A stretch of DNA of 64,000 bases from Reichenbachiella sp. (lineage in GTDB: Bacteria; Bacteroidota; Bacteroidia; Cytophagales; Cyclobacteriaceae), in NCBI RefSeq assembly GCF_039944555.1, contig NZ_JBDUYN010000009.1, positions 128,404 through 192,403 on the forward strand, written 5' to 3'. The notes beneath the pieces were generated by a model. The model ran no database searches. It saw only the letters and a program-made list of their open reading frames with translations, and was not told the DNA's origin. The first letter of the stretch is position 1, and each line of letters opens with the position of its first letter. Positions 1 through 64,000 of this stretch are shown here, piece by piece. Position numbers and translations under genes: made by a program.

Positions 1-795
1 GACGTGGTGTTCCCAATTCTTCACGGACCTCTCGGTGAAGATGGCACCATTCAAGGCCTGCTCAAATTAGCCAATATTCCTTTCGTTGGAGCGGGGGTGT
101 TAGGTTCAGCTGTTGGAATGGATAAAGACGTGATGAAAAGATTGCTCAGAGATGCCGGACTTCCTATTGGGAAATATCTAGCCTTACGCTCACACCAGCA
201 GCGCCCTACTTTCGAAGACGTGGCCAAGGAACTTGGAGTACCGTGCTTTGTGAAACCGGCTAATTTAGGCTCGTCTGTGGGTATTAATAGAGTAGATAAT
301 CAGGAACAATATATCAACGCCTTAGATGAGGCATTTTCATTTGATCATAAAATAATTATTGAAGAATTCATAGATGGACGAGAAATAGAATGCGCAATAC
401 TGGGAAATGAAAACCCTAAAGCTTCAATTCCAGGAGAAATATCGTTCACTCACAGTTTCTATTCGTATGAAGCTAAGTACCTTGATGATCAAGGGTATAA
501 GATAGATATCCCGGCCAACATTACTGAAGAGCAAATCATGGCAGTTCAGAAAATTGCCATTCAAACTTTTCAAATACTTGAATGTGAAGGATTTGCAAGA
601 GTAGACGTATTTCTTACAAAAGATGGAAAAATACTGGTGAATGAGATAAATACAATTCCCGGCTTCACCCAAATTAGTATGTATCCAAAACTCTGGGAGG
701 CTTCAGGCCTAGCTTATTCTGATTTAATAGATGAATTGCTGCAATTGGCCATCTCCAGATTTGAAAAGGAAAAACAAATCAGAAGCTCGGTTTAG
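1..795 (+). CDS. ddl: D-alanine--D-alanine ligase (5' truncated by window edge)
   Basis: Motifs [42 protein letters not shown] and [17 protein letters not shown]; frame is open from base 1. Confidence 0.95.
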
Positions 796-796
796 T

Positions 797-3700
797 TTAG
801 TGCATAATCATGACTTTGCTAGACAGGTTTGTGAAATTACCTAGTACCTGCAGCACGTAAATACCACTATTTGCTACGTTCAAATTGTCTATTCGATAAA
901 CTTGATTAAGTGTGTTCGGAAATGATTGTTCTGCCATAATCTCTCCATCAAGACCAACAACACGAATCAATACCTCTTCTTTAATATTGAAATTGAATTT
1001 AACCTCTAAATGATCTGAAGCTGGATTTGGGAAACTCCTTAATGATTCGGTGATCTCTACAGGGTTTTCATCATCCGAAACATAAAGTTCGACATTATCC
1101 AGATAAAGATTATTTCCATTTTGATTGGTCACCACAAATGCAAGTCGAATATCCGAGTCACCGACAAATTCATTTAAGTTGATAAATTCTCTACGCCAAT
1201 CCGTGTCGGCTTCAGGAAGCCATGTCGTTTCACTTTGTGCGACTGCTAGCTCCCCTCCTTTCTTATTATATACTTCTACATCATACGACTTACCACAATT
1301 CGTAGAAGCCAATACCCTCAACTGATCGTTTCTACCTGTTCTGTTGGCATAGGACACATCGAAAGTCATGGACGCAACGTCTGTCTCAGACAAATCCAGT
1401 AATGGACTCACAAACCAATTTTCTACTCCCAATTCCAGCACATCATGACCTTTGAATACTAAGGCATAATCGCTTGTATTTCCTTCTCGAAATTCTGAAA
1501 TCTCCCAATCACTCAGTGCGTCTGTTCGAATAAAATGCCAATCGGATGACTCAAGTGTTTTGGAGAATCGTTCGCGTATAGGAATGGTCTCTATACCATT
1601 GTTAATAGCAAAAAATGTTACCACCTTATCATTAGTCGTATCTTCATCGGCCACTCCATTAGGCTTGCTTGATTCAATAGAAATTTGATAACTGCCATCC
1701 ATAATATTAAAAGATTCTATCTCAACAACTTCAGTTTTACCAGGATCCAAAGTCAAATTAGTAATTGGTGTTTCTAGCTGACGAATATCAAATGCATAAC
1801 TAACGCTAAAATTATTAACGGTTTTTTTACCATAATTTTTCACATAAACCTGCATGGTCATATCTTCCAAACAGGTAACGACAGGTATATCATCGACTTT
1901 CACAATACCAACATCATATTCGTTTGCGGCGCTTGAAAATATCTCTATGTCATCTAAGTACAACTTATTTCCGCCTCCATTGTTTCCAATAAAAGCAAGT
2001 ACCACTTCAGAGTAATCTGCAAATTCCCCAAAATTCTTTTCGACTTCCAACCAGTCGCTGGGGTCGCTAGGTACAAACAACGAACTGGTCGAACTTGTAG
2101 TAGCCAACGAAGCACCAATTTTCTGAAACAGAATATTTTCTTCAGGAAACGTTGCACCGCAGTCAGTAGATACCACAACCGTAAGTGCATCGCTGTAATT
2201 ATTCGGAAAACCTGAATAGGCATATTTGAATTTTAAGTCTGCCGTGGCAAGACCAGACAAGTCTAAAACCGGACTTATTAAATAATCAAGTTCTCCAAAT
2301 GATCCAGCAGGTGCTCCATAGTAGCTCAAGATGGCTGCTTCATTGTTTGCCGTGATGTTTGGAGCCATACCATAGCTCCAGGCAGAAGGATTGTTTTTAC
2401 TATTCTTTAACTTCCAAAGAACGCTGGCTGAGCTACTGGTCCCCGTAAATTCGTCTACAAACGGCACTGTCTGAGTTGATGGAAAAAAAGTGTTTATCCA
2501 TTGACAGTCATTATCCGAATTGCCATCACCTCCTCCGTTTACTTGGTTTACTTTAAATGATACTTGTTGAGCTTCAGACGAAACATTAACCGAGGAAAAG
2601 CTTACGAAGAGTGTTTGCAACGAGGTTAAAGGCTCTTCAAATAGTTGCGTTTGAATTACTTCTTCATCTACGAGTAAATCCAGGCTAAAACTGTTAATCG
2701 TATTTGAGCCATAGTTTCTAACCTCTATCTCTGGAACAATGGTTACACTGCAATTTCCAAATGCGGGTGACTGAATGGATTTAATTCCTAAGTCATTTGC
2801 GACCTGGACGACTGTCGCCGCTCCCTGACTACTCAATAATTCCTTTCTTCTAGGACTATTTTCAAGTACAGTTCGCATACGATCTCCTTGGCAATTAGTA
2901 AACAAATTCATGCACTCATCATCAGTATAGTCCATGTAGTTTTGAAACATATCCACAGAGCCACAAGAACTTTGACTTATCGAAGGGCAACCAGATGAGC
3001 TACTCCCTTGTGTAGGCGTATCATTGCAAAAATCATCTACACTGCAACCTCCATCTCCCCAGATATGGCGTAACCCCATCCAATGACCTATTTCATGAGT
3101 CAACGTTCTTCCCTTTGAAAATTCATCAGCATTATGACCTGTCCCAAAATATTCAAAGTCTAGGTATACACCATCAATCTTTCGGTTGAGGTTTGGGTCT
3201 TCATCCATTCCAGGCTCATTGGAAATTGGAAATTTTGCAAAACCCAACAGTCCGTTACTTAGATTCGCAACCCAAATATTAAAATATTCTTCAGCAGGCC
3301 AATAGCTATTAGCTGCTAATGCCACAGCTTCATTTATAGTAAAATTAGATTGATTGCCTTGTACGCGTATAATGCCATTAGTTGGAAGACCTTCAGGATC
3401 TCTCTTTGCTAAAACGAATTCTATCTTGACATCCGCGGCATCAGTTAAGAAACCGGACGGTGTATTGGACTGATCTACGTTCAAACGTCTAAAGTCATTA
3501 TTTAAGGAATCAATTTGATTGAATATTTGCTCATCCGGAATATTAGATGCAACTCCTATTGATTCTCCATTGTGAATGACATGAACAACAATTGGTATTT
3601 GATATACAGTTTCACTTTGAAGGTCCAAATAGCGGCCCTGAACTTGTTTTTGGTTCATTTTGGTTTTTAACCAATCCTCGAATTGTATTTTGGAAAATTC

Positions 3701-3904
3701 AGAGCTTAGTCCAGCTGGCGCCTTATTGAATTGCATGGTACCACATCTATCTTGGGAATAAGATAATGCTGGAATTACAAATAAAATTAAGAATATTAAG
3801 TATTTCAAGTCAAGAACGTTTCTTAATAATTGTCTTGAGAAAACGTTCATCTTCTCAAATAATTGGATAGGCGCGTTGAAACTTCTCTTAGCTAACAGGC
3901 GCAA
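797..3904 (-). CDS. Secreted M43 (pappalysin-like) zinc metalloprotease with repeated beta-sandwich modules and T9SS C-terminal domain
   Basis: HEIGHWMGLRHIWGD Zn motif, NYMDY Met-turn, IPIVVHVI..G, C-terminal FPNPA...GIYVLQV. True start is probably 3850 (ATG) or 3808 (TTG, LKYLIFLILFVIPALSYSQ signal peptide) because the ORF-track start overlaps NifU. Confidence 0.88.
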   Translation of the reverse strand: MRLLAKRSFNAPIQLFEKMNVFSRQLLRNVLDLKYLIFLILFVIPALSYSQDRCGTMQFNKAPAGLSSEFSKIQFEDWLKTKMNQKQVQGRYLDLQSETVYQIPIVVHVIHNGESIGVASNIPDEQIFNQIDSLNNDFRRLNVDQSNTPSGFLTDAADVKIEFVLAKRDPEGLPTNGIIRVQGNQSNFTINEAVALAANSYWPAEEYFNIWVANLSNGLLGFAKFPISNEPGMDEDPNLNRKIDGVYLDFEYFGTGHNADEFSKGRTLTHEIGHWMGLRHIWGDGGCSVDDFCNDTPTQGSSSSGCPSISQSSCGSVDMFQNYMDYTDDECMNLFTNCQGDRMRTVLENSPRRKELLSSQGAATVVQVANDLGIKSIQSPAFGNCSVTIVPEIEVRNYGSNTINSFSLDLLVDEEVIQTQLFEEPLTSLQTLFVSFSSVNVSSEAQQVSFKVNQVNGGGDGNSDNDCQWINTFFPSTQTVPFVDEFTGTSSSASVLWKLKNSKNNPSAWSYGMAPNITANNEAAILSYYGAPAGSFGELDYLISPVLDLSGLATADLKFKYAYSGFPNNYSDALTVVVSTDCGATFPEENILFQKIGASLATTSSTSSLFVPSDPSDWLEVEKNFGEFADYSEVVLAFIGNNGGGNKLYLDDIEIFSSAANEYDVGIVKVDDIPVVTCLEDMTMQVYVKNYGKKTVNNFSVSYAFDIRQLETPITNLTLDPGKTEVVEIESFNIMDGSYQISIESSKPNGVADEDTTNDKVVTFFAINNGIETIPIRERFSKTLESSDWHFIRTDALSDWEISEFREGNTSDYALVFKGHDVLELGVENWFVSPLLDLSETDVASMTFDVSYANRTGRNDQLRVLASTNCGKSYDVEVYNKKGGELAVAQSETTWLPEADTDWRREFINLNEFVGDSDIRLAFVVTNQNGNNLYLDNVELYVSDDENPVEITESLRSFPNPASDHLEVKFNFNIKEEVLIRVVGLDGEIMAEQSFPNTLNQVYRIDNLNVANSGIYVLQVLGNFTNLSSKVMIMH

Positions 3905-4160
3905 TATTGACAGCGTTAATGGACTTTACTTCAGGAGCTACTCTCTTGACTGCTTCTTCTATTCCCGCTTTCATGGTCATTGGTGACATAGGGCACGCTT
4001 CGCAGGCTCCCAAAAGTTCTACCTGAACCACAAATTCATCATCAATATCAAGCAATTTCACGTCACCGCCATCAGCCTCAAGATAAGGCCTGATATTATT
4101 GATCGCCTGATCAATCTTCGCTAATAGCTCTTGTTTTGTATTTGCATCCATCTGTGTCAA
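3888..4160 (-). CDS. NifU/NfuA-type Fe-S carrier protein
   Basis: IRPYLEADGGDV and GACEACPMSPMTMKAGIE (CxxC). Confidence 0.9.
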   Translation of the reverse strand: MTQMDANTKQELLAKIDQAINNIRPYLEADGGDVKLLDIDDEFVVQVELLGACEACPMSPMTMKAGIEEAVKRVAPEVKSINAVNIAPVS

Positions 4161-4178
4161 TGACTTGTTAAGGTAAAT

Positions 4179-5291
4179 TTAGTTCATTTGAACGATCTTT
4201 GTCTTCTCTTTCGAGGCATTTCTAATGGCCACTCTCCTAGCCACTCCTTGTGCCAGCTCACTGAAGGCCTCTTCAGTCACTCCATCTTTCATCACCGCGG
4301 GATAACCGCTATCTCCGCTTTCACGGATTGATTGCACTAAAGGAATTTCCCCTAAGAAGGGAATTTCGTATTTCTCAGCCAATGTTCTTCCTCCACCCTG
4401 TCCGAACAAATAATACTTATTGTCAGGTAATTCTTCTGGTGTGAAATAAGCCATGTTTTCAACAACACCCAATAATGGCACATTGATTTGAGGTTGCTTA
4501 AACATTGCCAACCCTTTCTGTGCATCAGCAATCGCTACTTTTTGTGGAGTCGTAACTATCACAGCTCCTGTCACCGGTACTGATTGTACCAACGTCAAGT
4601 GGATGTCACTAGTTCCAGGAGGAAGGTCGATCAGCAAATAATCTAATTCTCCCCATTTCACATCACTAATGAATTGCTTAAGTGCCGAACTTGCCATAGG
4701 GCCTCTCCAGATGATCGCATTATCCTTTGGAGTCAAAAATCCAATGGAAAGCAACTTTACTCCATATTTTTCAATTGGAATCAGCATATTCTTTCCATTC
4801 TCTTCAACCATATTTGGTTGTTCATGCTCGCAATCAAACATTGTAGGCATGGATGGCCCAAAAATATCCGCGTCAATCACTCCTACACTAGCACCCGTTT
4901 TGGCCAAAGCTACTGCCAGATTTGCTGTCACTGTTGACTTACCTACTCCCCCTTTACCTGAAGCTACAGCAATTATATTTTTGACATTTGGCAAAATCAT
5001 TGACTTACTTCTCACACTTGTCACATTCGAAGTCATTTCAATGTTGATCTTTAAATCGCCAGTGATCGGCTCTAGAGCTTTTAAACAATCATTTTTAATG
5101 AGTTCCTTCAGAGGGCAGGCCGGGGTCGTGAGTACCACTGAAAAATTTAATTCCTTTTCTGAAATTTGAATATTTTCAATCATACCCAGTGTAACTAAAT
5201 CCTTCTTCAGATCCGGGTCCTGAACCTTAGTCAACGCCTGCAATACTTCCTTTTCTGTGATTTTCAAGATTAAAAATGGCTCGTTATACAA
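4179..5291 (-). CDS. mrp: Mrp/NBP35 (ApbC) Fe-S carrier ATPase with N-terminal DUF59
   Basis: LTTPACPL, IAVASGKGGVGKST, WRGPM, DLPPGTSD, GVVENM; exact start uncertain. Confidence 0.92.
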   Translation of the reverse strand: MYNEPFLILKITEKEVLQALTKVQDPDLKKDLVTLGMIENIQISEKELNFSVVLTTPACPLKELIKNDCLKALEPITGDLKINIEMTSNVTSVRSKSMILPNVKNIIAVASGKGGVGKSTVTANLAVALAKTGASVGVIDADIFGPSMPTMFDCEHEQPNMVEENGKNMLIPIEKYGVKLLSIGFLTPKDNAIIWRGPMASSALKQFISDVKWGELDYLLIDLPPGTSDIHLTLVQSVPVTGAVIVTTPQKVAIADAQKGLAMFKQPQINVPLLGVVENMAYFTPEELPDNKYYLFGQGGGRTLAEKYEIPFLGEIPLVQSIRESGDSGYPAVMKDGVTEEAFSELAQGVARRVAIRNASKEKTKIVQMN

Positions 5292-5351
5292 TTTTTTTGC
5301 AAGTTAAGTGATATCCCTGTTTTTGTATCACATAATCAGGCAATTTCGTTT

Positions 5352-5359
5352 TAGATTTG
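5352..5359 (+). promoter_or_regulatory. Bacteroidota sigma70 -7 box upstream of dnaG
   Basis: TAGATTTG(C) matches TAnnTTTG, 38 nt upstream of TTG at 5398. Confidence 0.5.
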
Positions 5360-5397
5360 CACTCCCATACGGGAAAAAAAATAATCCATACAGTTAC

Positions 5398-7317
5398 TTG
5401 ATCAAAAGTCAGACCATAGAAGAAATCAAAAGCCGGATGGATATCTATGAAGTTGTCAGTGACTTCGTTGCCTTAAAAAAATCAGGATCCAGCTATAAAG
5501 CGCTTAGTCCATTTACGAATGAGAAAACGCCATCCTTCATGGTATCTCCGGCAAAGGGCATATTCAAATGCTTCAGCACGGGAAAAGGAGGTGACGCCAT
5601 TTCATTTTTGATGGAAGTTGATGGGCTTAGTTATCTAGAAGCTCTGAAATATCTCGCTCAGAAGTACGCAATTACAATTGAGGAAGATGAGGCTGACCCA
5701 AACTATCTTGCTGAACAAAGTATACGTGAAAGCCTTTTTATTACACTCAATTTTGCCAAGGATCATTTCATTGAGAATTTATGGGCCTCAGATGAGGGCA
5801 AAAGCATCGGCCTCTCCTACTTCAAAGAACGAGGGTTCAGTGAAGATACCATAAAAAGATTTGATTTAGGTTATGCGCTGGATCAGTGGCAAGGCCTAAT
5901 GGATGCAGCCCAAGCTGCAGGTCACAAGGACGAATTTCTTGAACAAACCGGACTGAAGATTGTCAAGGAAGACAAAGCATACGATAGATTTCGGGGGCGA
6001 GTGGTTTTTCCGATTCACAACATTACCGGCAAAGTGATCGCCTTTGGTGCCAGAACGCTCAAAAGCAATGAAAAGGGCCCAAAATACATCAATAGCCCAG
6101 AGACGGAGCTTTATACAAAAAGTAAAATTCTTTATGGAATATTTCAAGCGAAAAATGAAATAAGAAATCAGGAAAACTGCTATCTGGTCGAGGGATATAC
6201 AGATGTCGTTTCATTGAGCCAGGCCGGAGTCACCAATGTGGTTGCCTCATCAGGTACTTCACTTACGGAGGATCAGATCAAGCTGATTCAGAGGTACTCT
6301 AAAAACGTAACAGTTCTTTTTGATGGCGACAAAGCCGGCATCAAGGCCTCTATGCGAGGAATTGACATGATGCTGACTGGTGGTCTGAACGTAAAAGCAG
6401 TACCATTCCCAGAAGGTGAGGATCCAGATAGTTATTCGAAACAATTAGGCGCAGCCGCATTCAAAGAGTACCTGGATGAAAATGCCCAAGACTTTATAGC
6501 CTTCAAAACTGGAGTATTCCTTAAAGAAGGAGGAGACGATCCGATTAAAAAAGCTGAAAGCATTAGAGAAATTGTTGAGAGTATTTCTCTCATACCTGAT
6601 CCTATCAAAAGAACCGTCTATATACAGGAATGTAGCAAACTTTTACATGTAGATGAGGGAACCCTTATAAGTGAGACCAATAAGCTTTTACTTAAAAGTA
6701 GTAAGGACAAGTGGGAAGCACCTCTACCCGATGTACCTGCCGAAGCTTATGAACCTCAGGAGTCGGAAACTAAAATTAGTGCTGATGAAATTATTCAGGT
6801 TCAGGAGCGCGAAAGTATCCGGATGTTGATTAATTATGGCTCGGAGGTTATTGAAGGGCTGGAAGGTGGTGAAATGCATCTGGCAGATTATTTTATGGCT
6901 GAATCTGAGGACATCAGTTTTGAAACGCCCGTTTATAATCAAATTCTTGAGATATTTCGATCGAATTTGGAAAACGGGCAAATCACTACGATCAAGCATT
7001 TTCTTGATCACGAGGACAAAGAGATCAAGCAAGCTGCAGTTGATTTATCCACCGAGCGTTACGAGATAAGCACCAATTGGTCTGAGAAATTTCAAATCAA
7101 TGTGGCACATGAGTCACACACATTAAAAAATTCAACATATACCAATATTTTAAGACTCAAATTCCGTATCATTCAAAAGATGATAGCTGAGAATATGGAA
7201 AACATTAAATCAGCAATCGAAGAAGAGCAAGTAAATAAATTTTTAAGTATCCAGGGTGATTTAAAAAATATGGAGATGACTATCGCCAAAACCCTAGGAA
7301 ATGTAACTGCGAAGTAA
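5398..7317 (+). CDS. dnaG: DNA primase
   Basis: Zn-finger region [43 protein letters not shown] and FDGDKAG, GEDPD. Start moved from 5308 to TTG 5398 ([10 protein letters not shown]) because the promoter box lies inside the longer ORF. Confidence 0.95.
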
Positions 7318-7328
7318 ACCCAAAAGAC

Positions 7329-8534
7329 ATGCTAGATAGTGTATCAGAAGCCATAGAGGCAATAAAGAATGGAGAAGTAATCATTGTGGTTGATGATGAA
7401 GATAGAGAGAATGAAGGAGATTTCATCTGTGCAGCTGAAAGCATCACTCCGGAAATTGTGAATTTCATGGCCACGCATGGAAGAGGCTTAATCTGTACCC
7501 CATTGATCGAAGAGCGATGTGATGAGCTGAACCTCGAATTAATGGTGGGAAAAAATACCGCCACACATGAAACGCCATTCACCGTCTCTGTTGACCTTAT
7601 TGGGTATGGTTGCACTACCGGTATTTCCGCAAGCGATAGAGCTAAGACCATAAAAGCACTAGTTGACCAGAATATAAAACCGGAAGAACTTGGAAGACCA
7701 GGTCACATTTTTCCTTTAAAAGCAAAAAAAGGGGGAGTTCTTCGAAGAGCTGGACACACAGAAGCAGCAATAGATTTGGCTCGTCTGGCAGGTATGTACC
7801 CAGCCGGTGTATTGGTAGAGATTATGAATGAGGATGGCACAATGGCCAGGCTCCCTGAGCTTAAAGTTGTTGCTGATAAATTCAAGTTGAAACTCATCTC
7901 CATCAAAGATTTGATTGCCTATCGAATGGAAAAAGAATCTTTGATAGAAAAGGAAATCAAGGTCGATATGCCTACAGAATGGGGTAATTTCAAAATGACG
8001 GCTTATAAGCAAATTAGTACAGGAGAACACCATCTTGCCTTGGTAAAGGGTAATTGGGAGAAAAATGAGCCCGTTATGGTTAGAGTGCATTCGTCTTGTC
8101 TGACCGGGGACATCTTCGGTTCTTGCAGATGCGACTGTGGAGAGCAATTGCACAATGCGATGAAAATGGTTGAAAAAGAAGGTAAAGGTGTAATCGTCTA
8201 TATGAACCAGGAAGGTCGTGGAATAGGATTGCTGAATAAATTAAAGGCCTACAAACTGCAAGAAGAAGGACTAGACACAGTGGAAGCAAATGAAAAATTG
8301 GGCTTTCAGGGAGATCACAGAGATTACGGCGTAGGTGCTCAAATTCTTCACGATCTTGGTGTTGAAAAAATCAAACTAATTACAAACAATCCTACAAAAA
8401 GAGTAGGATTAATGGGTTATGGCCTGGAAATTGTGGAGAATATTCCCATTGAAGTAGACCCCAATATTCACAATAAAAAATATTTGGAAACGAAACGAGA
8501 TAAAATGGGACATAGTATTTTAAAGAATGGTTAA
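7329..8534 (+). CDS. ribBA: Bifunctional 3,4-dihydroxy-2-butanone 4-phosphate synthase / GTP cyclohydrolase II
   Basis: [51 protein letters not shown]. Confidence 0.96.
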
Positions 8535-9141
8535 AAAAGTATTCACATTTTGTTTACTCTGTACACTTGGGCTGCCGTATGGGTTTGCCCAGGAGTTTTC
8601 CGGACGTACATTTCACAAGGGCTGGCTAGTCACTGACAATCAGGATACTGTCCGGGGAGATGTGAAATACGATATGGAAACGAATGTTGTACAGGTGATC
8701 ATTGGTAAAGAAAAGGTCAATACTTATAGCAGTAAAAAAATTATCTATTTTGAAATCTACGATGGCATATTGAAAAGTTATCGTCAATTTTATGCTATTC
8801 CCTATCAGGTAGAGTCAAATTATAAAGTTCCAATCCTGTTTGAAGTGTTGTATGAAGGTGAGACTTCCCTACTCGTGAGAGAAAAAATAGTAATGACTAC
8901 CGACCCCTACAGTCAGGCCTATTTCAACGGCCCTGCAGCCACACAGGAACGTCTTTCTTTTACTTATTACTTTGTAGATACTAAAGGAAAAATGGTGATG
9001 TACAATGGTAAAAAGAATCATCTCTTTGAAATCTTATACAAGAATTCCGGTAAGGTTAAAGAGTATGTAAAGAGCAATAAGCTAAAGACGGACGAGATGA
9101 GAGATATCGTGAGAATAACTGCCTTTTACAACTCTCTCTAG
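8527..9141 (+). CDS. Secreted hypothetical protein
   Basis: 204 aa ORF with signal peptide-like N-terminus (..YGFAQ); overlaps the ribBA stop by 8 nt. Confidence 0.75.
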
Positions 9142-9217
9142 CATCTTAACCTACTATTTTTCCGTTTCAGAAATTGCCGCAAAAATGGTAAATTAGCTAA
9201 CTTCTTAAACACCACAG

Positions 9218-9745
9218 ATGCTCATGAAATACTTATCCTTTTTATTTATTCTCGCCCTCTCTCTATTTGCTGGTTTCGGCTGTGGTAGTGATGATAATAA
9301 TGATCCTTATGAAGGAATACCAACCGGTGAGATTGTAGAATTAGACCTGCGCGATACTGCACTATCAGGCTCCGGTTCTTCAGGTGGTCGGTTTGCCGTA
9401 GGTCAAAAGTGGTGGAAGCACCAAAACGGACAATTCAGATACAATGGCACATGTAGTGAAGAAACTAAGGATATTAGCTTATCTGATATCTATTATGGTT
9501 TTTACTCTTCCAATCAATTTTTTATAAAAGAGGGATTAAATGGTGATCCGGAACTAGGCGGCAGTTGGCAGTGGGAAGATACTAACACAAAAGAGGCCTT
9601 ATTGATCAACTATTCAGATCTACGCGGACTGGAACTAAAGTTGAGAGCATTGAATAATGACAAACTCGTTTACCTTAGTGAAGTTGCCGTCGGTGAATGT
9701 ACAACCTTAATTTGGGAGGAACTGGGCGAACCTCAGACCGAATAA
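9218..9745 (+). CDS. Putative lipoprotein
   Basis: Hydrophobic leader then GFGC, followed by acidic GSDDNND typical of Bacteroidota surface lipoproteins. Confidence 0.7.
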   Translation: MLMKYLSFLFILALSLFAGFGCGSDDNNDPYEGIPTGEIVELDLRDTALSGSGSSGGRFAVGQKWWKHQNGQFRYNGTCSEETKDISLSDIYYGFYSSNQFFIKEGLNGDPELGGSWQWEDTNTKEALLINYSDLRGLELKLRALNNDKLVYLSEVAVGECTTLIWEELGEPQTE

Positions 9746-9945
9746 GAAGAGGGAATAAATACCAGGTCCTCACCCACCTTTAAAACCCTTGATATCAACA
9801 CCATCCTACAAGAATACCTGCAAGAGTAACCAGCTCATTCTGAAGGTTCTTGAATTAAATCTGTATCTTTTTATAAACAATTAAAACTATTCTACTGTCA
9901 CCTTCATCTTAATACCGAAACGCACAATTAACCGAAGAAGTATTT

Positions 9946-10560
9946 ATGGGTATGGCGACATTGCTAGACATTGCGATGAATCATTCAGAGAACATCATTG
10001 ACCGAGCCAAACTTGGAGATAAAGGCGCATTTAACAAGTTGGTGAGTCTTTGGCACAAAAGGATTTATAATTTTTCTCTGAAGTATTTCAATGATCACGA
10101 TCTGGCAATCGAAGCAACACAAAAAACCTTCATAAAGGTATTTGACCACCTGGGGCAATTGAAAGAGATTGAAAAATTCAAGTCTTGGATCTATGTGATT
10201 GCATTAAATCAATGTAGAGAAGAGGACCGGAAGTTTGGTCGTTTGTCTAAAATGTTTGTTTCTTCAGACGAGGTAAGTGAAGTCAAATACAAACAGGAAC
10301 ATACTACAAGTCCTGAGTCAGATTACGTCAGAACCGAAATGAGCGACATTGTGACACAGGCCATAAACGAACTAGGAGAAGAACAAAAGGCTGTTCTCAT
10401 TATGAAGGAATATGAGGGGCTTAAGTTCAGAGAAATTGCAGAAATATTGAGCGTTTCCGAAAATACGGTAAAATCCAGATTGTATTACGGGTTGAACCAT
10501 TTGAAAAAAATATTAGAAAAAAGTAGAGCATTTAATGAATCATACCATGATGGAAAATAA
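9946..10560 (+). CDS. ECF RNA polymerase sigma factor
   Basis: Region 2 (ATQKTFIK..FKSWIYVIALNQC) and region 4 (LKFREIAEILSVSENTVKSRL); start could be 9952 or 9976. Confidence 0.93.
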   Translation: MGMATLLDIAMNHSENIIDRAKLGDKGAFNKLVSLWHKRIYNFSLKYFNDHDLAIEATQKTFIKVFDHLGQLKEIEKFKSWIYVIALNQCREEDRKFGRLSKMFVSSDEVSEVKYKQEHTTSPESDYVRTEMSDIVTQAINELGEEQKAVLIMKEYEGLKFREIAEILSVSENTVKSRLYYGLNHLKKILEKSRAFNESYHDGK

Positions 10561-11371
10561 AATTGATGAGGCAAAAATCATCGACTACTTGTATGGTGAA
10601 TTGCCTAAGGAAGAATCAAAGGAAATAGAAAAAGCACTGAAAGGCAATCCAGAACTCAAAGCTGAGATTGAAGGCATGCAGGCCACTCGCGACGTGCTGG
10701 GGAAGCTGGAGGATAAAGAGATGATTGCCCCCACTTTCGTTTTTGATCAAAGGGCGAATTCCATTTCTTTCTTCCAATCTGACGCCTTCAAATGGGTAGG
10801 CTCAATAGCTGCCGGTTTGACCTTACTACTCCTGTCAGCAGCTCTTTTGAATTTCAATGTTTCGAACACAACTCAAGGCCTGCAAATTGGATTTGGAGAA
10901 TTGGCCCCATTGCAAGATGAAGAATTAAATAAAGAAAATGTGAAGGCATGGATGTCTGAGGTCATGAAGGATTACGAATCTTCGACTGATGAAAAAATCG
11001 CGGCAGTACAAACACAATTAAGTGCTGAAATGGAAAGTCAAGATCAGAAGAACATGACTCTGATGGCTGGCATGATGAAAAAACATGCAGCTGGTACGGG
11101 TCAACTCATGCAGCAATATGTCGCTCAGCTCAATGACGAAAACAAGGAAATTATTCAAAACTTTTTCACCGTTTCTTCAGAGAAGCAAAAGAAATATGTC
11201 AAAACCGTCATGGCAGATTTCAACGAGTTTTATCAAAATCAGAGAAACTATGACCTGAGATTGATAGAGACCAGCCTAAGTAAAATACAAAACAATCAGG
11301 ATGTAAAGCAGTTGGAACAGGACCAGCTACTTGCCAGCTTGTATGATATGGTCAAAACTCAGAGTAAATAA
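10535..11371 (+). CDS. Putative transmembrane anti-sigma factor
   Basis: Overlaps the ECF; N-terminal IIDYLYGELP..E..EIE..L, one TM (WVGSIAAGLTLLLLSAALL), helical C-terminal part. Confidence 0.75.
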   Translation: MNHTMMENKIDEAKIIDYLYGELPKEESKEIEKALKGNPELKAEIEGMQATRDVLGKLEDKEMIAPTFVFDQRANSISFFQSDAFKWVGSIAAGLTLLLLSAALLNFNVSNTTQGLQIGFGELAPLQDEELNKENVKAWMSEVMKDYESSTDEKIAAVQTQLSAEMESQDQKNMTLMAGMMKKHAAGTGQLMQQYVAQLNDENKEIIQNFFTVSSEKQKKYVKTVMADFNEFYQNQRNYDLRLIETSLSKIQNNQDVKQLEQDQLLASLYDMVKTQSK

Positions 11372-11380
11372 GAAAGCAGT

Positions 11381-12838
11381 ATGAAAATTAAGTATTTATT
11401 AATTGCAGCCATTTTTTCTTTCCAGCACACAATTCTGTGGGCGCAGGAAATAGATCAGGCCAAAATGGATCGTGATCTGAAAATAGCCGAAGATATTGTA
11501 TCCTCACTAATAAAGAATGAGTCCAATGATGGAAGATTCTTTGCTGCCAATCCAAAAGCCACCTATATCCCAAGCTTTGGAGTCATTATAGATATCAGTG
11601 CGGCAGGTAGATTCTATTCCCCTGGCTTTGGTGACTCCTTCAATTTAAATTTCAACATAAATGATGAAAATTTCAGAATAGATATCGATGAAATGGTAGA
11701 ACTGGAAATGCAGGCAGAGATGCTGCAAAAACAGGCTGAAGAAATCGAACGTCATTCTGAAATAGTGGCAAGAGAAAACGAAAGAATTGCCCGAGAACAT
11801 CAACGAGCACTCGAAGAAAAGGAAAGAGAATTGGAACGAGAAATGGAGCGAGTAGAACGCGAGCGCGAAAAAGAAAGGGATAGACTAGATCGTGAAAGGG
11901 ACAGAATGGAGATCAAAAGAAGAGAAGTAGATAGATATGTCACTGAGAGCCAAAATAGTGATGACGAATACACCTATAGGTATTCATATAGTAAATCCGA
12001 TGACGATGACCGAAGTTCAGACAAAAATTATGAAAGAGAATACGACAAAGAGTATGAAAGACGGGGCTACCAAAAAGACTTTGAAGATTTAAAGCCTCTT
12101 TATATGGGGGTAATCACGACTTTTTTAGCCGACTATGCAGACTTAATTGGCCAACTTCAGGATCATGAACAAATCATGCTTGTGGCTAAAGGCGGACCTC
12201 AATCTTATGGCCAAATTCACTTTCTAACACCAGATGAGGGAGGTAAATTCAGCGGAGCATCAAGTAGAAAGAATGTAGCTGACTTCAAAGCAGGACGAAT
12301 CTCAAGAACAGCTTTTGAAGATCGGATCAACTTTGTAGAGAGCAAGGGATCCGAAAAGAAGGCAGCCGATCTTGAACTTTTCTCGAGCATCTTTCAACGA
12401 TTATACAAAACTGACCTAGCGACCACTTACTATACCTCAACTCCGATTTCCTACGAAAGATTGAAAAACTTTGGGGTCATCTACAAAATGAGGCTCAATT
12501 CCTTTACTCCTATGGGAAGGGACAATTATCGAATAGCTACTCAAAAGTATAGTAATTTAAGTCGGGACGAGCGTGACAGAAAAGTAAATGAACTATATCC
12601 TCAGTTTATAAGCGAACTCAAGCAAAACATAGTTGACTACGGAAAAACAATCAAAAGTCTCGAGGCTGATGAATCCATTTTGTTTCAGATTAGAATGAAC
12701 GAGTGCAACAGCTGTGACATACCCAGAGAAATCAACGTTTTGGTGAAAAACCAAACCTTATTGGACCTTGAGTCTGGCAAAATCAACGAAGGAAACGCCA
12801 TTCAGCAAATAAAAGTCCACGATGATGGCAAGTCGTAA
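11381..12838 (+). CDS. Secreted protein with internal domain duplication and E/R-rich charged helix
   Basis: Signal peptide (..ILWAQ); long E/R/K tract in the middle; 9 nt from the anti-sigma gene. Confidence 0.75.
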   Translation: MKIKYLLIAAIFSFQHTILWAQEIDQAKMDRDLKIAEDIVSSLIKNESNDGRFFAANPKATYIPSFGVIIDISAAGRFYSPGFGDSFNLNFNINDENFRIDIDEMVELEMQAEMLQKQAEEIERHSEIVARENERIAREHQRALEEKERELEREMERVEREREKERDRLDRERDRMEIKRREVDRYVTESQNSDDEYTYRYSYSKSDDDDRSSDKNYEREYDKEYERRGYQKDFEDLKPLYMGVITTFLADYADLIGQLQDHEQIMLVAKGGPQSYGQIHFLTPDEGGKFSGASSRKNVADFKAGRISRTAFEDRINFVESKGSEKKAADLELFSSIFQRLYKTDLATTYYTSTPISYERLKNFGVIYKMRLNSFTPMGRDNYRIATQKYSNLSRDERDRKVNELYPQFISELKQNIVDYGKTIKSLEADESILFQIRMNECNSCDIPREINVLVKNQTLLDLESGKINEGNAIQQIKVHDDGKS

Positions 12839-12860
12839 GATTAATTTCAAGTATAGTCTG

Positions 12861-12889
12861 GGGACGCCTTAAGCAAGCGTCCCTTTTTT
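12861..12889 (+). terminator. Rho-independent terminator
   Basis: GGGACGC-N9-GCGTCCC followed by T6, between convergent genes. Confidence 0.8.
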
Positions 12890-12893
12890 ATTG

Positions 12894-14339
12894 TCATAGA
12901 ACAAACATCTTAGCAACCTGTTCTTCATCGTCCTCTATCGCTTGCTTCTGGAGAGTAAAATCATTCGTTTTGACGTCATAGACGTAATCGTTCTTTAAGT
13001 CTTCTTTGTTCTTAGCAATAAACTCAATTGCATCCAATGCATAATCAAGTTCCTGATCGGTCATTGTCGGATGCAAGGATATTCTGGCCCACCCCGGTTT
13101 ACCGGTAAGGTTCTGCTTGTCGATTCCATCAGTTAGTCGCTTAGATTGTGAAGCATCCAACTCAAATAAGTAATGGCAATAGGTACTTGCACAAGCCCAA
13201 CCTCCTCTGATCTGAATGCCAAATCTATCATTCATTATTCTTACAACGGCATTGTAATGAATGTCATCAATATTGAACGACACGACTCCGATGCGTTTGG
13301 ATTGTTGCTCTCCTACGATCCTCACCCCTTCTATTTTATTCAGCCTATCAAATGCCATCTTTACTAATTCCTCCTCTCTATCCTCAATATGATCGGTACC
13401 CATTTTTTCTTTTAGTCGAATAGCCAAAGCTGCTCTTATCGCTTGCAAAAAGCCTGGAGTACCGCCGTCCTCTTTTGCTTCTTCACTTGAAGTAAACCCA
13501 TACTCCCCCCAAGGGTTTGTCCAGGTCACATTGCCTCCACCGGGCACACAGGATTTCCCATTATACATTTTTTTATCGAAAAGCATGACACCACATGCGC
13601 CCGGACCACCCAAAAACTTGTGTGGAGAAAAGTAAATTGCATCTAACCTTTGCAATTCATTCTCAGGATGCATATCTATTGGTACATAGGGTGCTGTGGC
13701 GGCATAATCTACAAAACAATAGCCACCATTGGTGTGCATTACTTCTGCCATTTCATGAATAGGTGTAATTGTCCCTGTTACATTCGACCCTGCCGTAAAG
13801 GCCCCGATTTTAAGTTTTCTATCCTTATATTTATCAATCTCTTGTTGAAGTAAATTAAGATCAATTGTCAGATCCTTTCCAGGTGGAACAATGACAACAT
13901 CCGCGATAGTTTCCATCCAAGAAACGTGATGAGAATGATGTTCCATATGTGTGATAAACACAATTGGGCGTTCACTTGCTGGTACTTTCACACTGTTATT
14001 TTGAACACAAAGACCCAAAATTTGCTGCAGCCTAATCACCCCTCCTGTCATTCCTGAACCGGTTAAAACAAGCATGTCGTTTTCAGAGGCATTTACATGA
14101 TCTTTGATAATCTGCTTGGCTTGGTTATAGGCCATGGTCATCAGACTTCCAGTCTTATTCGAGTAAGAGTGAGTATTTGCAACCCAGGGTCCGAATTTAT
14201 TGGAAATGGCGTCTTCAATTGGTTTATAAAGTCGTCCGCTAGCCACCCAGTCGGCATATAACATTTTAAAACTCCCGAAAGGTGTATCGAAAGATTGGCT
14301 AAGGCCGACGATATTTTTTCTTATCTCATCGAAATTCAT
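12894..14339 (-). CDS. Aminotransferase class V (cysteine desulfurase-like PLP enzyme)
   Basis: YADWVASGR, HMEHHSH, FTAGSNVTG, VDYAA, FSPHKFLGGPG (PLP lysine), GGTP, RGGWACA. Confidence 0.88.
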   Translation of the reverse strand: MNFDEIRKNIVGLSQSFDTPFGSFKMLYADWVASGRLYKPIEDAISNKFGPWVANTHSYSNKTGSLMTMAYNQAKQIIKDHVNASENDMLVLTGSGMTGGVIRLQQILGLCVQNNSVKVPASERPIVFITHMEHHSHHVSWMETIADVVIVPPGKDLTIDLNLLQQEIDKYKDRKLKIGAFTAGSNVTGTITPIHEMAEVMHTNGGYCFVDYAATAPYVPIDMHPENELQRLDAIYFSPHKFLGGPGACGVMLFDKKMYNGKSCVPGGGNVTWTNPWGEYGFTSSEEAKEDGGTPGFLQAIRAALAIRLKEKMGTDHIEDREEELVKMAFDRLNKIEGVRIVGEQQSKRIGVVSFNIDDIHYNAVVRIMNDRFGIQIRGGWACASTYCHYLFELDASQSKRLTDGIDKQNLTGKPGWARISLHPTMTDQELDYALDAIEFIAKNKEDLKNDYVYDVKTNDFTLQKQAIEDDEEQVAKMFVL

Positions 14340-14361
14340 TGGATCACTGTTGTTTGGGTTG

Positions 14362-14391
14362 CAAATTTACACATCTCGTTGAATGAACAAA
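14362..14391 (-). promoter_or_regulatory. Bacteroidota sigma70 promoter for the aminotransferase
   Basis: Minus strand reads TTTG-N18-TAAATTTG(C), 22 nt upstream of the ATG. Confidence 0.55.
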
Positions 14392-14510
14392 TTAATTCAA
14401 GACCTTAGTCAATAGAATAAAAATTGACACTGGCCTTCTGAGCAAAATTTGTTTATTTTGTCCCATCTTAATATCCCTTTGGTCGCTCATATTCACCATA
14501 AAACTCAAAA

Positions 14511-16430
14511 ATGAGATTTTTAATTTTTCTGTCGTTCTTCTTGGGGATTAGTATAAAGTCAGTCGCAACCACATCACTCCAGCCCATATCTCAAATTGAT
14601 AGTTTAAAGCTAGTCTTAAGTACCTCAACGGACAGTGTTCTGGCAGATGTATACAATCAGATCAGCTGGAATTACAGAAATGTTAATATAGATTCTTCCA
14701 TACACTTTGCTCAACTCGCAAACGAGTTGTCGATACAAATTAATTATCTCAACGGGATCAACCATAGTCTCAACTATCTCGGAATTGCCTATAGGAACAG
14801 AAGCAACTATTCCAAGGCCTTGGAACTCTTCTTTGAGGCACTCAAATCTTCCGAATATTCAAAGGATCTTGAGGAAATAAGCTACACGCTAATCAATATA
14901 GGTAACATCTATATCTTCCAGACCAATTATGATGGAGCCATTGATTATTTTCAACGTGCACTTGAAAATGCCAAAATGATAAACAACGATAATATCATTG
15001 CTTATTGTTATTTAAACATCGGTAGATCTTTAGTAGGTCTTAAACAGTATCAAAAAGCTGAGGAGAACTACAAAAAAGCACAGGAAATAAGGGTCAAAAT
15101 GAATGACCTCGAAGGAATAGTAATATCCAATGTCGATATGGCCGAATTGTATATCAAGCAAAACCTTCCAGACAAAGCCCAAAAACTTCTTAAAGAGAAT
15201 TTGGTCAATGTAAAATTGATGGACCATAAAAGCACTTTGAGTTACAGTTACATCAATATTGCACGTACCTATTTGATGAAAAAAGACTTGGCCCTTGCCA
15301 AAAAGTATGTAGAAAGAAGCATGGAGATCAATAGAATTCATGGGTTAAAGAACAACGAAACACAAGCGTTGCAGTTATTGTCAGAAATACTAGAAGAATC
15401 GAAAAATTATAACCAGGCTTTATCTTATTTCAAGAAGTATGTCGCAACCAAAGATTCTATTTTCAACGAAGAGAACACCAGAAAGATCGAGTCCTTGCAT
15501 GATCAGTATCAGACCGAAAAGGCCGAGGTCGAAACCCTTCATCTTCGAGAGCAGTCTCGTTTGAACGGAGTTATAATAAAACGCCAACGAGCCATTATTA
15601 TACTAACTGTAATTGCTAGTTTATTATTTCTCACGGTAGCTTTAGTGGCTTTTTGGTCTAGTAACGAACGAAAGAAGTTGAATGCTAAAATAGAAGAGCA
15701 AAAGGAACAGGCCTTCAAACATAATAATGACTTGATTGATATCAACAATGAAAAAAATAACCTGATACGAATTCTTTCTCATGATTTGCGCGCACCAATT
15801 AATAATATCAAGGGACTAACTGAAATTCATCAAACTGATCATAAAGAAGACTTTTCAGAATCAGAAAACCGAACGCTGAATCTAATTAAGAGTGAATCTG
15901 ATAGAATCTTGTCAATGATTAGTAAAATACTGAACGTGGAAGCGTTGAATGTAGAATCGAAAAGAGATAAGAATGAAAAGGTAAATATTACTAAAGTGCT
16001 GGATGACACCATTGTGAGTTTTAGCACAACGGCCAAATCAAAGCAGATCAAGATAGAAGGTTCTTATCCTAGACAGGAATTGATGATACTTGGAGACAAG
16101 GTTCACTTGCATCAGGTGTTAGAAAATCTCGTTTCCAATGCTCTTAAATTCTCTAAGGCCGAAACTAAAATAACAATTGATCTAAAAACCACTGGAAAGC
16201 TGGTTCAAATTTCAATTCAGGATGAAGGACCAGGACTGACTGAAGACGATAGAGAAAAAATATTCAAAAAATTTCAAACACTGAGTGCAAAACCAACTGG
16301 AAATGAAGTTTCCACCGGTCTTGGGTTATCAATTGTCAAAAAGTATGTAGAGCAAATGAAAGGAAAAATTTGGTACGAAAGTCAATTTGGTAAAGGCACC
16401 AAGTTCATCGTCCAATTTTCATTAGCTTGA
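14511..16430 (+). CDS. TPR-containing sensor histidine kinase
   Basis: Signal peptide, several TPRs, one TM, H-box LSHDLRAP, N-box ENLVSNALKF, DEGPG and GLGLSI. Confidence 0.92.
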   Translation: MRFLIFLSFFLGISIKSVATTSLQPISQIDSLKLVLSTSTDSVLADVYNQISWNYRNVNIDSSIHFAQLANELSIQINYLNGINHSLNYLGIAYRNRSNYSKALELFFEALKSSEYSKDLEEISYTLINIGNIYIFQTNYDGAIDYFQRALENAKMINNDNIIAYCYLNIGRSLVGLKQYQKAEENYKKAQEIRVKMNDLEGIVISNVDMAELYIKQNLPDKAQKLLKENLVNVKLMDHKSTLSYSYINIARTYLMKKDLALAKKYVERSMEINRIHGLKNNETQALQLLSEILEESKNYNQALSYFKKYVATKDSIFNEENTRKIESLHDQYQTEKAEVETLHLREQSRLNGVIIKRQRAIIILTVIASLLFLTVALVAFWSSNERKKLNAKIEEQKEQAFKHNNDLIDINNEKNNLIRILSHDLRAPINNIKGLTEIHQTDHKEDFSESENRTLNLIKSESDRILSMISKILNVEALNVESKRDKNEKVNITKVLDDTIVSFSTTAKSKQIKIEGSYPRQELMILGDKVHLHQVLENLVSNALKFSKAETKITIDLKTTGKLVQISIQDEGPGLTEDDREKIFKKFQTLSAKPTGNEVSTGLGLSIVKKYVEQMKGKIWYESQFGKGTKFIVQFSLA

Positions 16431-16453
16431 CTTCCCGTAACTAAACAGAATAA

Positions 16454-17887
16454 TTACTTAACCAATAAAAACTCATAGTTGTTGCAAGCATTGTACAATG
16501 CATAAACTACAAGGTCCGGTTGTGTAGGAATGGGGTAGTACAAGGCAAATATTTCCCCTCCTCCTACTCCAAAAATTTCATCCGTAATAGACCCTAGATT
16601 AGTTCGTTCTTCAGCCGTCAAAGTTGAAGGATAATAATCATCAACAGGATCGGCGCTAGTAGTAAATTGAATCTCAAGTTTATTACCCGTTGTTGCAACC
16701 ACATCAAACTTTCTTAATGCGATTTTTTGATTTCCCGCATCATCTTCGTAATAAAGACCAACAGCATTTTGTGGTTGTGGATCTGCGTCTGTATCTACGT
16801 ATCCATAGTTAAACCCAAATCCTGTTGCCTCAGGAAAGTACTTGTTGATAGAACCATTTTCGGACTCTGACATAGAGAGGCCATTTGCATCTGCTACAAA
16901 GAAAACATTAACGCTATACGGAGACTCCGATTGGGGCACGAATTCAGTCCCCTTCACGTCGAATAAGGTCTTATACAAAGTCGCATTACCTAAACCTGCC
17001 GAAGATCCAGTATATATGGGAGAGTTGGTAGTTCCTCCAGTACAGAACACTTCGCCCGTTTCTGTAAAATTACTTAATGTGATTTCTGAAAAGGTATAAT
17101 TTGACCCTGCATGACTAAAGCTTATTGGTTCGCTTAACACCAATTTACCATTGAAGAAGCCATAACCAGTAGTGTGATCCAGCTCCTGCATATTGTCATT
17201 AGTAATCACTTCCATCGTAGTGAGTCCTTCTGCTACTCCACGGATTGTCAAATTACGCTGAGCAACGTCTATACTCCAAAAAATGGAAATGTTTTGATCT
17301 GTCAATGCAATCTGCTGAGTGGATCCCGCAAACAGTGAGCTGATGGTATCATAGGCTAATAAATTTTCGGACAGCTCCCTGGAGAAAACATTTGCCGCAC
17401 TTGCTCCTGCCGGAACTAATGAAATAATAGTTTGATCACTTAAGTTGTCAGACTTACTTAAGAAACGAAGGTTTTCGTTTTCCCAATCAAGATAATAAAA
17501 CTCGAACTCAGCACCGAAAGTGGAAGAATTCTGTTCGAACAAATAGTGAAACACGCCATAAGTCTCAAATATGAGTTCCAGATTCAGGCGAGAATCAATT
17601 CTGTATGCAACAGTTTGATCAAAAAAGTAATCATTGTCTCCTGGTACATCAGATTGGATGCGCACACTTCCATCATCGTTGAAATTGAGAAGCATATAAT
17701 ATACACCCGACTCTTCAGTGGGTTGATAGTTCAATGTCCAACCATTTGCCGGAGCAATAAGGTCATTTTCAAGATCGTTAATGGCCGCTGCAGTTCTCTC
17801 AGCAGGTGGTGTCAATTTCTCTAAATCATTACTACAAGAAGTAACAAACAAAAAAGCAGCTATATGTATGACTTTAATCCCTTTCAT
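16454..17887 (-). CDS. DUF4302-like lipoprotein
   Basis: Lipobox VTSC; L..A.NGW.L.Y.P, ELIFETY..FH and DFE/EFE-type motif; last gene of the SusC/D operon. Confidence 0.75.
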   Translation of the reverse strand: MKGIKVIHIAAFLFVTSCSNDLEKLTPPAERTAAAINDLENDLIAPANGWTLNYQPTEESGVYYMLLNFNDDGSVRIQSDVPGDNDYFFDQTVAYRIDSRLNLELIFETYGVFHYLFEQNSSTFGAEFEFYYLDWENENLRFLSKSDNLSDQTIISLVPAGASAANVFSRELSENLLAYDTISSLFAGSTQQIALTDQNISIFWSIDVAQRNLTIRGVAEGLTTMEVITNDNMQELDHTTGYGFFNGKLVLSEPISFSHAGSNYTFSEITLSNFTETGEVFCTGGTTNSPIYTGSSAGLGNATLYKTLFDVKGTEFVPQSESPYSVNVFFVADANGLSMSESENGSINKYFPEATGFGFNYGYVDTDADPQPQNAVGLYYEDDAGNQKIALRKFDVVATTGNKLEIQFTTSADPVDDYYPSTLTAEERTNLGSITDEIFGVGGGEIFALYYPIPTQPDLVVYALYNACNNYEFLLVK

Positions 17888-17890
17888 GAT

Positions 17891-18790
17891 TTATAATCTA
17901 GATTGAACAGCAGCTCTCAAATCATCCAAATCAACACCAGTTACTTTTAGGTAGTGGTCCTTGATTGAATTCAATTTCTCCAAAACAAATTTTCTTCCTT
18001 CATTTCGATCTTCACAAGCTGCTGTGGTGCAGTTTTCTTCCAATGTGATATAGGTATCAAAGAAATCTTTATCAAACATGTAGAAGGCTACTGTTTCTGC
18101 AAAATCTTCATTAGGGCTACTTGTTGCATATGGAGTAACATATCCCCTTTGCAAAGCCTGCTCTTCGGTCACATTAAACCAGGATCCCGCACTGCTATAT
18201 CCTGATGAAGTAATTTCCTCAAAAGCTGTAGGTAATTTGAACTGCTGGTGAACTGTATGAGAAAATTCATGATAAACAATATTTAATTGCCTGGTTAACC
18301 ACTCTTCATCAGTCAAATCAAAAGAATTTACATCCGTAAATGTAATTCGAGCCCCGGCATCTGCAGTACCAAGCGTCTGTGTACCATCGCCGTTAAATAT
18401 CGGGCCGCCCAAAAACACCAATTCAGCTGGAACATAACTTCTGAAAAATTCTTCCCCTCCCGGAGCGTCAGCAAACACGCCAACCCAAAATTCATCAACA
18501 AAATCAAGCATCGGTCTCACCAATTCAAGTTTTGGAGGAGCTACTCGCTGGCCTGGATCAACAAAATTATCTACAAACTTATAACGGATAGCTATTCCAT
18601 ATTTCTGAACAAAATTTTCATCAATGTACTTGTCAAGATCAGAAACAGGCTCATCTACAGCGTTTACCGGAGTATCCAGCTTATCTTCTTCAAAGCAGGA
18701 AACGGTCAGAAATAGCAAACCTAAAAATAGGAGTGAACTGATACCTGTTAAATACCTCCTTACTTTACCATGATTAATCTTTCTGCTCAT
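17891..18790 (-). CDS. Substrate import-associated zinc metallohydrolase lipoprotein
   Basis: Lipobox TVSC; YHEFSH Zn motif; GYVTPYATSSPNEDFAE. Confidence 0.85.
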   Translation of the reverse strand: MSRKINHGKVRRYLTGISSLLFLGLLFLTVSCFEEDKLDTPVNAVDEPVSDLDKYIDENFVQKYGIAIRYKFVDNFVDPGQRVAPPKLELVRPMLDFVDEFWVGVFADAPGGEEFFRSYVPAELVFLGGPIFNGDGTQTLGTADAGARITFTDVNSFDLTDEEWLTRQLNIVYHEFSHTVHQQFKLPTAFEEITSSGYSSAGSWFNVTEEQALQRGYVTPYATSSPNEDFAETVAFYMFDKDFFDTYITLEENCTTAACEDRNEGRKFVLEKLNSIKDHYLKVTGVDLDDLRAAVQSRL

Positions 18791-18791
18791 A

Positions 18792-20351
18792 TTATCTCGC
18801 GTTAGGTTCTAACCCTCCCACTTCTATAGCTGAAGTAGGAATCTGCAATACTTTTCTCTTATCATCGCTTTGCAACGTACCTATTACCGAACCACTCGGA
18901 CCCAGATGATCAAATGATATGCTATATCTCTTAATATCAAACCAACGCATCCCTTGTCCCAAAAATTCTTTACGACGTTCCAATAGAAGGTAATTGAGCA
19001 AAATATCCTGATTCGAAAAGTCGGGATCACTATCTCGCCCAAAAAATGTTCTTAAACCTGCAAGAGAAAGAGTAACATCGGCACCAGAGTACCTCCTATC
19101 TGTAAGTACCTGAAGGTCCGCCAATGCTTCATCCAGATTATTGCCATATAAATTCGCTTCTGCCCTATTTAGCAAAACTTCTTCTCCCCTAAAAACCGGT
19201 GCAATGTGATAAGGAGTACCCACGTTTGAATTGATACTATTTCTCTCAAATAAACTTTCATACCTTACCGGAAACAGTGCATTCTGACCTTTGACAAATG
19301 CCGGGTTTTCCCTTTCATCTGTGGCTTCATCAAATGGGTGCGTCGCAAACAAACTCCCATAATCATTTCTATCAATACCATAAGCGAAATCAGTACGCTG
19401 TACCAGTGAAATTTTCCTCATCAACATCAAATTGCTGGATAAGTCCGGTGAAGCATATAGCTGAGGAAAACCCGTAATCGATGACTCTGCTGCTTTAAAC
19501 TCTGTGGAAGTCAGATCACGTACAAATGCCTCGGGGTTACTTCCTAATAGTTGATCGCTGTATTCCAAACTTCGGATGAAGTCTGCCTTGTAAAGATAGA
19601 ATCTCGCAGCAAAAGCCAACGCTGCGTTTCTATTAAAATGATACTTACCACTATTTGTAAAATAGGTATCATCCAACAAATCCAATCCAAGCCTCATGTC
19701 ATCTTCTATCTCGTCATACACTTTCTTAACCGTTGGTCGTTCATATTCTACTAAAAATTCTGTTTCAGGGGTTTCGATATACGGCACACCCAATCCAGAA
19801 CCCCTATTCACAAAATTGAACTCTTCGCTAAATAAATTAACCAGCATAAAGTGTCCATATGCCCTTGTCAGCAATGCTTCAGATTTAATTGCATCTCGTC
19901 TTGCTTTTTCTGAGTCGTCAATTTCAAGATCATCGAGAATCTGTAAGACTTCATTGGCATGAGAAATCGCGGTATAAGTCTGATACCAGAAAAAACCAGG
20001 AGTATCTTGCTCGGTGGGGTCTGAGGTTGGATCACCCCATGTGTACATTTGCTGATGTGACGGTCTCAAAGTAGTTCCAACGGTATAAGTGAAGTCATCT
20101 GTCATCCAATCTGTAAAGGCAAAGCTTGCATCCGAATAGGCATTCGTCAACAACTGTGCTGCTTTATCCAAATCGTCTAATGACACTCTGTCATCTGGCA
20201 CTTCCTCGAGAAACGAGTCACATGATGTAAAGGCCAACATAAGCACCAGGCTTACCCTTCTGAATTGAGATGAGAGCGTTGTCAAATTCATTAAGCTCAG
20301 CTTGAAAGTCCTCAATATTTGTATCAATTTCTTCATAGGATTAAATGCCAA
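18792..20351 (-). CDS. RagB/SusD family lipoprotein
   Basis: FTSCDSFLEEVPD, EALLTRAYGHF.LVNLF, FRGEEVLLNRAEA, ERRKEFLGQGMRWFDIKR; start probably 20336 or later. Confidence 0.93.
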   Translation of the reverse strand: MAFNPMKKLIQILRTFKLSLMNLTTLSSQFRRVSLVLMLAFTSCDSFLEEVPDDRVSLDDLDKAAQLLTNAYSDASFAFTDWMTDDFTYTVGTTLRPSHQQMYTWGDPTSDPTEQDTPGFFWYQTYTAISHANEVLQILDDLEIDDSEKARRDAIKSEALLTRAYGHFMLVNLFSEEFNFVNRGSGLGVPYIETPETEFLVEYERPTVKKVYDEIEDDMRLGLDLLDDTYFTNSGKYHFNRNAALAFAARFYLYKADFIRSLEYSDQLLGSNPEAFVRDLTSTEFKAAESSITGFPQLYASPDLSSNLMLMRKISLVQRTDFAYGIDRNDYGSLFATHPFDEATDERENPAFVKGQNALFPVRYESLFERNSINSNVGTPYHIAPVFRGEEVLLNRAEANLYGNNLDEALADLQVLTDRRYSGADVTLSLAGLRTFFGRDSDPDFSNQDILLNYLLLERRKEFLGQGMRWFDIKRYSISFDHLGPSGSVIGTLQSDDKRKVLQIPTSAIEVGGLEPNAR

Positions 20352-23300
20352 TATTTAAAGAAAATGTTACCAATCTAGGCTGTGGCAGTGAAACACCTCC
20401 TGAGCTAAAAAACTCAGGGTCCTGACCATTTAAAGCATCATCTGAATAGATTAACCAAAGATTTTGTCCTTCTACACTCAGGTTTACATTGCTCAAGCCA
20501 ATTCTTTGCACGAATGGTGCAGGCAATTGATAAGACAATCTCACATTTTTCAATCTGATATAGTCTCCATTAGCCACTCTGATATCACTAAGATTATACA
20601 ATGAGTAGCTATCCAAATCCGTGCCCCCCGCGTCCACTAAGTTTCTATCCAGTATGGCTGGTACATTAGTGATATTTTCATCACCTGGAACTACCCATCG
20701 GTTCGCTAATTCTGCCGGTAAGGCATCGAAATCAGTATATCGTGCCTGTACAACATCATTTAGCCTTATTTTGTAATCAAATTTATATGACAGCAAGAAA
20801 CTAAAGGACAAGCCTTTCCAAGTCACTGTATTCGTTAAGCCACCACCACCGCGTGGTTCGGTCGATCCTTCGAATTTCAATGTCTCAGATAAATTCTCCC
20901 TTCTTTGCAAATCATATTGAAACACTACTTCATCATTTTCATTGTAGAATGTTGGAAGACCATTGCCGTTCAGCCCAGCGAATTTGGAGGAGTACAACCC
21001 TCTCCTGGGTCCTCCTACCACAGCTGCACCATTTTGCCCAAGGGCGTCTACCAGTCGGGGGCCAAAATCCAGCCTTGTGATTTTATCCTTGGTATAGCCC
21101 ACATTGAAATTTGTCGTCCATGAAAAATCACCTCTTGTAAGATTTATCGTATTCAGAGTAAATTCGAAGCCTTGTGATTCCATATCAGCGAAGTTTCCGG
21201 TCTTTACGCTTTGTCCTCCTACACCACTGGTGAGCACATCACCAATCAAATCAAAAGATTTCCTGCTATACCAATCAACAGATACATTTACTCTATTTTC
21301 AAGCAAGCTAACATCAGCCCCTATATTTAACTCCTTAAGTTTCTCCCAGGTCAATTCAGTGTTAGTCAAATCCTGAACAAACAATAAAGGCTCCTGATCT
21401 GTCGGGCGTACGGTTACATCCGCCTGGAGATTGAGCAATGCACTTGCATTTGGAGGAAGATTTCCAGAAATACCGTAGGTTGCTCTAAGCTTCAACTGAT
21501 CGATTAGACTTATGCTCTTCATAAAGTTCTCGCTATCTACATTCCAGGCACCACTCACATTCCAAGTAGGTAAGTATCTCGCACTTTGGCTTTCTCCAAG
21601 TTGATTTGAGCCATCATATCTCACTGTGAAATTGGCAATGTACTTACCCTTATATGAATAGCCACCATTCAAAAACACGCCAACAAAACGATCTCTCAGC
21701 TGATTTTGTGCGAAGATGTCGATGTTCTGAGAATTGAAAAATTCAATGATATTAGGGTCGGTCACGGCAATTCCCCCACTTTCGTAAAGTACGCCTAGTC
21801 CTGTGGTATTCTGTTCGCTTCGATTAGTAAATCGAATTTCCTGTCCTGCCAATACGTTTACCTGATGAATTTCATTGAAGGACTTCGACCATTCTGCGCT
21901 AACTCTACTAAAGAAATTAAGTAAATCGCTTCTATCCAAATAGTTGAATCCACCAATTGGTAGAACAACTACCGGGTTCAAACCCGGATTGTCTGGGTCT
22001 CTGTACAAAAGATTATTGGCATCTTGTATAAATTGTGTTCCATTAGCTCTATAAGCTTCTGCTTGATTCGATTTTTCATGAACCGTATGATCCCGTTGAG
22101 TAGAAGCATACCTCAACTGCATAACTCCCTTGAATGAAAGATTCTTGACTGGGTTCAATTCAAAATCAGTTTGTGCAGAAATGTCTGAGACCGTAATATC
22201 GATGAAGTTGTAATTCAACTCGTCCAGTATATTGAAGTCTGCGTAATTTCTTCTGAAATACTCGGGATCACCGTTAGAATCAAAGGGTCTGATAGATCGA
22301 CTCGTATTCAGTGCATAACTCAATGGATTGATATCAAAACTACGGCTATATTTCCCTGTAATAGGGTCGAATTCCCTGTTTCTGGTACCTGGTACTGTTT
22401 GATCTCTATAGCTGGCCGATAACTTCAACCCAAAAGTGAATTTTTCCGATAAGAAGTAAGTATTCCTTGAACTCGCTGTCAGGCGCTGTACTTTATCAGC
22501 AATCGTCTGTCCCTGATCATTCAAATAACTGATAGAATAGTAACTATTCGATTTATCCGTTCCAGATGTGAAACTCAACGAGTGCTGTTGCTGCAATCCA
22601 TAATCTCTAAACAAAACATCGAACCAATCCGTGTTTGCATTTTCATATTGATTGAGATATGATTCATTCAGCCCTCCACCTGCTCCCCAAGGAATTTCAT
22701 GATTTGCAATTTTGGTATACATTTTCCCAATAGCTCCAAAGTTTTGAGCACGTACAGAGGTAGTAATATCAATCAATCCCTTGCGATGCATCTCACGGTA
22801 AACAGACATTTCTTCCGCCGAGTTGAGCAGGCTAAATTGGCTGTATGTAGGTCGTAACTTAACTGAATAATTACCTGAATAATTTATTCGTAAAGCTCCA
22901 CTCTTTCCTCTTTTGGTAGTTACTACGATTACTCCATTGGCAGCCCGAGCACCATAAATGGCAGTGGCTGAAGCATCCTTCAGAATCTGAAATGATTCGA
23001 TATCGTCCGGATTGATGTTAGCAATAGATGAGCTAATCAGAGTATTCGCATTTCCTGAAATAAAGTCATCCGTATTTACATTTGCCAAATCTTCAAGGAT
23101 AACTCCATCTACCACAAACAGAGGTTGGTTGTTTCCGTTTATGGAAGCATTACCACGTATTCTTATTTTAGGAGAAGAGCCGAAAGTTCCTGATACGTTG
23201 TCAACATTTACACCTGCCACACGGCCTTCAAGCACTCGACTAACGTCAACAATACCCTCGGCATTAATGTCAGCCATTCTAAGGTTTTCCGAAGCTCCTG

Positions 23301-23670
23301 TAAATAGTTTGCGATCTACTTCCTGAAATCCATTGACCACCACTTCCTGTAGTGCCACCGATTCTTCAAGAAGTTTAACCTTAAATGGCTGATTTTTTTG
23401 AGTCACTTTCAAGCGCTGCTCCTGCATGCCCAGCATTCTAACAATGAGCACATCACCTTCATTGGCTTTCAATCGGAAGTTCCCATCCAGATCTGTAATA
23501 GAGCCAGTAGTCGTATTCTCAATGACCACGGAAACTCCTATCATTGCCTCACCCTTAGCATCCACGACCTGCCCAGAAATATCAAGTGTTTGGGCAAGCA
23601 TCTGACCATTCAAGAAGAACAGAAAAATCAAACTAAAAATGTGGACAAAATATCTCCTTGTAGCCATCAA
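20341..23670 (-). CDS. SusC/RagA TonB-dependent outer membrane transporter
   Basis: N-terminal carboxypeptidase-regulatory-like domain, NNQPLFVVDG, LKDASATAIYGARAANGVIVVTTKRG, C-terminal P.PR.VTFSLNIGI. Confidence 0.96.
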   Translation of the reverse strand: MMATRRYFVHIFSLIFLFFLNGQMLAQTLDISGQVVDAKGEAMIGVSVVIENTTTGSITDLDGNFRLKANEGDVLIVRMLGMQEQRLKVTQKNQPFKVKLLEESVALQEVVVNGFQEVDRKLFTGASENLRMADINAEGIVDVSRVLEGRVAGVNVDNVSGTFGSSPKIRIRGNASINGNNQPLFVVDGVILEDLANVNTDDFISGNANTLISSSIANINPDDIESFQILKDASATAIYGARAANGVIVVTTKRGKSGALRINYSGNYSVKLRPTYSQFSLLNSAEEMSVYREMHRKGLIDITTSVRAQNFGAIGKMYTKIANHEIPWGAGGGLNESYLNQYENANTDWFDVLFRDYGLQQQHSLSFTSGTDKSNSYYSISYLNDQGQTIADKVQRLTASSRNTYFLSEKFTFGLKLSASYRDQTVPGTRNREFDPITGKYSRSFDINPLSYALNTSRSIRPFDSNGDPEYFRRNYADFNILDELNYNFIDITVSDISAQTDFELNPVKNLSFKGVMQLRYASTQRDHTVHEKSNQAEAYRANGTQFIQDANNLLYRDPDNPGLNPVVVLPIGGFNYLDRSDLLNFFSRVSAEWSKSFNEIHQVNVLAGQEIRFTNRSEQNTTGLGVLYESGGIAVTDPNIIEFFNSQNIDIFAQNQLRDRFVGVFLNGGYSYKGKYIANFTVRYDGSNQLGESQSARYLPTWNVSGAWNVDSENFMKSISLIDQLKLRATYGISGNLPPNASALLNLQADVTVRPTDQEPLLFVQDLTNTELTWEKLKELNIGADVSLLENRVNVSVDWYSRKSFDLIGDVLTSGVGGQSVKTGNFADMESQGFEFTLNTINLTRGDFSWTTNFNVGYTKDKITRLDFGPRLVDALGQNGAAVVGGPRRGLYSSKFAGLNGNGLPTFYNENDEVVFQYDLQRRENLSETLKFEGSTEPRGGGGLTNTVTWKGLSFSFLLSYKFDYKIRLNDVVQARYTDFDALPAELANRWVVPGDENITNVPAILDRNLVDAGGTDLDSYSLYNLSDIRVANGDYIRLKNVRLSYQLPAPFVQRIGLSNVNLSVEGQNLWLIYSDDALNGQDPEFFSSGGVSLPQPRLVTFSLNIGI

Positions 23671-23708
23671 TGCAACAGTTAATTAAAGGAATAAATGAAA
23701 CTCTTCGT

Positions 23709-24308
23709 TTACTCTGACTTTATAAAAGTATAAACCAAATTGAATGTTGGCGTGTCAAAATAGCTATTTAAGAGATCAATATCAGCTTGGTCTGTAGAGT
23801 TTGCTAAGGCGTTCAGGTGAGCATTTGCACCATCAACATCTCCATGATCCGTAATTAATTGTTCTCTGGTAGCATCAGACATAAAAAAATCAACTCCACC
23901 ATTAGGGTCAATACCTTCACTATACCACAATTGATTAGACTGATTTCTTATTAATCCAAATTCGGTAGAAGTTTCATCTTCCGTGCCCGCATTTGTAGTA
24001 AAAATCAGTTTATCTTCTGTCAGCTCCCAAGTGCCTTCTATCGTTCCAGTTGGCGAATTGGGTCTCTTAATACTGGTAAGAAATGTTTTATCCTGATTAA
24101 GAACAATACTATAACTCTCAAACCCATAATAACCAATTGTTCGTACAATACCTTCTGCATTTGAATAGGTAGACGGAAGGTCGGTTACTACAAAGTTTTC
24201 CAATGTCCAGGTTCCCATCTCGTGTGTAGGTTCCGGATCATCACTACTACAAGAAGCAACAAAAATTAATGAGAGGGCAAATAATGTGGCGTGTAAAAAA
24301 TTTTTCAT
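23709..24308 (-). CDS. Lipoprotein, lipocalin-like
   Basis: Lipobox VASC followed by SSDDPEP; GTWTL and GTWEL motifs; directly upstream of SusC. Confidence 0.7.
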   Translation of the reverse strand: MKNFLHATLFALSLIFVASCSSDDPEPTHEMGTWTLENFVVTDLPSTYSNAEGIVRTIGYYGFESYSIVLNQDKTFLTSIKRPNSPTGTIEGTWELTEDKLIFTTNAGTEDETSTEFGLIRNQSNQLWYSEGIDPNGGVDFFMSDATREQLITDHGDVDGANAHLNALANSTDQADIDLLNSYFDTPTFNLVYTFIKSE

Positions 24309-24967
24309 ATGTCGTTTTTTTTGTACGGTCCCAAATGGAACATTTTATTCATTAATTGTAATACATCAAAACTCCCTTAATACAATGAATAAACGCTTCA
24401 TTTGATTTTGTTTTGGTTGAAGTTTTTGAAGCTTTTAAATATATCAACTTAAAAGGCAAAGACCCTTGTTTTAAAAATAAAATTTTGCCAGGTCCTAATA
24501 AACAATCTAATAATTACGCAAGCATGCATTCATCTATCCAAATAACGAATAATCTATAGAAAGAGTCTTAATACGCAATTCAGAACACATACTAAGTAAA
24601 CAAAAAAAAGTCAGAATTGGTTTGGGTTCGAACAATTACACAATTGTTGACGTAAAGAATCGACCTAAAACTTGGGAGTTTTCTTCATATGAATACCGCA
24701 TCACTTTTCAAAGAGCCTCTTGAACCATCTGCTGACAAGATTCTCCAGAAAACTACGCGATGACATTTATATAAAGGGATATTATTCAATAGTGCACCTT
24801 TGTTGACTTGTGGCTTGTCACAATTATGTGAAATCTATCACATATAATAGATTCGACTTCTAGCCTCAAAAATGCCTTTGCTTGCTTCAAAACCAGCGAT
24901 ACGGATGACCATGTAAAATCACTATATTTCCTCTTAATTTACGCTTGCATTAATTAAAACCAAACAG

Positions 24968-27802
24968 TTGAAAAAAGAGCCCCACTTCCTCCAATCTCTG
25001 GCACAAAGGTGTCAAAATCAATTTGGCCATCAATGTGAACAACTGACGGTAATTTTTCCAAACAAAAGAGCTGGAGTTTATTTTCTCGATTATTTGGCAC
25101 AATTGTATGATCAACCCATCTGGTCTCCTTCTATCATGAGTTTTGAAGAATTTGTTGAAGGTCAACAGTCTAAGAACTTCGCTGATGACTTACAGATGAT
25201 TTTTCTTCTATACAAAGCTTATAAGCAGATTGTAAAAAAACCGGAAAATTTTGATGCTTTTTTCCCCTGGGGTGAGATGATATTGAAGGACTACAACGAT
25301 ATCGACAATTACCTGGTGGACGTAGCGCACATTTTTCGAGTGGTAAAATCTCAAAAGGAACTGGACGAAGCCTTTCAGCATCTGTCAGAGAGAGATCAAC
25401 AAACTATTCAAAGTTTTTGGAAGGGTTTCCTTCCAACTCCTAATAAAAAGCAGAACGAATTTATTGCGACCTGGTCCATTTTGACTAAGCTATATGAAAG
25501 GTTCAATCAGTTGCTATCAGAAAGCGGACTCATCTATAAAGGGCGTATGTTTCGTGAATATGTCGACCAGATCGCACCCCTTGAAAATACCAAAACACTT
25601 TGGTTTGCAGGATTCAATGCACTGACCAAGGCCGAGGAAAAAATCATTAAGGTTCATTTGGAACATGGGAATGCGGACATCTTTTGGGACGTAAATGCAT
25701 ACTATTTCGAAGATGAGAATCAAGAGTCAGGCACATTTTTCAGGGAATATGCACAATATCCAGCATTCAAAGATTCAATCCTGCGTGATTTAAGACCTGC
25801 TTCCGATCTTTCCAACGTCAACATTGAAGTTTTATCTGCTCCATTCAGCATGGGACAAATAAAGGGTGCCTCTCAAAAGCTGGAAAATCTGGAAATCACT
25901 CAAGCGGAACAGGCTCAACTTCTCATTATTTTAACAGACGAATCCTTGCTCCAAGGTGTCCTGCATGCATTGCCGGAACAATTTGAACAAACCAATGTAA
26001 CCATGGGGTGGTCGGCATCTCAATCCAGAATTTACATTTTTCTGATCAAAATAATAGCGCTACACGATAAATATCAGAATAGTCAACTTTCCAAGATTCA
26101 TCACAATGAAGTTATTGACTTACTTGAATATAAGGATCTTCTGGGAATAGCATCACAAGATGTAATCGCATTCAATACCTATGCCATTGAAAACAACACT
26201 GTATATCATTCGATAAGTGATGTAAAAACAAAGTTTCCAACGTTGGCCATTATCCTGGAAACTGCAAAAGATGCCAGTGGACTCATCAATCACTTGATAT
26301 CCTTTGCGGCCCAACTGGATTCACAATTACTTGGAGATATCGACCAATCTGTGTTGGTACTGATTCATGGAACTTTAAAGAGAATAGAGGCTGCCATTAA
26401 TCAACATGCCGTACAGCTGAACTTCAATTCGTTCTATAAACTTTTCATAAAGCTGGGATCAACTTTAAAGCTTTCGTTATCCGGAGATCCAAAACAAGGG
26501 ATACAGGTGATGGGTATATTAGAGACAAGAAACTTGTCATTCAAGCATGTGCTGATCCTGGGCATGAACGAAGGTCAATGGCCCAAGGACAGTTCCAACA
26601 CTTCTTTTATCCCTTATAATATCAGGAAGGCGTTCGATCTCCCAACTATAGAACATCAGGATGCCATGCAATCCTATTTATTCTATCGATTGCTGCATAG
26701 CGCAGAAAATTTGTGGGTTTCATATAACAACATTTCCGAGTTCAATCACAATGGAGAACCTAGTAGATACATTCGACAGTTACAATACGAATCTAATCTT
26801 GTGTTCAAGGAGTTAAATTTGGTCAGTCCAATTACAGCAGAACCGGAACCGACTATTACCATCGAGAAAAATAGAAACGTTACGGAACTACTGAATGATT
26901 TTCTGGTAAAAAAGGATGAACCATTCAAAAGACTCTCTCCGTCGGCACTCAATACTTACATCGATTGTAAACTCAAGTTCTATTTTCAACATATCGAAAA
27001 AATACGAGAGCCTGATGAATTACTCGAAGACATGGACCCTTCCCTATTTGGTAATTTATTACATGGTGCCATGGAGCAGTTGTATAAGGGAAAGAACTTT
27101 TGGCCCCCCGAAGACATCGAGGCCATATATATGCAATTAGATGAGGCTATTAGACAATCTTTTGCAGATCAAAAACTTGGTGGAGAAAATGAGCAAACCG
27201 GTCGGCAATTAATCGCTTTTGAAGTGATTAAGGAGTATATGCAGCGTATTTTGTCCTTCGACAAAAGAAATGCCCCCTTTCGTATATTGGGCCTGGAAGC
27301 CACGGATTACCTTGTAGATTTTCCCATTGAACTGCATGGAGGAAGTGCTAAAGTTGGATTAAAAGGAATCATCGATCGAATAGACGAATATGGCGAAAGC
27401 ATCCGTGTACTCGACTATAAATCAGGAAGAGACGACCGCAATTTTGGATCGATGTTCGATTTGATAGATGGTAATTCTAACAAGAGAAACAAGGCTGTTT
27501 TTCAGCTGTTTTATTACTGCTTATTGTATAAGGAAAATCATCAGGATTCGAATCGGAACATTCAGCCCGGGTTGTTCAATAGTAAGGATTTATTTGATAA
27601 TCAGTTCGATACATTACTGACTCAAACGGTGGAAAGAAAGAAAAGGCAGGTATTGAACTATACTGATTTCGAAGAAGAATTTAAGGAAGTGATGCTGCAC
27701 CTACTTACGGATATATTCAACCCGGAGGTTCCATTCAGTCAGACTGATGATGAAAAAAAATGCTCATATTGTACTTATCGGCAAATTTGTCGAAGAGGTT
27801 AA
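24968..27802 (+). CDS. AddB-like inactivated helicase with C-terminal PD-(D/E)xK nuclease
   Basis: VIFPNKRAG, QVMGILETRNL, LSPSALNTYIDC.LKFYF, LKGIIDRID..VLDYKSG, CSYCTYRQIC; TTG start. Confidence 0.85.
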   Translation: MKKEPHFLQSLAQRCQNQFGHQCEQLTVIFPNKRAGVYFLDYLAQLYDQPIWSPSIMSFEEFVEGQQSKNFADDLQMIFLLYKAYKQIVKKPENFDAFFPWGEMILKDYNDIDNYLVDVAHIFRVVKSQKELDEAFQHLSERDQQTIQSFWKGFLPTPNKKQNEFIATWSILTKLYERFNQLLSESGLIYKGRMFREYVDQIAPLENTKTLWFAGFNALTKAEEKIIKVHLEHGNADIFWDVNAYYFEDENQESGTFFREYAQYPAFKDSILRDLRPASDLSNVNIEVLSAPFSMGQIKGASQKLENLEITQAEQAQLLIILTDESLLQGVLHALPEQFEQTNVTMGWSASQSRIYIFLIKIIALHDKYQNSQLSKIHHNEVIDLLEYKDLLGIASQDVIAFNTYAIENNTVYHSISDVKTKFPTLAIILETAKDASGLINHLISFAAQLDSQLLGDIDQSVLVLIHGTLKRIEAAINQHAVQLNFNSFYKLFIKLGSTLKLSLSGDPKQGIQVMGILETRNLSFKHVLILGMNEGQWPKDSSNTSFIPYNIRKAFDLPTIEHQDAMQSYLFYRLLHSAENLWVSYNNISEFNHNGEPSRYIRQLQYESNLVFKELNLVSPITAEPEPTITIEKNRNVTELLNDFLVKKDEPFKRLSPSALNTYIDCKLKFYFQHIEKIREPDELLEDMDPSLFGNLLHGAMEQLYKGKNFWPPEDIEAIYMQLDEAIRQSFADQKLGGENEQTGRQLIAFEVIKEYMQRILSFDKRNAPFRILGLEATDYLVDFPIELHGGSAKVGLKGIIDRIDEYGESIRVLDYKSGRDDRNFGSMFDLIDGNSNKRNKAVFQLFYYCLLYKENHQDSNRNIQPGLFNSKDLFDNQFDTLLTQTVERKKRQVLNYTDFEEEFKEVMLHLLTDIFNPEVPFSQTDDEKKCSYCTYRQICRRG

Positions 27803-27907
27803 TACGTGAACACCGTTTTGGAAGGTCCCTCAAGTCTTTGAATATGCAAAGCCGCTAAGCTCATTTACGATTTATTTACTACATTTCAACAACCAAAAAA
27901 CTAAACT

Positions 27908-28447
27908 ATGATGAAGAAAATTATTATTGGAGTAGTGCTGGCCATTGTCGCATACTTCGCGTACGGCGTACTAACGACACGATCGCATAGTCCCCTGGAT
28001 ACTGCTGAAACCAGTATTGGAGACTTGTCAGTCAAAGTGGTCTATTGCCAGCCGTATAAAAAAGGACGTTTGATATTTGGAGATGAGGCTGATGAGGCGT
28101 TGGTGCCATATGGAAAGTACTGGAGGCTTGGCGCAAACGAAGCAACTGAGATTACATTCAGCAAAGACATCAATTTCGCAGGAAATCCTGTGGCAGCCGG
28201 TAGTTATCGCATGTATGCAGTACCAAACGTAGATTCATGGGAAGTATCTCTAAACAGCCAATTAGGTGAATTTGGCTATTTTGAACCCGATTATAGCTTA
28301 GATGTGCTGAAAGCTAATGTACCGGTACAAAGTGCTGCTGGGGAATTAGAGCAATTCACTATTCAGTTTGCCAATGACTCCATTGGAACACAAATGAACA
28401 TGATGTGGGATAAAACGCTAGTCAGTGTTTCGATTGCTGAGCAATAA
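27908..28447 (+). CDS. DUF2911 family protein
   Basis: SHSP..TA, VVYCQPYKKGR.IFG..LVPYGKYWRLGANEAT. Confidence 0.88.
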   Translation: MMKKIIIGVVLAIVAYFAYGVLTTRSHSPLDTAETSIGDLSVKVVYCQPYKKGRLIFGDEADEALVPYGKYWRLGANEATEITFSKDINFAGNPVAAGSYRMYAVPNVDSWEVSLNSQLGEFGYFEPDYSLDVLKANVPVQSAAGELEQFTIQFANDSIGTQMNMMWDKTLVSVSIAEQ

Positions 28448-28464
28448 GCTACTGGGATTGACAT

Positions 28465-28502
28465 AAAAAAATCCCGCACTATCGTGCGGGATTCAATTTT
28501 TT
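28465..28502. terminator. Bidirectional Rho-independent terminator
   Basis: AATCCCGCAC-TATC-GTGCGGGATT perfect 10 bp stem with an A-run on the left and a T-run on the right, between convergent DUF2911 and trxA. Confidence 0.85.
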
Positions 28503-28521
28503 CAAAACTTATATGTCTTGC

Positions 28522-28845
28522 TTAAGCCAGTTGCGCATCTAGTTTGCCCGCAAGGACGCCCTTAGGTACTGCTCCTACTTGCTTATCTACTACTTCGCCG
28601 TTTTTGAATACAAGCAAAGTTGGAATGCTTCTTACTCCAAATTTTGCAGACACTTCAGGATTAGAATCTACATCTACTTTCCCTATTACTGCTTTGCCTT
28701 CGTAATCTCCTGCAAGCTCCTCCACTACAGGTCCAATCATCTTACAAGGTCCACACCATTCTGCCCAAAAATCTACTAATACCGGCTGATCTGTTGATAA
28801 TACCTCGTCGAAGTTGCTGTCTGTAATTTCTACTGCTTTGTTCAT
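28522..28845 (-). CDS. trxA: Thioredoxin
   Basis: [27 protein letters not shown]. Confidence 0.97.
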
Positions 28846-28885
28846 GTCTATAATTATTTTAATATTCTTGTTGCATCCAAAGACG

Positions 28886-28893
28886 CAAATATA
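28886..28893 (-). promoter_or_regulatory. Bacteroidota -7 box upstream of trxA
   Basis: Minus strand TATATTTG(C), 40 nt upstream of the ATG; no clear -33 TTTG seen. Confidence 0.45.
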
Positions 28894-28964
28894 GTAGAAA
28901 ATGTTGATGCCTACAGATTGATTTTAACGATGAAGGCATAAAGAAAAACTATCTCCCCATGGCA

Positions 28965-29546
28965 TTACTTGAGCAGAACTCCATTCTCGTATTGGTACTC
29001 CAGCGTAACATTCCCTTCCTGATCATACCACTTGGCTTCACCATGCATTTTGCCATTTTGCCAGGTACTCTCTTCCATGATTTTACCATTGTCGTAGTAT
29101 TTCGATTTTTTCCCTTCTAGTTGTCCCTGATAATAATTTTTCCGTTCTACAATTTTACCATTACCGTAATAGATAAATTCTCCGTCCTCAGTTCCGTTGA
29201 CATAATGGGCCTTTAGCGTAAGATTGCCTTTATCATCCATCTCCAAATGCGTACCATGCTGAGTCCCACTCACATAGGTAGATATTGACTTCACTAATTC
29301 ATTCGGGTGATAGGTTGTCCATGTCCCATTTCTAAAGCCATTTAAATAGTCACCTTCCTGCTCAATTTTGTCACTGAATAATACGGTTGCTTTGACAAGG
29401 CCTGGCATATAATCAAACTCCGACTTTTCTGCGTAGTCAGGCAGTTTGTCCAGATGCTCCTGGCCTCCACTAGAGACAACTCCGCTCCCAGAACTACAAG
29501 CGCTTAGCACAACCATTACCAAAAAAATAGAAAGACTGTTTTTCAT
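28965..29546 (-). CDS. Lipoprotein with MORN-variant repeats (YwqK-like)
   Basis: Lipobox LSAC; repeated G...G.W..Y..NG units. Confidence 0.8.
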   Translation of the reverse strand: MKNSLSIFLVMVVLSACSSGSGVVSSGGQEHLDKLPDYAEKSEFDYMPGLVKATVLFSDKIEQEGDYLNGFRNGTWTTYHPNELVKSISTYVSGTQHGTHLEMDDKGNLTLKAHYVNGTEDGEFIYYGNGKIVERKNYYQGQLEGKKSKYYDNGKIMEESTWQNGKMHGEAKWYDQEGNVTLEYQYENGVLLK

Positions 29547-29586
29547 TTTTTAAAGATTTTGATTCAAATGTTCAAATGTAAAATGA

Positions 29587-30177
29587 TTATTTAAAATTTT
29601 CCATTACCAGTTCCCAATCTTTAAGTGTGTCGACATCTATTAACTCTGGCAACAGTACATAGTCTGCGTTCATTAATTTTATTTTTTCAATGGTTTGGTT
29701 CAAAACGGCAGAAGTGCTCCATTCGACATCCTCGAACAGCTGTGGATGATGGTCTTTCATCCCTAACAAATAGTATCCTCCATCATTGGCCGGACCCAGG
29801 ACAAAATCCTTTGAATCCAGGGCATTAAAAGCCTGATCAATCACTTCGGAAGTAAGCTCTGCACAATCTGTACCTATAATACATACCTTTCTGTAGGCAA
29901 CAAGTTCTTCCTGAAAGGCTGCGGCCATTTTAGCCCCCAGGTCCCCGGAATGCTGTTTCTTCTTTTGGGCGTTGACCCAAATGTCTTTCTTTGTGATTTC
30001 CGATGAATAGTAGACCTTGCTGTCAGCGTTAGCTTTGGACGACTCTTTTTGAGTAAAGTCCAGCAACTTTTTGTAGATCCGTAAGGCCTCATCATCACCC
30101 ACGTTCTTTGCCAAACGCGTCTTTACTTTACCCAATTCCGGGTTTTTCACAAAAATGATAAGTGCGTGATCAGACAT
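29587..30177 (-). CDS. TIGR04282/DUF2064 family transferase
   Basis: IFVKNPELGKVKTRLA, GDLGAKM, IIGTDC, VLGPANDGGYYLLG, DVDTLKD. Confidence 0.88.
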   Translation of the reverse strand: MSDHALIIFVKNPELGKVKTRLAKNVGDDEALRIYKKLLDFTQKESSKANADSKVYYSSEITKKDIWVNAQKKKQHSGDLGAKMAAAFQEELVAYRKVCIIGTDCAELTSEVIDQAFNALDSKDFVLGPANDGGYYLLGMKDHHPQLFEDVEWSTSAVLNQTIEKIKLMNADYVLLPELIDVDTLKDWELVMENFK

Positions 30178-31477
30178 ATGGCAACAGAGGTTTTCGTTTT
30201 ATGATTTCGTAAAATCCAACACCCATGATGACCGAATATTCTAAAGCAATCCAAAGCATGGGATGTGTATAGCCTGCTGATGAATAACCAATATAAGAAA
30301 GGACAGCCAAGAAAGACCAAACTATTGGAAAGGCATATCCGGTCATACAACTAAAGGCAATCAGCGGAATCACATACCAGGGATGTACAGTTGTCGCCAA
30401 TATTAGTTGTACAAAAAGAACGAGGGTCAACGCCTTGAACCAATCTGTATTTCTATTGACCACAACAAAACTGTAAACCATAATTATTGCAAAAGCTGCG
30501 TAAGACATCCTCGGACCGGCTGTTTGGACAATATCATATCCCATCACCCAAAAACCAGTTTCTCGGATCAGAAAAAATAGGCCGGCATTGAACTCAAATT
30601 TCCTAAAGAACAAATCCAATCCACTGAACATACCTTTTAATATTTCGAAGTCGAGAATAGGAAAAGAAAGCCCCACCAAAATACTACCAATGATTATATA
30701 ACCTATAGCAGCCCGCTGAAATCCCGTTTTTTTGAGTAAGACTGGCAGAAACATGAGTGGCGTTAATTTGGCCAGGATGCCCAACGAAAGAGCAACAGCT
30801 GCCTTTCTCCACTGCTCCTTTTGATAAAGCCAACCAGCTAACAATACGAAAAAAACCACAAGCCCTTCAAAGTGAAGGTTACCTATGAGTTCTAAAATCA
30901 CAAGCGGATTGAGGGCATAGATCATCACTTTGGAACTGTCGGAAGTCAATTGAAAGAGTAAGTAAATTGCAGCTACCTCAAACAAAAGCAAGACGATTCT
31001 AATCAAAGTCATGGAAAGAAATACATCTTTAATTCCGAACCAGGCAGGGATTGAAAAAATGTATTGACTAAGAGGCGGATAGGTCGAATGATATTCCGGT
31101 GAATTCAAACGCTGGTATAGTTCGTCATAACCCGCAGGTAGTTCATTCATCAAATCAGCAGGAGTAGATGAATAAGGGTTGATACCCTCTACCCAAATCT
31201 GACCATCCCAGATAAAACGATAGTAGTCATCTGACAATCTTGGTGATCCAAAAAAAAGGAGCACGCGCATGACAATCGCAAGAAGCAGTAGTTGATTAAA
31301 GTTAAGGTCTACTTTTTTGTAAAATACCAGATAAGAAATGAATGCAACGAGATAAGAAACTATCAGCCAGTTACTGCTTCTTTCAGTCCCATAATGTATA
31401 GTCAAAATGGGTAATAACAATCCTAAGAAGAGTATTACGGTTTTAACGCCGAAACCCCATTTAGGCATGTTTGACAT
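30170..31477 (-). CDS. Multi-pass membrane glycosyltransferase (GT-C, GT87/DUF2029-like)
   Basis: LSDDYYRFIWDG, YPPLSQ, YALNPLVILE..GNLHFE, TVHPWY; many TM helices. Confidence 0.8.
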   Translation of the reverse strand: MSNMPKWGFGVKTVILFLGLLLPILTIHYGTERSSNWLIVSYLVAFISYLVFYKKVDLNFNQLLLLAIVMRVLLFFGSPRLSDDYYRFIWDGQIWVEGINPYSSTPADLMNELPAGYDELYQRLNSPEYHSTYPPLSQYIFSIPAWFGIKDVFLSMTLIRIVLLLFEVAAIYLLFQLTSDSSKVMIYALNPLVILELIGNLHFEGLVVFFVLLAGWLYQKEQWRKAAVALSLGILAKLTPLMFLPVLLKKTGFQRAAIGYIIIGSILVGLSFPILDFEILKGMFSGLDLFFRKFEFNAGLFFLIRETGFWVMGYDIVQTAGPRMSYAAFAIIMVYSFVVVNRNTDWFKALTLVLFVQLILATTVHPWYVIPLIAFSCMTGYAFPIVWSFLAVLSYIGYSSAGYTHPMLWIALEYSVIMGVGFYEIIKRKPLLPYV

Positions 31478-32915
31478 TTTTTAAAGAATGAAAAAATATA
31501 ATACCGAAACCTGTCGCCAACATGATATGAAAGATAATCAATCCGAAATCATGCAACCACCAAGCGGATACAATGCCCATTACAAAATACAGACAAAGCA
31601 CTCCCTCTAACAGCGTACCCCAGGTCAATTTGGTCTTGATATATTGATTGCTCACCCAGCTCTCGTTTTTCGTGGTAATGTTAAACTTAGGGGTTCGGAT
31701 GAACGGTGTCTTGAAACCCAGAAAGCCTTCCATGACAGCCATTGCGTTATGCAGGGCCAAGCCCATAGAAAATGATAAAAAAAGCGGGAATTTCTTTAGA
31801 AAAATGACTCGGGTTCGCACTTTCTCGATCTGCTTCAGGCCTACATAATAAAAGGTGGCAATGGAAAAGAATCCTAATAGGAAGAAACTGCCCAGGTTGA
31901 ACAACCATTCCAATCCAGCATTGGCATCTTTGATATAAAGCATGGGTATGCTCAATACTGATGCGGTCAGTAATAGCACAAAAACACTGCTATTGAGTAA
32001 GTGCATGGCAGCGTGAAGTTTGATCATGAAGGACATGTCAGAACGAAAAACATTAAATAGATTTTTCTTTGCCGTCTCAGCGGCGCCCTTATTCCATCGA
32101 TACTGTTGGGACTTAATGGCCGACATAATCACGGGAAGCTCGGCAGGAGACTCCACGGTTTCGTCAAACTGAAACTTCCACCCTTTAAGCTGTGCCCGGT
32201 AACTAAGATCAAGATCTTCTGTCAGTGTATCTGCAGACCAACCACCGGCATCCAACACACAGGATTTGCGCCAAATTCCAGCGGTGCCATTAAAATTCAT
32301 AAAGCTTCCCGAACGATTACGTCCACCCTGCTCTACGGTGAAATGAGCGTCCAGACCAAATGCCTGCATCTCGGTTAGCATAGAATAATCCTTGTTGACA
32401 TGCCCCCAGCGGGTTTGAACCATACCAATTTTTTCGTTGCCGAAATAGCCAACAGTTCTTTTTATAAAATCGCTACCTGGAAGAAAATCGGAGTCAAATA
32501 TGGCCATAAACTCCCCTCTGCAAATCTCAGTACCGTGGGCCAAGGCTCCTGCCTTAAAACCTTTTCTATCTGTACGTCTGATTTGAAGTATATCAAACCC
32601 TTCGGCTTGATACTGTGCCACTTTTCTGGCAATAATTTCCACCGTTTCGTCAGTAGAATCATCGAGCACCTGAATTTCCAACTTGTGTTTGGGATAATCC
32701 AGTTTAGTAATGCTGTCAATGAGACGTTCGGCAACATATTTCTCATTAAAAACCGGCAGCTGAACCGTTACAATAGGTTCATAGTCCGAATCAAAATTGG
32801 AAGTATCCGTTGATTTGGGTCTGGTATATATCCAAGTGAGATGCAGCTGACTCAAGCTGAATAAAAAGATGGCAAACAAGGCTGTACAGTATACAACTAC
32901 TACGATCCACTCCAT
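31461..32915 (-). CDS. Processive GT2, cellulose synthase-like (CslA-like)
   Basis: VTVQLPVFNE, VLDDSTD, GFKAGAL, IFDSDF, TEDLDLSYRAQL, QQYRWNKG (D,D,D,QxxRW); C-terminal TMs. Confidence 0.9.
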   Translation of the reverse strand: MEWIVVVVYCTALFAIFLFSLSQLHLTWIYTRPKSTDTSNFDSDYEPIVTVQLPVFNEKYVAERLIDSITKLDYPKHKLEIQVLDDSTDETVEIIARKVAQYQAEGFDILQIRRTDRKGFKAGALAHGTEICRGEFMAIFDSDFLPGSDFIKRTVGYFGNEKIGMVQTRWGHVNKDYSMLTEMQAFGLDAHFTVEQGGRNRSGSFMNFNGTAGIWRKSCVLDAGGWSADTLTEDLDLSYRAQLKGWKFQFDETVESPAELPVIMSAIKSQQYRWNKGAAETAKKNLFNVFRSDMSFMIKLHAAMHLLNSSVFVLLLTASVLSIPMLYIKDANAGLEWLFNLGSFFLLGFFSIATFYYVGLKQIEKVRTRVIFLKKFPLFLSFSMGLALHNAMAVMEGFLGFKTPFIRTPKFNITTKNESWVSNQYIKTKLTWGTLLEGVLCLYFVMGIVSAWWLHDFGLIIFHIMLATGFGIIFFHSLKNVKHA

Positions 32916-33617
32916 TTACAAATATCTAAATATAGTTTGAATGATTTTGTATCCGGCAAGGATTGTTCCTTTGACCGTTCCTGATATCTTAGATACACCA
33001 ATTCGGTTGCGATAGTTCACTGGCACTTCAGCTATTTTCATTTTTTGCTTGGCTGCTTTGAGTTGCATCTCCACCGTCCAGCCATAGGTTTTGTCCTGCA
33101 TCTGCATTTGAAGCAAACTCTGGTAGTTGATTGCTCTAAAAGGACCAAGGTCGGTATAGCGCACTTTATATAATTTTCTGAGCAAAAAAGTGGCGAGCCA
33201 GTTGCCAAAAATCTGTTGCGGAGTCATGGCGCCGGATTCTTTCCGACCAAGTGCACGTGAGCCAATTACCAAATCTGCATTTCCGGTTCTGATGGGTTCA
33301 AGTAAGGCGTGCATATGCTCAGGGTAGTCCGAGTGATCTCCATCCAGAAAAACAACCGCATCAGGTTTGGGGTCAGTTTGGTCTGCGATATATGCCATTC
33401 CCATCAGGCAGGCATAACCATAGCCCCTGGCCGATTCTTCGAGGACTATAGCCCCACGTTTTTTTGCTACCTCAATAGAGTCATCCGTAGAACCATTGTC
33501 TACTACGATGATATTTCGTACTCGCTCTTTTGGTATTTCATCAATGACCAAGCCGACGGCATTTTGCTCATTGAGAACGGGAATGATAACATCTACGATC
33601 TGAGATTTAGCCATCAA
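32916..33617 (-). CDS. GT2 family glycosyltransferase (DPM1-like)
   Basis: VIIPVLNE, VVDNGSTD, FLDGDHSD, VIGSR, TDLGPFRA, YGWTVEMQ. Confidence 0.9.
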   Translation of the reverse strand: MMAKSQIVDVIIPVLNEQNAVGLVIDEIPKERVRNIIVVDNGSTDDSIEVAKKRGAIVLEESARGYGYACLMGMAYIADQTDPKPDAVVFLDGDHSDYPEHMHALLEPIRTGNADLVIGSRALGRKESGAMTPQQIFGNWLATFLLRKLYKVRYTDLGPFRAINYQSLLQMQMQDKTYGWTVEMQLKAAKQKMKIAEVPVNYRNRIGVSKISGTVKGTILAGYKIIQTIFRYL

Positions 33618-33982
33618 TCCTCTGGATAAGGAATGAATATGAAATTAGTGAACTCTTCGTCAACTACGAACAAGCAACAAAACTCATCAGGATTCTTGTA
33701 GGCCTCTTTGAAGATATCGATGTTCTTTTCTTTGACCAGGTCTCTCTGTACAAACTCATCCAAAAAAGACGCTGAATAATTCCACTCAGCATCCAGTTCT
33801 TTTTGTTTGATCAAAATCTGACCTACGCCTACTTCTGTTTTCGCTATTGCGAAAATGGGGTAGTCAGAAAAACCACGACTTCTGATCTGATAAGAAGCCT
33901 CTTTCAGATTGTCTGATACCTTGATAAAATCCTGAGTAATTGTACCCAGGTATTTGCCGCTTAGTTCCGGATCGTTATTCAT
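33614..33982 (-). CDS. Small acidic hypothetical protein
   Basis: 122 aa ORF with ATGA overlap onto the GT2 gene; first gene of the operon. Confidence 0.75.
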   Translation of the reverse strand: MNNDPELSGKYLGTITQDFIKVSDNLKEASYQIRSRGFSDYPIFAIAKTEVGVGQILIKQKELDAEWNYSASFLDEFVQRDLVKEKNIDIFKEAYKNPDEFCCLFVVDEEFTNFIFIPYPED

Positions 33983-34422
33983 AAAATTGTAATGCTCTTA
34001 TGTTAATTTTTTGGTAACACATCTAATGACAGAATAAATCCATCCAGGCCGTCAAAAGATTTAATACTCTCCTTTTTAGTCTTGATCGTTTGTGTAATAA
34101 TTATCTCTGCTCGTGCAAAGAACGAACAAATGCATCTCAATTTCCATTTTTTTCAAATCGAAAAATTGAATCTGGGTTCATTAATTTTTGAAGAGCCTGT
34201 ATTAGAGCTCATCATTTTGCGGTTGTTAAATATTTGACTGCCCTACCTTCTGATAACACATAATAACTCAAGTTGGGGCAGATGCATTTGGAACCGGTAG
34301 AGTTGAACAATTGAACCATACTAGCAACTGTCGGAAAAGTTATATCATTTGCCGGAATAGTACAACATCATACATCAGGCTAACCATAGTTTTGCTCCTA
34401 AAAAAATTAAAATAAAGCTTTC

Positions 34423-37332
34423 ATGATTCATTATAGAGCAAAGTTTATCCTGTTTTTTATCTGGTTGGTTCCATCTATACTTCCGGCGCAGCCTCAGAAA
34501 GCACTGTGGGAGGCAATGGATTCACACTCAAGAATCTCAGAGCAATGGCAGGGAATACCTGTGAATAGAAAAAAACTCAATCGTGACATGCTTGTCCATG
34601 TTTTAAGCGATATTGATAGGAATGGCAGTTCCACAATCAGTATTCCTCATCCTTCCGGTGCAGAAACGCAGTTTGACATCCAGCCATCAAATCTTTTGTC
34701 AAGGGAAGTCCAGAATCGGCATCCTGAAATTCAAACATTTAAAGGGTTCAACAAAAGCGGAGAGTTGGTTCGGATGAATTGGACCACAGATGGTTTGCAC
34801 GCCATGATCTTTTCAAAAGATGGCACGATCTATCTCGATCCAATGAGTCATGAGAGAGATGAGTATGTATCCTATTTTGAAGCAGATTATAGAAGTGCTC
34901 ACAAAGACGGATATCAACCTGCTTGTGGTAGCAATGATATTCTTTCTGAAGATAATCAAATCGACCATAACGGTAGGCTTCTAAATACTACATTTCAAAA
35001 AGGTCAGGTTGGAGATCAGTTCAAAAAGTATCGCTTAGCCCTTGTTGTCAAGTCGAATTTTACCAACGAAAGAGGGGGCGGCAATGTGAACACTGCGTTT
35101 AACAAGGTTTTGAGTATCGTAGACCGCCTGACGGGTATTTATGAATCTCAACTAGGTATCACTTTTGAGTTGGTGACAGGCACAGAAACCGTTTTTTCCG
35201 ATAGCAATCCTGGACCATACGTACTTTCAATCAATAGATTAACAGGAAATGACAATGATCGTATCCTGGCTATTAACTATCTAAACGATGACAATAACCT
35301 AGGCGCAGACAACTATGACATAGGACATGTCATAGCAGCAGGGCATCAAGGGGGTATTGCTTCTATTGGTCGTGTATGCCAAGATAACCTGAAGGCCGGC
35401 GGTATGACAACATTTCCTTTGGGAGTGGACATAGAGGTAATTTTGATTCGGACTTTTGTTCATGAAATAGGCCATCAATTTGGTGCACTTCACACCTATT
35501 CTTCAGTAGATGCTGGGTGTAATGGTGAATTCCAGATTAACGGAGCCTATGAAATAGGCAGTGGAAATACGCTTATGTCATATGCTGGTGTTTGCGGAGA
35601 CAATAACCTTCAGTCCCTCAGTGATGATTATTACCATGCCATATCTACACAGCAAGTATTAGCTTACACGACAACAGGTGATGGAAAGGGTTGTGGGGTT
35701 CCTGTAGATCAGGATAATACACCTCCGGTAGTCAGCATTCGGGAAAGTGGTTTTGTAATACCTGTTAATACTCCGTTCGTTTTAGAGGCTGAGGGAAGTG
35801 ATGAAGATTTAGATGATCTGACTTACAACTGGCAACAATTTGACCAGGCGACTGCAGAAGAAAACATGCAGGGGACGACTGAAGGCGGGGAACCTCTTTC
35901 CAGAGAGGAATTTATTGCAGCAGGTTTTGTAGATCCTAATCTTGCTGACGAACTCATTGATTTAGCGTACCAAGCTTATTTGGTAGATTTTGAGTATGCG
36001 TTTAGAGGAGACGGCCCTCTCTTTAAAAACTTCAAACCTACTGCCAACAACAAAAGATATTTTCCCGGGCTCGAACTTGTCTTAGCCGGAAACACCTCTA
36101 GCACTGAAGTGATGCCTTTTACCTCCAGAGCACTAAACTTTGCGATCAGTGTCAGTGACGGTGTAGGCGGTACAAATAACGATTTGATTTCATTTACTTC
36201 CACCACGGAAGCGGGGCCGTTTCAAGTCACAACGGAATTCTCCAATCCTTCTTATAATGGTCTAAGTAATATCACGCTCAATTGGGACGTGGCTAACACT
36301 AATTTAGCACCCGTCAACTGCCAGAAAGTAGCTGTTCTTTTTTCCACAGATGGTGGAGAAAATTTTGATATCACGCTTTTGGAAAGCACCGATAACGACG
36401 GCTCGGAGACGATCAGGTTACCGAATTTGCCTACCTCAGAAGCCCGAATCATGGTCAAAGCTGTTGATAACATTTTCTTTAATGTCAACGATACTGATTT
36501 CAGTGTATCAAAATCCGATGTGGATATACCAGAGGCACCTTCTACATTGGCTGGAATCAGAGAGAATAGTACCACCATTGATCTATCCTGGTCTGACAAT
36601 AGTGAAGTTGAAGACGGGTTCATCATAGAAAGACAATCAGAATCTGATACAGATTTCGCAGAAGTGGCAAGGGTAGCGGTCAACATTCAGAAATACCGTG
36701 ATCAGAATGCAGCAGCTAGTGAATTACATACCTACAGAGTGGCAGCATTCAACGCCACAGGTAGTTCTAACTATACCCATTCGATTTCGATCGGACAAAC
36801 GGCATCTTCCGCTACCGATATCTTAACTTTTGAGCTGACACAACAAGTCGGCAACACAGAAATTGATGATGAAGCTCATACTGTAAGTGTCAACTTAGCC
36901 GCCGGAACAGACATTAGCGCTTTGAACCCTACCCTCTCCCTCTCTGATGGTGCTACAAGCACTCCTGCAAACGGACAGACGGCAGACTTCACTAATCCTG
37001 TGACATATACCGTAACTGCCGAAGATGGAGTAACTGTGCAAGATTGGACCGTGGAGGTAACTGTAGACCAAAATGTATTGGCCATAAACAAAGAAAAAGA
37101 TTGGGACATTTACCCAAATCCTGTGAATCGCATCTTGCATATCAAGACTCTGGAACCCGTGATGGTATATCTAACCGATATATTTGGTAGAATGGTGTTA
37201 GGTACGAAGACTGGTAGTCATATTGAGTTAGACCTGGAAGGGTTGTCGACAGGAACCTATCTGCTGCTCATGGAGTATCAAGGGGCGACAAACATTCAAA
37301 AGGTTATCAAAACCAGCACTGAAATCAATTGA
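34423..37332 (+). CDS. Secreted reprolysin-like (M12B) zinc metalloprotease with FN3, DUF5018-like and T9SS domains
   Basis: Signal peptide; HEIGHQFGALH Zn motif; TLMSYAG Met-turn; FN3 (IDLSWSDNSEVEDGF, YRVAAFN); DFTNPVTYTVTAEDG; YPNPV...GTYLL C-terminus. Confidence 0.88.
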   Translation: MIHYRAKFILFFIWLVPSILPAQPQKALWEAMDSHSRISEQWQGIPVNRKKLNRDMLVHVLSDIDRNGSSTISIPHPSGAETQFDIQPSNLLSREVQNRHPEIQTFKGFNKSGELVRMNWTTDGLHAMIFSKDGTIYLDPMSHERDEYVSYFEADYRSAHKDGYQPACGSNDILSEDNQIDHNGRLLNTTFQKGQVGDQFKKYRLALVVKSNFTNERGGGNVNTAFNKVLSIVDRLTGIYESQLGITFELVTGTETVFSDSNPGPYVLSINRLTGNDNDRILAINYLNDDNNLGADNYDIGHVIAAGHQGGIASIGRVCQDNLKAGGMTTFPLGVDIEVILIRTFVHEIGHQFGALHTYSSVDAGCNGEFQINGAYEIGSGNTLMSYAGVCGDNNLQSLSDDYYHAISTQQVLAYTTTGDGKGCGVPVDQDNTPPVVSIRESGFVIPVNTPFVLEAEGSDEDLDDLTYNWQQFDQATAEENMQGTTEGGEPLSREEFIAAGFVDPNLADELIDLAYQAYLVDFEYAFRGDGPLFKNFKPTANNKRYFPGLELVLAGNTSSTEVMPFTSRALNFAISVSDGVGGTNNDLISFTSTTEAGPFQVTTEFSNPSYNGLSNITLNWDVANTNLAPVNCQKVAVLFSTDGGENFDITLLESTDNDGSETIRLPNLPTSEARIMVKAVDNIFFNVNDTDFSVSKSDVDIPEAPSTLAGIRENSTTIDLSWSDNSEVEDGFIIERQSESDTDFAEVARVAVNIQKYRDQNAAASELHTYRVAAFNATGSSNYTHSISIGQTASSATDILTFELTQQVGNTEIDDEAHTVSVNLAAGTDISALNPTLSLSDGATSTPANGQTADFTNPVTYTVTAEDGVTVQDWTVEVTVDQNVLAINKEKDWDIYPNPVNRILHIKTLEPVMVYLTDIFGRMVLGTKTGSHIELDLEGLSTGTYLLLMEYQGATNIQKVIKTSTEIN

Positions 37333-37428
37333 AGATCGACGTGAGCCGCATCTATCCAATAATTGACCTCAACAACACTTTGTTCAATTTCTTATAGGTA
37401 AAGGCATTCTTTTAATCCGCCTTGACTT

Positions 37429-37454
37429 AAGACTGCCATCTGGCAGTCTTTTTT
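37429..37454 (+). terminator. Rho-independent terminator
   Basis: AAGACTGCCA-TC-TGGCAGTCTT followed by a T-run, ~100 nt after the protease stop. Confidence 0.8.
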
Positions 37455-37654
37455 ATTCCCTATTTTAATTCCTCAGTTCCAACAGTACAATATTCTCCAC
37501 AGCGTGCGAGTACAGCGTATTAACCTCTCCGTTTTCCCGCAGATAGGTTGAGAACAAGCCAAGAAATGCTTCCTATTTTTTTGAAAACTCAAGAGCAATA
37601 AGATTTTTCCAGAAATATACATACGGTATTGTATCAGGGCAAAGTAGAATAGTT

Positions 37655-38401
37655 CTAATGCATAATTCCCTTTTCCTTTAGGAGTTTATACTTTTCTCCA
37701 CAATTCATACTTGTCAGTTGGTTACCATTGGATCCTTTACCCTTTCCCTTACGATATTGAGCCTTGTTTTCGGCGACGAACGCATTCCAATAGGCTTGGG
37801 CCTCCTCTCTGAAAATATCAATAACATGTCCATCTACTTCCTGATTATGGGCATCATTATCTGGGTAAGTCTGGATTAACGCGGCGAGCTCATTGTCTAT
37901 CTGAATTAGATCGTAGATGTCGAGTTCTCCATGATTGAATCTCGGAACACCGAGAACGAATTTGGTGATGTACTGAACTGCATAGATATCTTCGGCGTCC
38001 AAGGAGGCACCTTTTGTCTCAAGTTCCCTTTGCATGGGAAGGGCAAAAGATTCTGCAATAAATGAACGTTCAGTACCATCAAGAAAAACTAACTCATCAT
38101 ATTTCTCCTGTAATCTCTTGGTTCCTGCCAATGGATCTTTACCATTTTGCCTATTTTCCTTCTTTCTGATTTCCAATGCTTTAGCGGCAGGCTTTAATCT
38201 AGGAGCTGTAGCATTCCAGGTATTTAGGAATTCGTATAGCGGTTTTCTGATTTTGCTTTTTTCAGAATGATGAAGTGAAGCTACCTTTTCTGAAATGGTC
38301 AGTTGCGCGAAACATGGTAAGGTAAAAAGGCAAACCATTAAAAACACCAGGGAAGATTTAGCGGTAGTCATGATTATACGTCTTGAAATTCGAATGATCA
38401 A
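37655..38401 (-). CDS. Secreted hypothetical protein
   Basis: 248 aa ORF; likely start 38371 (MTTAKSSLVFLMVCLFTLPCFAQ signal peptide); no family recognised. Confidence 0.65.
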   Translation of the reverse strand: MIIRISRRIIMTTAKSSLVFLMVCLFTLPCFAQLTISEKVASLHHSEKSKIRKPLYEFLNTWNATAPRLKPAAKALEIRKKENRQNGKDPLAGTKRLQEKYDELVFLDGTERSFIAESFALPMQRELETKGASLDAEDIYAVQYITKFVLGVPRFNHGELDIYDLIQIDNELAALIQTYPDNDAHNQEVDGHVIDIFREEAQAYWNAFVAENKAQYRKGKGKGSNGNQLTSMNCGEKYKLLKEKGIMH

Positions 38402-38655
38402 TTTAAAAAAAGAATTACAAAAGATTTAGCGCGAATAAATTAAAATCATAAATCAACTTGTTTTTGTTTATGACCTCTGGTAGACACTTGATAGATTCGA
38501 TAATCGACACACAAACTATACTCTGAAAATTAGTCAGTTACAAAAAATGAGATGCATTTTTGTTTTCTTAATATTCATAGTCCGACCCTCGTCACGGACT
38601 AGAGAAGACTCCATTTTGTTCAGATGAAAACGCGCATGGGTTAAAGCATATCAAT

Positions 38656-38690
38656 AAAAAGGGCTGCCTAGATATTTATAGACAGCCCTT
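38656..38690 (-). terminator. Rho-independent terminator of the LPMO gene
   Basis: Minus strand AAGGGCTGTCTA-N8-TAGGCAGCCCTT followed by TTT; 12 bp stem with one G-U pair. Confidence 0.75.
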
Positions 38691-38728
38691 CCCATGTATG
38701 GGATTAAAAATGAAATATCATTTTTAGA

Positions 38729-40702
38729 TTATTCAATAATAAACTTTTGGACCCGTGTTTTATCACCAGCAATAATATTTACAAAATAAATACCCGGCGA
38801 TAGTTTATTTATTTTTATGCTTTTATTTACTCTAATTGAACTTTTAGGCACCTTTTGAATTATAGTTTCTATAGTTCTTCCATCCATTCCATTAATAGCA
38901 ATGGTATAAGATGACGATTGAAGGTTAACGATTTCCAGATTAATAAAATCTTTTGCAGGGTTGGGAAATACTACAAAATCCAACTCTCCAAATAGCTCTT
39001 CTTTGTTCATGGCACCAGCATCTTTTTTGTTCATGAAGCGAGCATTTGAATTTGCAGAACAAGGGCCAAGATCTTTCCACCAATGGGCTGCCGTGCCCGG
39101 AGTAACATTGAAGAGATTATCAGCAAGGCACTCATAGTTGTTGCCATTGTAGCTAACCACATCTCCAGTCATATAAACATTTGGATAAGGACCGTAAGCT
39201 GTAGCACATCCGCCTGTATTGCCATTGCAACTTCCTGTAGAATTGTAGGTTGCCTGATTACAAACTATGGTAAAGTTACTTACCTGTTCTCCAGACGGTT
39301 CGTGGGCATCCCATTGACTCCCTACCGTAGTACTTGCCAAATAAGTACCTCCTACACTAGCAGATCCTTGTAAAGAATTATTCTGGTAATACTCTAAAGT
39401 ACAATCTGTATTATTGGTAAATGTAACATTCACTGCATCTCCAGTATTACATCCACCATTGGAACAAGGACCAAGATCCTTCCACCAATGGGCTACCGTG
39501 CCAGGTGTAACATTGAATAGGTTATCAGCAAGACACTCATAGTTATTGCCATTGTAGCTAACCACATCTCCAGTCATGTAAACATTTGGATAAGGGCCGT
39601 AAGCTGGAGCACATCCACCTGTATCTCCAATACAGTTACCTGTAGAGGTGTATGTGGTCAAATCACAAACAATATGAAAGTGACTTTTTTGTTCGCCTGA
39701 AGTTTCAAGGGCATTCCAGTGACTGTCTACCGTAGTATTTGCTATATATGTGCTACCTGCAACAGCAGATCCCTGCAAGGAACCTCCCTGATAATATTCT
39801 AAGATACAATCGGTATTATTTTGAAAAGTAACGCTTACCGGATCGCCGGCAGCGCATGTGCTTCCGTTGCACGCTCCTTCAGAGGCATAGATGGATTGCC
39901 CACAAGCAATTGTAAAGCTATCTACTTGCTCTCCCGAAGTTTCACGGGCTTCCCACAGACTCCCTACCGTGGTATTAGCAACATAAGAGCTTCCTGAATT
40001 GGCAGATCCCTGCAAACTATTATTTTGAAAATACTCCAGGGTACAATTCGTATTGTTGGTAAAAGTAACGTTTGCCGGATCACCAGTAGTACACCCAACA
40101 CCGCCAGAGACCAATACATCGCTTACCGAATAAAATGCCTCATGGCTATCGTTATAATCTCTTTGCCATACACTTACTATTGCTGCTCTTTTACCATCAT
40201 AAGAATCAGGAATAAATGACTGAATCGTGGTGAATGGTGCTGCAGGCCCTTTGCCCACACTGCCAATCTCTATGAGCTCATTCCATAGCAATGGTTTTGT
40301 GGGGTCCCAATTTAATGGAGTGATATACACTTTGTAATATTCCGTTTTGTGAGGAGCAGTATTCTGCCAGAGTACATCAATGTATCCATGGTTAACAGTT
40401 GTTGTTGACCAAGCAGTTGTTAGCGCATCCAAACAGGTAAAATCTATCGCGCTACCGTTACCTCCACTGGCGATTTGACCACCTGGAACGAAAGCCTGAT
40501 GATTTCCAAACTGGGTATCAGGCTGTAATACCCCCATCCAATTATAGATGGCCTCACCGCAAGAACCGCAGCCAGCGTCAGATGGGTTGGTATAACAATT
40601 ATAAATCCTACTTGCAGGGTAAATAACAGTACCATGCGAGAATACGGATTGAGCCGTACTCAATAGAAATAAAAATCCGAGAAGTTTAAAAGTTTTTTTC
40701 AT
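38729..40702 (-). CDS. AA10 lytic polysaccharide monooxygenase with 3 unknown repeats, 2 CBM5/12-like modules and T9SS C-terminal domain
   Basis: Signal peptide ending SVFS then H1-GTVIYPASR (His codon 40634-40636); second His in NTAPH; EAFYSVSDV; YMTGDVVSYNGNNYEC..WWKDLG twice; FPNPA...GIYFV...QKFIIE. Confidence 0.9.
   Translation of the reverse strand: MKKTFKLLGFLFLLSTAQSVFSHGTVIYPASRIYNCYTNPSDAGCGSCGEAIYNWMGVLQPDTQFGNHQAFVPGGQIASGGNGSAIDFTCLDALTTAWSTTTVNHGYIDVLWQNTAPHKTEYYKVYITPLNWDPTKPLLWNELIEIGSVGKGPAAPFTTIQSFIPDSYDGKRAAIVSVWQRDYNDSHEAFYSVSDVLVSGGVGCTTGDPANVTFTNNTNCTLEYFQNNSLQGSANSGSSYVANTTVGSLWEARETSGEQVDSFTIACGQSIYASEGACNGSTCAAGDPVSVTFQNNTDCILEYYQGGSLQGSAVAGSTYIANTTVDSHWNALETSGEQKSHFHIVCDLTTYTSTGNCIGDTGGCAPAYGPYPNVYMTGDVVSYNGNNYECLADNLFNVTPGTVAHWWKDLGPCSNGGCNTGDAVNVTFTNNTDCTLEYYQNNSLQGSASVGGTYLASTTVGSQWDAHEPSGEQVSNFTIVCNQATYNSTGSCNGNTGGCATAYGPYPNVYMTGDVVSYNGNNYECLADNLFNVTPGTAAHWWKDLGPCSANSNARFMNKKDAGAMNKEELFGELDFVVFPNPAKDFINLEIVNLQSSSYTIAINGMDGRTIETIIQKVPKSSIRVNKSIKINKLSPGIYFVNIIAGDKTRVQKFIIE
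39057..39624. repeat. Two ~163 bp direct repeats (CBM5/12-like module) 405 bp apart inside the LPMO
   Basis: 39057-39219 and 39462-39624 are nearly identical at nucleotide level. Confidence 0.9.
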
Positions 40703-41528
40703 GATGTTAAAAATTTCAGTTAGAATGGTTTAGTTAAAGGTTTTTATAAGTGGAATGCTTTGCCTTAAAAAATTGGCAAACGCAGAAATTGATAGTAATA
40801 AGGAAAAGATTATGGAATGCCCGTACTTAGGCGGGAGCTCCGAGGACAAAGGCCGTCCCTTGAGTCGTAAACTTAATAGCATGGTTAGGTATAGGTTTGG
40901 TTTAGAGTTGATGACCCATCCGGCTATCAGAGCTCAATTCCGTAATTTGTTTTTTCTTGTACAGCCTTAAAAATAAAATCGACCAACGGTGAGGTTTGGT
41001 ATCTAAAAAACATTAAAGAGTCGCTATATTAATATTCTCATTCAGTTCTGTCATGACGAAGGAACGATGGAAGGTAACCGTACCTTCCAAGCTGGACCTT
41101 ATTGCCTTTATTGGACGAATTAGAGATGTCTTACTGTCTGAGTTTATAACCTTAAGTATATGAAAAAGAGGTATTGGAACTATCTCAATAGGATTTGCCG
41201 CTCATGCTGTGATCTCTGCAGTGGTTAGATGTATCAATCCTAAACCTATGGAAATCATTGCTGATTCGTCTTGTTCGGGCAAGAATATGCTGAGAATTGA
41301 GCTTACTTTAAGAATTGTCAAAAATGCAGACGCAAAGCGGGTCAGCTTGACTCTGAAGCCGCCTTGTTGAAAACCCCAATTTCTCATTTTAGTCATTGTT
41401 CAAGTCTGAACAGATTTTGTTCAGACTTGAACAATAGAAGTGTGACTAGAAGGCCTTTGCTTCATTTTTTGGACGTTTTTTCATTTGGCAAACTATTTGT
41501 TCTACAGAATTTGAATAAATAGATAATT

Positions 41529-41858
41529 GTGAGAAAAACATACATTGGAGAGCTAGAAGAAGTTGTTCTACTTACAGTCGCCATACTACAGGAAGGGGCA
41601 TATGGAGTGGCCATTACTCAATACATAGACACGCAGTTAGAACGTAAACTTAGCATCAGTGCGGTACATGCTACTTTGCATCGCCTTTCGGAAAAAGGAT
41701 ATGTCAATTCCAGTATGGGAGGTGCAACTTCCGAACGTGGCGGAAGAAGAAAAAGGTATTTCAAAGTAACTACGGCGGGAAGCCGTGTACTGAATGAAAT
41801 CCAGGACGCCAGAAGTCTGCTCTGGAGTCAGGTTCCACCAAACATTTTGGCAACATGA
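41529..41858 (+). CDS. PadR family transcriptional regulator
   Basis: IGELEEVVLL, AYGVAI, AVHATLHRLSEKG, RGGRRKRYF.VT.AG; GTG start. Confidence 0.92.
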   Translation: MRKTYIGELEEVVLLTVAILQEGAYGVAITQYIDTQLERKLSISAVHATLHRLSEKGYVNSSMGGATSERGGRRKRYFKVTTAGSRVLNEIQDARSLLWSQVPPNILAT

Positions 41859-44440
41859 AGCGATCATCCCTTCCCCCAAAATGGATAAACTCCTTACTCA
41901 CCAAAGTTTGTAAACCCGAACTTCTCGAGGAGATCGAGGGAGACCTTTTGGAATATTATCAGCTATGGGTCGAAAAATATGGGTCGAAAAAGGCAAACAG
42001 GCTTTATGTATTCCATGCTATAAAGTTCTTGCGGCCTTTTGCAATCAAAAAATCAAAGTCACACAGCTCAAATTCACTAACTATGTTAAGACATTCACTT
42101 CTTTTATCATTTAGAAATTTCAAACGTTACAAGAGTTCCTTTTTGATTAACCTGATTGGACTTTCCTGTGGGCTGGCCTGTACTTTATTCATTTATCTAT
42201 GGGTGAATGATGAACTAAGTGTTGACAAATTTCATGAGCATGAAGGACAACTGTATAAGGTCATTGAACATGTGAAATTCGATGGTTCTGGTGTTACGAC
42301 CTGGAAAGAAACTTCTGGCCCAATGGCTAAAGCGTTGAGAGAAGAAATGCCTGAGGTTGAATTTGCTGTCGCCGTTATTCCTGGTTCCTGGTTTGGAAAG
42401 ACTTCACTTTCTGTTGGAGAACATGACATTAAGGCGAATGCCTATTATGTTGAGAAGGATTTTTTCAATATTTTCTCCTATGAACTGATATCAGGGAATA
42501 AGGACCAGGTACTATCCGATATAAATTCAATCGTCCTGTCTGAAAAATTGGCTCTGACCCTGTTCAACACTACTGAGAATGTTATTGGTAAAACAGTGGA
42601 GTTTGAACAAGAACGGCAATTTCAAGTTTCTGGCATTTTTGAAAACATTCCTTCCAATTCAACGGCTCAATTCGATTTTGTCTTGTCCTTTGAATTGTTA
42701 AAGGATAAACCTTTGGGCGTAGATAGTTGGGGCAATTTAGGACCTCAGGTTTACGCGGTGTTAAAAAAAGGAACTCTTATTGACAATCTAAATAAGAAAG
42801 TAGGCATGATTATTAAAAACATGTATAAAGAGTCTACGCGAACCCCAAGCTTAATACCCTATTCTCAGGATTATCTTCGCGGTACCTATGAATATGGAAT
42901 TCAGATCGGGGGTAGAATCGAATATGTGAGATTATTCTCTATTGTTGCCCTGTTCATTTTGTCTATAGCTTGTATAAATTTTATGAATCTGTCTACGGCC
43001 AGGGCTTCCCGAAGAGTAAAAGAAATCGGAGTAAAGAAAGCCATGGGGGCCAATCGTATGGCGTTCGTTTTTCAATTTCTCACCGAGTCGATTTTTATAA
43101 CCGGCTTAGCCTTGGTAGTTGCTCTTTTGTTAGTCATTCTTTTACTTCCACAGTTCAATGAGGTTATAGGAAAGCAATTGGCGCTGGAATTAAATGCAAA
43201 CCTTGTTTTTAGAGCTTTCGCAATCGTTTTGTGTACAGGACTCATGGCCGGGAGCTATCCTGCACTTTACCTATCCAGTTTTAATATCATCAATGCATTG
43301 AAAGGAAAGCTAAGTAGTTCTATTGGGGAGCTCTGGACTCGGAAAGGATTAGTTATCATTCAATTTACACTTTCTATCATATTGATTCTATCCGTGTTGG
43401 TAGTTTATAAGCAGATTGGGTTTGTGCAAAATCGAAATCTTGGTTACGACAAGGACAACATTGTGCATTTTAAGGTAGAAGGAACAATCAAAAAACAGTT
43501 GGAATCTTTTGTATTTGAATTGAAAAAGATACCAGGTATAGTCAATGCTTCGAGTACTACCCATGATATGGTAGGCCATAACTGGTCGGTTGGTATAGAT
43601 TGGGAAGGAAGGGATTCAGACAAGCCGATCTCATTTCAAGTTGTTGGAGTAGACTATGACTTGATAGAAACCCTGGAAATGGAAATAACCACAGGACATA
43701 GTTTTAGTAAAGACTTTGGGTCTGATAGCAAAGGCATTATTTTTAATGAAACAGCTATAAAAGCTATGGGTCTTTCCGATCCCATTGGTAAGACCATAAG
43801 GTTTATGGGGGAGAAAAAAATCATCGGAACAGTTAAGGACTTTCACTTTAAATCACTGCACGAAACTGTTGAGCCATTGTTTTTAGTTATGATGCCTGAA
43901 GCAGTTAAAAAAGTAATGGTTAGGATTGAGGCTGGAAGGGAGCGTGAAGCCATTGAAAAAATACGGGCTTTCTATGAAAACTTTAATCCGGGATTTCCCT
44001 TTGAGTATCAATTTTTAAATGAAGATTATGCGACACTGTATGCCTCGGAACAGCGTGTTGCGACATTATCCAAATATTTTGCTGCTATAGCCATTATGAT
44101 TTCTTGTCTGGGATTATTCGGTCTTGCTGCCTTTAGTGCCGAAAGAAGGATGAAAGAAATTGGCGTTCGAAAAACATTGGGTTCAAGTGTATTTGGCATA
44201 GTAAGGCTACTGTCTGAAGATTTTACTAAAATGGTGATCTTTTCAATTACCATTGCTTTGCCGATCAGTTATCTAGTGGCCAAAGAATGGTTGGACAGTT
44301 TTGCCTATCGCATCGCCCTGGAATGGTGGTATTTTGCTTTTGCAGGTTTGTCCGCACTTCTTATTGCCTGGCTGACTGTAGGTTTCCAAACCTATAATGC
44401 TGCCAGAATCAATCCAGTGAAGTGTTTAAGAGATGAATAA
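41855..44440 (+). CDS. MacB/FtsX-like ABC transporter permease with N-terminal prefix domain
   Basis: LLEEIEGDLLE prefix; LACINFMNLSTARA..R.KEIGVKKAMGA; ERRMKEIGVRKTLG; NPVKCLRDE. ATGA overlap with PadR. Confidence 0.93.
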   Translation: MKRSSLPPKWINSLLTKVCKPELLEEIEGDLLEYYQLWVEKYGSKKANRLYVFHAIKFLRPFAIKKSKSHSSNSLTMLRHSLLLSFRNFKRYKSSFLINLIGLSCGLACTLFIYLWVNDELSVDKFHEHEGQLYKVIEHVKFDGSGVTTWKETSGPMAKALREEMPEVEFAVAVIPGSWFGKTSLSVGEHDIKANAYYVEKDFFNIFSYELISGNKDQVLSDINSIVLSEKLALTLFNTTENVIGKTVEFEQERQFQVSGIFENIPSNSTAQFDFVLSFELLKDKPLGVDSWGNLGPQVYAVLKKGTLIDNLNKKVGMIIKNMYKESTRTPSLIPYSQDYLRGTYEYGIQIGGRIEYVRLFSIVALFILSIACINFMNLSTARASRRVKEIGVKKAMGANRMAFVFQFLTESIFITGLALVVALLLVILLLPQFNEVIGKQLALELNANLVFRAFAIVLCTGLMAGSYPALYLSSFNIINALKGKLSSSIGELWTRKGLVIIQFTLSIILILSVLVVYKQIGFVQNRNLGYDKDNIVHFKVEGTIKKQLESFVFELKKIPGIVNASSTTHDMVGHNWSVGIDWEGRDSDKPISFQVVGVDYDLIETLEMEITTGHSFSKDFGSDSKGIIFNETAIKAMGLSDPIGKTIRFMGEKKIIGTVKDFHFKSLHETVEPLFLVMMPEAVKKVMVRIEAGREREAIEKIRAFYENFNPGFPFEYQFLNEDYATLYASEQRVATLSKYFAAIAIMISCLGLFGLAAFSAERRMKEIGVRKTLGSSVFGIVRLLSEDFTKMVIFSITIALPISYLVAKEWLDSFAYRIALEWWYFAFAGLSALLIAWLTVGFQTYNAARINPVKCLRDE

Positions 44441-44990
44441 AATTCAAAACTATATTGATCTTCCAAATGGCTAAACCTATTCCACATGACACGTATGCGA
44501 GGCCAATAATAACTCCTTAATGAACGCATAAATTGTTTTTAAGGACTCCCCTTTCTAAGCGGACAAAGAACTGACAAAAGCATGTCGATTCTCATCATTT
44601 TCTCATTTTAGATAGGAAAAAAACAGGAAACCCTCCCCACTTTTAAAAAAGTGGAAAGGAATGAGAAAAACAACCGTGGCTTAGCCGTAAATTCTGATGA
44701 CGAAATAGTTCGATACGCTTTTGTGCAATATATAACCCACTGAATAGAGTAACCCAGCGAACCTTTTAGAAGTAAATTGAAAGTGAGAAACTGACATGTT
44801 ATTACATTTCTGGCGCCTGAAGAGTACCATAATAAATTACCTTTCGCAGTCAAACTAAATTTCAGCCCTGATAGTTCTATCAATTATTCATACTTTACAA
44901 TACAAAAGACACAGTTAGACGGTTTTCTATCTTATGCTCATAATTTGATAATCATTATAGTCCTTAATTGTAATTCAATAAATCAGCAGA

Positions 44991-47705
44991 ATGTCCAATA
45001 TGATCTTAACTTTTGTTATCAAATCTTTCAAATCAATGAAATCAACCCTATCCACTCTGATTATAACCATAGTTTTATCACATACTACTTTCGGGCAAAC
45101 CTTGGATGAGTTAAGCGAAAAGGTCATGGAATCTTATTCCAAAGGAGACTATGAAAATGCTTTGTATTATGGCGAAAAGAGTGTAGCGCAAGTGGAAAAA
45201 GAATTTGGAAAAGAACACGAAGATTACCCTATAGCTGTCCGTAATTTGGCTCTATTTAATAGGTTATTGGGTCACTATGCAGACGCCGAATCTCTTTATC
45301 AGGAAAGTATTCAAATAATAAAAGAAAGACTAGGCGAAAACCACCTGAATTACGCTGTCTCCGTTAATGGCTTAGCCATATTATACCAGGAAATGGGTCG
45401 TTATATTGAGGCAGAAACTTTGTATAAAAAGAGTAGTGAAATACGAATAAAACTATTAGGAAAAAATCACCTTGGCTATGCGAAATCGCTTAATAGTTTG
45501 GCTACGTTATATCTCAAAATGAAACGATATAAAGAGTCAGAGGGGTTGCATCTGAAAAGCATAGAAATAAAAAAAAACATATTAAGTGAAGATGACCTCA
45601 GCTATGCTTTCTCCATTATTAATTTAGGGTACTTGTATCAATTAATGGGGCATTACGAGAAAGCCGAGAAAATGCTCAAACAAGGTTTAGAAATACGAAA
45701 GAAGAGCCTGGGCACAAATCATAATTTGTATGCGGTTTCTCAAAACAATTTAGCCCTACTTTATAGAGAAACGGGGCGATATACTGAGGCAGAGGTTTTA
45801 TACAAAGAGAGTATTAAAATATTTAAGGATCAATTGGGTAAAAAACATTCAAGGCATACCACAGCTCAGGTTAATTTGGTGATGTTGTATCAAGGCATTG
45901 GAGATTTGTCTAAAGCGGAACCTTTGTTTCTGGAAGCCATTGACAATAGACTGAACCAAATGGATTTGAATTTCCCATCGATGAGTGAGAAAGAAAAAAG
46001 ACAATTTTGGAAAACTATAACCAATGATTTTCAACTTTTCAATTCTTTTGTGGCAGAAACAATTGAGAATGAGCACGTAAAGAATCTAACAGGTCAGATG
46101 TACAACAACCAGTTGGCCATAAAAGGAATTCTACTCAATGAAATTTCCAAAATAAAAAAGGCAGTTACGCACAGTGAAGATACTGCTCTGATCAACTTGT
46201 ATAATGAATGGAAAACTAAAAGAGACAACTTAAGTAGAGCGTATTCATTATCCATAAAACAAAGGGAACAACAAAACATTAATATTCCAGAAATCCAGCA
46301 ATCAATCAATAACCTGGAAAAGAAATTATCTTTAAAATCAAAGGCTTTTGCAAACGCGAATAAACGCTTTACCTGGAAGGAAGTCCAACGACAGCTTAAA
46401 CCCAAAGAAGCAGCAATTGAAATCGTACGATTCAGGTGGTATAATAAAAATTGGACGGACACTGTTTATTATGCTGCTTTGATTGTTACTCCTGAAATCG
46501 CGGATCAACCAGAAATGGTCTTACTAGAAAATGGAAATGAACTGGAAAATAATTGTTTAAACTACTACAGAAACTCGCTCAAGAAATTATCTGTGGATGA
46601 ACAATCATACATTCATTATTGGCAACCTATTCAAGATAAACTTGAAGGAATAAAGAAAGTCTATTTTTCTGCAGATGGTGTTTACAATCTTATCAATTTA
46701 AATACACTTTTGAAGCCCCAACTGAATACTTATGTGCTTGACGAAATAGACATACAATTAGTCACAACTACCAAGGATATTGTTGAATTCGCATCGTCCC
46801 CATCTGCTGTCCCAAAGAGTAGCTTAACTGCTCACTTATTTGGAAATCCTTCTTACAACCTCGCATACGACCAGTACCAACAAGTGATGGATGTTAATAA
46901 AAACACCTCTAGAACACGCGGCATTGAAAGCTTTGATGAAACATTACCCCTTGGAGAATTTATCCCTCTGGCTAGAACTGAACAAGAAATTAATAATATT
47001 CATCAACTACTAAGAACTAATGATTGGAAAACGACAACCTACCTGGGAACTGAGGCCCTGGAGGAGCGTGTGAAAGAATTGAATAGCCCAACGTTGTTGC
47101 ATATAGCCACTCATGGTTATTTCAAATCAGTGGAGAATAAAAATGGAGTAGAAATTAAGGGAAATTCGGACGAGTCTTCAATGCTAAACTCAGGATTGAT
47201 ATTAGCAGGGGTTACCAATTATTATGAGTCTGAGGAAAAACCTCTAATAGAAGATGGAATTCTTACCGCTTATGAGAGCACAACATTGAATTTGGATAGT
47301 ACAGAACTGGTTGTGCTTTCCGCTTGCGACACGGGCTTAGGTGAGTTAAGTCACGGAGAAGGAGTTTATGGACTTCAGAGAGGACTAAAGGTAGCAGGAG
47401 CCAATAGTGTAATGATGAGTTTGTGGAAAGTAAATGATGAGATCACTCAAGAATTGATGACCCAATTTTATAAAGAATGGCTAAAAAATGGAGATAAACT
47501 CAAAGCTTTTAGAGTAGCCCAACAAAAAATTAAAAACAAACATCCACATCCGTATTACTGGGGAGTTTTTGTACTTGTCGGGGATAATACGCTTATTGAG
47601 ACAGAAGCTAGAATAAACGGTGTTATCTTTTCATTGGCTGGGTCCTTTATCGTGATATTAGTGGGGTTTGCAGTACAAAAGTTTCGAAACAATCAATTCA
47701 GCTAG
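44991..47705 (+). CDS. TPR-CHAT (caspase-like) protease with signal peptide and C-terminal membrane anchor
   Basis: About 7 TPRs; catalytic dyad motifs LHIATHGYF (His 47112-47114) and VVLSACDTG (Cys 47325-47327); SLWKVND, PYYWGVF; likely start at the third Met (MKSTLSTLIIT..FGQ); hydrophobic C-terminal helix. Confidence 0.92.
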   Translation: MSNMILTFVIKSFKSMKSTLSTLIITIVLSHTTFGQTLDELSEKVMESYSKGDYENALYYGEKSVAQVEKEFGKEHEDYPIAVRNLALFNRLLGHYADAESLYQESIQIIKERLGENHLNYAVSVNGLAILYQEMGRYIEAETLYKKSSEIRIKLLGKNHLGYAKSLNSLATLYLKMKRYKESEGLHLKSIEIKKNILSEDDLSYAFSIINLGYLYQLMGHYEKAEKMLKQGLEIRKKSLGTNHNLYAVSQNNLALLYRETGRYTEAEVLYKESIKIFKDQLGKKHSRHTTAQVNLVMLYQGIGDLSKAEPLFLEAIDNRLNQMDLNFPSMSEKEKRQFWKTITNDFQLFNSFVAETIENEHVKNLTGQMYNNQLAIKGILLNEISKIKKAVTHSEDTALINLYNEWKTKRDNLSRAYSLSIKQREQQNINIPEIQQSINNLEKKLSLKSKAFANANKRFTWKEVQRQLKPKEAAIEIVRFRWYNKNWTDTVYYAALIVTPEIADQPEMVLLENGNELENNCLNYYRNSLKKLSVDEQSYIHYWQPIQDKLEGIKKVYFSADGVYNLINLNTLLKPQLNTYVLDEIDIQLVTTTKDIVEFASSPSAVPKSSLTAHLFGNPSYNLAYDQYQQVMDVNKNTSRTRGIESFDETLPLGEFIPLARTEQEINNIHQLLRTNDWKTTTYLGTEALEERVKELNSPTLLHIATHGYFKSVENKNGVEIKGNSDESSMLNSGLILAGVTNYYESEEKPLIEDGILTAYESTTLNLDSTELVVLSACDTGLGELSHGEGVYGLQRGLKVAGANSVMMSLWKVNDEITQELMTQFYKEWLKNGDKLKAFRVAQQKIKNKHPHPYYWGVFVLVGDNTLIETEARINGVIFSLAGSFIVILVGFAVQKFRNNQFS

Positions 47706-47854
47706 TTTTTGATAAGCCGCTGCAATGCTGGATTTGAAAACATGTAACCCAATTATGCTTAAAAGATCATTTAGCCCCAACCCCATCAACGATAGCTCAA
47801 TTCAATTTTACAAAAGCGAATGGGGTAGTACAAATGATGGCAGCGACTAGGGAA

Positions 47855-48544
47855 TTAGTTAGCTATTTCATCAAGCAATTGCGATGCCTCTTGATACTTA
47901 TACTCGCCAATTTCAATTTCCCTTAATATCTGAACTGCTTGCTCGTTACTATTCATTTTTAGATAGCAAAGAGAAAGATACCATTGCGCGTAGGGCTTCT
48001 GATCTGTTTGAAGCAACTCTTTAAAAATGCTTTCTGATTTTTCCTGTCTATTGGCGGCTAAATAGGATATCCCGAGATAAATTTTTTCTTTGTTGTTTAG
48101 CAAATTCATATTTTCAAATTCGGTAAACGCTTTTTCATATTCAGCATTACTGTAATGGAACATTGCCATTGATCCGTCAGATGCTGATCTGTGTGATATG
48201 AAGTTTGTGTAAGGCTCAAAGTATTGATCAAATAGGCTTTTACCTGGAGTAAGTAGATATACCGTACTTATTATAATCGTAATAGATGCGGCTATTCCAG
48301 CCCATCTCCATGATGATAATTTTATTATTTTGGTCGCCTTATTTTTTTTATCAAAAATGGCACTCATTTCGTTTTTAATAGCAACTACTTTCAAAGCATT
48401 AACACTCTCTTTATAGAGGTCAAACTGACTTTGGAGTTCTGGCTCCGTAGCTAACATTTTTTCAAATTCCATTTGACTCTCCTCGGAAATATCATTGTTG
48501 ATATATCCATCAAATTTTTCGATGAGTTCCTGATTAATTTTCAT
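47855..48544 (-). CDS. Putative anti-sigma factor with TM helix and periplasmic TPR-like domain
   Basis: N-terminal LIEKFDGYINNDIS.E....FEKML...PEL; TM WAGIAASITIIISTVYLL; AQWYLSLCYLK; ATGA overlap with the ECF gene. Confidence 0.75.
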   Translation of the reverse strand: MKINQELIEKFDGYINNDISEESQMEFEKMLATEPELQSQFDLYKESVNALKVVAIKNEMSAIFDKKNKATKIIKLSSWRWAGIAASITIIISTVYLLTPGKSLFDQYFEPYTNFISHRSASDGSMAMFHYSNAEYEKAFTEFENMNLLNNKEKIYLGISYLAANRQEKSESIFKELLQTDQKPYAQWYLSLCYLKMNSNEQAVQILREIEIGEYKYQEASQLLDEIAN

Positions 48545-49107
48545 TCTACGAAATCTTTAATGGCCAATTTTTTTTTGCTTATTAGTTGCATTAAATGTTT
48601 CATGCATCTCAACTTCTTGTTTTTAGTTGCTTGAATACTCCCAAGCCCAAAGAGTCTTTGTATTTCCTCCATACTTTTGGATTCAAAATAAAATGCCTTT
48701 AAAACTCTTTGACAATCCGGATTTAATTCGTTGATGATTTTCTCCAATCTTTGTAAACTGACATATTCATTTTTTACATCCTCTACTTCTACTTCGCCTA
48801 AGATATCGACTTCAGTAATCTTACTATTCTTTCTGATTTTCATCAGCCATAGGTTCTTGCATATGGAGTAGGTATAAGTATTTAAAGAAGCCTCCTTCTT
48901 AAATTTATTTTGTAATACATTCTGAAACACAATGGCTATTCCATCTTGAAAAACATCTTGTGCGTCTTCCTCCGAGCCGGAATTATTTAGCACAAAGCTT
49001 TTTATAGATTTAAAACAGGTATCATAAAGATATTCTAAAGCCTTATTTCTCTTCTTATAGTCATTTGAGCGGATTTTACTTAACAGTGTCTCATCAGGTA
49101 TTGGCAA
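48541..49107 (-). CDS. ECF RNA polymerase sigma factor
   Basis: EDAQDVFQDG..., TYTYSICKNLW, region 4 LNPDCQRVL..FYFESKSMEEI; TTG start. Confidence 0.88.
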   Translation of the reverse strand: MPIPDETLLSKIRSNDYKKRNKALEYLYDTCFKSIKSFVLNNSGSEEDAQDVFQDGIAIVFQNVLQNKFKKEASLNTYTYSICKNLWLMKIRKNSKITEVDILGEVEVEDVKNEYVSLQRLEKIINELNPDCQRVLKAFYFESKSMEEIQRLFGLGSIQATKNKKLRCMKHLMQLISKKKLAIKDFVE

Positions 49108-49230
49108 GAGTCGGTTTGTTTATTGGTTGATTTTAAATCGCAGAAGTCATCAAAAGTAAAAAAAAAATGATAATGATGATGACCTCGACAATTTTCATGC
49201 AACAAACACCTGTATTTGAAATTAGGAAGA

Positions 49231-52200
49231 ATGAAAAAACAATACCAACTTATACTTTTATTTATCTCCATTGGGAACCTTAATCTATTGGGACAAGGGA
49301 TGCCTGAGGTAATACCACCTTCACCCAATTCGGCATCTTTGGGAGAATATGGTAATATCCCTGTTGATAAATCCAGCGGGACACCCAATATATCCATACC
49401 GTTATACAACATACAAGTAGATGATATCAGTGTTCCCATTTCGATATCCTTCCATGCTTCAGGTCACAAAGTAGGCAGTCGTGCCAGTTGGGTTGGACTC
49501 GGATGGAGTCTGAATGCAGGTGGAGTAGTGACTCGGTCTATGAGAGGTAGACCAGATGAAAGCGGCTTTTTTTATAATATGTCAAATATAAAAAGCTGGG
49601 AGGACGATGGTCTAATGCCTTGGGTCTGGCTTGATCATACAGGAAATGATCCTGCAGTAATTGATTTGAAGCATAAGATGTTTAGCTACTATGCTCAAAG
49701 TTTTGACGTTCAGGCAGACATTTTTTATTACAACTTTCCAGGTGGGGCAGGCAAGTTCATGTTCAACCATGACGAGTCCATCACGCAATTTCCTTATCAA
49801 GATCTCAAAATAGTACCTACAGGTGTAGCTTTTTCCCAAAATGTCACCACCGGTGAGATCGGAGGTTTTGCTATCTCAGATATGAACGGAATACAATACA
49901 GTTTTGGTGAGGAAGAAGTGACAACGGTGAATTACCCCATTTCAAATACTGGTATTCCTAAAGATACATATCATTCAAGCTGGTACTTGACATCCATGTT
50001 TTCAAAGCGTAGCGGAAAGACTGTCTATTTTGGATATTCGGGAGGCATTAGCTTGGTGGATGATGTGGTGACTTCAGATTCTTATGTGGAGAGCATAAGC
50101 ATGACTGGATCGGATCATTCAGTTGACCCCCAAAGTAGCACATCATTACCAGTGACTTTAGCAAAGTACGTAGACAATATTGTTTGGGAAGGCGGTAAGA
50201 TTATTTTTTATAAGAGTTCTAATAGAGAAGATTTTCCAATAGGCGGACAACGACTCGATTCAGTCAAAGTACTTGACGTCAATGACCATGTGATCAAGTT
50301 CTTTGTTTTCGAGTATGACTATTTCTCAATTGGATCAGAAGCTGCTGATAAACATTTGAAATTGATCAGTGTAACCGAACGATCAGTAGATGGAGAGACG
50401 AACAAACCTCCACATTCGTTTGAATACATTGATGGTGTACCTTCCAGAACTTCCAAGGCGATGGATCATTTTGGGTACTACAATGCACAAGTCAATAATT
50501 TCACCTTGGTCCCATCTTTTGAGAATATCAACAATGTGACGGTGAACCTCGCAAATCGAGAACCCGGAAATGCCACTTCAAAAGTAGGCATGCTCAAAAG
50601 AATCATCTACCCTACCGGAGGCTCTTCGGAATTCGAGTATGAAGCACATGAATACACTACTGGTTCATCAAGTATTCCCTTTAATCAACTGGCCACTCGG
50701 GTAAGAGACGTGAGTGCTGAAAAATGTGATGTAAATGGCTTATTGTATTATGTAGGAGTTAATGGGTTAGAAGGGTTTCATTGTGAAGAAGTTCAGTCAG
50801 ATACCATCACCATTCCAAGCAATGCGAGAGCTAATAAGGTAGAAGTTACCGTTGGGTATGATCCGAATAATGCGCCAGCTATCACTCCTGGAGCACAAGA
50901 CTTTTATGTAAAAATATACCTGGTCGAAGGTGCAACAGAGACGTTAGTATTTAGTCACGAATACCTAAGCGATTTTTCTATAAATGATCTTTTGATAAAT
51001 GGAGGAGTTTATAGAATAGAAACAAAGACCGATGTGCTCGGCACACGAATTCGTGGAAGAATAACCGCGTGGTATGACGACACTTCGATAGCAACAGTTT
51101 ACCCTTCAGTATATACAGGCGGTATTAGGATTGCTAAAATAGGACATTACTCAGGCGATGGAAGATATAGAAAAATCAATTACGAGTACAATTTAGAATC
51201 AAATACACTCCAATCAAGTGGTATTAAGCTGTCTAAAGAACCCAGTTATTATTCTACCTATGAAAAATTCATAAACGGTACCGTTGGAGGTCAACGTATT
51301 ATACAACATTCTGCCAGCCCCAGCGGGTTACTAGGACATCTCAACGGTTCCCATATTATATATAAGGAAGTTGTGGAAAAAGAGAGTGGCAACGGATATA
51401 AAAGAACTGTTTTCAGCGCACAAACTGACGAACTCACACCATTTAACTTATACAGTCCTTCGAGCGCCGAAAGTGTCTCTTCTTTTTGGAAAAGGGGCCT
51501 TTTGCTAAAGGAAAAATCATTCGATGAATCAGGGAATGTCATTCAACAGATTGAGAATCATTACTCATACATTAAAAAGGATACTTCTCTATCGTTTGTT
51601 TTCGAACCTCATACGCTTCCGGGGATTGTGAAATGGAGTAAATATAGATATGCATTCAATAGACAAGTGTCAGGTTGGGCCCGGTTGGACAGCACGGTAG
51701 AAACTTACGCTGACCATACAAAAGACTTGATTAAGAAGACTCACTATGGTTATGAACCTGACATTGCACTTATTCTACCCACATCAATGGAATATGAACT
51801 CGGCAGCGCATTGGATTACAAAGAAACCACCACCTACCTTAATGATAGGATCAATCATGTGATTAGTCCGGTGACAGAAAAACGTGTGTTTAATGAAAAC
51901 GATCAACTGCTTTATTTGAATAAGAGCATTTACAATTCGAATTTCAAGTTGACCAACTCTCAGGTTTTCAATGCTTCCAATGAACTCACCAAAGAAGTGG
52001 TTTTCTCGAATTTCAATGGATTGAAACCATCTTTTGTTCAGGAGTCAAATGGTATCAATACGGTGTACCTCTGGAGCTATGGCAAGTCTTATCCAATAGC
52101 AAAAATCCTAAACGCGACGTATAGCGAGGTGGAGACGGCAGTTGGAGCAGTATTCATAGCGGATTTAGCCGCTGACAACCAACAATCTGTGATTGACACA

Positions 52201-52416
52201 AAGCTGACCACTTTGAGAGCAATTGTAGACAGTAACCTACCCGCTGCTCAGCTAACAACTTATACCTATAAACATGGCGTCGGCATGACATCAGTCACTG
52301 ACCCCAATGACCGGACAACAACCTATGAATACGACAAATTCAATCGTCTGAAAAATGTATTCGATCAAAAGGGCAACCTTATTAAAGCAAATAAATACCA
52401 CTATATCAATCAATAA
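49231..52416 (+). CDS. Secreted Rhs/YD-repeat-associated protein (component A)
   Basis: Signal peptide (MKKQYQLILLFISIGNLNLLGQ, ATG 49231); PPSPNSASLGEYGNIPV..SG.PNISIPLY; ASWVGLGWSLNAGGVVTR; YD-like end TTYEYDKFNRL...GNLIK..KYHY. Confidence 0.82.
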   Translation: MKKQYQLILLFISIGNLNLLGQGMPEVIPPSPNSASLGEYGNIPVDKSSGTPNISIPLYNIQVDDISVPISISFHASGHKVGSRASWVGLGWSLNAGGVVTRSMRGRPDESGFFYNMSNIKSWEDDGLMPWVWLDHTGNDPAVIDLKHKMFSYYAQSFDVQADIFYYNFPGGAGKFMFNHDESITQFPYQDLKIVPTGVAFSQNVTTGEIGGFAISDMNGIQYSFGEEEVTTVNYPISNTGIPKDTYHSSWYLTSMFSKRSGKTVYFGYSGGISLVDDVVTSDSYVESISMTGSDHSVDPQSSTSLPVTLAKYVDNIVWEGGKIIFYKSSNREDFPIGGQRLDSVKVLDVNDHVIKFFVFEYDYFSIGSEAADKHLKLISVTERSVDGETNKPPHSFEYIDGVPSRTSKAMDHFGYYNAQVNNFTLVPSFENINNVTVNLANREPGNATSKVGMLKRIIYPTGGSSEFEYEAHEYTTGSSSIPFNQLATRVRDVSAEKCDVNGLLYYVGVNGLEGFHCEEVQSDTITIPSNARANKVEVTVGYDPNNAPAITPGAQDFYVKIYLVEGATETLVFSHEYLSDFSINDLLINGGVYRIETKTDVLGTRIRGRITAWYDDTSIATVYPSVYTGGIRIAKIGHYSGDGRYRKINYEYNLESNTLQSSGIKLSKEPSYYSTYEKFINGTVGGQRIIQHSASPSGLLGHLNGSHIIYKEVVEKESGNGYKRTVFSAQTDELTPFNLYSPSSAESVSSFWKRGLLLKEKSFDESGNVIQQIENHYSYIKKDTSLSFVFEPHTLPGIVKWSKYRYAFNRQVSGWARLDSTVETYADHTKDLIKKTHYGYEPDIALILPTSMEYELGSALDYKETTTYLNDRINHVISPVTEKRVFNENDQLLYLNKSIYNSNFKLTNSQVFNASNELTKEVVFSNFNGLKPSFVQESNGINTVYLWSYGKSYPIAKILNATYSEVETAVGAVFIADLAADNQQSVIDTKLTTLRAIVDSNLPAAQLTTYTYKHGVGMTSVTDPNDRTTTYEYDKFNRLKNVFDQKGNLIKANKYHYINQ

Positions 52417-52417
52417 A

Positions 52418-55400
52418 ATGAATCGATTAAACAAAAAAAACTATTTATTAGTCTTACTAATATTTATCTGTGGTGTTTCATTTGGACAGCTTCCGCCTCC
52501 ATCGGGTGGCGGAAGTGGAGGTAGCATATTTGGACATACAGCAGTTTGTCAGTCCACGGCTTACAATTACGCCTCTACGTCAAACAATGGACCATATATC
52601 TGGACTGTTGATGGAGGATATATTGATGGTCCTTCGAATGGTAGTGGAATATCAGTAGTATGGACCAATACTACTTCAGGAAGCATAAATGTCTCTCATG
52701 GTAGTGGTTCTGCTAATTTAAATGTAGTCATTACCGGTAAAGTCTCAGGAGGCGTTAGTGGTACCTCATCAATATGTTATAACACATCCACTACCTTAAC
52801 GACTGGAGTCAGCTCAATCGTACGCTGGGAAAAATCTACGAATGGAGGGTCTACATGGTCCACAATAAGTCATACAGCAGCTAGTTACAATACAGGAAAT
52901 CTAATAACCACAACACAATACAAGGTAATCTACAGTTCAGGAGGTTGTGCAGAGAGAGAAACATCTCCAAAAACGGTATCTGTAAGTAGTGCTTTAGTAG
53001 CAGGCTCAATTTCGGGAGGAAAAAGTATCAATTATGATTCGCCCGGAGGGACATTAGGCAATACGGCCAGTGGCAGTGGAGGATCTACCTATCAATGGCA
53101 AAAACAAGAATCCGGACAAGCTGGCTTTAGTAACATCTCAGGTGCAACCGGATCTACTTATAACCCAGGCCATGTCACCATTACAACGAGTTACAGAAGA
53201 GCGTACTCTGGTAGCTGCGGTACAGTATATTCTAATACGCAAACGATCTCGGTGAACGTAGTTCCGGGGTTTGGAGGTAATGGCATCTTTGGTAGAGAAG
53301 CAGTTTGTCAGTCCTCCGCATACAATTATGCGGCAATGTCTAATAGCGGTCCTTACATATGGACAGTTTCAGGAGGCCATATCAATGGCTCATCGAGTGG
53401 CAGTGGAATCTCAGTAACCTGGACCCATCCTACTTCTGGAAGCCTTCACCTGTCTTATGATAACGGCAATGGTTCAGCTAATATGAATGTAAATATTACG
53501 AGTAAAGTATCAGGAGGTATCAATGGAACTTCAACCCTATGTTACAATACGGGGACTACATTAACTACAACAGTAGGATCTATAGTCCGCTGGGAAAAAT
53601 CTACGAACGGAGGATCCACTTGGTCTGCGATAAATAATACCACTGGTAGTTACCCTACAGGAAATTTAACAGCAACAACAAAATACAGAGTGATCTATAA
53701 CTCCGGTAGTTGTGCGGAAAGAGAAACAGGAATAAAAACAATAGCGATTGATAATCCTATGACTCCGGGCTCAATTTCTGGTAGTAAAAGTATTAGCTAT
53801 AATACTTCCGGAGGAACCATGGGCAATTCGCAAAGTGGTAGCGGAGGTCATGGAACATCAACCTATCAATGGCAAAAACAAGAGGTTGGACAATCAGGTT
53901 TCAGCAACATATCAGGAGCTACCTCTTCTACCTATGGACCCGGTAATGTTACGATTACAACGAACTATAGAAGGGGGTATTCAAATAGTTGCGGAACAAT
54001 TTATTCAAACACACAAACGATTACCGTCAATGTAATTCCAGGATTTGGTGGTAATGGCATCTTTGGTAGAGAAGCAGTTTGCCAATCTACTGCTTATAAC
54101 TACGCAGCAATGTCTGATACCGGGCCTTACCTATGGACAATTTCAGGAGGTCATATCAATGGTTCATCGAGCGGTAGTGGAATCTCAGTAATCTGGACCA
54201 ATGGCACAACAGGAAGCCTTCACCTGTCTTATGATAATGGCAATGGTTCAGCCAATATGAGTGTGAATATTACGAGTAAAGTATCAGGAGGCATCAGCGG
54301 TACTTCAACCCTATGTTACGATACGGGGACTACATTAACTACAACAGTAGGATCAATAGTCCGCTGGGAAAAATCAACCAATGGAGGATCTACCTGGTCT
54401 GCGATAAATAATACCACTGGCAGTTACCCTACAGGAAATTTAACTACAACAACAAAATACAGGGTGATCTATAACTCCGGTAGTTGTGCGGAAAGAGAAA
54501 CAGGAGTAAAAACGATAACTGTGAGCAATGTTCTTGCACCAGGAATAATCAATGGAACTCAAACGATTAATTACAATACGTCAGCCAGCACATTAGGCAA
54601 TCATACAAGTGCGAGCGGCGGTCATGGAACATCAACCTATCAATGGCAGAAAAAGGAGGAAGGAGAAGGTGGCTTTACCAATATTCTCGGGGCAACCGCA
54701 GCAAATTACAATCCTGGAAATGTTACGATTACAACGCACTATAGAAGAGGTTATACTAATAGCTGTGGAACGATCTATTCAAATGAACAATCGGTTGTCA
54801 TCAATGTAATTCCGGGGAACGATATTTTTGGACAAGACAGTGTGTGCCAACTTAGTACGTATAATTATGCAGCCATGTCAGCCACCGGCCCCTATATTTG
54901 GACGGTTTCGGGAGGTTATATTGATGGCCCATCAGGAGGAAGTCAAATATCAGTAGTTTGGACCCATGCTACTTCTGGAAGCCTTCATGTATCTTATGAT
55001 AACGGCAATGGTTCAGCAAACCTAAATGTAAATATTGGCCTCAAAGTAAACGGAAACATTGGTGGAGAATCCAATATATGTTATAACACTTCGACAAACT
55101 TAACAACCGCAGTAACCCCTATAGTTCGTTGGGAAAAATCAACCAGTGGAGGATCGACCTGGTCACAGATAAACCATATCGCAGGTAGTTATCCAACGGG
55201 GAATTTAACGAATACAACACTGTACAAAGTGATCTCCGGCGGGGTTTGCTCAGAAGCAGAAACAGCAGTACATACAGTAAATGTAGATGCCCTGACCGTT
55301 CCGGGAACACTTTCAGGTGGAGATGAAGCTTTTGGCGAAAAAAGTGGAACACTCAACTTAGAAGGAGAAACCGGAGCTGTTATGAGATGGGAAAAGAAAG

Positions 55401-56566
55401 AAGCTGGAGGAAACTGGCAAACCGTTTCCAATACGACTACTACCCTAACCTATGCCAATGTAACGACTACCACTGAATACAGAGCCATTGTGAAAAATGG
55501 TGACTGCTCCGAACTGGAATCAGGGATAGCCACTGTTACCATTTATGACATACCAACCATAAACATCACAGGAGATACAGAAATACACTTCGGAGACAGT
55601 GTGATACTGAGTACAAATTCAGGGTATTATTCTTATCAATGGATCAAAGACGGAGTCGATCTCTCAGGCAAAACAACGACTGATCTAGTGGTCAGAATTC
55701 CCGCTTCTTACAAATTAAGAGTAGAAGCTACCAATGGAGGAATCACCTATACCACCGAAGAGGTTACGGTGACCGAAGCGATTGTCAATCAAAACAGAAA
55801 TTATATCACTACTATTGATATATATAAACCTGAGATCGCCCATCAAGACCAACTCTTTGACTTGAATGCTGAAGACTTGCAGGTAACCACCGCCTACTTT
55901 GATGGTTTAGGAAGAACCATACAATCTGTATCCCTGGGAAGCTCACCAAATGGAAAAGATGTCGTTCAACCTGTCGTATACGATCAATACGGCAGACAAA
56001 CAAAGAATTATCTACCCTATGTAAAAGACGAACGGACCGGGACATTTATTGATAATGTAGTAGACACACCTGCTCAACAATATACAGGAAGCCTACATCA
56101 GCTGTTTTATCAAAATGAAATAAACGTTGCCACTGACAATCGTCCTTTCAGCGAAACGGTATATGAAGCCTCTCCACTGAATAGAATAGATAAACAATAT
56201 GGCCCTGGTGAAGACTGGAAAAAGGCAGGAATAGATAGGCCGATCAGTTACACATATGAAGTCAACAATATTACTGATAGCGTAAAACTGTGGGTACTTA
56301 CTGCAAATATGCCAGTAACAACCGCCAATTATGAGGCGGGTGAACTTTACAAAAATGTGACTACAGACGAAGAAACTCATCAAGTGATCGAGTTTACAGA
56401 TAAGCTCGGAAGAACAGTCCTTAAACGCGTGGAAGCTCCTGATACAGACAACCATGCGGTCACCAAAGAATGGGCAGACACTTACTACGTGTACGATGAC
56501 TTTGGCAACCTGCGATTTGTATTGCCACCAGAAGCGATCAATAATCTTGATCAATACAATAATTAA
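52418..56566 (+). CDS. Secreted Ig/PKD-like repeat protein ending in the N-terminal (DUF6443) part of an Rhs core (component B1)
   Basis: ATG 52418, 1 nt after the component A stop, with signal peptide ..GVSFGQ; tandem Ser/Thr/Gly-rich modules; YFDGLGRTIQ, DVVQPVVYDQYGRQ..YLPY, YEASPLNR, TYYVYDDFGNLRFVLPP then stop. Confidence 0.85.
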   Translation: MNRLNKKNYLLVLLIFICGVSFGQLPPPSGGGSGGSIFGHTAVCQSTAYNYASTSNNGPYIWTVDGGYIDGPSNGSGISVVWTNTTSGSINVSHGSGSANLNVVITGKVSGGVSGTSSICYNTSTTLTTGVSSIVRWEKSTNGGSTWSTISHTAASYNTGNLITTTQYKVIYSSGGCAERETSPKTVSVSSALVAGSISGGKSINYDSPGGTLGNTASGSGGSTYQWQKQESGQAGFSNISGATGSTYNPGHVTITTSYRRAYSGSCGTVYSNTQTISVNVVPGFGGNGIFGREAVCQSSAYNYAAMSNSGPYIWTVSGGHINGSSSGSGISVTWTHPTSGSLHLSYDNGNGSANMNVNITSKVSGGINGTSTLCYNTGTTLTTTVGSIVRWEKSTNGGSTWSAINNTTGSYPTGNLTATTKYRVIYNSGSCAERETGIKTIAIDNPMTPGSISGSKSISYNTSGGTMGNSQSGSGGHGTSTYQWQKQEVGQSGFSNISGATSSTYGPGNVTITTNYRRGYSNSCGTIYSNTQTITVNVIPGFGGNGIFGREAVCQSTAYNYAAMSDTGPYLWTISGGHINGSSSGSGISVIWTNGTTGSLHLSYDNGNGSANMSVNITSKVSGGISGTSTLCYDTGTTLTTTVGSIVRWEKSTNGGSTWSAINNTTGSYPTGNLTTTTKYRVIYNSGSCAERETGVKTITVSNVLAPGIINGTQTINYNTSASTLGNHTSASGGHGTSTYQWQKKEEGEGGFTNILGATAANYNPGNVTITTHYRRGYTNSCGTIYSNEQSVVINVIPGNDIFGQDSVCQLSTYNYAAMSATGPYIWTVSGGYIDGPSGGSQISVVWTHATSGSLHVSYDNGNGSANLNVNIGLKVNGNIGGESNICYNTSTNLTTAVTPIVRWEKSTSGGSTWSQINHIAGSYPTGNLTNTTLYKVISGGVCSEAETAVHTVNVDALTVPGTLSGGDEAFGEKSGTLNLEGETGAVMRWEKKEAGGNWQTVSNTTTTLTYANVTTTTEYRAIVKNGDCSELESGIATVTIYDIPTINITGDTEIHFGDSVILSTNSGYYSYQWIKDGVDLSGKTTTDLVVRIPASYKLRVEATNGGITYTTEEVTVTEAIVNQNRNYITTIDIYKPEIAHQDQLFDLNAEDLQVTTAYFDGLGRTIQSVSLGSSPNGKDVVQPVVYDQYGRQTKNYLPYVKDERTGTFIDNVVDTPAQQYTGSLHQLFYQNEINVATDNRPFSETVYEASPLNRIDKQYGPGEDWKKAGIDRPISYTYEVNNITDSVKLWVLTANMPVTTANYEAGELYKNVTTDEETHQVIEFTDKLGRTVLKRVEAPDTDNHAVTKEWADTYYVYDDFGNLRFVLPPEAINNLDQYNN
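52526..55290 (+). repeat. Tandem ~255 aa three-module repeats (3 full plus a partial fourth)
   Basis: Unit starts at 52526, 53285, 54059 and 54824 (periods 759, 774, 765 bp); units 2 and 3 share long identical stretches. Confidence 0.88.
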
Positions 56567-56594
56567 TAAGCCAGTCTATAAAGAACATATACAG

Positions 56595-59500
56595 ATGAGA
56601 AACTTATACATATTATCACTAGTTGTTAGTTTATTGGCAATTGGCAAAAATTCTAAGGCCCAATCACCATCTAATGACGAGAAAATCAATGCTCAAGAGC
56701 TAACTCAAAAAAACAACTGGTGCAGTGCTTCGGGTGCTTATACGACCACAGCTGCCACTGGTAGTCTAAGTGGCACCTGCGATGGCAGTATCTATAAGGA
56801 TGTATGGTTTAAATTCCAGGCCCAGACTCCATTTATCGATATAGGTTTGACCATGGTAGGTTTGCGTTACGGTACCATAGTTTTACAGGACGCTGGTGGT
56901 GTTGAGGTAGGATGTAAAGCCGGCTCGAGTAGTGGAATAGTTGAATATATTGGTGAAGCATTGACCGTAGGTGATTGGTACTATGTTTCTATAGGTAGCG
57001 GACGTTCTAGCAACTCATATAATGGTACTTTCACCCTCTGTGTCAATGACCAGGCACCATTTGATTATAAGGTTGGAGCAGTTGAGTTAACAAATTTGAA
57101 CAGCTGGTGTAGTACGACCAATGAATATACTACAGTTGGAGCCACAGGTAGCTCTACCATGAGTTGTGATGGCAGTAATTACGATGATGTCTGGTTCAAG
57201 TTCCAAGCCCAGACCGAGTTTATAGCTATCGATTTAACACAAGGCACGATAGATTATTCCAGACTTGCTTTACAAGATAGTCAGGGCAATGAGATCGGTT
57301 GTGCATCAAGTAACTATGGTTATGGGACAACCATATCAATAGTAGAAGAATCCTTGGTGATTGGTGAATGGTATTATATTTCAGTTGGAGACCGGTCATC
57401 AGCCTCTATCTATAATGGTACTTTCACCCTCTGTGTCAATGACCAGATACCATTTGATTATAAGGCAGGAGCAATTGAGTTAACAAATTTGAACAATTGG
57501 TGCAGTGATACCAACGCATACACCAATGTAGGAGCCACAGGTAGCTCTATTATTAGTTGTGATGGCAGCAATTATGACGATGTTTGGTTCAAGTTTCAAG
57601 CCCAGACCGAGTTTATAGCAATCGATTTAACACAAGGCACGATAGATTATTCCAGACTTGTTTTACAAGACAGTCAGGGCAATGAGGTTGGTTGTGCATC
57701 CAGTAATTATAGTAGCGGGATTACAATATCAATAGTGGAAGAATCCTTAATTATTGGTGAATGGTATTATATATCAGTTGGAGACCGGTCATCAGCCACT
57801 ATCTACAACGGTACTTTCACACTCTGCGTCAATGACCAGGCACCATTTGATTATAAGGTCGGAGCAGTTGAACTTACAAGTTTGAACAATTGGTGTAGCG
57901 GCACAAACGAGTACAGTACAGAAAATGCTACAGGGACATTAAGCGCAAGTTGTGATGCGAGTATGTACAATGATGTTTGGTTTAAGTTCACTGCTCAATC
58001 AACAGATGTGGACATCAGCATGACCCCGGGCACATTAGGCAATGCCAAACTAGTTTTGCAAGATGTTCAGGGCAGCGAGATTGCTTGTAAGGAAGCTGGG
58101 AATCTATCAATAGTTTCTACAAATCTATCTATAGGTGCGGTATACTATTTGGCTGTTGCTAGTAATTATTCGAGCGGGAGTGATCGAGGTACATTTTCTT
58201 TATGCATTGATAACCAGAATGGTGACACACCAGATTATTTAGAAATCTCGGCCCTCAAAGACCTTTACGAAAGTACTAACGGAGCTACCGATTGGACTGA
58301 TAAGTCTGGCTGGCCGACTAGTGAAGCTGAATGGAATACCATCACCAATGTGAATCAAACAACTGGTTGGAAAGGAGTCTCAGTAGTAGCAGAAGATATC
58401 ACCGGAATAGATTTACCCGGCAACAATCTAACAGGTACATTACCAACGGCTATAGGCGATTTGAAAAAGTTACAGTATATCTATATGAATGATAACGCCA
58501 TTGCAGGATCAATACCAGCCAGCATAGGGAATCTAAAGGCACTCTTATATTTAATTCTAAATGGAAATAGCCTTGATGACCAACTACCGGATGAATTGGG
58601 TGATTTGGAGTCATTGAAGAGTTTATACCTTCATGATAATTTATTTAGTGGAACGCTTCCTACCACCCTAGGCAACTTATCCAATCTTCAACTTTTATAT
58701 ATCCGCGGTGGAACCATCTCTGGAATTATCCCTTCCAGTTTTACTAATTTAACAGCATTGAGATTGTTGTTTATTGCTAATTGTGATATTGGAGGAGAGT
58801 TACCCGCCTTTTTAGGAGACTTGTCCGAACTGTATTACATCTACATTGGCCAAACCAATGTAGTTGGTAGTATTCCTGATCACTGGCAGAACCTTAACAA
58901 ACTACAACACCTTTATCTATTCAGTAATCCTGGTGTGACAGGCAATGTCCCCGATTGGTTGGGAAACTTAAGTGGAATGGTTACCATTCATTTGGGAAAC
59001 AACTCTATGATAGGCTCCATCCCAGAATCTTTAACCAATTTATCAGATTTACGATATCTCTATTTACATAAAAATCAATTGACCGGAAAAATCCCGGAAA
59101 ATATAGGAAATTTAACAAATCTTGTAAACCTCTATTTATCCGATAATCAGCTTACTGGAAATATCCCTACTTCCTTAGGTAATGCTTCGAAATTACAATA
59201 TCTATACGTGCAAAATAATCAATTGACAGGTGCCCTTCCTACCTCATTGAGTAATTTGACCTCTTTGAAGAACTTTCATGCTTATGGAAATAACCTAACT
59301 GAAGATATAGGGGTTGATTTCAATATGATGCCTTCATTGGTTTCTATGTACTTATATGACAATAAGTTCTCTTCCATCCCCAATTTGAGTACACATACCA
59401 ATGCGGCTAACCTGAACTTTAAAATAGAGAACAACAACATCCCCTATGCAGATATAGAAAACAATCTGACAGGAACAAACACACATAATTTCAAAACCTT

Positions 59501-64000: not shown

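Follow-up and report, generated by a model that had tools for sequence, protein, structure and literature searches.

A TPR-CHAT gene beside an ECF pair and a Rhs operon

We analyzed a 64,000-nucleotide stretch (the window) from Reichenbachiella, a marine member of the Bacteroidota. Between positions 44991 and 49230, it encodes a TPR-CHAT protein, an anti-sigma-like protein, and an ECF sigma factor, adjoined by a Rhs toxin operon (Table 1). The CHAT and anti-sigma-like genes converge across a 149-bp gap, the anti-sigma-like gene is translationally coupled to the ECF gene, the coordinates giving a 4-nt overlap with the ECF stop, and the ECF start codon TTG (49107) lies 123 bp from the first ATG of the Rhs operon (49231) on the opposite strand. 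These results bear out the gene layout described in a first-pass annotation, namely an exported TPR-CHAT that retains its His/Cys dyad and ends in a TM segment, convergent with a coupled ECF and TM-TPR pair, with the ECF ~120 bp from the Rhs start. The arrangement is identical in a sibling genome, where the ECF gene also has the same length.

Table 1 Coordinates of genes and features at the locus (window positions).
Feature	Position	Strand	Details
TPR-CHAT protease	45036..47705	+	ORF 44991-47705, 904 aa; likely start Met16 = 45036; database form 889 aa
Catalytic His708 codon	47112..47114	+	in HIATHG; column conserved in 41/41 aligned CHAT domains
Catalytic Cys779 codon	47325..47327	+	in LSACDTG; column conserved in 41/41 aligned CHAT domains
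C-terminal TM helix of CHAT protein (predicted)	47619..47675	+	residues 877-895; Kyte-Doolittle 2.48 over 19 residues
Anti-sigma-like protein	47855..48544	-	229 aa, single-pass; AF2 pLDDT 89
Arg119 codon	48188..48190	-	nearly invariant; flexible loop between membrane and TPR module (homologue alignment and AF2)
ECF sigma factor	48541..49107	-	188 aa, TTG start; TIGR02937 64.5 bits (cut-off 42.9); Sigma70_r2 31 bits (cut-off 24)
Divergent intergenic region	49108..49230	.	123 bp; imperfect 30-nt inverted repeat 49123-49152 / 49177-49206
Motif TG[AT]T[TG]AC[CT]T, copy TGATGACTT	49144..49152	-	45 nt upstream of ECF start
Motif TG[AT]T[TG]AC[CT]T, copy TGATGACCT	49177..49185	+	54 nt upstream of first Rhs-operon ATG
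First Rhs-operon gene, RhsA-like	49231..52416	+	1061 aa; signal peptide, one C-terminal RHS/YD repeat
Second Rhs-operon gene	52418..56566	+	1382 aa; signal peptide, PKD-like repeats, DUF6443 (135 bits)
Third Rhs-operon gene	56592..63221	+	~2209 aa; signal peptide, repeats, LRR, RHS repeats, Rhs-associated core, variable C-terminal domain

The CHAT protein consists of a signal peptide (MKSTLSTLIITIVLSHTTFG in the database form, followed by Q after the cut), six KLC-like TPR_12 repeats, a helical middle region, and a CHAT domain (res. 542–865), with Pfam scores of 256 bits for TPR_12 and 193.5 bits for CHAT (cut-off 24). A short basic tail, KFRNNQFS, follows the C-terminal helix. The AlphaFold (AF2) model of the 889-aa form (pLDDT 87.4, pTM 0.86) contains a helix at residues 857–888 and has low-confidence loops beside His708 and Cys779. 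Hydropathy and this model predict that the protein is exported and membrane-anchored. Foldseek aligns the model over its full length with Csx29 (8eey_B), separase (9hma), and DdvA (8rot_A), establishing the structural kinship of the predicted fold with these proteins. In all ECF-linked CHAT proteins, ~40 aa follow the CHAT domain and form a hydrophobic helix with a basic tail. The unlinked CHAT proteins of the same genome (7/7) stop at the domain end and have no C-terminal helix, a feature that is confined to the ECF-linked proteins. No ECF-linked member has lost the dyad, which argues that catalysis matters.

The 229-aa protein is predicted by AF2 to have a cytoplasmic three-helix domain (res. 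5–70) and a transmembrane helix (res. 79–98), and beyond the membrane a juxtamembrane helix (res. 100–108), a loop (res. 109–124), and a periplasmic module of three TPRs (res. 125–229) that resembles YbgF, SycD, and CHIP. The loop is flexible in the model (pLDDT 69 for residues 111–120) and surrounds Arg119, which is invariant in five paralogues, conserved in at least 90% of 49 homologues, and a candidate P1 residue for a site-1 cut. The model is compatible with a single-pass anti-sigma factor exposing a loop with a conserved arginine, and we infer an anti-sigma function. Known anti-sigma domains gave no significant sequence match to the N-terminal domain, which contains no Cys; the best such match came from one paralogue (zf-HC2, E = 0.17), and a further search gave matches to TPRs only. 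Anti-sigma homologues without a nearby CHAT gene also keep the arginine loop and the same periplasmic features, so the loop occurs with or without CHAT linkage. The genome also encodes an RseP-like M50 protease.

Conservation of the three-gene module

For the first sample, homologues of the 229-aa TPR protein served as anchors in 60 related genomes and defined 40 loci. An ECF gene is adjacent in 37 of them; in 27, a CHAT gene (875–1150 aa) is at most a few genes away, and 13 have none nearby. A phylum-wide sample gave similar counts, with an ECF gene in 25/27 loci and a CHAT gene in 17/27 (not nearby in 10). CHAT genes number 297 in 61 genomes, or ~1 per Mb, so that a 20-kb interval would hold one ~2% of the time, against the 27/40 observed. 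The neighborhood is thus far beyond chance, and the trio is a conserved module. It also occurs in Formosa maritima, Flavobacterium piscinae, and two Bacteroidales MAGs, and five times in the Reichenbachiella genome; the split CHAT/anti-sigma form is spread through the Bacteroidota, in ~10% of sampled genomes. The order and orientation of the three genes vary (convergent, co-directional, or divergent) while adjacency is kept, and most commonly CHAT is convergent with the anti-sigma gene. Distance matrices co-vary for anti-sigma/ECF (r = 0.67), anti-sigma/CHAT (r = 0.54), and ECF/CHAT (r = 0.33), a signal that drops to 0.26 after removal of near-orthologous pairs and is confounded by shared descent. 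The earlier suggestion that the three genes form one functional unit is supported by this synteny across Cytophagales, Flavobacteriales, and Bacteroidales, and the three very probably work together.

Linkage to Rhs operons and the divergent intergenic region

The third gene of the Rhs operon matches Rhs_assc_core (TIGR03696) with 51.6 bits (cut-off 32.5), and paralogues of the RhsA-like first gene adjoin other modules. Rhs-linked modules are found at three loci in the same genome, four in two congeners, and one on a metagenome contig. In the window and at C13, L008, L011, L014, and L019, the ECF gene diverges from an RhsA-like first gene across 123–503 bp; in C1, Rhs genes lie downstream of CHAT, and in L049 upstream. 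In other genomes, the same position is occupied by giant T9SS adhesins or other exported proteins. The linkage is therefore recurrent but optional. It contradicts the first-pass view of the module as a trigger specific to Rhs, since most modules adjoin other large exported proteins and a module stands beside no more than 4 of 42 RhsA-like genes in the 60 relatives (3 of ~8 Rhs loci in the same genome). That interpretation is partly supported overall: the unity of the module, the recurrence of Rhs, and the precedent of DdvA stand, while Rhs specificity does not.

The intergenic region contains two copies of a 9-mer, TG[AT]T[TG]AC[CT]T, one before each divergent gene, within an imperfect inverted repeat (a 7-mer inverted pair is expected ~0.4 times by chance in 123 bp). 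The Rhs-side copy, TGATGACCT, matches TGTTGACCTCGCAGAC upstream of the ECF gene of a distant relative (L107). The motif, defined post hoc after inspection of the data, is ~13-fold enriched upstream of module ECF genes, in both directions, and in many loci overlaps the Bacteroidetes housekeeping -7 box TAnnTTTG. It precedes both the ECF and the RhsA-like gene in the window and L002, and the RhsA-like gene in L008, L011, and L014. No -35 partner was found for it at the module loci, nor could an ECF-type promoter be defined there with confidence. The shared 9-mer is suggestive of ECF/Rhs co-regulation, no more; control of the Rhs operon by the ECF factor is plausible, if somewhat short of an even chance.

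Relation to DdvA/DdvS and a possible trans-envelope switch

Among known systems, DdvA/DdvS of Myxococcus xanthus comes closest; in it, an ECF sigma factor is held by a single-pass transmembrane anti-sigma factor (PMC11506125, PMC6061681). The periplasmic TPR-CHAT domain of DdvA is proposed to act as its own site-1 protease, cutting in a flexible juxtamembrane linker ahead of RseP; removal of this domain leads to RseP-dependent degradation, and CHAT-mediated cleavage of DdvA itself is proposed but not demonstrated (PMC11506125). The window encodes the same components, as judged from predictions: an ECF factor, a single-pass anti-sigma-like protein, and a periplasmic TPR-CHAT with a His/Cys dyad, whose model matches DdvA structures 8rot_A and 8rw5 over ~860–900 columns. 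However, DdvA is one dimeric 991-aa polypeptide, whereas here anti-sigma and TPR-CHAT are separate proteins that each have a membrane helix, and cleavage would occur in trans. DdvA has a CHCC zinc-binding N-domain, unlike the 229-aa protein, and is without a three-helix active-site motif (PMC11506125). DdvA-like fusions have been reported only in Myxococcota and one Comamonas (PMC11506125), in contrast to the split form of the Bacteroidota. The DdvS regulon comprises a neighboring conflict locus, CBASS and CRISPR, for which the putative counterpart here is the Rhs operon. The chances are about even that the locus is a split, two-protein version of a DdvA/DdvS-type ECF switch.

The first-pass annotation had drawn an analogy with type III-E Craspase (Cas7-11, Csx29, Csx30, Csx31, and CASP-sigma), where a cut by the TPR-CHAT protein Csx29 frees an ECF-type sigma factor from its inhibitor (PMC10028731). 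Csx29 is indeed the best full-length structural match to the CHAT model (8eey_B, TM 0.46/0.54), and the pairing of TPR-CHAT with sigma release holds, but the resemblance is looser than to DdvA. Craspase works in the cytoplasm, guided by RNA and bound to Cas7-11 (PMC10028731), whereas no CRISPR genes were found by Pfam among the window genes, and the signal peptide and membrane tail predict that the CHAT protein acts on a membrane protein in the periplasm. In the DegS/RseA/RseP/sigma-E pathway of E. coli, a single-pass anti-sigma factor is cut on its periplasmic side by a membrane-tethered protease that has a domain for sensing peptides, and a site-2 protease completes the release of sigma. The locus shares with it a predicted membrane-tethered periplasmic protease, a single-pass partner, and a site-2 protease encoded in the genome. 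The proteases are unrelated in sequence: DegS, a serine protease, senses through a PDZ domain and is anchored N-terminally, while the window encodes a clan-CD cysteine protease that has a TPR sensor and is anchored C-terminally. In the ECF54 group, CHAT proteins are likewise conserved beside the sigma factor, together with a carboxypeptidase and a subtilase, and proteolytic control has been proposed; ECF54 is described as having no anti-sigma factor (PMC8999054), whereas the window's ECF is coupled to a dedicated membrane partner.

It is very improbable that the three genes are chance neighbors. The CHAT-domain tree groups the window's CHAT with four unlinked paralogues (100/100) in a clade that is otherwise unlinked in this genome, and the paralogues closest to it are encoded at other genomic sites; this clade differs from that of the CHAT proteins of the sampled modules, yet the window's CHAT has the same tail and position. 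Chance adjacency is nonetheless largely refuted by the C-terminal helix, which within this clade and genome only the window's CHAT possesses, by tailed relatives (46–61% identity) that adjoin ECF and anti-sigma genes in four further contigs (L048, L049, L105, and L107), and by the sibling genome. We also regard as unlikely that the CHAT protein is an output or accessory rather than the trigger. The ECF/anti-sigma pair would then sense alone, and a tethered CHAT, ECF-controlled or constitutive, would process or quality-control neighboring exported proteins (Rhs, T9SS adhesins) crossing the periplasm. This would suit the large exported proteins that nearly always adjoin the modules and the anti-sigma homologues that keep their periplasmic features away from CHAT, as well as the Flavobacterium-like loci L089, L092, L095, and L097, where CHAT follows the gene for a PKD/DUF7849 protein in the operon that diverges from the ECF, and C1, where CHAT heads an operon running on into Rhs. 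However, the cargo varies freely while the trio remains together, CHAT distances track the anti-sigma and not the ECF, the common convergent arrangement gives CHAT its own promoter outside the cargo operon, and an inner-membrane tether fits a membrane substrate better than transiting cargo.

Alternatively, the CHAT protein could be a co-sensor or scaffold that regulates the anti-sigma through binding, either between the TPRs or between the membrane helices, with its protease aimed at another substrate, such as a signal protein in the periplasm or a foreign protein coming in, and the sigma freed by a conformational change or a different site-1 protease. Both partners have TPR modules of a type that binds peptides, mutants in the DdvA dyad showed wild-type behavior under the tested conditions (PMC11506125), and the low-confidence loops by His708/Cys779 recall resting caspase-like enzymes. 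We nonetheless consider this distinctly unlikely, given the strictly kept dyad and the partner's exposed loop, the simplest membrane-proximal substrate. There is a substantial possibility, well short of even, that the module is genuine and yet has no part in controlling the Rhs operon, both having accumulated in shared variable genomic islands that collect Rhs cassettes and ECF modules. The low share of Rhs loci with a module, the restriction of Rhs-linked cases to one genus and one metagenome contig, and the lack of a definable ECF-type promoter all point this way. Against it, six independent or diverged loci keep divergent ECF/RhsA-like starts within 123–503 bp although their proteins share only 28–37% identity, the 9-mer recurs before these genes, and a large exported protein again takes the equivalent position in other genomes.

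In the proteolytic switch that we propose, the ECF factor would be co-made with the 229-aa membrane protein, whose cytoplasmic three-helix N-terminus would keep sigma inactive and whose periplasmic face would present a short helix, the flexible 16-residue loop with Arg119, and the small TPR module. The TPR-CHAT, exported by its signal peptide, would be tethered by its C-terminal helix to the periplasmic side of the inner membrane, placing its caspase-like active site (His708/Cys779) in the same plane as the partner's loop. A presumed periplasmic ligand, bound by the large TPR array or by the partner's small TPR module, would activate CHAT, which would then cleave the periplasmic part of the 229-aa protein, a step whose probability we put at just about even or slightly under. 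The RseP-type protease would complete proteolysis and release sigma. Free sigma would transcribe its own operon and the divergent neighbor, which is the three-gene Rhs system here and may be other giant exported proteins in other genomes.

Gene content and conservation of the trio

The ORF table covers 41.8–63.2 kb of the window, with domain calls from Pfam and NCBIfam, and places a TPR-CHAT gene convergent to a gene pair that encodes an ECF sigma factor and a 229-aa protein, next to a three-gene Rhs operon (Table). The ECF product belongs to the group 4 sigma-70 factors by its TIGR02937 match and contains Sigma70_r2 (31 bits, cut-off 24), with Sigma70_r4_2 scoring 22.1 bits, slightly below its cut-off of 25.7. 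The start of the 229-aa gene overlaps the ECF stop by 4 nt (48541–48544), and 123 bp separate the ECF start from the first Rhs ATG. LRR, RHS repeats, an Rhs-associated core, and DUF6443 were detected across the Rhs operon, which has the RHS repeats, core, and variable C-terminal domain of an Rhs/YD-repeat polymorphic toxin. Starting 190 bp past the toxin gene, in the position of an immunity gene, a further open frame (63412–63999, at least 196 aa) extends beyond the window. The same gene order is found on contig JBDWBM010000061 of the sibling genome GCA_039978375.1, and a copy of the CHAT protein at 94% identity is recorded in NCBI under Reichenbachiella. On every point visible in the sequence (gene calls, catalytic dyad, helix, gene coupling, and spacing to the Rhs operon), the first-pass annotation described the locus correctly. 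Near window-type modules, a MacB/FtsX-type permease follows a PadR regulator in the window (41529–44440), in the sibling genome (L047:520–3431), and on a contig with a CHAT of 49% identity (L049:17501–20391); this proximity may be a coincidence, because the genome is very rich in MacB/FtsX paralogues.

Features of the window locus, further modules of this genome (C, contigs), and relatives of the window's CHAT in loci fetched from other genomes or contigs (L). Unprefixed positions are those of the window.
Feature	Position or locus	Strand	Score or context
MacB/FtsX permease	41855–44440	+	
TPR-CHAT, 904 aa	44991–47705	+	Pfam TPR_12 256 bits; CHAT PF12770 193.5 bits (cut-off 24)
229-aa protein	47855–48544	−	
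ECF sigma factor, 188 aa	48541–49107	−	TIGR02937 64.5 bits (cut-off 42.9); Rhs-linked module, ECF divergent at 123 bp
First Rhs-operon gene	49231–52416	+	Signal peptide
Second Rhs-operon gene	52418–56566	+	Signal peptide; DUF6443 135 bits
Third Rhs-operon gene	56592–63221	+	Signal peptide; RHS_repeat 42.3 bits; TIGR03696 51.6 bits
9-mer copy TGATGACTT	45 nt before ECF start		
9-mer copy TGATGACCT	54 nt before Rhs ATG		
Further trio, this genome	C1:79095–83585		Rhs-linked; CHAT heads operon running into Rhs
Further trio, this genome	C13:73956–78472		Rhs-linked; ECF divergent at 184 bp
Further trio, this genome	C4:663508–667774		
Further trio, this genome	C8:84984–89576		
CHAT, 61% identity to window's	L048		Adjoins ECF and 227–245-aa partner
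CHAT, 52% identity to window's	L105		Adjoins ECF and 227–245-aa partner
CHAT, 49% identity to window's	L049		Adjoins ECF and 227–245-aa partner
CHAT, 46% identity to window's	L107		Adjoins ECF and 227–245-aa partner
CHAT, 48% identity to window's	L050		No ECF; beside contractile-injection operon
CHAT, 48% identity to window's	L106		No ECF

This genome encodes 13–14 CHAT genes, and tblastn together with home-made HMMs located four further sites where a CHAT gene accompanies a paralogous ECF and a 229-aa-type gene. The five 229-aa-type paralogues align over their full length at 20–29% identity and have in common an LFxxYFxPYPN...R(G) motif directly outside the membrane. Word searching from the 229-aa sequence by itself gave almost no matches, whereas a profile search succeeded. 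In 61 genomes, a profile of the five proteins found full-length matches in 30, this one included. We fetched and annotated 20 kb around 40 matches in the 60 related genomes: an ECF gene adjoins the 229-aa-type homologue in 37 of these loci, and in 27 there is a CHAT gene of 875–1150 aa no more than a few genes away. With about one CHAT gene per Mb (297 in 61 genomes), chance would bring one close in ~2% of cases against the 27 of 40 observed; a chance neighbourhood is rejected. A phylum-wide sample gave a similar picture, with the 229-aa family in 21 of 201 Bacteroidota genomes (17 genera) and, among 27 loci outside this genome, an ECF in 25 and a CHAT gene in 17. The trio also occurs outside Cytophagales, the order of Reichenbachiella, in Formosa maritima, Flavobacterium piscinae, and two Bacteroidales MAGs. 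An exhaustive HMMER search (E ≤ 1e-30) collected 1,963 cluster representatives of the 229-aa family at 50% identity, nearly all 225–260 aa long and named, where they have a database name, only 'tetratricopeptide repeat protein'. The trio is a conserved module, and its three genes very probably work together.

Predicted architecture of the two membrane proteins

An AlphaFold2 model of the 229-aa protein (49 sequences, mean pLDDT 89) contains three N-terminal helices (res. 5–15, 21–33, and 35–70) and, after a break, a transmembrane helix (res. 79–98) and a short helix (res. 100–108). A lower-confidence loop (res. 109–124) bears the nearly invariant Arg119, and the model includes a compact three-TPR module resembling the peptide-binding TPRs of YbgF, SycD, and CHIP. 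An ECF-coupled gene, encoding a short, predicted cytoplasmic helical domain followed by a single transmembrane helix, is the layout of class I membrane anti-sigma factors. Since searches of Pfam, NCBIfam, and PDB sequences tie the N-terminal 78 residues to no known anti-sigma domain (zf-HC2, RskA, and similar) at significance, with zf-HC2 reaching only E = 0.17 in one paralogue, the designation of the protein as a putative anti-sigma factor rests on coupling, topology, and modeled shape. The TPR module dominates the matches in PDB sequence and fold searches with this protein, which returned nothing informative on the N-terminal domain.

The model of the CHAT protein (50 sequences, pLDDT 87.4, pTM 0.86) has the TPR-CHAT architecture, in which an N-terminal TPR superhelix, here of the kinesin-light-chain kind, is joined to a caspase-like fold. 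Foldseek matched it over its full length to Csx29 of Craspase (8eey_B), separase (9hma), and DdvA (8rot_A, 8rw5), with E values of 1e-11 to 3e-9. The catalytic dyad is formed by His708 (HIATHG) and Cys779 (LSACDTG), both in conserved alignment columns, and the loops just past these residues are modeled at low confidence, which fits a caspase-like enzyme in its resting state. In its database form the protein begins at Met16, leaving a typical signal peptide, and the final 28 residues consist of a hydrophobic helix and a short basic tail. With a signal peptide at one end and a transmembrane helix and basic tail at the other, the TPR-CHAT protein is predicted to sit in the periplasm.

This membrane tail is characteristic of module proteases. 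The ~40 residues past the end of the CHAT domain (...PYYWGxFxLxG) form a hydrophobic helix and basic tail in 29 of 29 full-length CHATs from related loci and in all five trio CHATs of this genome; the seven CHATs of this genome that do not adjoin an ECF end at the domain boundary. The His/Cys dyad is kept in all compared CHATs, tailed and untailed. In a maximum-likelihood tree of CHAT domains, the window's CHAT groups on a long branch with four unlinked paralogues (support 100/100) and is therefore not orthologous to the protease usually found in these modules. Despite this different clade, it bears the tail and occupies the usual place, convergent with the 229-aa gene. Because its clade stands apart from the usual proteases and includes tailed relatives beside ECF genes (Table), it represents a second, separately tailed ECF-linked lineage. 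Among the comparative arguments for a need of membrane tethering in working with the ECF pair, we consider this the strongest.

Tailed CHATs also occur in other settings. In L050:1–13045, one from the window's clade stands head-to-head with the operon of a contractile injection system (sheath, tube, baseplate, PAAR, Pvc16_N), near a JetABCD/Wadjet-like set and with no ECF or anti-sigma detected adjoining it. At a contig edge of this genome (G000:C9:786–7443, L005), another lies directly upstream of an RhsA-like gene, that is, one like the first gene of the Rhs operon, with no ECF or anti-sigma detected within 5 kb.

Neighboring operons and the intergenic region

A co-occurrence survey with Rhs loci, proposed in the first-pass annotation, showed that the link recurs. 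Three of the five modules in this genome adjoin Rhs operons built from the same three parts, two congeners have two Rhs-linked loci each (L008 and L019; L011 and L014), and on the metagenome contig L049 the window-type CHAT is closely preceded by RhsA-like and DUF6443/Rhs-core genes. A module specific to Rhs is rejected, as most modules face other genes and, among the 42 RhsA-like frames that reach 1000 aa or more in the 60 relatives, only the 4 in these congener loci adjoin one. Among the other neighbors are T9SS giants (DUF5018, cadherin, Big_5, SprB, and FG-GAP domains), a giant with LRR/fn3, subtilases, a barrel of the TonB-dependent type, a PKD/DUF7849 protein, and a LysM protein. Across modules, the recurring neighbor is a large protein that is exported or at the surface, rather than Rhs in particular, and the Rhs operon of the window is a plausible, putative target of its ECF.

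The T9SS-secreted giants (1650–3182 aa) face modules in G000:C4:663508–677462 (L003), L007, L009, L027, and L032 and also carry Por_Secre_tail; TGTATAC(C/G) is present in both directions in the intergenic region of L003, L007, L009, and L032. In L008 and L011, an Rhs operon diverges from the ECF/anti-sigma pair with no CHAT gene nearby, and both genomes hold a second, CHAT-containing Rhs-linked module elsewhere, so that a single protease might be shared by two anti-sigmas. In L048:1–13406, the pair is flanked by two tailed CHAT genes and accompanied by a lanthipeptide dehydratase gene and two ORFs of 57–58 aa, which may be a peptide-linked version of the module. In the window itself, 44441–44990 contains no convincing gene for a small GG-leader peptide. 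A fixed arrangement is seen in L089, L092, L095, and L097 (one genus, probably Flavobacterium-like), where genes for CHAT, a PKD/DUF7619/DUF7849 protein (650 aa), and a 327-aa protein lie on one strand and diverge from the ECF/anti-sigma genes; in this arrangement the putative target operon appears to include CHAT itself.

Dyad and k-mer enumeration in the regions preceding 42 ECF genes recovered nothing beyond T-rich words and TAnnTTTG, the housekeeping -7 box of Bacteroidetes, with no ECF-type -35/-10 pair, and a sigma-70 and terminator consensus scan found sites no more frequently than in shuffled sequence. The sibling genome gave no informative footprint: over 151 aligned bases spanning the intergenic 123 bp, the two sequences are 100% identical. 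Aligned orthologous intergenic regions contain TGT(A/T)(T/G)ACC within conserved blocks, and from such blocks a degenerate 9-mer, TG[AT]T[TG]AC[CT]T, was drawn after seeing the data (background 0.0093 per 150 nt). Of 68 module ECF genes, from loci that include some orthologous pairs, 8 are preceded by this 9-mer in the direction of the gene and 9 in the divergent direction, and four loci have both. The window is one of these four: its two copies (Table) form the ends of an imperfect inverted repeat of 30 nt, and the copy on the Rhs side is similar to TGTTGACCTCGCAGAC, which precedes the ECF gene in the distant relative L107. Given the post-hoc definition, the orthologous pairs, a partial overlap with the housekeeping box, and the fact that no -35 partner emerged, we count the 9-mer as a lead for possible ECF/Rhs co-regulation and not as proof. 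A further sequence, ATTACCTTTCGCAGTC (44838–44856), precedes the CHAT start (Met16, 45036) by ~185 nt and is loosely like both the L107 sequence and the window's own TGATGACTTCTGCGAT.

A putative split form of DdvA

DdvA of M. xanthus combines an anti-sigma domain, a transmembrane helix, and a periplasmic TPR-CHAT in a single chain; its authors propose that CHAT cuts a flexible linker in trans within a dimer, followed by RseP, and demonstrated RseP degradation after TPR-CHAT removal but not the first cut itself (PMC11506125). The window's TPR-CHAT is likewise periplasmic, by prediction. Unlike DdvA, the window has two separate genes on opposite strands in place of one polypeptide and lacks the CHCC zinc-binding N-terminal domain, residues 1–78 of the 229-aa protein being free of Cys. 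In contrast to type III-E Craspase, there is no association with Cas7-11/gRAMP, Csx30, or Csx31; the neighbors are MacB/FtsX, ECF, TPR protein, and Rhs genes, and the Pfam and NCBIfam matches of the window include no CRISPR-associated family. A review of ECF factors mentions CHAT proteins in connection with group ECF54, said to lack anti-sigmas (PMC8999054). Our literature search found no split CHAT/anti-sigma/ECF module described in Bacteroidota, only DdvA, Craspase, and the ECF54 remark. What is new relative to DdvA-type control is a module split into two membrane proteins and widespread in another phylum; also new is that the window's CHAT lineage, judged by sequence comparison, bears its membrane tail separately from the usual module proteases.

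The best-supported reading of the mechanism is a split DdvA, in which linker and protease would be carried by two proteins, both anchored in the inner membrane. CHAT, the leading putative site-1 protease of the anti-sigma, would cut in the exposed loop of its 229-aa partner, and an RseP-type protease would then follow. Such a site-2 (M50) protease is encoded in this genome (PF02163, 215.8 bits, G000:C16:270542–271789). Clan-CD enzymes of the separase and metacaspase type cleave after Arg or Lys, and since Craspases do not, the conserved Arg119 in the loop is only a lead as a candidate P1 residue. Pairwise distance correlations across 30 trios rank anti-sigma–ECF (r = 0.67) above anti-sigma–CHAT (r = 0.54) and ECF–CHAT (r = 0.33), as would be expected if CHAT deals with the anti-sigma; without near-orthologous pairs they drop to 0.32, 0.26, and ~0, respectively, and distance co-variation is not free of shared ancestry. 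The first-pass annotation had periplasmic TPRs sensing a ligand, CHAT clipping the anti-sigma, and the ECF switching on the Rhs weapon. Conserved synteny and the tail on ECF-linked CHATs uphold its view of the three genes as a unit; its Rhs-specific trigger does not stand, the link being optional.

A joint reading, held tentatively and rather doubtful as a whole, would make the tailed Bacteroidota TPR-CHATs a large undescribed family of dedicated caspase-like ECF site-1 proteases, each with its own anti-sigma and a neighboring 'surface or weapon' operon. The Reichenbachiella Rhs toxin would then be conditional on a periplasmic cue, such as competitor contact or attack, and the window's clade would be a soluble periplasmic CHAT recruited a second time by gaining the tail.

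In DdvA, the sole studied case of a periplasmic TPR-CHAT proposed to control an ECF sigma factor, protease and substrate are the same molecule. The natural two-protein form parts enzyme from substrate, so that the cleavage hypothesis becomes directly testable in vitro and by genetics, and it is found in culturable Bacteroidota (Reichenbachiella, Flavobacterium piscinae, and Formosa maritima). Five modules in one genome, three of them by Rhs, provide a natural set for specificity between look-alike signaling pairs. If the model as a whole is true, the few known site-1 proteases would be joined by a caspase-like enzyme, a 'TPR protein' that is very common in Bacteroidota would acquire an anti-sigma function, and there would be a plausible explanation for how the Rhs toxins and giant T9SS surface proteins of Bacteroidota are switched on.
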